Position numbers and translations under genes: made by a program
Shown: positions 1-55,147 of the stretch, one piece after another
How the letters are laid out: each line of letters begins with the position of its first letter
How positions within the stretch are numbered: the stretch's first letter is position 1
The notes under the pieces: model-generated
Told to the model about the DNA's origin: nothing
The model's input: the letters and a program-made list of their open reading frames with translations, nothing else
Databases searched by the model: none
Source of the DNA: Octopus sinensis
Lineage: Eukaryota
NCBI RefSeq assembly: GCF_006345805.1
Contig: NW_021833788.1
Location: forward strand, 1 to 55,147
Reading direction: 5' to 3'
Length of the DNA stretch: 55,147 nucleotides

Positions 1-852
1 AAATTCCAGGCCCTGCGCTACCAGCATCCAAAACTGAATATTAAACTTACAGGATACACCGGTCACAGGGAATTTCAATCCCAGATCCTAAGTCTGTGAG
101 GGACCTGGGTATCGACATGAGTGATGATACCTCTTTCCAAGTGCACATTACCAGGATGGCGACAAAGTGCAGACGACTGGCTGGGTGGATCCTAAGAACA
201 TTCAGAACCAGAGATAAGGAAACCATGATGGTCCTCTGGCGGACATTCGTCCTCAGTCGCCTGGATTACTGCTCACAGCTATGGTCACCCACCAGTGTAA
301 AATTAACAGCAGGCCTTGAAGCAATCCAGAGAAGATTCACAAAGAAGATCGTCTCTTTGCAACAGCTCAGCTACTGGGAAAGGTTGAAACAGCTGAGACT
401 CTACTCCCTGGAGAGAAGACGGGAGAGGTATGCAGTAATATATGTCTGGAAGATCCTGGAAGGAATTGTGCCAAATTTTGGCATTGTAAGCTACACCAAT
501 GCCAGAATGGGACGACACTGCATAGTGCCAAAGATCCCAGCAATGCCATCACGCTTCAGGACCATCTTCTGCAACAGCCTGGGTTTCAAGGGCCCACAGC
601 TTTTTAATATTTTCCCAAAGAGTCTGAGGAACATGCACAAAGTAGATGTAGCGGTTTTTAAATCAAAACTGGACATCTTCCTGTCAAGAGTCCCAGATGA
701 ACCTACCTCACGGCAAGAGGTGCAAATGAGAGTAGCTGTATCAAACTCCATTCTTCACCAAGTGCTACATATTAGACGAGGTTCGTCGTAATAACAGTGT
801 AGCACAAGACGGCGGTGCATCAGCATAGCCGCAGCTCTGAGCTGAAACTAAG
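1..852 (+). mobile_element. CR1-like non-LTR retrotransposon, 3' fragment (RT C-terminal region and 3' UTR)
   Basis: ORF 96-791 has the motifs RDLGI..., LDYCSQLWSP, LEAIQRRFTK and SYWERLKQLRLYSLERRRER, typical of the CR1-group RT C-terminus. It ends in GCTGAAACTAAG followed by an A-run. Confidence 0.85.
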
Positions 853-871
853 AAAAAAAAAAAAAAAAAAA

Positions 872-919
<48 letters not shown>

Positions 920-921
920 TA

Positions 922-2425
922 TGATTGATTGATTGATTCTAGTTTCAGCTCATGAGCTGTGGCCACGCTGGGGCACCGCCATTTGGTGTTGCTACATAGT
1001 TTTACTTCACTAATGCTTTTTAGCAACTGCCATTTGGTTTGCATGAGAGAGTTCGATGCAGCTGCCTCATCTGCCAACTCCTGCCGTGAAGTTGGTTCAT
1101 CTGGGATACCTGACAAGAAGAGATCCAGTTTCATTTTAAAGACATCTGCATCCACCCCATGCAGGTCTCTTAGGTTCTTCAGGAGGATATTAAAGAGCTG
1201 TGGGCCTCGGAAGCCCAGGCTATCACAGTATCTTGCCCTACATCTTGATGGCAAATTTGGAGTCCTTGGCACCACGCAGTGGCGCACAGTTCTGGCATTT
1301 GTGTAACTCTCGATGCCAAAGTTTGGGACAAGTCCTTCCAGGATCTTCCAGATGTATATTATAGCATATCTTTTTCGCCTACGCTCCAAGGAGTAGAGTT
1401 TTAATCTCTTGAGTCTTTCCCAGTAGCTTATATGCTGCACAGAGGCTATCTTCTTCGTGTAGCTACGTTGGATCGCCTCAAGTTCTGTGATCAGCTTGAC
1501 ACTGGATGGTGACTATAGCTGAGAGCAATAGTCAAAGTGGCTTAGGACAAGTGTCCTCCAGAGGACCATCATGGTTTCTTGTTCTCTTGTTCTAAAGGTT
1601 CTAAGAATCTATCCGGCCAGTCGTCTACATTTCATTGCCAATTTAGCAACATGTACACGAAAGGTTGCGTCATCACTCATGTAAATACCCAGGTCACGCA
1701 CTGATTGTGCCTCTGGGATTGCAATTCCTCCGGGTCCAGTGTATTCATTGGGTATTGCATTTAGTTTTGCATGCTGATAGCATAAAGCTTGAAACTTTTC
1801 AGCATTGAACTGCATGCTATTCTTTTCAGCCCACTTGTATATTTTGTCCAGCTCACATTGCAGGCGTTTAGTGTCCTCAGGGTTCTGTATTGCCTGTGAA
1901 ACTTTTGTATCATCTGCATAACTTGTGATCGTGGCTCTCTGCGTGGCTGAGGGCATGTCTGAGAGGGCCATTATGAACAGTAGTGGTCCCAAAACAGTGC
2001 CCTGCGGAAAACACCGCTCACTATTTGCGTGTTAATGGAAGTGGTCCCATTGGCTACTACCACCTGACTTCTATCTTTCAGAAGTCATGAAGCCATTCTC
2101 CCAGTTTTCCAACTATGCTAAGATCACGCAGTTTGTGACATATCATCCATGATCGACTTTATCAAAGGCCTTTGCAAAGTCGAGATATATCACTTCCACA
2201 TTTGAGTGGTTGAGCAGTCGTTTCAGCACCCAGTCATAGTGTTGTAGGAGCTGAGTTAAGCAGCTTCTCCTGGTCGGAAACCATGTTGGTGTCAGACAGC
2301 AACTTATTTTCTTCAAGGAAGGTGATCAGTTTCCTTCTGACTATTCGTTCCATGACCTTGCTGATGTGTGAGGTCAGAGAGATAGGTCTGTAGTTCTTGG
2401 CCTCTGCTCTGCTACCTCCTTTATG
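922..2425 (-). mobile_element. CR1-like LINE, 5'-truncated and frameshifted, with (AATC)n tail
   Basis: Minus-strand pieces encode YRPISLTS, LDFAKAFDK, GPLLF, YADD and SYWERLKRLKLYSLERRR. The tail reads gattgattgatt on + at 923-938. Confidence 0.9.
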
Positions 2426-2565
2426 AATACATATATTTATATATATGTATACATATATAAATATATATATGTATACATTATTTTATAATATATATATATA
2501 TATATGTGTATACATATATTTAATATAATATATATAATATATGTATATATATATATATATATATA

Positions 2566-2607
<42 letters not shown>

Positions 2608-2684
2608 GTGTGTGTGTGTGTGTGTGGGTGTGTGTGTATATATATATATATATTATATATATATATATAGTATGTTGACCTTTT

Positions 2685-2885
2685 TAGTATGTTGACCTCG
2701 TGAAGACCACTTGCATTTTTTTCCCTCTGTCCTCCCACCTCGGGATCTTTCTTTCTCCCATGTTTCCGACGAAGAGCTCCGCTCGAAACGACATACTCTT
2801 CCCTTTTTCCTGAGCGCCTAATAATACTTTAATTGTTCCACCTCCTTGCGTTGTTGTCTTTTTCGTTGTCTTGTTTGGATTAACT

Positions 2886-2886
<1 letters not shown>
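2685..2886 (+). repeat. Short interspersed repeat in (TA)n with a degenerate hammerhead-like motif (possible Penelope-like terminal repeat)
   Basis: CCGACGA-A-GAGC-TCC-GCTC-GAAACG at 2766-2790; microsatellite on both sides. Confidence 0.4.
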
Positions 2887-2975
<89 letters not shown>

Positions 2976-3110
2976 TATATATATATATGTATGTGTATAT
3001 ATATATATATATATATATGATACATATATATATGTATATATATATGAATATGTATACATATATTATATGTGTATATTATATAATATATGTATACATATAT
3101 ATATGTATAC

Positions 3111-3141
<31 letters not shown>

Positions 3142-3162
3142 TATATATATATATATATATTA

Positions 3163-3250
<88 letters not shown>

Positions 3251-3270
3251 ATATATATATATATATATAT

Positions 3271-3310
<40 letters not shown>
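2886..3310. repeat. Imperfect (TA)n microsatellite
   Basis: Seen directly; it generates spurious YIYI ORFs. Confidence 0.95.
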
Positions 3311-3312
<2 letters not shown>

Positions 3313-3632
3313 TATCGGACGGGTATGTTTGATTCTTAGTATTTTCAAATCTAAATCAGAAGAAATCTCTGAGCTGATGAAGGAAAAGTGGCGTTTTACC
3401 CACAAATCCAGAAACAGACTGTCCTCGGGTATCGTATATGGATGTGATCTTTCATTTTTTTCCCTATACCTATGTGAGTTATTTTCTGAGTATGCATTGT
3501 CTGGAGACTTTTATTTGCAGCTGAAGAAATAGCCAAACTTTTGGCTGCTATTTCTGAAAAGTTCGGGGTGTGTGGTAAAGTGAATTTTTTACTTTACCAT
3601 ATTTTTATAAATTAATACTTCAATATATAATA

Positions 3633-3680
<48 letters not shown>

Positions 3681-3688
3681 TATATATA

Positions 3689-4493
3689 TCTTTATATATA
3701 TAAAAGGCAGTTTGTCTGTCTTTTGTGTCTGTGTGTCTGTCAGGTTGTACCCTCACCCTGACCACGGCTTTCAACCGATTCTGATAAAACTTGACACACA
3801 CATAGCCCAATGTCATAATTCAAAACTAACGCAGCGAAAAGTTTGAAAAGTTCCCCTAGTTCTGAAATAAAATCGATAAATTCGACATGGGTCGAGAATC
3901 TAAGCTTTTTATATGCAACACATTTTTTACAGACTGTCTAGGGGACGCAACTTGACCTTTTTAACTCTCGGATCACGTGGGGTAAGTATCCCAAAATGTA
4001 TAAAAATGTACAAAAACGGCAAAAAAGCGTGCAGCAATGTGAGTGACAACAAAAAAGTCAGAAGTGACCAAACTGAACAAACGAATGGAAAAGGTTTTTT
4101 GATGCACACGACAAAAGCGGTTTATAATAAACCAAGTGTTCGCAAGTAGTGTCCGAGGACCCTTAGGATACGTCAAAAATTTAAGGTAAAACGTTTGGGG
4201 TGGTAGTTATAAAGAAAGTGTAAACAAAAAAAGTATTCGAATAACTTGCGGCTGCAGCAGCTATTAGCAGAAGTGGCGGTGTTGGGGGTAAAGTCTCGAA
4301 TGTAATTTCTTCCTGGTAGGAATTGGTTGGGTTGAATTATAGATAGCTGTTTGATAGTTATTTGGGAGCGAAGAGAAGACATTGCAACCTACACATGCGC
4401 CTTCGTTCCCTAGAGGGAAAGAACTAGATTGGGATTAGTCGTTGCCTACTAGGGACTCTTACATACCCGGGCAACGCCGGGCTATGCTGCTAG
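3689..4493 (+). mobile_element. Non-autonomous Helitron-like element
   Basis: 5' TC start, 3' GC hairpin CCCGGGCAACGCCGGG, then CTAG at 4490-4493; no TSD; lies in a TA tract. Confidence 0.7.
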
Positions 4494-4518
4494 GATATAT
4501 ATATATATACACACACAC

Positions 4519-4592
<74 letters not shown>

Positions 4593-4599
4593 ACATATA

Positions 4600-4631
<32 letters not shown>

Positions 4632-4992
4632 CATATATATATATATGTATACATATATATATATATATGTATACATATATATAGCTATAAATCTTTGACT
4701 GCTATTTCTAAATTCGGTGTGTGGTGAGGCAAATCGTTGCTAAACCCTTCATTACTTAGTATTACTTAAACTTTCCTCGAATGAGGCTTTTACATGCCGA
4801 AATCTACTTGGTGAAATAATGATTATTCCAAATTAATTAATTTCACCCTATATTATTACTGTATACATATATATATATATGTATACATATAATATTATAC
4901 ATATATATATACATAATATATATATATATATACGTATATATATGTATACATATATATATATATATATTATAATATTATATATATATATATAT

Positions 4993-6162
4993 TAAGGTAT
5001 GTAGAAAAATACAACATGGACAAGAACGTATAACTCTTAGAAGACGATACAATAAACACGGACAGGACATTCGAAACCCTCAGTCTTCAGTCAAAAACCG
5101 GATCATCGTAGTAATTTCGGCTGATTAATCTTGAGATTACTAGATCACGGCCAGCCCTCCAAGAAAAACTAAGCAACGAGCATTAGAAAAACTAAGCTGG
5201 GAGCGTAGATTTCCTGGAAGAAGGATCGAATGCATACGGACACCAGGACAGCAAAAGGGACGAATATAAAAAAAACAAAAAAATAATGGAATACAGAAAC
5301 ATGAAATACAGAAGCATTAACGGTGAAAACAACAACAAGTGTCTTACGACTGATAACAAGCAAACAAATTTTTTCTCTGGCGCAAGGAAAGGAGCCTTAT
5401 CGGCGATGCCTATAGCGGCGGACGAAAAACAACGATGTTAACACGACGCTGGTCAGAAGCTGAAAGGCAGATTTCGGCCAGCAGTCACGTGACAGAGGAG
5501 AGAGAAAAGAAAAGAAAGAGAAGCAGCGGAAGAGAGAGAGAGAGGAGAGAGAGAGAGGAGGGACAAACGCAACAAAGAGAGAGAAGAGAGAGAAAGAAGG
5601 AATCAGAGAGGAGAAGGGATGGGTGTCGAAGATTGACCTGTGAGTGCAGAGCGAGACAAGAATTAGGAGGGTAGTGGAAGATTAGACCAAAGAATCAGAG
5701 GAAAGAGAAGAGAAAAAGAGGATGAGTAGAGAGAGAAGGGGACAGATCAAGTAAAAGAGAGAGGAGAGAGAGAGACAAACAAAGAGTCGTACCAGTTATT
5801 AAGAATATGTGCTCACATTAATGTTAAGAGGGTACGTGGCGCCTGGAATATATGTTAAGGTATGTAGAAAAATACAACATGGACAAGAACGTATAACTCT
5901 TAGAAGACGATACAATAAACACGGACAGGACATTCGAAACCCTCAGTCTTCAGTCAAGAACCGGATCATCGTAGTAATTTCGGCTGATTAATCTTGAGAT
6001 TACTAGATCACGGCCAGCCCTCCAAGAAAAACTAAGCAACGAGCATTAGAAAAAAACTAAGCTGGGAGCGTAGATTTCCTGGAAGAAGGATCAAATGCAT
6101 ACGGACACCAGGACAGCAAAAGGGACGAATATAAAAAAAACAAAAAAATAATGGAATACAGA
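4993..6162. mobile_element. Element with ~310-bp near-identical direct repeats (4993-5300 and 5855-6162) around an AG-rich core; possibly a Penelope-like partial tandem
   Basis: The block taaggtatgtagaaaaatacaacatggacaag...aaataatggaatacaga occurs twice; (TA)n on both flanks. The class assignment is inference. Confidence 0.6.
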
Positions 6163-6163
6163 T

Positions 6164-6211
<48 letters not shown>

Positions 6212-6239
6212 GGCCTCGACTATTGGGGTCGACTAGAAA

Positions 6240-6708
6240 AGCTAAAACTCTATTCTCTCCAACGTCGTCGTGAGCGCTACATCATCTGCATGATGTGGAA
6301 AATATTCCATCAGCATTGCCCAAATGATGTTGGCATCACCTTTAAGGTACATCCAAGGCTTGGGCCCCGTGCCATCCGCCCAAAACAAAAATTGCACTCT
6401 CATCTCATAACAACAATACGGCACAATTATTTCACCTCAATTGGCCCCGCCTCTTTAACATTACACCAAAACACATTAAAACAGAAACTGACCCTATAGG
6501 GTTCAAGAAGTCTTTGGACAGATTCCTTCAAGAAATCCTGGAAAACCCCCTACACCCGGATATGTCTCTGTAAACAATAACTCTCTACTTGAGTGGGCCA
6601 TAGTGCCCAAATTCTGACTTGAAAGACTTCACCAGGTGGTGCTACTAAGTTAGACATGGCCTGGGCCAATAATGGCCGAAACCTATCAAAGTATCAAAGT
6701 ATCAAAGT
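6240..6708 (+). mobile_element. CR1-like LINE 3' remnant with (TATCAAAG)n tail
   Basis: Translates as KLYSLQRRRERYIICMMWKI; the tail repeat occurs three times at about 6685-6708. Confidence 0.75.
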
Positions 6709-6721
6709 ATATATATATATA

Positions 6722-7618
6722 CATGGGCCGTGACTGCTGAGGATATGCGTAAGCTCGCAAGAAATGAAGCCAGTATGCTCCGATGGATGTGTAATGTCAG
6801 TGTTCATACACGACAGAGTGTAAGTACCTTGAGAGAGAAGTTGGACCTAAGAAGCATCAGTTGCGGTGTGCAAGAGAGACGTTTGCGCTGGTATGCACAT
6901 GTGGAGAGAATGGATGAAGATAGTTGTGTGAAAAAGTGCCACACCCTAGCTGTTGAGGGAATCTGTGGAATAGGTAGACCCAGGAAAACCTGGGATGAGG
7001 TGGTCTCACCGAGGAAATGACTAGAGACCGAGACCTTTGGAAGTATGCTGTGCGTGAGAAGACCCGGCAGGACAAGTGAGACCATCACCCATGGCCTCAG
7101 TCCACTTATGCATACCTTTCCTTCTTGGGACACAAAACCCTACTTGTGAAGACCTGTTGAGGCAAGTGAAAATCAAAAAATGAAAAAATCAAAAATCAAA
7201 ATCGATCAACATGAATGGAAATTGTCGCTGTGATACCAGTGCTGGTGGCACATAAGAGGACCATCCAAACGTGGCCGTTGCCAGTGCCGCCCTGACTGGC
7301 TTCCGTGCTGGTGGCACGTAAAAAGCACCATCCGATCGTGGCCGTTTGCCAGCTTCGCCTGGCCTCCGTTCCGGTGGCACGTAAAAAGCACCATCCGACC
7401 GTGGCCGTTTGCCAGACTTGTCTGGCACCTGTGCAGGTGGCACGTAAAAAGCACCCACTACACTCATAGAGTGGTTGGCGTTAGGAAGGGCATCCAGCCG
7501 TAGAAACATTGCCAGATCAGACTGGGTCTGGTGCAGCCTTCTGGCTTCCCAGACCCCAGTTGCACCGTCCAACCCATGCCAGCATGGAAAGCGGACGCTA
7601 AACGATGATGAGGATGAT
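6722..7618 (+). mobile_element. RTE-like LINE 3' fragment with repetitive 3' UTR and (GAT)n tail
   Basis: ORF has RRLRWYAHVERM...GRPRKTW (RTE C-terminus); the UTR has the GGTGGCACGTAAAAAGCACC sub-repeats. Confidence 0.85.
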
Positions 7619-7627
7619 ACATATATA

Positions 7628-7757
7628 TATCATCATTTCATTTAGCGTCCGCTTTCCATGCTAGCATGGGTTGGACGGTTCAACTGGGGTCTGTGAAGCC
7701 AGAAGGATGCATCAGGCCCAGTCTAATCTGGCAGTGTTTCTACGGCTGGATGCCTTT
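7628..7757 (-). mobile_element. RTE/SINE 3'-tail fragment, tail-to-tail with the previous copy
   Basis: Reverse complement of 7490-7610. Confidence 0.75.
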
Positions 7758-7912
7758 AGTCTAATATATTTTGAATTATAGGTTTTTCTAAAAAATCTTC
7801 TCTATTGGTGTTGACAAGCTACATATATTTACCATAGTATTAGCAATTAAGCCATTTTATTCCTTTTCTTTGGTGTTCTGCCCTTCATTATTTTATTTTA
7901 TAATTAGCCTTT

Positions 7913-8300
7913 ATCTCTCTCTATATAAAACTGAGAATGTCTGTCTATGTGTTTCCCTAAAACTTGAGAACCAATTTCATTCAAATTTTACACATGCCTT
8001 ACTTAGGGTCCATGTAGTTTCATGGGCAAAAAATATGTTCAACTTTTTTGCCTAGGGCGAGCCCACATCATTATCATATCTTCTCCACTACGATTCCCTA
8101 AAACTTGAGAACTACACAACCTATTTCAGTCAAATTTTACACATGCCTTACTTAGGGTCCATGTAGTTTCATGGGCCAAACAAAGTTCAACTTCTTGCCT
8201 AGGGCGACCCCATAGCAATATCATATCTTCTCCACTATTTCAGTATTACGTGTTAGAAGTGAAACAAACATTTCTCTATTTTATGTCAGATACTTTCACT
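7913..8300 (+). mobile_element. Helitron-like 5' fragment with an internal ~130-bp duplication
   Basis: Starts TCTCTCTATATAAAACTGAGAATGTCTGTCT, similar to the 3689 element; 7955-8090 is repeated at 8095-8238. Confidence 0.45.
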
Positions 8301-9556
8301 TTAACAATAAAAATTAGAGATAATAATAACAATTGAATTATATGTAGTAAGTAATAATTAAAATCAAACTAAAGTATATTATAATCGTAACATAATAAAA
8401 GTAAAAATAGCAATTGGTATAAAATTGCATCAATGACTTGAACTTGAATAAGTGGTTTCACATGAATGGTAATAAATTAAAAATAAAATTAGTGTGTAGA
8501 AATGGAATAGTCCAGATGGAGCTGTGCACATACCGTTTACCACGGCTTTTACATTAGATTATCTGCTAATTAGCTAGCATTAGGTATCTATATGAAGTTT
8601 GGCTGTATGTAATGTATGTTTTCTCGAACAGCTGCTTCTACTGAGTACTGCTGTTGGTTTATTTCTTATACATAAAGGACTATAGCTTCAACTGTGTACT
8701 GCTTTTTGATTCACCGTAAAGTTTGTTATTATTATTACTGTTTAACTATTGTTATCGCGTTTGTTGGTTCCTCGTAAGGGAAACATTGTTGTGTTGCATT
8801 TGTTAAATAATTGTATACTGTAACCCTCCCCCTTTTGGTTATTGTTTAAAAATTGAATTGTGTCCCTGTTTGGGGAAATTGACAATATTTTCACCGTTTA
8901 TACGGAAGCATTTTTGTTAGAATGCCTTCGATAGAAGAAAGTCCAAAAATGAATTTCGCTGCAGCCGTCGGCGGGCGCAAACTCATTAAAATTAAAATGG
9001 AAGAAATACAAACCTATTTCGGATTGATCACCGACAAAGACGGTGAATCTAGGATAACACCACCAAACGAAATAAAAAAATTAAAGAAAAGAAAATACTA
9101 TTGTCTATAAAGTATACAATGTAGAGAAAAAAAGATTTGAACACCATCGAAAAGTGTCTTGGTGCGACTATGAAAGATATCTAACCAGAGGCGGTAAATT
9201 TGCCACAATAGAAGCAATGTTCGAGTCAACGGAGCATGCAAGGGAGTACTCGACTCGAACCTTGCAAAGTGGAAATATTTTATTTTTACCTCTATATCTG
9301 GGACGTAGGACGTCCCGGATAAAAATTTAAAATGTCCCCCCAGAAGTAGAGGTAGGCTGTATTGTAGCCACACTTCTATACAAGAGGGAGGACAAGATAC
9401 AATTGATCGAAATTGCAAGAGACGGGCCTACAATTCCAGTCTGTTATATATTTTGAGTATTGTTATCACTAGCGACATCAAGATATAACTTTGTATTTTG
9501 TATTTAATGTGTAGATGTATATATATAGATGTACATGTAATATGTACACATATATA

Positions 9557-10015
9557 TACCTTGAGAGAAATGTTGTACCTAAGAAGCATCAGTTGTGGTG
9601 TGCAAGAAAGACGATTGCGCTGGTATGGTCATGTGGCGAGAATGGATGAAGATAGGTGTGTGAAAAAGTGCCAATCCCTAGCAGTTGAGGGAACCCGTGG
9701 AAGAGGTAGACCCAGGAAAACCTGGGACGAGGTGGTAAAGCACGACCTTCGAACTTTAGGCCTCACTGAGGAAATGACCAGCAACCGAGACCTTTGGAAA
9801 TATGCTGTACGTGAGAAGACCAGGCAGGACAAGTGAGCCCAGCCCACTTATGCATGCCTTTCCTCCCTTGGACACACAAAGACCTGTTGAGGCAAGCGAA
9901 GTCGATATCGAACCTCATCCGACGACAGGCACCCATGCCGACCCCCTTTGCTTGCGAAGACCTGTTGGGGCAAGTGAAATCGGAATCGAAATTGAACCAA
10001 TCCTATGACTGGCAC
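9557..10015 (+). mobile_element. RTE-like LINE 3' fragment
   Basis: RRLRWYGHVARM...RGRPRKTWDEVVKHDL. Confidence 0.85.
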
Positions 10016-10228
10016 CATACGTTGATAATAGGCAATACACCTTGAAACCTGGGTCCGTATGTGGCATCCGCTTCTTGGGGAATGATCTCCCTTTGCAAGA
10101 TAGAGGACGCCGTGATGGCGTCGGCCTATCTGGTGACGTTGATGTTCGCCTGGGGCTAAATGCAACAGTGACACCCCCCACCACCCTGCCCTGTCCCTAG
10201 CCATATTCAGTTGGCTAATGTCCCTTAT

Positions 10229-10265
10229 GTTATATATATATATATATATTTATATATATGTATAC

Positions 10266-10297
<32 letters not shown>

Positions 10298-10352
10298 GTA
10301 TACATATATATATATATGTATACATATATATATACATATATATATGTATTAC

Positions 10353-10384
<32 letters not shown>

Positions 10385-10678
10385 GTATACATATATATAT
10401 ATATACATATATATATATGTATACATTATATATATGTATACATATATATATATATGTATACATATATATATGTATACATTATATATATATATATATGTAT
10501 ACAATATATATATATGTATACATATATATATATGTATACATATATATATATGTATACATATATATATATGTATACATATATATATTATATGTATACATAT
10601 ATATATATATGTATACATATATATATATATGTATACATATATATATATGTATACATATATATATATGTATGTATATAT
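10229..10678. repeat. Compound TA/TGTATACA microsatellite
   Basis: Seen directly. Confidence 0.95.
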
Positions 10679-13300
10679 CATCATCATCCTTTAACGTCCG
10701 TTTTCCGTGCTAGCACGGGTTGGACGGTTCGACCGGGGTCTGGGAAGCCAGGAGGCTGCACCAGGCTCCAGTCCGATCTGGCAGTGTTTCTACAGCTGGA
10801 TGCCCTTTCTAATGCCAACCACTCCGTGAGTGTAGTGGGTGCTTTTTACGTGCCACCGGTACAGGTGCCAGGGGAGTCTGGCAGCAGCCATGATCGGTTG
10901 GTGCTTTTTAAGTGCCATCGGCACAGAAGCCAGTCAAGGCGTCGCTGGCATCTGCCACGTTCGGATGGTGCCTTTTACGTGCCACCGGCACAGGTATCAC
11001 AACTACTATTTCCATTTGATATTTATTTCGATGTTCATGTACTTCACTCAATAGGTCTCCTCAAGCACAGCAAGTTGTTCTGAAATCCAAGGTACTTTGA
11101 ATGGGCTGGGGCTATGTGGAACTGGTGCAGGAAGCAGCCCGGGTCTTTGCAGTCACAGCATATCTCCAGAGATCTCGGTCCTTCGTCATTGCCTCTGTGA
11201 GGCCCAACGCTCTGAGATCATGCTTGACCACCTCATCCCATGTTTTCCTGGGTCTACCTCTCCTCCTGATTCCTTCAACTGTTTGGGAGCGGCACTTCTT
11301 CACACATCTCTCCTCATCCATCCGCAGTACATGACCATACCATCGCAAGCCTCGCTCTTGCACACCACATCTAATGTTTCTTATGTCCAGCATTTCTCTC
11401 AGGATGCTTACATTCTGTCCTGAGTGCACACTGACATTACAAATCCAGCGGATCATGTTAGCTTCATTTCTTTCAAATCTACGCATGTCCTCGGCAGTCA
11501 CAGCCCATGTTTCACTACCGTGAAGCATGGCGGTTCGCACACATGCATCAAACAATCTACCTTTCGCTCTGAGCGAGCGATCCTTTGTCACCTGTAGGGG
11601 TAGGAGCTTTCTAAACTTTGCCCAGGTTATTCGTATTCTAGTGGTGACACTCTGAGCATCCACCTCCACTACTAACTTGGTCACCTAGGTAGCGGAAACT
11701 ATCAACTACTTCTAGTTTCTTCCCCTGGAGTGTGATGGAATCTGTTTTCTGAGTATCTGTGGTATCTATTGTCCCTGTGCATCTGCTGTACATGAAAGCT
11801 ATCCTATCAGTTAATTTCCCTTTGATGTTGCTGCACCTCTTATGCGTCCATAGCTTACACTGGGTACATCTTATGGAGTTTCTACCTACACCTTTCCTAC
11901 AGATTGAGCAGGGCCACCTGCCCGAGGGGGTGTGTGATGAGTTCGCCTTTCTGCTTACTATAACTTTGGTCTTTGCTACATTTACTCTAAGGCCCTTTGA
12001 TTCTAAACTTTGCTTCCACACCCGAAATTTCTTTTCTAGTTCCGGTAGTGATTCTGCTATGAGAGCCAGGTCATCAGCATAGAGGAGCTCCCAGGGGCTA
12101 CCTGTTTTGAATTCCTCTGTTATTGCCTGGAGGACTATGATGAATAAAAGGGGACTGAGGGCTGAACCTGGTGGGCACCTACTTCTACCCGGAATTCTTC
12201 ACTATACTCATTGCCAATCCTAACCTTGCTGACAGCCTCTCTGTATAGGGCCTGAACAGCCCTTATTAGCCGTTCGTCAATCTCCAGTTTCTGCATCGAC
12301 CACCAGATAAGGGATCGGGGGACCCCGTCAAAGGCTTTCTCCAAGTCCACAAAAGCTATCTTTAGCTAGGTACTTCTCCTGCAGTTGTCGGACCAGGAAT
12401 ATAGCATCAGTGGTGCTTCTACCCGGCACAAAACCGAACTGCATCTCATCTAAGCAAATTCTCTCCCTAATGAGATGGGTTATGACCCTCTCTGTGACCT
12501 TCATTACCTGATCCAACAGTTTAATACCTCTGCAGTTATTTCTATCTAGAGCATCACCCTTACCCTTGTAGCAGTTGACTATGGTGCTGCTACGCCAGTC
12601 ATTGGGTATGACTCCATTATGAACTAACTGGTTTACAATGCGGTTGATTAGGCCATAGCCCACACAACCAGCTGTTTTAAGCATCTCAGCATTGATTCCT
12701 GATGGGCCGGGGGCTTTTCTTGTTTTCATACCCTTAATTGCCTTAACTACTAAGGAGCTGTCTATTCAGATAGCTGGTCCCTCTACTGGGTCAACATTTG
12801 GCAGGCTCTCCTCCTCCCATTCAAGCCTTTTTCTTTTCAGAAACATCGAAAGCAAGTGCACCATCATCCATGCGGACGCGTTTCTCTCCTGTAACATCAC
12901 TATTTTCTCTCACACACTGTCTAGCAATCCGAAATACCTCAGTTCTTTGGTCCTCACGTCGCAGGACATTGGCAAACTTCTTTTCTGCTTCATCTTTGCC
13001 TATGTATACCTGCCGCCCAGCCTCCCTTTTGGCTACCTGGTACAGTTCCCTGCTACCCCCATCCCTCCAGGCTTTCCAGGCCTGTTTCTTTGCTCTAATG
13101 ACTTCGTCTACTGTACTATTCCACCACCACGTAACTCTAGGTCTGGGAGGGACTTTGCACCATCCACAGACTTGGTCTGTGGCACTCGGCAAGCTGTCCC
13201 GTAGGAATTTCCAGCTACCTTCTATGTCCGACGTCTGTAGCTCCTCCTCCCTCTCATCAAATTTCTTGATGAGTATGTCCCTAAATCTCTGACCATGTGA
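10678..13300 (-). mobile_element. RTE-like LINE, 5'-truncated, RT domain broken by frameshifts
   Basis: KAPGPSGI, RGIKLL, QFGFVPGRSTTDAIF, DLEKAFD, WELLYADDLAL, FRYLG, LRWYGHVLRM, then 3' UTR and (GAT)n tail. Confidence 0.92.
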
Positions 13301-13685
13301 AGGGTTCTATGTATACATACCGGTGCCGGTGTGTTCACCTCCCCATAACTTAGTGGTTCAGCAATAGAGAACGATAGATTATGTACGAGCCCTACAAAGA
13401 ATAAGTCCTGCGGTCGATTTAATCGAATGAAGGCACTGCTCCAGCATGCAACTTTTCTGCTGGTACCTTTAACAAATAAACATTGACTACCTTATAATTT
13501 ACATTTAATTACACCCCACAACTATATAAAGTACGAACAATATCTAGTACTACCCTTTGCACTTAATCAGGTTTTTATTTAGTTTTAGATAGTATATATG
13601 CGTGTGTGGGTATATACACGTATATATATATGTATGTATATATATATATATATATATATACACATACAGATATATTTATATATAT

Positions 13686-13838
13686 AGGTGCAGGAGTGGC
13701 TGTGTGGTAAGTAGCTTGCTTACCAATCACATGGTTCCGGGTTCAATTCCACTACGTGACACCACTGTCTTCTACTATAGCCTCGGACCGACCAAAGTTT
13801 TGTGAGTGGATTTGGCACACGGAAACAGAAGGAAGCTA
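13686..13838 (+). mobile_element. tRNA-derived SINE head
   Basis: A-box-like TGGCTGTGTGG and B-box-like GGTTCAATTCC; a related copy lies at 45785-45927 on the minus strand. Confidence 0.7.
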
Positions 13839-14021
13839 TGAGGGCCCACCCAAGTAAAAAGGAATCAAAGGGGTCAATAGACAAAAGATGGCTGAGAACC
13901 ACTGCTTTAAACAAAGTCACTGTGCAAGACATCAGTCAAGATAACGAGGCGGTTTTTGTCACTCAAACAGATTAACATAAGTTTTACAATGTTACAGTGT
14001 TCCAGGGCAAGAAACAGAACA

Positions 14022-14460
14022 TTCATCATCATTGTTTAACATCCGTTTTCCATGCTAGCATGGGTTGGACGGTTCAACCGGGGTCTGGGAAATCAGGAGG
14101 CTGCACCAGGCTCCAGGCTGATCTGGCAGTGTTTCTACAGCTGGATGACCTTCCTAATGCCAACCACTCCATGAGTGTAGTGGGTGCTTTTTACATGCCA
14201 CCGGCACAGGGGCCAGACGAGGCTGGCAAACGGCCACGATCGGTTGGTGCTTTTACGTGTCACTAACACAGATGCCAGTCAGGTGGTGCTGGCATCTGCC
14301 ATGTTCGGTTGGTGCCTTTTACATGCCACCGGCACAGAAGCCAGTCAGGTGGCGCTGGCAACTGCCACGTTCAGATGGTGCTTTTAACGTGTCACGGGTA
14401 TCTTAACTACAATTTCCATTTGATTTTCATTTTGATGTTGGTGTTAACGTACTTGACTCA
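14022..14460 (-). mobile_element. RTE 3' UTR/tail fragment
   Basis: Same family sequence as 10678-11050. Confidence 0.8.
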
Positions 14461-14837
14461 GTATACAACAATCTAATTGACTAAAAGACATTCCAGTGAA
14501 GTGTGTCACAGATTTTGGTCATAAGCTGCAGAAAGTAAACATTCAGCTGCAGAAACACTGACTCAATATGTAAAATATTTAAACACGTGAGAACCGTCTT
14601 CCCCATACAACATCAGAAGAATGGTTGGAGAACAATAAACACATTATGAAAGAACAACAAAAACAAATTACAGTTCTGATGTAGCCACTATATTTCTTAA
14701 TATACAAATCAATCTTTAGCTTTCACTTCAGAGAAACCCCAATTGCTTGATGTTAGATGTAATTCAAGAACACAAAGAAGCAATCATTTTGTTGATTTGT
14801 CATTTTAAAACTGTTACGATTTCAATTCTAACTTTAA

Positions 14838-14843
14838 TTTATT
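14838..14843 (-). promoter_or_regulatory. Candidate polyadenylation signal of CCDC124
   Basis: AATAAA on the minus strand about 650 nt after the stop codon, in unique sequence. The region is AT-rich, so a chance match is possible. Confidence 0.3.
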
Positions 14844-15492
14844 AATAAATAGAAACCGTTCAGAGATTATTTCAAATGTCAGCCTTCTTTTGGTGGGAAT
14901 TTCATACTTTTGTATTGGAAAAGAGACTAAAGCAGAAGTTATCATTAAGGAATGTGACACACAAAAACAAAAACAAAAAAATCCCCAAAACTTAGCATTT
15001 CTAATTTAACTGCAAGCCCCAGGCCTGCACAAGGTAGGTATATTTGTTCAGATTCAATTCAAGAAGACATTTTAGAAATTTTCATGCAGTAATTGTGCAG
15101 GTTTACATAACCAACAATATTTCTCGGACAATTTACAGAGTAGTTAGAATACAAAGATTTTTTTTTAAAGAAATTCTTGGATTTCAAACAAGAATCTTTA
15201 CAAAGTCAGTAAAAATAAATTAGTCTAAACTTGAAGCCTAAAGTTCTGGGAATGTTAAATCTCCTGTAAATGAGTATGTGTATGCATGTGTGTGTGTGTG
15301 TGTTTGTGTGCACACAAATATCTGACAAGGAATACTGCCAGAATTTTCTGATAACATTTCAAAATGTCTGTAGGTGTGTGTGTATTTACGTGATGATGTA
15401 GGTAAGCATAATTTAATTTATTTCAGCCCACAATGTGAACAGCTAATCATATTCCAATTTAGACAATCAAGAAATCTATTCAATATCCTGTT

Positions 15493-15688
15493 TCAGTTGG
15501 CTGAGAGGCACTGAACCATGGGATTCTCAGAAGACTTCATCCATTCTTTCTTCAGCATGTGCTTCAATTGTGACAAACGCATGTTGGGATTTTCCTGCTT
15601 CAGAACAGGCAATCGTCTCTCTTCAAATTTGTTGTAAGCAGCTTTGATACGCTTTTCAGGATGTCTGTCAACTTCTGGTTCCTTTACA
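15493..15688 (-). CDS. CCDC124: CCDC124 last coding exon
   Basis: Acceptor tttcag, then (S)VKEPEVDRHPEKRIKAAYNKFEERRLPVLKQENPNMRLSQLKHMLKKEWMKSSENPMVQCLSAN*. This matches the conserved CCDC124/Oxs1 C-terminus (DRHPERR...LKQENPNMRLSQLK...EW..SP.NPM). Phase 2 fits the upstream exon. Confidence 0.95.
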
Positions 15689-15834
15689 CTGAAAGTGAAA
15701 AAAAATTTCAGTCATGGTGATAAAAATTTACTTTCCTACTTTTGTTTTTATCATTTCTTTTTAAAGGACACAATCAAAATGAAAACACTAAATATGAAAG
15801 AAAAAATTTTTTTTAATGAATTAAAAGAATCGTA

Positions 15835-16233
15835 TGGCTTCCATGCCGGTGGCACGTAAAAAGCACCAACCAATCGTGACTGTTGCCAGCCTACCCTGGT
15901 ACCTAAAAAAAGCATCATCCATATGTGGCCGATGCCAGCACTGCCTTGACTGGCTTCCGTGCAGGTGGCATGTAAAAAGCACCAAGCAATCGTGGCCGCT
16001 GCCAGCCTCCCCTGGCACCTGTGCTGGTGGCACGTAAAAAGCACCGTCTGTACGTGGTCGATGCCAGCGCTGCCTCGACTGGCTTCTGTGCCGGTGGCAC
16101 GTAAAAAGCACCAAGCAATCGTGGCCGTTGCCAGCCTCGCCTGGCACGTAAAAAGGACCCACTACACTCACGGAGTGGTTGGCGTTAGGAAGGACATCCA
16201 GCTGTAGAAACACTGCCAGATCAGACTGGAGCA
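15835..16233 (+). mobile_element. RTE 3' UTR fragment
   Basis: GGTGGCACGTAAAAAGCACC sub-repeats and GGCGTTAGGAAGG...GCTGTAGAAAC. Confidence 0.8.
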
Positions 16234-16467
16234 ATCAAGGCAAAATTGAAAGTGCATTGTGACTGGTGGTGTTTAATAGCTCCTTATGTCCTGGTTAATA
16301 CTGTAACACACACACTATAAAATGACTGGTATTAGGAAGGGTATCCAACCATAGAAACTATGCCAAAGCAGACACTGGCATGAGATGCAATCCTTGGACC
16401 CATCAGATCCTTGTCAAATAGTCCAACCCATGCAGTATGGGTCATGGACATTAAATGATGATGATAA

Positions 16468-16499
<32 letters not shown>

Positions 16500-16501
<2 letters not shown>

Positions 16502-16615
16502 CCGTGACCGACCAGGTTATCACTCAATAAACACTCACAACACCCAGTCTGGGAATCAAAACCGTGATCCTACAACCGTGAGTCCGCTGCCCTAACCACT
16601 GGGCCATTGCGCCTC
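16500..16615 (-). mobile_element. tRNA-derived SINE head (second family)
   Basis: Minus strand reads GGCGCAATGGCCCAGTGGTTAGGGCAGCGGACTC...GGTTTTGATTCCC (A box and decayed B box). Confidence 0.65.
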
Positions 16616-16659
16616 CACACACACACACACACAACACACACACACACACATACATACAT

Positions 16660-16872
16660 ACACATGTATGTGTCTTTGTCCTCCTCCATTGCTTGAAAAC
16701 CAGTGTTGGTTTGTTTACAACCCCACAACTAAGCAGTTCTGCAAAAGTAGTCAACAAAATATGTACCAGACTTTAAAAAATATACGTAAGGGGGTTAATT
16801 TGTTTCACTAAAACTTTCAAGGCAATGCTCTAACAATGGCTGCAGTCTAATAAATGAAACAAAATAAAAGAT
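16660..16872 (+). mobile_element. SINE body/3' end with a CR1-like tail
   Basis: Similar to 13320-13450; ends GGCAATGCTCTAACAATGGCTGCAGTC...TGAAAC, like the CR1 3' ends in this window. Confidence 0.5.
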
Positions 16873-17768
16873 ATGCTTTTGACCAAGACTGTTACAGAGC
16901 ACTATACATCACTGCGTGTTCCTCAACTTGACAGAGGTATAAAATATTTGGAGCTATAGATCAGTGGATTCTATTTAGTCATTAGGTTTGCTCTATCAGA
17001 AGCAAGCTGGAGCTATATAAAGTGAATAGATTCATCTCCCCATGGTAAATATTTTGTCTGGGCAGGGCAGTGAAAACTACATCCAGTGGTGAGGCTTCAG
17101 TCTTGGAAATCAAGAGTTTTGGGGAGTACAGAATCACTCGTTAGTCACCATTACTCTCAGATATATTCTAGTTTGGGATGGTAGAACCTGTCAAGGCCCC
17201 CAGTTATAGGTCAAATAGCAGAAAGTGATTCTGTGATTAAGGTATACAGGGCTTAGAGGAGTGCTAGTCCCTGAATGTGTTCGCAAAGGCTCATCAATGC
17301 TGTCATGTGAACCAATTCCAATGCCTAAGACTTAAATAGGACTCCTGCATCTCGAGGGTAGACAACATGAAACCATTATTGTATCTTTCTCAATGAAAAT
17401 CACACATCTTCAAGTTCATGGTTGTCAAAAACTGTTGGCATGGCCTATCAGAGAGAAGCAAATATTAGCTGCCTTTGCTGAAGATACAACACTTACTAGT
17501 GACAGGATATAAGTTGATGACCAGTTGCAGAAATTGAATCAAAATAACAGAGTATCATTAATATATATGCATCATCATCATTATCATCATTTAACGTCCG
17601 TTTTCCATGCTAGCACGGGTTGGACAGTTCAACCAGGGTCTGGGAAGCCAGGAGGCTGTTCAATTGGGGCCTGGAAGACGCAACGAAAATTTTAGGACTA
17701 TAAAAATAAGAAAAAAGTGGAAATTTTACTGGGCACAAAAAGAAAATGACTCTCCCCAGACACAACAG

Positions 17769-17955
17769 GATAAGGAAATAATTTATTCTCAAATGCAGAA
17801 TAATGCTAACAGAATAGAATGAACAAGATAAATAATCCATATTTTGCCTCATGGCTGGCCACTGGCAAATTTTTCTGTAAAATATGGATAATTAATCTTG
17901 TTCATTCTATTCTGTTAGCATTATTCTGCATTTGAGAATAAATTATTTCCTTATC
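17769..17955. repeat. Inverted repeat, 77-bp arms with a 33-nt spacer
   Basis: 17769-17845 is the near-exact reverse complement of 17879-17955. Confidence 0.9.
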
Positions 17956-18303
17956 TCTATCTTTAAAATCTCCATATTGATTAGGGTTGCAGCAACCCTA
18001 ATCAACCCTATCAATACGGTCGAAGTTCAGTTTGGGTATCGAGACAATAACAATGATGATGACGATGATGAGGAGGAGGATGATGATGATGGTAGTGGTG
18101 GTGGTTGTGTAGTCACGATGATGATGGTGGTGGTGATGATGATGATGATGACAATGATCATGATATAACGATGAGGATGAAGACGATGATTATGCTGCTG
18201 CTGCTGATGATATAATAATGATGCTTATGGTGATAAGGTTAATTGATTCATCGATTTATCGAATTATTTCCTTATCTGTATCTTTAAAATCTCCTCTACA
18301 TAC

Positions 18304-18421
18304 CTGAGTAAAGACAGAGCTTCATCAACAGTTCTAGCTTCTAAGCTATCGTCTACAGCTCTGTTTAAATTTTCTTCCAGGGGAGGAAGATCATAATCAG
18401 GTGAAGTTTCTCTTTTTTTTG
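18304..18421 (-). CDS. CCDC124: CCDC124 coding exon 3
   Basis: Acceptor ccag and donor AG|gtatgt; (P)KKRETSPDYDLPPLEENLNRAVDDSLEARTVDEALSLL matches the family motif PLEENVNR...EART..AI..L; phase 1 in, phase 2 out. Confidence 0.93.
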
Positions 18422-18574
18422 CTGGTTTCCAAAATAAAAAGAAAAACATGCATTAGTTTATGTTTCATATTATAAGAAATAAGTGAGAAAGGATATAAGA
18501 CAAAAGTAAACGTTTCACATCAAAATACAGTGTATATTATATAAACATGAACAACAATGTAATACGCATACTCT

Positions 18575-18928
18575 TGACTGGCACAGTATGGTTGTCAAAG
18601 AATGTTTCTGACAAGTGCAGTGTGGATGTCAATGTATGTCTTTGACAAGTGCAGAGTGGATGTTAAGGTACGTTTTTGACAGAAGTACTGTAGATATTAA
18701 GGTATGTCACTGACAGGTGCAGTGTAAATGTTGAAGTATGTCGTTGGTAGGTGCAGTGTGGAAGTCAAGGTATGCTTTTGACAGATGCAGTGTGGGCATT
18801 TAAGTATGTTTTTCACAGGTACATTTAAGTATGTTTTTGACAGGGGCAGTGCAGGCATTTAAATATGTTTTTCACAAGTGCAGCATGAGCATCTAAATAT
18901 GTTTTTGATAGATGTAGTGTGGGCATAG
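18575..18928. repeat. Degenerate copies (about 10) of the 34-bp minisatellite monomer
   Basis: Units such as ttgacaagtgcagtgtggatgtcaatgtatgtct grade into gcatttaagtatgtttttgacagg. Confidence 0.85.
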
Positions 18929-19139
18929 GTATCACTATGAATTTTTAGAAATATTTAAATGTAATTTCTATTGTACTTTTTCATGTAGAGCACCCAATAA
19001 GAAACATTTTGATATTTCATTTGTGAAATGTGGATGACTATTTTAGAAGAGATGAAAATTTGAATGGTCAGTGAAATGGTCAAAATTTTGCTTAATTAGC
19101 CTAAATATATAATTAGCCATATTACAGATGTTAGGATTC

Positions 19140-19862
19140 ACTGAGGGAACGACAGGAACCGAGACTCCTGGAAGTTTGCTGTGCCTGAGAAAACACATCA
19201 AGCTAAGCTATCCTTGCATGACACTCTAGCTGAGCATCCCTAATCTTGTGGGCTCATAGGTGTTGGTGTCATATAAGAAGCACCTGTACTGGTGCCATGT
19301 AAACACACCCATGCCAGTGCTGTGTAAAAGCACCCAGTACACTTTGTAAAGTGGTTGGCATTAGGAAGGGCATCCAGGTGTAGAAACTATACCAAAACAG
19401 ATATGGAACCTAGGCAGCTCTTCATCTGGCCAGCTCCTGTCAAACCATCCAACTCATACATCATCATCATCGTTTAACGTCCGCTTTCCATGCTAGCATG
19501 GGTTGGACGGTTTGACTGAGGGCTGGCGAACCAGATGGCTGCACCAGGCTCCAATCTTGATCTGGCAGAGTTTCTACAGCTGGATGCCCTTCCTAACGCC
19601 AACTACTCTGAGAGTGTAGTGGGTGCTTTTGCGTGCCACTGGCATGGGGCCAGTCCGGCAGTACTGGCAATGACCTCGCTCAAATCTTTTTACACGTGCC
19701 ACAGGCACAGGTGCCAGTAAGGCAATGCTGGTAACGATCACGCTCGAATGGCGTCTTTTATGTGCCACCGGCACAGAAGCTAGTTAGCTGCTCTGGCAAC
19801 AATCACGCTCGGATGGTGCTCTTAATATCCTACTAACACAGGGCTCGAGTGCCAGTAAGGAA
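19140..19862. mobile_element. Nested RTE/SINE tail fragments in both orientations
   Basis: An old + copy (19140-19460) is interrupted by a younger minus copy starting at the (CAT)n run at about 19459. Confidence 0.7.
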
Positions 19863-20663
19863 TATGGAAAACAGATGCTAAATAATGATGATGATGATTT
19901 GTGATGACATATCTTTGAAACTGAGGTGATATCATCTTCCAATTACACAAATTAATAGTGACCATGGTATAGCAGTTGCTTAGTTTTTTTTTTAGGTTCT
20001 TCGAAGGATACACCTTTTTGACTATTTTGTAAATATTAATGCAAAGCCTATCTTGATACATGTCACAAACAGTCAATTTTGCAGTGTTTTCAGACCTAGT
20101 TAAGAGGGACTTAAGTTTTGGCATATTTTTACTTGGTACAAAACTAAATCCTGATTTTGGAACATAAAATTTCAATAAAACTTTGATTGTTAATTAAAAA
20201 TGGTTATAAATGGCAAAGTTTCAGATCAGAATGCCCACATAAGTTGGATTTTTGACGGATTTTTTCCAATTTATTTTTGAATCATGGTTTCGTAAATGAT
20301 TTGGGGGAAGGGAGCTTCCTATGAAAAATTTATTTTTTTCCCACAACCTTCCTTCCAAACCGATTTTGGCCAATTTTATTTGCACCATGCACTTAAAAAC
20401 AATACGAGAAACTTTTCAGTAATAAAAAAAAATTCAAAAATATTTTTAAATGAAAAGATGTGTAATTTAAGGGAGCACATCCCACAACCACCTGATATCT
20501 TTCTCAGAATTGCATGTAGACCTAGATTAAAAAAACAAACAAAAAGTGAAAAGTAATTTCTTGCTTGAAGCATTAAAAACATCAATTAAAGGCATTAACA
20601 ACATCTGTAACTTACAACAAACTCTTTAGTAGGAAAGAAAGAAAAAGAAAAATCCAAAACAAA

Positions 20664-21370
20664 TATGAAGCCAGTATACTCCGATGGATGTGTAATGCCA
20701 GTGTTCATACTTGACAGAGTGTAAGTACCTTGAGAGAAATGTTGGACCTAAGAAGCATCAGATGTGGTGTGCAAGAGAGACGACGGCACTGGTATGGTCA
20801 TGTGGCGGGAATGGATAAGGATAGCTGTGTGAAAAAGTGCCACACCCTAGCGGTTGAGGGAAGCTGTGGAAGAGGTAGACCCAGGATGAAGTGGTGAAGC
20901 ACGACCTTCGAACATTAGGTCTCACCGAGGCAATGACTAATGACCGAGACCTTTGGAAATATGCTGTGCTTAGGAAGACCAGACAAGCCAAGTGAGACCA
21001 TAACCCGTGGCCTATACCTGGGATGTAGCCATTGGACATAAAACTCTGCTTGTGAAGACCTGTTGATGCAAGTGAAATTGAAATCGATAAAAAAAAATCA
21101 ATGGAAATTATAGTTGTGATACCAGTGCCGGTGGCACATAAAAAGCACCAACCGATTGTGACCATTACCAGCCTCGCCTGGCCCCTGTGCCAGTGGCACA
21201 TAAAAAGCACCCACTACACTCACAGAGTGGTTGGCGTTAGGAAGGGCATCCAGCTGTAGAAACACTGCCAGATCAGACTAGAGCCTGGTGCAGCCTCCAT
21301 GGCTTCCCAGACCCCAGTCGAACCGTCCAACCCTTGCTAGCATGGAAAATGGACGTTAAACGATGATGAA
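20664..21370 (+). mobile_element. RTE-like LINE 3' fragment with tail
   Basis: Homologous to 6765-7615. Confidence 0.85.
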
Positions 21371-21399
21371 GATTCAAAATCAGAAATGGAAAAACACCA

Positions 21400-22090
21400 C
21401 ACCTGCCACTAATAGTCTACAAAATTATATCACTGCACAATATATGAAGTTCTTGAGAAGCTGCGCCTATGTCGGCGCAACGGAGTCCTTAAAGCACCGT
21501 ATGTTCAACCCTCACTTGACAAGAAAACTTTTCACATACCCCACCAAAACAACATCTCTTCCTCACTTCTCTTTCATGCACTACCCTTATCTCTCACTCC
21601 CCAGTCCTGTTCTCATGGCCCTGTTCACTGTATCATTGCTATCCAGTAGCCCCAAACCCTCTATACACCCAGCTTTTCACCACCCACTTCATTCCCTTCC
21701 TCCACTATCTACTCATGCTTCTTTGGCAATTCCCTGCCACTTATATTTATGACCTCTATACCTCAAGGGTATGCCCTGGTACTTGCCACCGTCTCTCTCT
21801 TTTTTTCACTCAAATATCTTCTCATTTATATTCTGATCCCCGTCCCTTCTGAGTATGCCTGGCATTTTGTCCCCATCTCTCGCCTGCTCTCTCTCCCACT
21901 CCCTCTCTCTTTCTCTTCCCTCAAGTTGAGTAACCATGTATCTCCTATCTCCTTTACAGCAGCATGCCTGTTTCTATCCTCATTTCTCTCTCTGGCCAGG
22001 AAACCATGGACCTCCCCTACAGCAAGACACCTGTTTCTGTCTTTCTGTATCCCTAAAACCTTTCATCATTTGACACAAGATCACCCACTC
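21400..22090 (+). mobile_element. Possible Penelope-like GIY-YIG remnant followed by a CT-rich tract
   Basis: LIVYKI in one frame, then AYVGATESLKHRMFNPH in another, resembling GIY...YIGxT...R...H; short and decayed. Confidence 0.35.
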
Positions 22091-22891
22091 TAGTGCCCCC
22101 CACCCTCTCCTCTCAAAGGATCTTTGTCTTGCAAATTACTTGGTGACCCTGCCAGTGCTGATGCCACTTAAAAGCATTCAGTCCACACTGTAAAGTGGTA
22201 GGGGTTTGGAAGGACATCCAGCTGTAAAAATCATGTCAAGCTGACCCCACCTATGCTTGTGCCACGTAAAAAGCACTCAGTTCATTCTGCTGGGTGGTTG
22301 GTGTTAAGAAGGGTATCCAGCTGTAAAAACCCTGCCAAAACAGACACAAAAGTTTGGTGCAGGCTTCTGCAACACAATTTCATGCTAAGTTTGGGCTCTA
22401 GAAGACTTATTAAACTCAATTTAGAGCATTTTATCACAGAAATATCTGTTGAGTTAGCAGTTAGTTCACCCATTTCTTGAAAATCTTGCTAAAATTCAAT
22501 ATTCGAAGTCGTGAATTTGAGTTCTATTCAACCTCTCACCATGTACAAATACATCAGTTTGGCAAGTAGGGTCATTATAGCACCTTTACTAACTTTGTGC
22601 TTTTTGCCATATCGGAGCCAGAAGTATGATTTTCACAAAAGCAACATGGGCATTTTAGTATGTCATTGACAGGTGTAGCATGGGCATTTACGAGGGGGTG
22701 TTCATTAAAGACTTCCCCTGACCTCCTTCCAGTTATTGCAGGAAACAGAATCGGTACAGATATAACCATACATGTCTCTACATGTCACATTGTAAATTGC
22801 AGCATTCCACTAGAATCAGTTTGTCTTTTACGCTGCTGAAGTGGACTAAGGTGTTATAATGGAGGCAGTTGAATGCAGATCAGTGATCAGG

Positions 22892-23360
22892 TTGACTTGA
22901 CTTGACTTGAGACAGTATTCACCCGGGGTGGGTTGAGCTGGCTTCATTCATTCTCAATGCTGCATCTCACAAACGCTGACCAGACCTGGCGATTTGAGGC
23001 TAACGACAGCGTGATCTCCAACCACTCCTTATTCCAGCGGCGAACACCATAGATATGGGGGCCTAGGTTGGGTTCCAGATCAGCCTTGACTGTCATCAGC
23101 CAGGTTTTTCGTTGTCCACCACATTGCTTTCACCAACCCTGAAGGGGAGCTGGGGCAATTGCTTCGTAGATGAATTCTCCTGGTTGACAACGGAGGGCAT
23201 GACCCAGCCAACGCAGATGTCTCGTTAGGATGACTTGTTGGAGGGAGGTGATTCTGCACTGGTGTCGCACCAAATTGTTGGAGACAAAGTAATGCCATCG
23301 GACACGAAGGATGCGGCGTAGACAGAGGTGATCGAAAGATTCTAGTCGCTTAATATCTTC
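22892..23360 (-). mobile_element. RTE-type LINE 3' fragment with an 11-bp TSD (CAGTGATCAGG) and (CAAGT)n tail
   Basis: TSD at 22881-22891 and 23361-23371; the homologous copy at 40907-41322 encodes RRLRWLGHALR. Confidence 0.85.
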
Positions 23361-23756
23361 CAGTGATCAGGATACTTGAAAGGTCATACACTGAAAGAGA
23401 CTTTTGATGAGATGAAAGAAGTTTATGGTGGTGATGCATCATCATACGACATAGCCAAGCACTGGCATTGCTAGTGCAAATGTGGTCAGACATCGGTGGA
23501 AACTGCTCCTATTCCTGGATGACCACATTCTGCCATTGATGATGGCACCATCCATAAAGTGGAAGCTGCCATTTTGGAGGACTGCCACGTAACTATTTGA
23601 CAACTAGCCAAGAAGTGAAGATAAATGTAGGGTCTGTGGGAAAAATCATTCACGACCTTTTGTATATGCGGAAGTTGTCTGCATGATGGATTCCTTGGAT
23701 GCTCACACTTTTTCAGAAGCAGGAACAAGTCAATTGCTCCCAGTCTCTTTTAGCAA

Positions 23757-24390
23757 TCATCATCATCATCATTTAACGTCTGCTTTCCATGCTAGCATGG
23801 GTTGGACGATTTTGACTAAGGGCTGGCAAGCCAGATAGCTGCACCAAGCTCCAATCTTGATCCGGCAGAGTTTCTACAGCTGGATGCCCTTCCTAACGCC
23901 AACCATTCCGAGAGTGTAGTGGGTGCTTTTTACGTGCCACCGGCATGGGGGCCAGTCAGGCGGTACTGGCAACAACCTCGCTCGAATCTTTTTACATGTG
24001 CCAGTAAGGCGATGTTGGCAACGATCATGCTCGAAAGGTGCCCTTTTACGTGCCACCAGCACGGAGGCCAGATAGCTGCTCTGGCAATGACCACACTCGG
24101 ATGGTGCTCTTGGCACCCTACTAGCACAGGGCTCGAGTGCCAGTAAGGCGATGCTGGTAATGATCACACTTGAATGGTGCCCATTTATGTGCCACTGGCA
24201 TGGAAGCCGGTTAGCCGCTCTGTCAAACGATCGCACTCGTATGGTGCTCTTTGTACCCTCCTAGCACGGATGCCAGTCGCTGATTTTGATTTTGATTTCA
24301 CTTGCCTCAACAGGTCTTTGCAAGCAGAGTTTAGTGACCAAAGAAGGAAAAGGTATGCATAAGCGGGCTAGTTACGCTCCTGGCATAGGC
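23757..24390 (-). mobile_element. RTE 3' UTR/tail insertion inside the mariner transposase
   Basis: (CAT)n start and family sequence; the transposase reading resumes after it. Confidence 0.8.
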
Positions 24391-25050
24391 CCAAACAAAT
24401 GAGGAGGACTTTTTTGGCAGACTTATCACACAAGATAAAACATGAATCCTAAGACTAAAGTCCAGTTGAAGCAATGGAAGCATCATAATGCACCATCTCC
24501 AAAGAAGGCTAGTGTCCAACCCTCACTAGGCAAGGTGATGCTGTCTTTTGGGACAAGCATGGAGTAGTGATGAAGGATTTAATGGCAAAGGGCACCACAA
24601 TTAATGGGGCATATTATGCTTCTCTGCTGCAGAAATTGGTGGGATGCCATTAAAACAGAGAGGTATGGCATGCTGACCAAAGGAGCCCATTCCCAATGCA
24701 CGTGTTGCCCAGATAAAAGCATATTCCTACAGCTATGAAATCCTTCCTCATCCCAACTTCTTTTCCCAACCTCTAGCGCCATCTGACTCCCATCTCTTTC
24801 CAACCATGAAGTCTTTTTGACAGAGGAAACAATTTTTGGATGATGATGAGCTTATTTCCAAGGTAAACTCTTGGCTCCAGATGCAACTTATTGATTTATA
24901 CAGACAAGGTCTTCATAGCTGCATAAAGGGATGGGAGAAGTTTCTCCTCATTGGTGGAGGCCATGTATAGAAGGACTAATAATGATGCTAAGTTTTGTTT
25001 ATCCCAGTCCTTGGGAAGTGAGTCGGAGGAAATCTTTGATAAATGCCCCT

Positions 25051-25294
25051 GGCACGTAAAAAGCACCAACCGATCATAGCCGTTGCCAGCCTCTCCTGGC
25101 ACCTGTACTGGTGGCACGTTAAAAAGCACCCACTACACTCACGGAGTGGTTGGCGTTAGGAAGGGCATCCAGCTGTAGAAACACTGCCAGATCAGACTGG
25201 TGCCTGGTGCAGCCTCCTGGCTTCCCAGACCCCAGTCGAACCATCCAACCCATGCTAGCATGGAAAACGGACGTTAGACGATGATGATGATGAT
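25051..25294 (+). mobile_element. RTE/SINE tail inserted in the last bases of the mariner right TIR
   Basis: Family sequence with a (GAT)n tail, lying between ...TGCCCCT and GTA. Confidence 0.8.
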
Positions 25295-25295
25295 G

Positions 25296-28200
25296 TAAGT
25301 ATGTTTTTGATAGGTGCAGCATGGGCATTTAAGTATGATTTTGATAGGTGCAGTATGGGCATTTATGTATGCTTTTCATAGGTGCAGCATGGGCATTTAA
25401 GTATGTTTTTGATAGGTGCAGCATGGGCATTTAAGTATGTTTTTGATAGGTGCAGCATGGGCATTTAAGTATGTATTTGATAGGTGCAGCATGGGCATTT
25501 AAGTATGTTTTTGATAGGTGCAGCATGGGCATTTAAGTATGATTTTGATAGGTGCAGCATGGGCATTTAAGTATGTTTTTGATAGGTGCAGCATGGGCAT
25601 TTAAGTATGATTTTGATAGGTGCAGCATGGGCATTTAAGTATGTTTTTGATAGGTGCAGCATGGGCATTTAAGTATGATTTTGATAGGTGCAGCATGGGC
25701 ATTTAAGTATGATTTTGATAGGTGCAGCATGGGTATTTAAGTATGTTTTTGATAGGTGCAGCATGGGCATTTAAGTATGTTTTGATAGGTGCAGCATGGG
25801 CATTTAAGTATGTATTTGATAGGTGCAGCATGGGCATTTAAGTATGTTTTTGATAGGTGCAGCATGGGCATTTAAGTATGTTTTTGATAGGTGCAGCATG
25901 GGCATTTAAATATGTTTTTGATAGGTACAGCATGGGCATTTAAGTATGTATTTGATAGGTGCAGCATGGGCATTTAAGTATGTTTTTGATAGGTGCAGCA
26001 TGGGCATTTAAGTATGTATTTGATAGGTGCAGCATGGGCGTTTAAGTATGTTTTTGATAGGTGCAGCATGGGCATTTAAGTATGTTTTTGATAGGTGCAG
26101 CATGGGCATTTAAGTATGTTTTTGATAGGTGCAGCATGGGCATTTAAGTATGTTTTGATAGGTGCAGCATGGGCATTTAAGTATGATTTTGATAGGTGCA
26201 GCATGGGCATTTAAGTATGATTTTGATAGGTGCAGCATGGGCATTTAAGTATGATTTTGATAGGTGCAGCATGGGCATTTAAGTATGTTTTTGATAGGTG
26301 CAGCATGGGCATTTAAGTATGTTTTGATAGGTGCAGCATGGGCATTTAAGTATGTATTTGATAGGTGCAGCATGGGCATTTAAGTATGTTTTTGATAGGT
26401 GCAGCATGGGCATTTAAGTATGTTTTTGATAGGAGCAGCATGGGCATTTAAGTATGTTTTTGATAGGTGCAGCATGGGCATTTAAGTATGTTTTGATAGG
26501 TGCAGCATGGGCATTTAAGTATGATTTTGATAGGTGCAGCATGGGCATTTAAGTATGATTTTGACAGGTGCAGCATGGGCATTTAAGTATGATTTTGATA
26601 GGTGCAGCATGGGCATTTAAGTATGATTTTGATAGGTGCAGCATGGGCATTTAAGTATGTTTTTGATAGGTGCAGCATGGGCATTTAAGTATGTTTTGAT
26701 AGGTGCAGCATGGGCATTTAAGTATGTTTTGATAGGTGCAGCATGGGCATTTAAGTATGTTTTTGATAGGTGCAGCATGGGCATTTAAGTATGTTTTTGA
26801 TAGGTGCAGCATGGGCATTAAGTATGTTTTTGATAGGTACAGCATGGGCATTTAAGTATGTATTTGATAGGTGCAGCATGGGCATTAAGTATGTTTTTGA
26901 TAGGTGCAGCATGGGCATTTAAATATGTTTTTGATAGGTGCAGCATGGGCATTTAAGTATGTTTTTGATAGGTGCAGCATGGGCATTTAAGTATGATTTT
27001 GATAGGTGCAGCATGGGCATTTAAGTATGTTTTGATAGGTGCAGCATGGCATTTAAGTATGTATTTGATAGGTGCAGCATGGGCATTTAAGTATGATTTT
27101 GATAGGTGCAGCATGGGCATTTAAGTATGTTTTTGATAGGTGCAGCATGGGCATTTAAGTATGTTTTTGATAGGTGCAGCATGGGCATTTAAGTATGATT
27201 TTGATAGGTGCAGCATGGGCATTTAAGTATGTTTTTGATAGGTGCAGCATGGGCATTTAAGTATGATTTTGATAGGTGCAGCATGGGCATTTAAGTATGT
27301 TTTGATAGGTGCAGCATGGGCATTTAAGTATGTATTTGATAGGTGCAGCATGGGCATTAAGTATGTTTTTGATAGGTGCAGCATGGGCATTTAAGTATGT
27401 TTTTGATAGGTGCAGCATGGGCATTTAAGTATGTATTTGATAGGTGCAGCATGGGCATTTAAGTATGTTTTTGATAGGTGCAGCATGGGCATTTAAGTAT
27501 GTTTTTGATAGGTACAGCATGGGCATTTAAGTATGTATTTGATAGGTGCAGCATGGGCTTTTAAGTATGTATTTGATAGGTGCAGCATGGGCATTTAAGT
27601 ATGTATTTGATAGGTGCAGCATGGGCATTTAAGTATGTTTTTGATAGGTGCAGCATGGGCATTTAAATATGTTTTTGATAGGTGCAGCATGGGCATTTAA
27701 GTATGTTTTTGATAGGTGCAGCATGGGCATTTAAGTATGATTTTGATAGGTGCAGCATGGGCATTTAAGTATGTTTTTGATAGGTGCAGCATGGGCATTT
27801 AAGTATGTATTTGATAGGTGCAGCATGGGCATTTAAGTATGATTTTGATAGGTGCAGCATGGGCATTTAAGTATGTTTTTGATAGGTGCAGCATGGGCAT
27901 TTAAGTATGTATTTGATAGGTGCAGCATGGGCATTTAAGTATGATTTTGATAGGTGCAGCATGGGCATTTAAGTATGTATTTGATAGGTGCAGCATGGGC
28001 ATTTAAGTATGTTTTTGATAGGTGCAGATGGGCATTTAAGTATGTATTTGATAGGTGCAGCATGGGCATTTAAGTATGATTTTGATAGGTGCAGCATGGG
28101 CATTTAAGTATGTTTTTGATAGGTGCAGCATGGGCATTTAAGTATGTTTTTGATAGGTGCAGCATGGGCATTTAAGTATGTATTTGATAGGTGCAGCATG

Positions 28201-31200
28201 GGCATTTAAGTATGTTTTTGATAGGTACAGCATGGGCATTTAAGTATGTATTTGATAGGTGCAGCATGGGCTTTTAAGTATGTATTTGATAGGTGCAGCA
28301 TGGGCATTTAAGTATGTATTTGATAGGTGCAGCATGGGCATTAAGTATGTTTTTGATAGGTGCAGCATGGGCATTTAAATATGTTTTTGATAGGTGCAGC
28401 ATGGGCATTTAAGTATGTTTTTGATAGGTGCAGCATGGGCATTTAAGTATGATTTTGATATGTGCAGCATGGGCATTTAAGTATGTTTTTGATAGGTGCA
28501 GCATGGGCATTTAAGTATGTATTTGATAGGTGCAGCATGGGCATTTAAGTATGATTTTGATAGGTGCAGCATGGGCATTTAAGTATGTATTTGATAGGTG
28601 CAGCATGGGCATTTAAGTATGTTTTTGATAGGTGCAGCATGGGCATTTAAGTATGTTTTTGATAGGTGCAGCATGGGCATTTAAGTATGTATTTGATAGG
28701 TGCAGCATGGGCATTTAAGTATGTTTTTGATAGGTGCAGCATGGGCATTTAAGTATGTATTTGATAGGTGCAGCATGGGCGTTTAAGTATGTTTTTGATA
28801 GGTGCAGCATGGGCATTTAAGTATGTTTTGATAGGTACAGCATGGGCATTTAAGTATGATTTTGATAGGTGCAGCATGGGCATTTAAGTATGATTTTGAT
28901 AGGTGCAGCATGGGCATTTAAGTATGATTTTGATAGGTGCAGCATGGGCATTTAAGTATGATTTTGATAGGTGCAGCATGGGCATTTAAGTATGTTTTTG
29001 ATAGGTGCAGCATGGGCATTTAAGTATGTTTTTGATAGGTGCAGCATGGGCATTTAAGTATGTATTTGATAGGTGCAGCATGGGCATTTAAGTATGTTTT
29101 TGATAGGTGCAGCATGGGCATTTAAATATGTTTTTGATAGGTACAGCATGGGCATTTAAGTATGTATTTGATAGGTGCAGCATGGGCATTTAAGTATGTT
29201 TTTGATAGGTGCAGCATGGGCATTTAAATATGTTTTTGATAGGTGCAGCATGGGCATTTAAGTATGTTTTTGATAGGTGCAGCATGGGCATTTAAGTATG
29301 ATTTTGATAGGTGCAGCATGGGCATTTAAGTATGTTTTTGATAGGTGCAGCATGGGCATTTAAGTATGTATTTGATAGGTGCAGCATGGGCATTTAAGTA
29401 TGATTTTGATAGGTGCAGCATGGGCATTTAAGTATGTTTTTGATAGGTGCAGCATGGGCATTTAAGTATGTATTTGATAGGTGCAGCATGGGCATTTAAG
29501 TATGTTTTTGATAGGTGCAGCATGGGCATTTAAGTATGTATTTGATAGGTGCAGCATGGGCATTTAAGTATGTTTTTGATAGGTGCAGCATGGGCATTTA
29601 AGTATGTATTTGATAGGTGCAGCATGGGCATTTAAGTATGTTTTTGATAGGTGCAGCATGGGCATTTAAGTATGATTTTGATAGGTGCAGTATGGGCATT
29701 TATGTATGCTTTTCATAGGTGCAGCATGGGCATTTAAGTATGTTTTTGATAGGTGCAGCATGGGCATTTAAGTATGTTTTTGATAGGTGCAGCATGGGCA
29801 TTTAAGTATGTATTTGATAGGTGCAGCATGGGCATTTAAGTATGTTTTTGATAGGTGCAGCATGGGCATTTAAGTATGATTTTGATAGGTGCAGCATGGG
29901 CATTTAAGTATGATTTTGATAGGTGCAGCATGGGCATTTAAGTATGTATTTGATAGGTGCAGCATGGGCATTTAAGTATGTTTTTGATAGGTGCAGCATG
30001 GGCATTTAAGTATGTTTTTGATAGGTGCAGCATGGGCATTTAAGTATGATTTTGATAGGTGCAGCATGGGCATTTAAGTATGTTTTTGATAGGTGCAGCA
30101 TGGGCATTTAAGTATGTATTTGATAGGTGCAGCATGGGCATTTAAGTATGTTTTTGATAGGTGCAGCATGGGCATTTAAGTATGATTTTGATAGGTGCAG
30201 CATGGGCATTTAAGTATGTTTTTGATAGGTGCAGCATGGGCATTTAAGTATGATTTTGATAGGTGCAGCATGGGCATTTAAGTATGATTTTGATAGGTGC
30301 AGCATGGGCATTTAAGTATGTATTTGATAGGTGCAGCATGGGCATTTAAGTATGTTTTTGATAGGTGCAGCATGGGCATTTAAGTATGATTTTGATAGGT
30401 GCAGCATGGGCATTTAAGTATGTTTTTGATAGGTGCAGCATGGGCATTTAAGTATGATTTTGATAGGTGCAGCATGGGCATTTAAGTATGATTTTGATAG
30501 GTGCAGCATGGGCATTTAAGTATGATTTTGATAGGTGCAGCATGGGCATTTAAGTATGTTTTTGATAGGTGCAGCATGGGCATTTAAGTATGTTTTGATA
30601 GGTGCAGCATGGGCATTTAAGTATGTATTTGATAGGTGCAGCATGGGCATTTAAGTATGATTTTGATAGGTGCAGCATGGGCATTTAAGTATGTTTTTGA
30701 TAGGTGCAGCATGGGCATTTAAATATGTTTTTGATAGGTACAGCATGGGCATTTAAGTATGTATTTGATAGGTGCAGCATGGGCTTTTAAGTATGTTTTT
30801 GATAGGTGCAGCATGGGCATTTAAGTATGTATTTGATAGGTGCAGCATGGGCATTTAAGTATGTTTTTCATAGGTGCAGCATGGGCATTTAAGTATGTTT
30901 TTGATAGGTGCAGCATGGGCATTTAAATATGTTTTTGATAGGTACAGCATGGGCATTTAAGTATGTATTTGATAGGTGCAGCATGGGCTTTTAAGTATGT
31001 TTTTGATAGGTGCAGCATGGGCATTTAAATATGTTTTTGATAGGTGCAGCATGGGCATTTAAGTATGTTTTTGATAGGTGCAGCATGGGCATTTAAGTAT
31101 GATTTTGATAGGTGCAGCATGGGCATTTAAGTATGTTTTTGATAGGTGCAGCATGGGCATTTAAGTATGTATTTGATAGGTGCAGCATGGGCGTTTAAGT

Positions 31201-31720
31201 ATGTTTTTGATAGGTGCAGCATGGGCATTTAAGTATGTATTTGATAGGTGCAGCAGGGCATTTAAGTATGATTTTGATAGGTGCAGCATGGCATTTAAGT
31301 ATGTTTTTGATAGGTGCAGCATGGGCATTTAAGTATGTATTTGATAGGTGCAGCATGGGCATTTAAGTATGTTTTTGATAGGTGCAGCATGGGCATTTAA
31401 GTATGTTTTTGATAGGTGCAGCATGGGCATTTAAGTATGTTTTTGATAGGTGCAGCATGGGCATTTAAGTATGATTTTGATAGGTGCAGCATGGGCATTT
31501 AAGTATGTTTTTGATAGGTGCAGCACAGGCATTTAAGTATGATGTGGATAGGAGAAGCATGTGCATTTAATTATGTTTTTGACAGCAGCAACTTGGGCAT
31601 CTAAGTATGTTTTTGACAGGATCGGCATGAGCATTTAAGTATGTTTTTAACATGAGCAGCATGTACATTTAAGTACCTTCTTTACAGGTGCAGCATAGGC
31701 ATTTAAGTATGCTCTTGACA
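25296..31720. repeat. 34-bp minisatellite array, about 183 homogeneous copies plus a degenerate right edge
   Basis: Unit GGCATTTAAGTATGTTTTTGATAGGTGCAGCATG with period 34; homogeneous to about 31525, decaying to about 31800; no spacers. Confidence 0.98.
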
Positions 31721-31988
31721 GCTGCATAGATTTCAAAATTTATATTTTACAGGTATAGTGTGGCTGTCAAGATATCTTTTAGTGTAGTGCTTCAATCATA
31801 GGTGCAGTCTAGCAATCAACTGGGCTGCAAAGGGCAAGAGCAAAGGCTCTTCCCTTTATAGCAAACCAATAATGAAGAAGAAACATGTGCAGTGTAACAA
31901 GCAAGGTATGATTTTTTAAAAGTGCAATGTGGTGCAAATCAAGTACATTGTTTGGCTATTAAGAAAGACACATACAAGAAATACTTAC

Positions 31989-32148
31989 GAGTTGCTTGTG
32001 CAATCAAATCACTCTCAATCTGAGCCCTGGTTATCTTGTTTGAAGTAACACTGGTTTTCCCCTTTAGACTATTCATTTCTTCATCGTGTAACTGTTTCAG
32101 TTGTTGCTTACGTTCTAAGGTCTCGATACGCTTACGGTCTCTGTCATC
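31989..32148 (-). CDS. CCDC124: CCDC124 coding exon 2
   Basis: Acceptor tttgcag and donor gtaagt; DDRDRKRIETLERKQQLKQLHDEEMNSLKGKTSVTSNKITRAQIESDLIAQAT matches the family pattern ...LERK...LKG...KVTRAQIE; phase 0 in, phase 1 out. Confidence 0.93.
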
Positions 32149-32214
32149 CTGCAAACAGGGTGTTATAGAAATGTAGATGTGTAGTATGTATATGTTTGTA
32201 TATAGATATGTATG

Positions 32215-32640
32215 TTTGGAAATTGTAGTTGTGATACCTGTGCCGGTGGCATGTAAAATGCACCATCTGTGCATGGCTGATGCCAGCACCCAGCGCTGCC
32301 TTGACTGGCTTCCATGCCGGTGGCACGTAAAAGGCACCAACTGATTGTGGCCGTTGCCAGCCTATCCTAGCACGTAAAAAGCACCATCCGTACGTGGTTG
32401 ATGCCAGCGTCGCCTTGACTGGCTTCCGTGCCGGTGGCACATAAAAAGCACCAGCCTTGCCTGGCACATAAAAAGCACTCACTACACTCACGGAGTGGTT
32501 GGCGTAAGGGCATCCAGCTGTAGAAACACTGCCAGATTAGACTATAGCCTGGTGCAGCCTCCTGGCTTCCCAGACCCCGGTCGAACCGTCCAACCCATGC
32601 TAGCATGGAAAACGGACATTAAACAATGATGATGATGATG
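32215..32640 (+). mobile_element. RTE 3' UTR/tail fragment
   Basis: Family sequence with a (GAT)n tail. Confidence 0.8.
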
Positions 32641-32827
32641 TATACATATTTGCCATGTAAAAAGCACTCAATATATTAAGTGGTTGTATTAGGAAGGGCA
32701 TCCAGCTGAAGAAACCATGCCAAAGCAGACACAGAATCTGACAAAGCCTTAAGCTTCACCTGTTCTTGTTGGGCCGTTCAACCCATACCAGCATGAAAAA
32801 GGGGATGTTGCATTGAACAGATGATGT

Positions 32828-32983
32828 AAATCAGTTTATTTATTTACATATGCGTTTACAAGTATGGATGACTATCGTTTATTTCAGTTTATGCATGAGT
32901 GTGTGTGTGTGTGTGTGTATAAACTGAAATAAATGACAGACATCCATACTTGTAAATGCATATATAAATAAATAAACTGATTT
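32828..32983. repeat. Fold-back inverted repeat, ~65-bp arms with a (GT)n loop
   Basis: The arms are reverse complements with about 5 mismatches. Confidence 0.9.
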
Positions 32984-33199
32984 GAGTTGATAATCTCATA
33001 CTAGCACACATATGCACGCATAAACTTAAGCAGTAAGCATCCATACACCTACACACATGAATATACACTCACACATAAACTAAAACAGACCAAAGACATG
33101 CATGTTTTGTAAAATCTTTTATTTTATTTTTATTATTAATTTATTATTATTTCATTTTTATTATTCATTATTAATCTTTATTTTTATTCTTATATACTT

Positions 33200-33790
33200 C
33201 ATTATTATTATTATTATTATTATTATTGAGTGAGAGAGAAGTGCATGCCATCAAAGTGACACTGGGGTACAAATATACGAAGCCCAGTATACCCATCATG
33301 ACTACCCGTCTGATAAGGGTACACCAGGCGCACATGCATCACAACCATATGTGCACGACATGGTGATCTCATAACAAGATAAACAGCGCATGACCTTGCG
33401 GGTAGGGCCCAGTTAGAATTTTCTTCTGGTTGGGTAACCCATCCCACTCAAAAGGTCCCTGATTAAGGGTTGTTTAAGGATGTTGAATGAAACACCCATG
33501 TTTCCAGAGGTGAATCATTCAAATCCCAAAGAATCCCTCTCAACACATGGCTATGATGCTCCCCCACTACTTCTGCTCATGATCAGAGATGCATATATCA
33601 TCAGCCACTAAGGGACATGCTCAACTGGTTACGGTCAAACAACTGACAAGCAAATCTGTGGTATTGAGCAGAATATTTGCTGTAGCCCATCTTTTATACC
33701 AAGACAAAACAATGTACATGATAACACTTCCAGTCAGTTAAGATCAGAAGTCATGAGAGCCACTGCCTGATACTGCATCAGGGCATTTAG
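33200..33790 (-). mobile_element. Retroposon (SINE or LINE 3' end) with (AAT)n tail
   Basis: A (TTA)n run on + abuts a compositionally distinct, more GC-rich 560-bp block; family not established. Confidence 0.5.
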
Positions 33791-34231
33791 TATATTGAAA
33801 TAAATATTAATGCATGCATGCACACACACCTACATAATAAACACGCTTTCATCAACTTAGTCTGTAGGAATATCTCAAAAGATCAACATGTAAACTTCAT
33901 AATGTCCTTTGCCCTGAAAATATTTCACTCAAAATCTTCAAAATGCAAACTTATATTATTATCATTATTAAATGTTTTGCAGTCTGCGTTGGGTGTGAAT
34001 TGAAATAATTGTAGGCAATGTTAATTAATTAATAAATTAATTTATATCTATTAAATCTCTCCATTTCTTTCTTTTAAATATTTGATATTTTTATAATATA
34101 TTCATTGAAGAAATATCTCTTCAAAATATAAAAGAATAAACCAGTGTAACTTGGATAAAACTATTCCAATAAGAAGTTTAAATATCCTTAATGTGACTTA
34201 TATGTATGTGTGTGTGTATATATATATATAT

Positions 34232-34625
34232 TATGGCTGCCCCCTCGTTATCGAGTATGGCCATTGCATGAAGCTTAACTGTTATTGGTGCTGTGATCGA
34301 ATGTGACTTTTTAGCGCAGCTAAAGATCTACAATGTCTGGACAAGAATTGGCAGCTAAAACCTTTACTGGCAATAGCCATCTGTAGTTGTAACTGGGCTT
34401 CATGTACCTATGCATGTTGTTTAAGTCCTCCTGCCAAATTACACTCTCTTCCACATGCCTGACAGATATGATTAGTATGGTGTGTAACAGCACCACCAGT
34501 GGCCAGGTTGTCACTCATATGTCTTGCTTTATGACTACAAAGATGACTTTTGAGTCCAGCTTCACTGAGGCAGGGTCTTGCACAGACACTGCATGTCAGA
34601 ATCAAAGGAAGACCCTTCCCTTCTG
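34232..34625 (-). mobile_element. LINE 3' end (RTE-type) with C-terminal C2H2-like zinc fingers
   Basis: CSVCARPCLSEAGLKSHLCSH and HICQACGRECNLAGGLKQH. Confidence 0.65.
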
Positions 34626-36150
34626 GAACTTTAACAGCGATGCCCTTCCTGATGCCCTGGTTGGTTGGAGTATTATTTGCGCCATGTACAGAGTGTTGAT
34701 GAGGTTTAGGAGGGACCTCACCTGTCCTCGTTCGCATCGTGTCATTCCTGGGAGAGAAAGGCCCTCGGGCCATCTGACATTGGGCAGATTGAAGTCTCCC
34801 ATAAGAAGTACACTTATGTGTTGTTCTAATGTGACTAGAACTTCTATTTTTATAAGGCAGTCTTCAAACTTGCCTACATGGCTTGGGGCATCTGGAGGGC
34901 GATATGTAGCTCATATAACTACACCAAGTTGCCTTATATGTACAATTAGTGTGTCACACACCGAGTTTGAGTATGACAAAAGGACCTGGGGTGTGAGGTC
35001 CTCGCGGATGTACATAGCAACTCCTCCATGACTCCTTTCTTTTCTGTCGGTCCGTAGTACAACATACTTTGGTATGTGTATTTCTGCATCTGCTATGTCC
35101 AGTTTCAGGTGTGTTTCCGTAAGTGCTATGCATAAGGCTTGATTGCATGCAACAAGGTCTCTCAAGAAAGGGATTTTTGTCTTGTTACTGAGTGTTAGCA
35201 GTCCTCTGATGTTCAGTAAGAGCATCGAGGTGATGTGTGTGCTGTTGCCACCTTGGGTCTATTTGCTGTGGCGGTCTTGTGCATTGTGGATAGTCCCATC
35301 TGCGAGTTTGAGTTTGATGGAGCCAGGTTAGCTGCTGTACGATCTTTTGTGCCATGCACAAAAAGATTCTTGTTCAGCAGATGCCCTTTGAATAACATGT
35401 TGGTGGTTTGTAGCACGCACTACATCTGCGTACCTCTGTTTTGGGGTAGGTGGTGCATAGTCCATTCCTTTTCCTTTTGGTAGTTGGTTTCTGCCCTGTT
35501 TCATGTTTATGAGGCAGGGTCTTTGGTGTGCAAAACGGCAGCCTGCACCTTCCTCTCCATGCCAGCAGACACCTTTCTGGTAGAATTTATACATTCGTGT
35601 GCGCTGTCTCTTTCTATCCTTTTTGGTATATGGATAGTCAGGTTTGCTTCTATCCTTGGCTGTTTCATCTTTTGGTTTTGTTTGAATTTTAGTTTTTCCT
35701 TCTTTGGCTGTTTCATCTTTTGCTTTTCTTTTAGTTTTTCCTCCTTTTACTTCTTTTTTGGCTCTTTCATCTCCATGGTTTTGGCTTTTGGTGCTGGTAG
35801 GGGCACTTGCACTTGGGTTTACTTCCCGGGCAGGTTTCTCACTTGAATCTTCTTTGTTGTCCTGGGTGTCTACCAAGTGCAGGTGACATCTTTCATCAGC
35901 ACCCGTGCCTCCATCCTTGCCATCTTTACTGTGTTCATTGTCAAAGATGGCATCAAGCGTACCGATGTGGGATCTTATGAGTGCATAGGAGCATATAAAC
36001 TCCTGCTTCTTTCTCTCTATCTGTGCTAACGTCCTTGTGTATCAACTGCTCTTCAGCGCAGCTGTAATTATGTTGTTCAGATTATCTCCATCGGCGCATC
36101 CCCAGGCTCTCTGGAACAACGTCAATTCCATGCTCCTCCAGGTTCTGGAC
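34625..36150 (-). mobile_element. CR1-like LINE 5' part: ORF1 remnant and APE endonuclease
   Basis: LLLNIRGL, ALTETHL, GGVAMYIRE, YRPP and MGDFNLP; upstream Lys-rich ORF 35328-35876 with a decayed CCCH-like motif (KFYQKGVCWHG...CRFAH). Confidence 0.85.
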
Positions 36151-36189
36151 ATTTTTGGATATTTTATTTATTTATCTATCTAATTATAT

Positions 36190-37085
36190 TTAAAATTTAA
36201 TAGTGAGATAGAGGGTAGAGAAGAAATAGAGAAAGAAAGTGTCTATGTATTTAGGGAGATTGAGAGCTGAGAGAAGATAAGAGAGTAAGAGAGAGTGAAA
36301 GTTCGCGTCTATATATTTAGAAAGATTGAGAGGCAGAGAGAGGAAAGATGGTGTGACAGAGAGAAGTGAAGAGACAGAGAAAGAGGCGTGAGGGAGAGAA
36401 GTGAAGAGACAGAGAGAGAAAGAAATGAAAGAGAGGTAGTCATGCAACAAATAAATATATATCTATATGCAGCTACAAAAGTTCTCTTCTAAGCTAATTA
36501 TAAATATCTATCTATCCGCAACTACGAGAGAAGTGAAGGGGAGAAGTGAAGAGACAGAGAGAGAAAGAAATGAAAGAGAGGAGGTCATGCAACAAATAAA
36601 TATATATCTATCTGCAGCTACAAAAGTTCTCTTCTAAGCTAAATATAAATATTTATCTATCCGCAACTACGAGAGAAGTGAAGGGGAGAAGTGAAGAGAC
36701 AGAGAGAGCAAGAAATATATATATACCTATCTGCAGCTACGAAAGTTCTACGAGAGTTTTCTTCTGAACTAATTATGACTATATTTCTAATGTTTGCGTC
36801 TATATATTTAGGAAGATTGAGAGGCTGAGTAAAAATAAAGAAAAATATATACATATAAATAAAGCAACAAATAAATATACACCTATCTAAAGTTGAATAA
36901 TTATAAAGAGATATAGTGAGAAATTGACAAAAACGAAGCTGAAACAGAAATTGAAAGATTATTAACAGAATGTAAATTATAAATATATACCTATCCGTAG
37001 ATACGAAAGTTTTCTTCTAAACTAATTGCGACTATACTTCTAATGTTCACGTCTATATATTTAGGAAGATTGAGGGGCTGAGTTT
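36190..37085. repeat. AG-rich complex tandem repeat
   Basis: Recurrent modules ctatctgcagctacaaaagttctcttctaagcta, gagaagtgaagagacagaga and gcgtctatatatttaggaagattgagaggctgag. Confidence 0.7.
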
Positions 37086-37102
37086 AATAGTATATCTATT
37101 CA

Positions 37103-37735
37103 ACAAAATATTATAATAATCCAGGTTTCTCGGAGCACTAGGCCACTTGGTGTTGAATAGATATACTATTAAATTAGTATCTAATTCTCTCACCCTTATT
37201 AATTAATTATAATTATGCTGCATTTATTCTAAATGCTGTATTTGTTTTCCGTGAAAGTTTGGCGCGCTGTTAGTTGGGGGCATTTGAATTATAACGTCGG
37301 ATGTAATCAATTGAACCACACGCGTATTTATCGTTATGGTAAAATCTGGCGTGTGATTGAGTGGATTTCATCCAGATAGTTTTGGCTGACGAGCTACAAG
37401 TGGATTTTTTGTAAGTAAAATTACATTTAATTCATTAATAGCGAAACAATTGTCCCAAAATAATCTGTATTTTTGTTATTTTTTATTTGCCCTGTCCGTG
37501 TGAGCTAGCAATCGTACTGACTTTCATGGGAAACATGTATTTTTGTGGTCGAAACCTTTTGGATTAACTGGTGCTAGAGTGAGCCATATAGTGACCACTC
37601 TCTTATATTTATTTTGTAAAAATATTATAATATATTATAAAATATTATAATAATCCAGGTTTCTCGGAGCACTAGGCCACTTGGTGTTGAATAGATATAC
37701 TATTAAATTAGTATCTAATTCTCTCACCCTTATTA
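37103..37735. mobile_element. Element with ~97-bp identical direct repeats (37103-37200 and 37640-37735)
   Basis: aaaatattataataatccaggtttctcggagcactaggccac...ctcacccttatt occurs twice; related to the termini at 49401 and 51740. Confidence 0.7.
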
Positions 37736-37828
37736 TTAATTATATATGTATATATATAATATATATGTATATATATATAATTATATATATATTATATATA
37801 TATATATATAGTATATATAATATATATG

Positions 37829-37874
<46 letters not shown>

Positions 37875-38160
37875 GTAATTATTATATGTATATGTATATA
37901 TATAATATATATGTATCTATTATATGTATATATTATATAATATAAGTATATATATATGTATATATATATAATGTATATAATTAATATGTATATATATATG
38001 TATTATATATATATATATTATATATGTATATATATGATATGTATATATATATGTATATATATGTATATATATATGTAATATATATATATAAGGTATATAT
38101 ATATGTATAATATATATATATGTATATATATATGTATATATATATGTATTCTATATAATG

Positions 38161-38191
<31 letters not shown>

Positions 38192-38240
38192 TATATATTA
38201 TATATATAATTGTATATATATATGTATATATATATATTAT

Positions 38241-38281
<41 letters not shown>

Positions 38282-38284
38282 GTA

Positions 38285-38318
<34 letters not shown>

Positions 38319-38347
38319 TATATATGTTATAATATATATATATATAT

Positions 38348-38383
<36 letters not shown>

Positions 38384-38464
38384 ATGTATATATATTGTAT
38401 ATATATATATGTATATATATATATGTATATATGTATCTATATATATTATATATGTATATATATG

Positions 38465-38496
<32 letters not shown>

Positions 38497-38587
38497 TGTA
38501 TATAATAATATATGTATATTAATATATATATATATATAATATATATGTATATATATATATATGTATATATATATAGATAATATATAG

Positions 38588-38638
<51 letters not shown>

Positions 38639-38653
38639 TACATTATATATATA
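37735..38653. repeat. Long imperfect (TA)n microsatellite
   Basis: Seen directly. Confidence 0.95.
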
Positions 38654-39175
38654 CAGTGTGAAGCGGCTGACCCCTCCCTTGTTCGAAGGTTATAATGGAT
38701 ACAGATCGTGTATCAATAGCTATCTTGATGGCGGTGGCCTCATAGAGCTGACTAGCGGCAGCGATTATTCTTATATCTATAAGAATGCCATATTAATATG
38801 GCGATAACAATTAATTTCCAGTAAACGCTGCCGTTAATCTCTTTTATAGAGACTTAGTAATTTTAATATTTCTATTATTGAAAACAAGTTGATGTATTCC
38901 ACTGAAACTAGGTAAATAGAACCTTCGAACAGAGACGTCAGTGGCGACACCTGCGGGTCTGACTGCGCTACATTGACAAGGGGCAATACCCCGAAACGCG
39001 TCTGTAGCTGTCGGACTGGCAGTGCGAAGCGGCTGACCTCCCTTGTTCGAAGGTTATAATGGATACAGATCGCGTATCAATAGCTATCTTGATGGCGGTG
39101 GCCTCATGGAGCTGACCAGCGGCATCTCTTATTCTTATATCTATAAGAATGCCATATTAATGGCGATAACAATTA

Positions 39176-39178
<3 letters not shown>
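38654..39178 (+). mobile_element. Hammerhead-bearing ~366-nt repeat, 1.45 tandem units (retrozyme-like or Penelope-like terminal repeat)
   Basis: 38654-38817 recurs at 39020-39178; contains a hammerhead and extensive internal complementarity; embedded in (TA)n; second copy at 53540-53828. Confidence 0.8.
38967..39008 (+). ncRNA. Minimal type I hammerhead ribozyme, U3-A8 core variant
   Basis: GCTACA|TTGACAA|GGGG-CAATA-CCCC|GAAAC-GC-GTC|TGTAGC gives stem I, core, stem II, palindromic ACGCGT stem III and a GUC cleavage triplet (cut after 39002). Confidence 0.85.
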
Positions 39179-39226
<48 letters not shown>

Positions 39227-39709
39227 GTATTATATATATATATATATACACATACATATGCATCATATGCACACACATTATATATATATATATATATATA
39301 TACATATATATACACACACACACACACATATACATACATGTATATATATATACATATACACACACATATTTAAACGTTTGTTTAAATAGTGTTTGGTCAC
39401 TTGAAACGAACTTTTGCAGGCATGGTGGGGGGAAATTTTAGTAGTAGTAAACTGGCAGACTTTGGCTGAAGAGAAACAGGCAACTATTTGGTGCTAATTT
39501 CAAAGCCAGTTCCAAGTTGTCCAGTATTGGTTATGCTGAACTAGCAGAGGCAAGATGTTTTTAATATTCACTGGAATTTTTACCTACCATGCCTGTATTA
39601 GATTTGTGACTACTCTGTGGTACAGAAGTATTTCTGACTTCTATTTTTAGTGATGTAGGTGCTCATATGGTGCCTTCATGTATATATATATATATAAGTA
39701 CATATCTTA

Positions 39710-39944
39710 CATCTGAACGTGGCCGATGCCAGCGCCGCCTTGACTGGCTTCTGTGCTGGTGGCATGTAAAAAGCAACCACTACACTCACGGAGTGGTTGG
39801 TGTTGGAAGGGCATCCAGCTGTAGAGACACTGCCAGATCAGGCTGGAGCCTGGTGCAGCCTCCTGGCTTCCCAGACCCTGGTCGAACCATCCAAACCATG
39901 CTAGCATGGAAAACGGATGTTAAACGATGATGATGATGATGATG
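39710..39944 (+). mobile_element. RTE/SINE tail fragment
   Basis: Family sequence with a (GAT)n tail. Confidence 0.8.
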
Positions 39945-40906
39945 TACTTGGTCTACATTTTTTCAGGAAGGGGTTATCTGAAGTGTAGTCTCTTTTAAAC
40001 TGAGCTTCATAACTAAGGAAGAAATTAACACAGTTTTCCCATCATTACAGGGACTTTATTTCTTCTGACTCACAGCTGTCTTTCCATAATTTTAAAACAC
40101 TTTCCAAAAGTTGTTCATCAGCATATTTAATGAGTTCGGTGTGCATTTCTTGGTTGTTTTATATTTTTGTTCATTATTCAATGCTCTGAGTTTAAGTAAC
40201 TCAATCTCTAGTTTCATTTTTTTAGCGCTAATTTCTCCCAAAGTTTTCTTTGCTGTTCATGTTCTTCTGGGATTGGTTTGATTTGTAGTTTGTGTGGCAG
40301 AATTAATGGTGTTAAGTTAATCCATTTTTCATATATTTCTGCCTTATTATTATTTTTATCATGTTCCAAAGCGAAAATTTTCTAGTGTTAAGATTTTTGG
40401 ACCAAATATGGATAATGCGGGTAGTTTTCTGCTAGCCCCTTGATAATATTTTCACATTTGATTCCCAATTCTAATAATTTTTATATTCTACGTATAATTA
40501 TTTCTTTGTATAATAGTACTCACTTGCTTAGTACATATTATTTTCATTATTTTATCATAGTTATAATCTCTCCTAGAAAAACATCATGGTAGTCCAACAA
40601 CAGAGGGAGATTTGCAAAAGGAAAGAATGATTATGAATAGAATATAAAAAAAGGAGCAGAAAGGAAAAGTATTTTAACAAATAACAAGTACAGAGAAAAG
40701 AAGATTTTTTTGAGAGTCAATAAAATAGAATACGAAGGACTATGTTGAAAGGCAGAGATTGGAATAGAAGGATTACAAAATGATAAGTTATATAATCACC
40801 TTTTAAAAGAAACAGATGTAAAAGAAGAAAGGATAGTAAAATTTATAAAAGGGAATGTTGTATATATTATCATTATCATTTAATGTCCATTTTCCATGCT
40901 GGCAAG

Positions 40907-41322
40907 TAGTAGAGTAGTAGAGACAGCATTCACCCGGGGTGGGTTGAGCTGGCTTCATTCATTCTCAGTGCTGCATCTCTCACAAACGCTGACTAGACTT
41001 GGCAATTTGAGGCTAATGACAACGTGATCTCCAACCACTCCTTATTCCAGCAGCGAACGCTGTAGATATAGGGGTCTAGGTTGAGTTCCAGATTAGCCTT
41101 GACTGTCATCAGCCAGGTTTTTCATTGACCACCACATCGCTTTCGCCAACCCTGAAGGGGAGCTTGGGCAATTGCTTCGTAGATGAATTCTCCTGGGTGA
41201 TGACGGAGGGCATGACCCAGCCAACGCAGACGTCTCGTTAGGATGATTTGTCGGAGGGAGGTGATTCTGCACTGGTGTCGCACCGAATTGTTGGAGACAA
41301 GTGATGCCATCGGACACGAAGG
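40907..41322 (-). mobile_element. RTE-type LINE 3' fragment with an 11-bp TSD (ATGCTGGCAAG), inserted in an older tail repeat
   Basis: TSD at 40896-40906 and 41323-41333; encodes RRLRWLGHALR; homologous to 22892-23360. Confidence 0.85.
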
Positions 41323-41656
41323 ATGCTGGCAAGGGTTGGACAGTTTGACAGGAACTAACAAGTCAGATTACTGCACCAAGCTCTGATATCTGCTTTGACA
41401 AGGTTCCTACGACTGAATACCCTTCCTAATCCCAACCATTTTACTGCTCAAATGAAAGTGTGTATACTTGGTGACCACACTTGTGCCAGTGACACACAAA
41501 AGCACTCAATACACTCTGTAAGGGGTTGGCATTACGAAGGGCATCCAGCTGTAAAAGTCATGCCAAAGGCAATGCTTGATAGCATCTTCTGACCTGTTGG
41601 ATCTTGTAAAATGTTCAACCCATACCAGTTTGCTATATGGGCACTAAATGATGATA

Positions 41657-42361
41657 TCTCTATATATATCAACAGCAAAATGTGTGTGTCCTTTATACAA
41701 ATCCGCAATTTTTCAGTTAGAGGGCTCAAACTTTCTATGGTCATTCAAAACCGTCCAAGGGTGGTTGTGAAGATCTTTTCATTTCCCACTTATCCCCGAA
41801 AGCCATTTGAAAAGATCGATACACTTTCAGCCAACAAAAGTCTTTAATACAAGGGACGTAACTCACTTAATCCAGGAGTCTAATCAGAAGATATTAAACC
41901 ATAGCAAGGGAAATAACTCTTTAAAACTCTGCATTTCTCTCCCTTTGTTATGTATCACAACTCAATACGGTACCAGACCAATTTATCCAATTTAGGACCA
42001 GAACTGTCCCAGATTTCTGGATTTTCCAGTTTCTCAGAGAATTTCTAAACGTTTGCTTAAAATCTCTATATCTATAAATGGCAAAATGTCTGTTTTTTGA
42101 TTGGACGGAGATAATTTTACACCTGACAGTTGGATGCACTTGCGCATTTGCAGACAGTCTGTATGACTGCACATTTTTGTGTTTTGCGAAGACGAGTTAT
42201 CATGTGTTTTGGCTTTCAAACGTGCAAGCTTTTTTGATTTGAGAAATGCAGGGAATAATTAACGAGTTAGACCAAGTGAATGACAAGAGAACAGGATTTT
42301 CATGGTAGACCAAATATGCTCGAGTAGCACTGGACTCAACAGCGCTGGGTCATAGTGCTAG
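41657..42361 (+). mobile_element. Non-autonomous Helitron-like element
   Basis: A|TC 5' end, subterminal imperfect hairpin, and CTAG|T 3' end at 42358-42362. Confidence 0.65.
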
Positions 42362-42599
42362 TATATATGTATTTTAGACATATGCCCTGTGCCAGCATCA
42401 TGTAAAAAAAAAAGCAATTTGCAAAATAAAAGGCACCCATTCCAGTGCTACATAAAAAGCTGGCACCACATAAAAAGCACCCAGCACACTCTGTAAAACT
42501 GTTGGCATTAGGAAGGGCATCCAACCATGAAATCATGCCAAAGCAGACAATGGAGCTTGGTGCCACTGTCAAACCATGCCAGTGTGATAAATGGACATT

Positions 42600-44105
42600 C
42601 ATCATCATCATCATTTAGCGTCCGCTTTCCATGCTAGCATGGGTTGGACGGGTCAACTGGGGTCTGTGAAGCTGGAAGGCTTCGTCAGGCCCAGTCAGAT
42701 CTGGCAGTGTTTCTACGGCTGGATGCCCTTCCTAACGCCAACCACTCCGCGAGTGTAGTGGGTGGTTTTTACGTGCCACTTGCACAGGTGCCAGACAGAG
42801 CTGGCGAACGGCCACGAACGGATGGTGCTTTTACGTGTCACCGGCACGGGGCCAGGCGATGCTGGCAACGGACACGAACGGATGGTGCTTTTACGTGTCA
42901 CTGGCACGGGGCCAGGCGAGGCTGGATGGTGCTTTTACGTGCCACCGACATGGGGGCCAGACAGAGCTGGCAAACGGCCACGAGCGAATGGTGCTTTTAC
43001 GTATCACCGACACGGGTGCCAGACGAGGCTGACAGCGGACACGAAATGGATGGGTCACTTAACCCCTGCTTTCTGATATATGATTTGATTTTGATTGTTC
43101 TCACTGGTCTTGCCGGGTCTTCTCACGCACAGCATACTTCCATAGGTCTCGGTCTCTGGTCATTTCCTTGGTGAGACCTAGAGTTCGAAGGTCGTGCTTC
43201 ACCACCTCGACCCAGGAAAACCTGGGTCTACCTCTTCCACAGGTCCCATCAACTGCCAGGGTGTGGCACTTTTTCACACACCTATCTTCATCCATTCTCG
43301 CCACATGACCATACCAGCGCAATCGTCTCTCTTGCACACAACATCTGATGCCTCTTAGGTCCAACTTTTCTCTCAAGGTACTTACACTCTGTCGACTATG
43401 AACACTGACATTACACATCCAACGGAGCATACTAGCTTCATTTCTCGCGAGCTTACGCATGTCCTTGCAGTCAGCACGGCCCATGTTTCACTGCCATGTA
43501 GCATGGCTGTTCGTACACATGCGTCATACAGTCTGCCTTTTACTCTGAGCGAGAGGCCTTTAGTCACCAACAGAGGTAAGAGCTCCCTAAACTTTGCCCA
43601 GGCTATTCTTACTCTAGCCATTACACCTTTCAGCACACCCACCCCCACTACTGACTTGGTCACCAAGATAACGGAAGCTATCAACTACTTCTAGTTTTTC
43701 CCCCTGGAAAGTGACGGAAGTTGTTTTCTGCAGATTTTCAGAGGTTAATGCTCCCGAGCATCTGCCACATACAAAAACCATCTTCCTAGTTAGCCTTCCT
43801 ATGACATTGCTGCACCTCTTATGTGTCCATAGCTTACACTTGGTGCATCTTAGAATTTCTACCTACACCTTTTCTACAGATCGAGCAGGGCCATCTACCT
43901 GAAGGCGTTTGTGATTTGTCTACCTTCCTACTTATTACGACTTTGGTTTTAGCTAGGTTGACTCTAAGGCCCTTCGATTCTAAACCATGCTTCCACACCT
44001 GAAACTTCTTCTCCAGTTCTGATAATGACTCAGCAATTAGAGCAAGGTCATCAGCATAGAGGAGCTCCCAGGGGCATCCTGTCTTGAATTCCTCCATTAT
44101 TGCCT
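42600..44105 (-). mobile_element. RTE-like LINE, 5'-truncated
   Basis: WELLYADDLALIAES, RRLRWYGHVARM, 3' UTR and (GAT)n tail. Confidence 0.92.
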
Positions 44106-44461
44106 AACAGACAGTAAGTTTCTGTACAGTCTCTCCCCACCAAATTCCACAAACAAGGTTTGAGAAATCTAATAATATGGTTGAAAACAACTGCCAAAAA
44201 GTTCATACACACACACACACACACATTTTGCTGTTGATATATATATATAGAGAGATATCATCATTTAGTGCCCATATACCATACTGGTATGGATTGAACA
44301 TTTTACAAGACCCAACAGGTCAGAAGATGCTATCAAGCATTGTCTTTGGCATGACTTTTACAGCTGGATGCCCTTCCTAATGCCAAAATGCCTTAACCTT
44401 ACAGCCATGTCGTGTGTTCTGGTGAAAGTAGTACGTATTTCCATTCATAAACAGAATGCTT

Positions 44462-44730
44462 CATTATCATCATCATCATCGTTTAACGTCTGTTTTCCAT
44501 GCTAGCATAGATTGGACGTTTCAACCGGGGTCTTGGAAGCCAGGAGGCAGCATCAGGCTCCAGTCTGATCTGGCAGTGTTTCTACAGCTGGATGCCCTTC
44601 CTAACTCCAAACACTCCATGAGTGTAGTGGGTGCTTTTTACGTGCCAGGCAAGGCTGGCAACGTCCGCAATCGATTGGTGCTTTTTACGTGCCACCAACA
44701 CAGGGATCACAACTACAATTTCCATTTATT
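44462..44730 (-). mobile_element. RTE 3' UTR/tail fragment
   Basis: Family sequence. Confidence 0.8.
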
Positions 44731-45784
44731 TTAAGCTTCAGTCTTAAAATAACTTACAGACTAATGATTTGTGAACAGATTTTACAGAGAACAAAAAAAA
44801 TTAATAAAAATATTGTCTCAAAAGTGAAGACATAAATACATCATCTCATAACTGTCATCATTTTTATGTCAAATTTTCTATACTTGCACGGGTTAGATGG
44901 AAGTATGTTGGGGAAAAGTTTTCTACAACCAGATGCACTTCCAGTTGCCAACCTCAGTTTGTTTTCAAGTGAGGTAATAATCTTTCAGTGAATCACACAA
45001 CAAACAACCTGGGATGTTTATGGAGAGAACTGAAAATTAGATGACACCATCAGAAATTCCATTGGTTGTGTAGGGTTTAGACAACCGCACGTAAGGAGTT
45101 CGCAATAAATGTCTCCTTAAGAACACTGCACGGTCGTTCCCTAGCATAATATGAAGCCAAATACATAATATATAAAATATAGTTTAATAATTACAGAAAT
45201 ACACTCATTAATAAATTGAAGAACGTGAAGAAAGAGAAAATAATTTCTACATTATTTTATTATATACATATAGCAATTTTAATATTTATATACATTTTGA
45301 AGAAAAGTAATTTTTGTCGTAGAGAATTACGACTATATATTTTAGCTAACTAATTCCTCATTCTAGCTATATTAAATTTCAACAATTCAAACAAGTCTTG
45401 TTGGATATTTCATGGACACGGCATAAAAAATAACCAATGTCTCAAAGGAGTGAGTGTCATGGAGTTTAGTTACATCCCACAAACACTGAAGTTTTTCCCA
45501 AAATCCAGGGTTTTTATAACTGCTCAACTTGACTTTAAAGTATCAAAATCACATAAAAATATTCTTTAACTAACTTTTAGAATTCCTATATGAGCAGTTA
45601 TATTAACCAATGGAAAATCGACAATCATATTTCTTTGGCAATACGACATTACGTCATATTGCCAGCTACCACAACTTGGCGTTACTATTTGAAAATGGCT
45701 ACACACTACAGTTGCAACCAATGAAAGAACACACATGAAGATGATGGATATACAAATCCTCACACATATATATCTATACACACA

Positions 45785-45927
45785 CAATAGGCTTCTTTCA
45801 GTTTTTGTTTATGAAATCTACTCACAAGGCTTTGGTCAACTTGGGGCTATAGTAGAAGACACTTGCCCAAAGTGCCTGCAGTGGGACTGAACCCGGAACC
45901 ATGTGGTGGAGAGGCAAACTTCTTAAC
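45785..45927 (-). mobile_element. tRNA-derived SINE head fragment
   Basis: Minus strand reads CACATGGTTCCGGGTTCAGTCCCACTGC; homologous to 13686-13838. Confidence 0.7.
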
Positions 45928-46250
45928 TACATATCCATGCTAGAGCCTCTGTGTTTCTTATTAATCATACAAAAAGGGATCATTTCTAACTGAAGAATTT
46001 GCTTAGCAGTTATATAAATATGTGATGGGTACAGGCATAGCTTTGTGATTCCTTCTCTACCATATGGTCTCAGATTCAGTCTCACTGGCATGGCACAATG
46101 GGCAGGTGTCTTGTAATAGCCTGGAGCCAGCAAAACCTTGTGAGAAAGAGAAACTGCAAAACCCAATAAATATATATTTATGTGTGTGCATAGAAAAGTG
46201 GTTGTTAAATGACAATGACGACAATGTGTTTGAAACTTCCAATAACTTAC

Positions 46251-46408
46251 TTTTCTCTGTTGCTTACGGGCTGAATTTTATATCATGTCCTCCCAAAGCT
46301 TGTCCTCAGCTTCCTTATTTTTCCGTTGTATTTCTTCTTGGCGTTTAGCTTCTTTACGTACACGAGCTTGAACGCCTTGCTGTTCTCTCCTTGAAATTTC
46401 TTTGGCAT
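46251..46408 (-). CDS. CCDC124: CCDC124 first coding exon (apparent 1-nt deletion and in-frame stop as given)
   Basis: ATG at 46408 gives MPKKFQGENSKA, the canonical CCDC124 N-terminus; after a frameshift it reads VQARVRKEAKRQEEIQRKNKEAEDKLWED..*NSARKQQRK. Donor gtaagt; acceptor ttttcag at 46433, so the exon starts at 46432. Confidence 0.9.
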
Positions 46409-47194
46409 CCTGTAGGGTGTCAGCTTGTCAAACTGAAAAGTAAAAACATATGAAAATAATATGGAATGTTACATATCCATTGAAGTTTTCAAGTAATCAA
46501 AATCTATACCATATTTTCTAACACAGAAAGTTGAATTTTTGGTTAAACTAAAGCGTTTGACCCGGTCATAAAAACAAAAAAAAAAAAAAAGGAAGAGTGT
46601 AATAGGTGAAAAACAATTTCCTCTAAACGAATATGACAAAAAATATGCGTGCTTGCAAAGGGGGGTGGGGGAGAGGCCTCGGAAAATTCACATCTTCAGT
46701 CCATGGCCTTTAAACTATAGTGTTTGACCTGGGCTGGAAAAAAATTAAAAAATAGTGTAATTGGTGTAAAACTACTTGTTCTAAATGCTTATCAAGAACA
46801 CACACAAAGAGAAATGGTTGGTTCAAGGCAAGTGTGCATTGAACTGAATTTAAATAAGCAAGAAAGATATAATCAAAGAAAAGGCCATAGCACCATCTTT
46901 AGTGTTTGTTGTTGTTGTTGTTGTTATTATTATTATTGAGTTGAATGTGTGTGTGTGTGGTGAAGTTAATATCAATATCAATACATTAGCCAACACCATT
47001 GAAGTGAAATAATAGTTTCTATACTTTTGGTTTGGCACTGCTGAATTGAGTCAAAGACCATATAATACAAGTCAGCAGAAAAAAAAAGAAAAATGCAATA
47101 TCCAAAATAACAGTAAAGAAATAAGACCTCCCCCAAACAGTAACCCTTGTGTTTAAAATCTCCATAACAAAAAGAAGAGAGGTTGTTTGGCTAT

Positions 47195-47538
47195 CATTGT
47201 TTAATGTCCGCTTTACATGCTAGCATGAGTTGGACGATTTTGACTGAGGGCTGGCGAACCAGATGGCTGCACCAGGCTTCAATCTTGATCTGGCAGAGTT
47301 TCTACAGCTGGATGCCCTTCCTAACGCCAACCACTCCGAGAGTGTAGTGGGTGCTTTTTACGTACCACCGGCACGGAGCTAGTCAGGCGGTACTGGCAAA
47401 AACCTCACTCGAATCTTTTACACATGCCACCGGCACAGGTGCCAGTAAGGCGATGCTGGTAACGATCATGCTTGAATGGTGTCTTTTACGTGCCACCAGC
47501 ACCGAGGCCAGATAGCCGCTCTGGCAACGATCACGATC
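47195..47538 (-). mobile_element. RTE 3' UTR/tail fragment
   Basis: Same subfamily as the copies at 19459 and 23757. Confidence 0.8.
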
Positions 47539-48790
47539 ACTCCACCAATTTTCCTGCATCATCCGTAGCTTCCTCTGCACTGTTGCTTTTACTGCCTTGA
47601 AACATATAGCCACTGTCCTGTTCGCTGACATGTCAACATTTTGCAAGATGTTAAATGCCTTTCGCTTCTCTTCTAAGACTAATTTCTTCAGCATTATCGT
47701 CAAACCAATCTCGATCCTTTTTTTCAGCAAAGCCAAGAATGTTACTACAAGCCTCATATACTCTTTCTCTGAAATGACTTCCAACCTCCATCACAGGACA
47801 AATTATTTATCTCACTCACAAACTCATTATGTATTGACAGTATCTTAAGTTTATTGACATCAATCCATTTAGGTAACTTGTCATTTGCTCTAACCTTAGG
47901 CTTGACAACATTGGCACTCAAAAGCCTATGGTCAGTCCAGCACTCTGCACCATGCATCACTCGTACAATAGCAAAGTCCCTATTAACTCATTTCCTGGTG
48001 AGGATGTAATCTATAAGATGCCATTTCTTAGAACCAGGGTGCATCCATGTCGTTTTATACTTATTCTTTAGTTGAAACATTGTATTCATGACACACAAAT
48101 CCATCTCTATGCACATTTGTAACAGTAGTAAACCATTACTGTTGGAACTCCCAACCCCATGCTTTCCTAAGACACTCCAAGTCTCCCAAACTGCACCAAC
48201 ACGAGCATTAAAATCACCCAAAATGACAACTTTGTCATCATGGGGGATACTGCATAAAATTTCTGTAAGTGATAGATGGTAGGCAAGTTTATCATCCTCT
48301 GATGAATTCATAGATGGAGCATATGCACTTATGAGTGTTGTATAGTGATCTTTTCTTAATGGAAGTCTTAAAGACATCAAACCATCAGAATGACCACATG
48401 GTAGTTCCTCAAGTCTGGTGTAGCATAGTAAATTCCATTGTCTCGACCACAGTCGAACAATGATGATGAATTCCTCAAGTTTTAAAACCAGAGTTGTTTT
48501 GATAGCAAATCCCACTCCTCATTCTCTCTAACGCTCCAAAGTAAATGATACCCAGCAAATTTCTCTATGAAATTCCCCTTTCCATGAATTCTTGCTTCGG
48601 CTAACACTACAACATCCATATCATATCGCTGTAACTCTTTTGCAATAAGTGCAGATCTTCTTTCTGGACAAGATTTCAGACAATCACTGTCTAATAGCGT
48701 TCGAACATTCCAACATCCTATATTCATAGGTTTGCATCTTAACCTGAGTTTACTCACAGTTGTAGGATGATGACCAGATCCAGGCTATGG
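47538..48790 (-). mobile_element. RTE-like LINE 5' part, decayed APE endonuclease
   Basis: IGCWNVRTL, LISAYAP, ILGDFNARVG and TTWMHPGSKKWHLIDYILTR. Confidence 0.9.
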
Positions 48791-49520
48791 TGCTCTGGGA
48801 CACTTGCCGGGCCAGACCACAGAACAAAATGTTCCATATCCCTTTTTGCCATTTGCTTCATTATCAATATCAACTTTCATTGTTTAGATGTACCTTTTTA
48901 AGCTCTGGCCAACCATGTACATACAAGATGTCCATTTCTTTTACCTCTCCAGCAATACCAGTGCTTGACACTTTTTAAAGCGAGGAAAAGTTTTGCACAG
49001 CAACCATTCCCACTCTCTAAAATACAAAGCATGATCCAAAAAGAAGAGCAAGGCTAACTACAAGACAGCAGTGAAGTATTTAAATTCAGAGTTACTTTCT
49101 CCTAGATAGCTGCCTTCGCAATGACTTGGGTAAACAGAGGAGCTCTATCTACCCTTCATCTATTTATTACTAAAAAAAAAAAACTAAAATAAGAGAAATA
49201 AAAAAAATTTAATTGAGATAAAACTGAGTAAAATTAATCAAATTAACATTCAATATATACAATTTAAAACAATATACAATATGTATACACACAGGTTGAC
49301 ATAAATTATATACTATACATACACGCACACAGTTTAAAATGCAATATATACAATACATACACACAGTGTGTATGCACATATATGTGTGTGTGTGTATATA
49401 TATAAATTTAAAATGAGGGGGAGAAATTAGATATTAATTTAATTAACATCGATTTCACACCAGTGGCCTAGCATATAAAAAGACTGAAGGTTCAGTAAAA
49501 TTGTATTATATATATATATG

Positions 49521-49641
49521 TTAGAGGGAAACCACTATGTGGACACCCTTATGCTAGAAATAGATCCGCTATAGTCTTACCACTAAGACCATAGCGGATC
49601 TATTTCTAGCATAAGGGTGTCCACATAGTAGTTTCCCTCTA

Positions 49642-49642
<1 letters not shown>
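49521..49642. repeat. Near-perfect hairpin, 59-bp arms with a 4-nt loop
   Basis: ttagagggaaacc...gtctta-ccac-taagac...tttccctctaa, with 2 mismatches. Confidence 0.92.
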
Positions 49643-49676
<34 letters not shown>

Positions 49677-49709
49677 ATAATATATATACATATATGTGTG
49701 TGTGTGTAT

Positions 49710-49748
<39 letters not shown>

Positions 49749-49994
49749 TACTGTTCCGTTATTGGTGGAATCAACAAAACTATTACATCGAGTGAGAAAT
49801 AAGTATTTAATCATTACAAGATTTAAATGCGAGCTACAGTGGCTCGCATCAAGATCCTCTAATACTAAATTTTATTTGTGTGTGTTTATGCTTGCACACA
49901 CCTCTGAATGATGCAACCAAAATGAGTAGAAACCCTATAAGCGGTTCAACAACAGTAATTCATGAGACGAAATAGAGTACTGTGCAAAAATACA

Positions 49995-50223
49995 GGGTAC
50001 TACTTGAGAACAGCGGTCCCGGTGCGCGCACTCGCGTATCCGCGCTAGCTAGTCGTGACTAGTCGATCCTTACTTTGTGTTTTTGTGTTATTTACTTTGT
50101 TTAACAAAAATTATTTTTGTGTTTTATTTACTTTGCTAGGTAGTCGTAGGATCGATTAGTCACGACTAGCTAGCGCGGATGCGCGAGTGCGCGCACCGGG
50201 ACCACTGTTCTCAAGTAGTACCC
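49995..50223. mobile_element. MITE-like element with ~75-bp CpG-rich terminal inverted repeats
   Basis: GGGTACTACTTGAGAACAG...CTGTTCTCAAGTAGTACCC around a T-rich core; no clear TSD. Confidence 0.8.
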
Positions 50224-50518
50224 AATTCCAGTATCAGATTAACTCCTTAATTAATTAATATCCTTGTATCACACAAAAGACTAGTTTAAACACCGACTTA
50301 AGACTTAATTCCATCGTTCTGACACGACTCACCTCGACCTATACAACTTTAACGAAATAAAAACACACTTTACATACATTTTAAAACATAGTAAATGTGA
50401 CGGCAAAAAAGGTTGAAATCAATATTAAATGTTAACAAATATATATGTAGCGAAAAAATCAAGATATTAATGGATAACTTAAATAAAACGTTGATTAAGT
50501 TTGCAATATCTGACTTAC

Positions 50519-50625
50519 TTGATGGCCATATTATAGCGACACCGAGCTACATCTTGGCTGACTGCAGCGGCCACCGACAGTTCTGTCACTTTGAATTTCC
50601 AGGACTTCAGACGAATAAAGAGGAG
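50519..50625 (-). other. Candidate non-coding first exon of CCDC124
   Basis: Strong donor AA|gtaagt at 50518 and a locally GC/CpG-richer unique stretch. The ATG exon has an acceptor, so an upstream exon must exist. Confidence 0.4.
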
Positions 50626-50637
50626 GAAAAAAAAATA

Positions 50638-51199
50638 TTGGGTTGTCCGGAAAGTTCGTGCCGATTTATAGTAGCTTACCTTTCGACTTATTTTAGAACA
50701 TGGTTGAGTCCATAAAATAGGATTTGACTATACCTCCCTTTAGAGCATTGTCTAAGCTATCTTTTCGTGGAAGAAGGTTTATGTTCCTATAATCTGTGTT
50801 AATTCTGTAACCCTTTAAAATGGAAGATAAGAAAGTTCATTTTCGGCACTTGATGCTTTGGGAACCAGACAAAAATTGCTGCAGCTTGGGATGTGTTATC
50901 CCACCCTCCATATTCACCAGATATTGCTCCTTTGGATTTCCACTTATTCAGGTCTCTGCAGAATAGTCTTAATGGTAAAAATTTCAATTCCTTGGATGAC
51001 GTAAAAAGATACCTTAACAAATTCTTTGCCATAAAACCACCTCAATTCTGGGAAGAGGGTATTTTCAAGTTAAAGGAAAGATGGAGACGCATTGTGCAAC
51101 AAAATGGTTAATATTTAGTTAATACAAAATGTAATGCCAAGTATTTATTGACCTTTATCTTTCCTTTAAAAATCGGCATGAACTTTCCGGACAACCCAA
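50638..51199 (+). mobile_element. Internally deleted mariner element
   Basis: 30-bp TIRs TTGGGTTGTCCGGAAAGTTC(G/A)TGCCGATTT, TA on both flanks, and the transposase C-terminal motif HPPYSPDIAPLDFHLFRSLQ. Confidence 0.92.
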
Positions 51200-51329
51200 T
51201 AGAATAAAATGAATTTTTGTTGGCTCTTTATGAGTGCTTTCGCGTATATATGTGTTAGGTATGTCTATGCGTGTGTGTGTGGGTGTATGTATGTATGTAT
51301 ATATGTATGTATGTATATATATATATATA

Positions 51330-51523
51330 CGTGCAGGTGGCACGTAAAAAACACCCACTATACTCGCGGAGTGGTTGGCGTTAGGAAGGGCATCCAGCCG
51401 TAGAAACACTGCCAGATCTGACTGGGCCTGACAAAGCCTTCCAGCTTCACAGACCCCAGTTGACCCGTCCAACCCATGCTAGCATGGAAAGCGGACGCTA
51501 AATGATGATGATGATGATGATGA
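51330..51523 (+). mobile_element. RTE/SINE tail fragment
   Basis: Reverse complement of 42600-42790. Confidence 0.8.
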
Positions 51524-51546
51524 TATATATATATATATATATATAC

Positions 51547-51706
51547 ACAAAATTTAGAGGATTGACCACTAAGAGTGGACAGCCTCTATGGTAGATATAG
51601 ACGCCAAAATTGTCATTTTCCACATTCTTTGTGGAAAATGGCGATTTTGGCATCTATATCTAGCATACAGGCTGCCCACTTTTGGTGGTCAATCCTCTAA
51701 ATTTTG
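51547..51706. repeat. Imperfect hairpin, ~78-bp arms
   Basis: acaaaatttagaggattgaccac...ttttccaca-ttctt-tgtggaaaa...gtggtcaatcctctaaattttgt. Confidence 0.9.
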
Positions 51707-51913
51707 TATGTAAAAAAATTTTTAATCTTCGGATTTTTTAAATATGCTAGGCCACTGGTTTTAATTGATTAATATCAATTTCTACCCTTATTTAATTTTA
51801 TATATATATATAAATTTAAAATGAGGGTGAGAAATTAGATATTAATTTAATTAACATCGATTTCACACCAGTGGTCTAGCATATAAAAAGACTGAAGGTT
51901 CAGTATATATATA

Positions 51914-52290
51914 CTAGCAGTATCGCCCGGCGTTGCTTGGCTTTGTTTCGACCCTTTAGAATTGGAATTTTTGAAAAGTAAAAATTTTGCATTATGTAGC
52001 TCATTATTCTCTTTAAGTGAACATTTTTCTGGTTGAAATACACCATAAAATGGCGACACAGCAGTCAAAAGATCGTAAAAAGTAGGGATTTTCATAGAAA
52101 AAAAGCACCTTTTTGATGTAAATAATTTTTGGTGTTAACATGGTCTGATTTGAATTTTATTTTCTACGGAATGAAGAGCAAGCCTTCTTCTATCATCTCA
52201 ATTTTGGTCAACTTGCACCGCAGGGTCTCAGAGGAGATAGTGTTAGTTGAAGGCTACCAAACCTGCCATACAACAACTTCAGCTTTATAT
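51914..52290 (-). mobile_element. Non-autonomous Helitron-like element
   Basis: Minus-strand end ...CCAAGCAACGCCGGGCGATACTGCTAG resembles the 3' end at 4466-4493. Confidence 0.6.
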
Positions 52291-52347
52291 ACATATATAT
52301 ATATGTGTGTATATATAGATGCGCGTGTGTGTGTGTGTGTACGTGTA

Positions 52348-52412
<65 letters not shown>

Positions 52413-53539
52413 TATATATGTATATATATATGTATATATATGTATATGTATATATATGTGTGTATGTGTATATATGTATGAATGTATATGTGTAATGTAT
52501 ATGTATATGTATGTATATGTATATATATATGTATATGTGTATGTATATGTATGTATGTGTATGTATGTATGTGTATATGTATATGTGTATATATATTAAT
52601 TAGTGTATATGTATGGACTAGTCTTCTGTGGGTGTGTTGAGGTATGTATGTGTAAGCGTGTATGTGAACATACGTGAATGTATGTAGATGTATGCGTGTA
52701 TGAATAAAACACGTGCGTGTGCATATGTGTATGTGTGTACGTGTGAGTGTGTGGGCGTGAGTGAGTGCTTGCGTTCGTATCAGTAAGTAGATAGATAAAC
52801 GGAATCTTTAGATCATCCCTTGAGACCGGCTGACCGGTCAAGATAAAAATAAAGATATAAACAAAAGTAGTAATAATAAAATTAAAATAAGAGAAAATGT
52901 GTGTGTATGTGAGTGCATGTATATGCATTTGTATATATATGTGCGAGTGGGTATACATATGTGTATGTATATGTATGTATATGTGTATCTGTGTGTACAT
53001 ATATGGGTATGTGTATATATATGTATATGTATGTATATATATATGTATATGTATGTGTATGTATGTATATATATATATATGTATGTATATGTGGGTTTGT
53101 ATGTATATGTATAGATATATGTGAATATGTGGGTGTATATATGTGTATATATATATATATGTAGATGTACAAGTGAGAGTCTCCCTACTTACCTAAAACT
53201 CTATTTTTCTATTTATACTTTTTTATTCTTTTATTTATTCTTTTATCTACTTTACCACCGATTCCTTTGACCACTCCCCTAATAATGACAGTTTTGCGCC
53301 ATGCCTACCCCCAAAAAAGTCCCCCACCACCACCCATTTAAACCTGCCTAAATGTATAAATGCCAAAACAACTCTTGTCTACTAGCTTCCTGATGATTTC
53401 TTTTGAATGAAACAGTTCTAGTCCTGTAGAAGCTCCTTCTATATAATAAAATAAAATATATATATATATATTTATTATATAAATAATAATATATATATAT
53501 ATATTATATATATATGTATGTATGTATATTAAGATTTGG

Positions 53540-53828
53540 CTACTGGTTTGGCTACGCTGCATTGAAAAGGGGCAATACCCCGAAACGCGTCTGTAGCTGC
53601 CGGCCAAGTAGTGTGGAGCGACTGACCTCCCTTGTTCAAAGGTTATATGGATACAGTTTGTGTATCAAATAGCTAACTTACGGCGATGGCCTCATGGAGC
53701 TAATAAGCTCAGCTTTATTCTTATTTTTATAAGAATGCCATATTAGTATGGCGATAACTAATATTTTTCCGGAACGCTGCCGTTGTTCTCTTTTAGAGAG
53801 ACTTAGTAATTTTAATATTTCTATTATA
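53540..53828 (+). mobile_element. Second, diverged and differently permuted copy of the hammerhead-bearing repeat
   Basis: Homologous to 38951-39178 and continues into sequence matching 38818-38878; embedded in (TA)n. Confidence 0.8.
53556..53597 (+). ncRNA. Minimal type I hammerhead ribozyme, U3-A8 core variant (copy 2)
   Basis: GCTGCA|TTGAAAA|GGGG-CAATA-CCCC|GAAAC-GC-GTC|TGTAGC; differs from copy 1 only at the free N7 position and by an A-U to G.U change in stem I. Confidence 0.85.
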
Positions 53829-53909
53829 TATGTATAATTATATATTATATATATGTATATATATATGTATATATATATGTATATATATATATATATATTA
53901 TATATGTAT

Positions 53910-55147
53910 AAAACCTTAATCCTTAAAAATGTTTTAGCCCGAAGGCCGCGGCCATGCTGGGGCACCACCACTGAATGAGCTACACTAGTTTTGTGAATCC
54001 ACCTCTGATACGTGGCACTTGATCAAAAGGGAGTTCGATGCTGCTGCCCGCATCCGTGTCTCCTGTCGTGAGGTAGGTTCATCTGGGACTCCCAACAAGA
54101 AGAGATCCAGTTTAGTTTTAAAGAAACCCACATCCACACCATGTAAGTCTCTCAGGCATTTAGGGAGGATGTTAAAGAGCTGTGGTCCTCTGAAACCCAA
54201 GCTGTTGCAGTATCTGGACCTGTATTTTGATGGTGATGTTGGAATCCTTGGCACCACGCATCGGCGCCCCGTTCTGCAGTTGGAGTAACTTTGAATGCCA
54301 AAGTTTGGGACAAGACCCTCCAGGATTTTCCAGATGTATATCACTGCATATCTCTCTCGCCTCCGCTCCAGGGAGAAGAGGTTTAATACCTTCAGTCTTT
54401 CCCAGTAGCTGACATTTTGCATTGAGACGATTTTCTTTGTGTAGCTATTCTGAGTTGCTTCGAGTTCTGCTGTTTGTTTTATATTGTGTGGTGACCAAGT
54501 TGGGAGCAGTAGTCCAAGCGGCTGAGGACGATGTTTTTCCATAGGACCATCAGTGTCTCCTTCTCTCTTGTTCTGAAAGTTCGGAGAATCCATCACGCTA
54601 GCCGTCTGCATTTTATCACCAGATTAGCAATATGCATTTGGAAAGATGCATCATTGCTCATGTCAATGCCCAGGTCACGCACTGATTTTGACTCAGGGAT
54701 TGCAATTCTTCCTGGGCCAGTGTATCCAGTCTTCACGTCATTTACCTTTGTGTGCCAGTAGCGCAGGGCCTGGAACTTACCTGCATTAAACTGCATGTGT
54801 TGTCCTCAGCCCACCTGTATATTGTGTCCAGCTCATGTTGCAGATGCGCAATATTTTCAGGGTTTTGTATTGCGTGGGAGACTTTGTGTCATCTGCATAG
54901 CTAGCAAGGGTGGTCATCGTAGCAACTGAAGGCATGTCTGAAAGGGCCACTATGAACATCAGTGGCCCCAAGACAGTGCCCTGTGGGACACCACTTGTTA
55001 TTTGCGTTTCCTTGGAGGTGGCTCCATTGCTCACACTGCCTGTTTTCTCTCTTTTAGGAAGTTGTGTGCAGCCACTCTCCAAGTTTCCCGCCTATGCCGA
55101 GACCACGCAGTTTGTGACAGATCATACCATCGTCGACTTTATCAAGG
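53910..55147 (-). mobile_element. CR1-like LINE 3' half, frameshifted, running off the window
   Basis: SGVPQGTVLGPLMF, YADD, RDLGI and SYWERLKVLNLFSLERRRER. Confidence 0.9.

Follow-up and report, generated by a model that had tools for sequence, protein, structure and literature searches.

Background

Animal non-LTR retrozymes are short non-coding units that lie head to tail, carry one type I hammerhead ribozyme each, have a G+C content below 50% and no long terminal repeats, and are predicted to fold into a stable circle in which the ribozyme is free. Molluscs are among their hosts, and in the mussel Mytilus galloprovincialis the repeats measure 350–390 bp (Cervera and de la Pena 2020, PMC7229834). 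RNA of the mussel and axolotl retrozymes was circularised by RtcB in vitro (PMC7229834). The satellite-type hammerhead repeats of newt and axolotl (HHR_Amex1/2, units of 330–350 nt, PMC7229834) have a weak palindromic helix III, and their cleavage is expected to depend on a dimer. A preprint on Xenopus (Li, Clavereau and Pollet 2026, bioRxiv 10.64898/2026.07.22.740005) describes dispersed monomeric or partial copies, links retrozymes to Penelope-like elements (PLEs) by co-occurrence and by the phylogeny of pseudo-LTRs (pLTRs) in vertebrates, and reports cleavage of one of nine retrozyme dimers in vitro. As far as the accessible text of these sources goes, the papers that define animal retrozymes (Li et al. 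2026, PMC7229834, PMC7761336) leave open both the mobilising retrotransposon and the use of the circle as a template.

The pLTRs of EN+ PLEs contain type I hammerheads with a palindromic helix III, among which U3-A8 variants are known (PMC4209133), and PLE insertions are characterised by 5′ truncation, partial tandems, an inverted 5′ copy, a one-ended tail of 30–40 bp, target duplications of variable length, and a bias for (TA)n (Craig et al. 2021, PMC8557442). PLEs, some of them recently active, are reported from Octopus vulgaris (PMC13282606).

Here, a repeat from a 55-kb window (the whole stretch of Octopus sinensis DNA that was analysed, 55,147 nt) is described. The sequence at 38654–39179 represents a truncated member of a 366-nt non-coding repeat family that is present in high copy number and carries a type I hammerhead motif. 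We consider it likely that this repeat is an octopus non-LTR retrozyme and that the copy was pasted into a TA microsatellite by a Penelope-like reverse transcriptase (RT) and endonuclease. The repeat has the features of the animal retrozymes listed above, including the molluscan host, and its unit falls within the size range of those of the mussel. It is unlike them in its U3-A8 core, its cephalopod host, and its recurring 3′ ends and TA-microsatellite targeting, neither of which was found in the accessible text of PMC7229834; the circle is a predicted one here. Dispersed monomeric or partial copies and the link to PLEs are shared with the elements of Li et al. 2026, a study without a mollusc according to its main text, whereas the link rests on insertion anatomy in the octopus. 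The newt and axolotl repeats, as described, resemble the octopus repeat in their weak palindromic helix III and expected dimer-dependent cleavage, but their long tandem arrays were not seen in the octopus data. With the pLTRs of EN+ PLEs, the repeat has in common the ribozyme type, the palindromic helix III and the U3-A8 pair, as well as 5′ truncation, partial tandems and the (TA)n bias, and possibly an inverted 5′ piece and a one-ended tail; it differs from them by a 77-nt spacer without an open reading frame (ORF), a canonical instead of a minimal hammerhead, and a putative tail of about 60 instead of 30–40 nt. The kind of element is known, and the variant core and the insertion anatomy distinguish the octopus family. 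No cephalopod retrozyme was found among the papers that the literature searches listed, although one may yet stand in the supplements of PMC7229834 and the bioRxiv preprints or in the O. vulgaris repeat library, and “octopus” was not found in the accessible text of PMC7761336.

Methods

Contigs of public sequencing runs were compared with the unit at 80% likeness, and those of four (X15, X17, X1 and X9) of the 24 runs listed, carrying three organism labels, were used. None of the 24 is recorded as an RNA run. X15 and X17 are large and probably genomic, with X15 possibly being the window's own sample, and X1 and X9 were guessed to be RNA. Details on the runs rest on those items that were listed, namely 40 of the 63 letter differences, 24 of the 208 loose ends and 32 of the 3217 pieces. 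For domain searches, 67 of the 437 stop-to-stop frames with a length of at least 50 aa (mostly at least 90 aa, non-repetitive) were scanned against Pfam. Comparisons with published systems refer to the accessible parts of the cited sources.

Results and discussion

The repeat unit and its two copies in the window

A preceding sequence-only reading had proposed a repeat with a period of 366 nt and about 1.45 units. Recomputation yielded 1.44 head-to-tail units of 366 nt for copy 1 (38654–39179, plus strand), in which 38654–38817 and 39020–39179 are identical at 153 of 164 positions (93%). The full unit (38654–39019, plus strand, 42.6% G+C) is followed by a partial second one (39020–39179, plus strand), and the overlapping parts differ by seven substitutions and four gap positions (two two-base indels). 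By eye, most of these differences occur in only one of the two parts, the other having the letter of the family, and hence they do not discriminate between a circular and a multimeric template. At its 5′ end, copy 1 lacks the 17 nt that would reach the preceding cleavage site, which is itself missing, and its 3′ end corresponds to unit position 38817.

Copy 2 (53545–53827, plus strand, 283 nt) lies about 15 kb from copy 1 and aligns by BLAST with 84–85% identity to unit positions 38956–39019 and then, across the junction, to 38654–38878. This agrees with the earlier observation that it starts and ends at other points of the unit and reads straight through the point where copy 1 begins. At its 5′ junction, a 9-nt direct duplication (53536–53544 and 53548–53556) was noticed, possibly due to RT slippage. 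Both copies are embedded in (TA)n, as had been pointed out, with annotated TA repeats at 37741–38653 and 39181–39358 around copy 1 and at 53456–53529 and 53825–53910 around copy 2.

The longest ATG frame in the unit encodes 24 aa, so the unit is non-coding, and the earlier judgement that it holds no credible ORF stands. Neither a poly(A) tail nor terminal repeats other than the unit itself were found at the copies. A third copy was not found in the window with nhmmer, a weak BLAST match at 45260–45308 was dropped as AT-rich sequence, and the 366-nt repeat is absent from the TRF listing of the window. A G+C content below 50% and a head-to-tail unit of 150–450 bp with a type I hammerhead, by which non-LTR retrozymes are recognised, were both found.

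A type I hammerhead with a U3-A8 core

When both strands of the 55 kb were scanned for hammerheads under relaxed settings, two matches were obtained, one per copy and both on the plus strand. The type I hammerhead of copy 1 (38956–39017, identified by motif scan and fold) comprises a helix I of 6 bp (38967–38972/39003–39008) plus an internal loop and an outer stem, the core UUGACAA (38973–38979), i.e., U3-A8 instead of C3-G8, a helix II of 4 bp (GGGG/CCCC) with the loop CAAUA, GAAA at 38993–38996, and the palindrome ACGCGU as helix III, with a predicted cut after GUC (39002|39003). In copy 2 (hammerhead at 53545–53606), the core reads UUGAAAA and the cut is predicted after 53591. The conserved core, GAAA, GUC, a Watson–Crick pair between positions 3 and 8, and three helices with helix I open are all present, and self-cleavage is predicted. 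The C3-G8 contact of the hammerhead is a Watson–Crick pair (PMC3884650), and its covariation to U3-A8 is natural and active in vitro (PMC3088659), being a natural variant present in schistosome PLE hammerheads (PMC4209133). Canonical metazoan hammerheads have a helix I of 6 bp, a helix II of 4 bp and a short palindromic helix III (PMC4209133); the octopus ribozyme is of this form and differs from the minimal form of PLEs, in which helix II is long.

At gathering score, Rfam gave no hammerhead match in the window, and none of the 12 matches at E ≤ 10 in 38600–39250 was a hammerhead, most of them stemming from the TA flanks. Rfam is probably blind to this ribozyme because of its U3-A8 core. No hammerhead was matched on the minus strand of the 55 kb, and an Avsunviroidae-like circular RNA was rejected as a candidate on the basis of zero minus-strand hammerheads and zero Rfam matches at gathering score.

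The earlier statement of one hammerhead per unit is correct for the unit, whereas each locus holds only a single complete one, and hence neither copy could release a monomer. By the criterion of Li et al. 2026 (two consecutive complete hammerheads), neither copy 1 nor copy 2, the only loci considered in this respect, is an active locus. In a two-copy cofold, a dimeric helix III was formed (−31.9 vs. 2 × −13.3 kcal/mol); according to this model, cleavage through the palindromic helix III is predicted to need a dimer.

The predicted circle and possible signs of selection on its structure

Folded as a circle, the unit reached −133.5 kcal/mol (z −9.7) in a branched structure, and 0 of 100 dinucleotide shuffles were as good; the minus strand folded as a circle with z −6.1. 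The extensive self-complementarity reported earlier was fully recovered, with every helix named there being part of the circular minimum free energy (MFE) fold. On the plus strand, a long-range helix of 12 bp (38680–38691/38920–38931) connects the spacer with the remainder of the unit, and a branch (38753–38836) consists of an 11-bp stem (38753–38763/38826–38836, containing CGGCAGCG/CGCTGCCG), two hairpins (38767–38786 and 38787–38802), and an unpaired AU-rich loop (38803–38825) that includes one of the recurring 3′ ends (see below). The stems that close the hammerhead (38956–38963/39010–39017 and 38967–38972/39003–39008) belong to the circular MFE fold as well, and the model predicts helices I and II to be still formed in the circle, with pair probabilities of 0.89–1.0. 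The ribozyme helices likewise stay formed in the predicted circles of animal retrozymes (PMC7229834).

Between copies 1 and 2, 11 of the 164 confidently paired positions differ, compared with 24 of the 117 others (Fisher p 0.0008); in the ribozyme core region, the two copies differ at 2 of the 42 positions. This conservation of paired sites is merely suggestive of selection on the structure, because the structure was derived from copy 1 and the loops are AU-rich. Copy 2 covers 61 of the predicted pairs, of which 51 are the same in both copies, three are kept by a one-sided change, one is compensatory (A-U to G-C at 38962/39011) and six are broken, two of these at the copy's end. When folded alone, i.e., without the spacer, copy 2 was no better than shuffles (z −1.35, 16/200).

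Runs X15 and X17 also contain a second subfamily (33 and 39 contigs, respectively, with loose ends before 39026), which departs from the first in its helix I arm and its helix III loop. Its 39 contigs in X17 keep the helix III palindrome by a double change to ACTAGT (by eye), and the X15 consensus has a non-palindromic helix III loop (33 contigs, agreement 0.8).

Recurring 3′ ends and insertion anatomy

Two 3′ ends recur among the copies. The major one lies at 38878, where copy 2 ends, where 31 contigs of X15 turn into AT repeats, and where one X9 contig leaves the unit (among the 24 of 208 loose ends listed). The minor one lies at 38817/8, with copy 1 ending at 38817 and one X9 contig leaving the unit at 38818. 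An AU-rich stretch (38852–38878, plus strand) ends at the major site; counted from 38817/8, this corresponds to a “tail” of about 60 nt. Across 38878, the summed depth falls about threefold in X15 (823,714 to 270,746) and about twofold in X17, within a region (38852–38887) that is 80–90% AT and may draw unrelated contigs at 80% likeness. In the modelled circle, 38817/8 is located in the predicted single-stranded AU-rich loop, and 38878 is located 3 nt past another one, in a weak AU hairpin. The 5′ ends of the copies vary, and recurring 3′ ends combined with variable 5′ ends are what target-primed reverse transcription produces when it starts at preferred sites. The copies had been described as circularly permuted. 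Random permutation is ruled out by the 3′ ends recurring at 38878 and 38817/8.

The cleavage site is read across not only by copies 1 and 2 but also by records 3–5 of X1, record 29 of X9, and records 14–15 of X15. As a cut linear monomer could not template such copies, the RNA that was reverse transcribed would have been either a ligated circle or an uncut multimer, between which the chances are about even. The proposal of a circular or multimeric template gains from this read-through, which excludes the cut linear monomer, although its permutation argument is weaker than had been stated.

Two of the loose ends in X9, one behind 38818 and the other behind 38878, start with 9-mers that are mutually reverse-complementary (2 of the 24 of 208 ends listed, compared by eye). 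They probably represent one insertion with a target duplication of 9–12 bp, in which one piece is inverted and ends at 38818 and the other is direct and ends at 38878, although the two contigs may differ in locus; in such an insertion, both DNA ends would have been primed on the plus-strand, ribozyme-bearing RNA. That no target site duplication is visible is hence true of copies 1 and 2, whereas one is probable at this other insertion. An inverted piece, a one-ended tail and a bias for microsatellites fit PLE machinery. Among these and the remaining PLE traits, 5′ truncation, partial tandems and the microsatellite target were seen in the octopus family directly, and the inverted piece, the one-ended tail and the variable target duplication derive from the single X9 end pair, by eye. 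This insertion anatomy lends some support to the Penelope-type machinery that had been suggested as the likely mobiliser.

The same ends would be expected if the repeats were pLTR debris of an autonomous PLE, i.e., mostly 5′-truncated pLTR fragments (hammerhead to 38878) made from the linear RNA of a coding PLE, while copy 1 would be a tandem that was internally deleted by chance and has no independent activity. Copy 2 matches this description exactly, fixed 3′ and variable 5′ ends suit it, the summed depth in X15 is 620,134 at the ribozyme and drops to 48,849 immediately 5′ of it, record 23 of X17 and record 32 of X9 extend beyond the 5′ side of the ribozyme by about 300 letters that do not align, and U3-A8 was first noted in PLE hammerheads (PMC4209133). 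However, the unit continues past 38878: copy 1 and contigs of all four runs (records 3, 13, 17–19 and 29) run through the 77-nt spacer (38879–38955, plus strand, from the major 3′ end back to the hammerhead), which closes the unit and forms the 12-bp pairing with 38680–38691 on the unit's other side. Furthermore, the ribozyme is of the canonical 6-bp/4-bp type and not the long-helix-II minimal form typical of PLE pLTRs, and the unit has no ORF. We regard debris of this kind as an unlikely source of the repeats, while noting that the pLTR and the retrozyme explanation overlap, since Li et al. 2026 derive retrozymes from pLTRs. The repeat as an autonomous PLE in itself was rejected, as the 77-nt spacer lacks an ORF and 0 GIY-YIG domains were matched in the 67 frames. 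No full dimer of the unit, and no contig spanning the whole stretch, was found among the listed contigs of the four runs.

A high-copy family in public sequencing runs

Contigs matching the unit numbered 2560 in X15, 570 in X17, 42 in X1 and 18 in X9, with those of X15 and X17 being polymorphic. The summed X15 depth at the ribozyme was 620,134, compared to about 35–60 for long single-locus-like contigs; this ratio suggests copies in the order of 10^4, with the summed depth not being a true copy number. The repeat hence is a high-copy family under at least three organism labels.

One variant, spanning 38873–39159, dominates the runs X1 and X9, which fall under two organism labels. Its letter at 38936 accounts for a depth of 123 of 159 in X1 and 37 of 43 in X9 and is rare in the large runs (36.5 of 35,312 in X15 and 0 of 2,229 in X17). 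Copy 2 belongs to this variant, as it shares 20 of the 22 listed letters of the deepest X1 contigs at 38956–39125 (two further positions, 39064 with a minor change and 39128 with an ambiguous one, are not counted). The letters of the variant touch eight of the predicted pairs, five of which break and three of which hold. One would expect plain carry-over of DNA to resemble the large runs in its variants, so a rare transcribed master of this variant is plausible, given the guessed run types.

In one X9 contig (depth 6.2, loose end behind 38976), seven of the eight adenosines in 38978–38996, including those of the core GAAA, read G (by eye), and the same contig contains two CpG-type C-to-T changes as well. 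At a per-site rate of 10%, seven of eight A-to-G changes would arise by chance with a probability of 7e-7, calculated for a single contig that was picked after the fact. The contig would fit A-to-I hyper-editing of the plus-strand RNA. Cephalopods edit RNA heavily. No paper on ADAR editing of retrozymes was found in the literature.

Dominance of one variant in two guessed-RNA runs, combined with its rarity in the large ones, would also be in line with endogenised copies of a viroid-like circular RNA that replicates from RNA to RNA; the strong fold on both strands would suit such an RNA, and RNA-to-RNA replication was raised as a possibility for the mussel circles (PMC7229834). The minus strand, however, carries no hammerhead, searches with exact patterns returned zero matches in viral contigs and zero in metagenome contigs, and the dominant variant occurs in X15 at a single-locus-like depth of 36.5, so a genomic master suffices. 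A viroid-like origin is therefore considered extremely improbable.

The CCDC124 locus and the content of the window

Four coding exons of CCDC124 were placed by tblastn on the minus strand (46408–46251, 32151–31984, 18419–18294 and 15693–15496), the last of which best matches proteins of Octopus sinensis (98%), O. bimaculoides (92%) and Argonauta (88%) and the Pfam family Ccdc124. As minus-strand exons flank copy 1, it lies antisense in the first coding intron (32152–46250, between exons 46408–46251 and 32151–31984), as had been predicted, and would leave the CCDC124 pre-mRNA uncut. Copy 2 is located upstream of the gene's start codon, at a distance of about 7 kb. Both loci look like passive insertions, intronic and upstream, respectively, with no sign of a role in CCDC124.

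In the first coding exon (46408–46251), a frame change near 46370 is needed to match the proteins of O. bimaculoides and Argonauta; the best-matching CCDC124 protein (133 aa) lacks this exon, and the frame change is either an assembly error or a real lesion. Other repeats in the gene include a 34-bp minisatellite at 25296–31726 (about 190 copies, 95% match, in a CCDC124 intron) with degenerate relatives at 18584–18926, and a 145-bp unit at 36388–36716 (2.3 copies, 95% match) in the same intron as copy 1. Short arrays of a 60–67 bp unit were found inside a common dispersed repeat at 7239–7455, 14222–14395, 15907–16147 and 42767–43031.

Among the 67 window frames, no GIY-YIG domain was matched by Pfam, a search that shorter or decayed PLE pieces could escape, and five RVT_1 and two Exo_endo_phos (AP-type endonuclease) matches were obtained, which point to LINE debris. 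Broken fragments of LINE-type RT and AP-endonuclease lie on the minus strand at 53988–55091, 47386–48784, 43104–44103, 34411–35258, 11115–12765 and 823–2031, one of them ending about 160 nt from the 3′ end of copy 2 on the opposite strand. A short frame at 50854–51111 is without a Pfam match, and we presume that it resembles the C-terminus of a mariner transposase. Whether a copy adjoins an RT/GIY-YIG ORF had been put forward as a check; LINE-type RT fragments are near, but the 67 frames contain no GIY-YIG.

The LINE debris bears on another candidate explanation, in which a satellite or SINE-like repeat carries the ribozyme and spreads through LINE machinery or DNA-level duplication, with neither a PLE nor a circle. 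LINEs are left open as mobilisers in PMC7229834, and RT and endonuclease matches of this type are present in the window. The copies, however, have no poly(A) tail and no tRNA head, their A-B-A layout is not obtainable by simple local duplication of a linear monomer, and the inverted piece with a one-ended tail and the TA targeting are traits of PLEs. Such an origin is hence rated as highly unlikely. A tRNA-derived SINE was rejected separately, with zero tRNA genes predicted by ARAGORN in the window, from which a decayed head would escape.

A model for the mobilisation of the repeat

The call of a non-LTR retrozyme, already made from the letters of the sequence, is supported by the head-to-tail 366-nt unit, the type I hammerhead, the lack of coding capacity, the strong circular fold and the many copies. 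By its testable features the element belongs to the animal non-LTR retrozymes, and with its predicted circle it works like them. In our model, a multimeric source locus would be transcribed on the hammerhead (plus) strand; two neighbouring hammerheads would pair via the palindromic helix III, cut after GUC and release a 366-nt monomer, as predicted from the fold and by analogy to mussel and axolotl. A host ligase would, by the same analogy, circularise the monomer. The endonuclease, presumably that of a PLE, would nick TA-rich DNA, and the RT would prime in the single-stranded AU-rich loops, mostly at 38878 or else at 38817/8, and copy over the intact cleavage site. By stopping at variable points, it would generate 5′-truncated copies smaller or larger than one unit, sometimes with an inverted second piece. 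Copies 1 and 2 are likely passive end products of this process, retaining one complete ribozyme each.

A more far-reaching version can be formulated, in which the octopus family of about 10^4 copies draws its RNA mostly from one rare master variant shared across species, a Penelope-type RT uses the circle directly as its template, priming at two fixed loops that are single-stranded and sometimes at both DNA ends (twin priming), and ADAR hyper-edits the catalytic adenosines as a brake. As a whole, we consider this combination rather improbable.

Conclusions

Hammerheads with a U3-A8 core probably escape Rfam, so censuses of retrozymes may undercount. With its thousands of insertions, the octopus family provides a countable test of the mobilising enzyme, for which the recurring 3′ ends, the reading through the cleavage site and the inverted insertions of PLE type can be scored. 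If the far-reaching version were true, it would yield direct anatomical evidence on which machinery moves animal retrozymes, and it would tie cephalopod RNA editing to ribozyme control.
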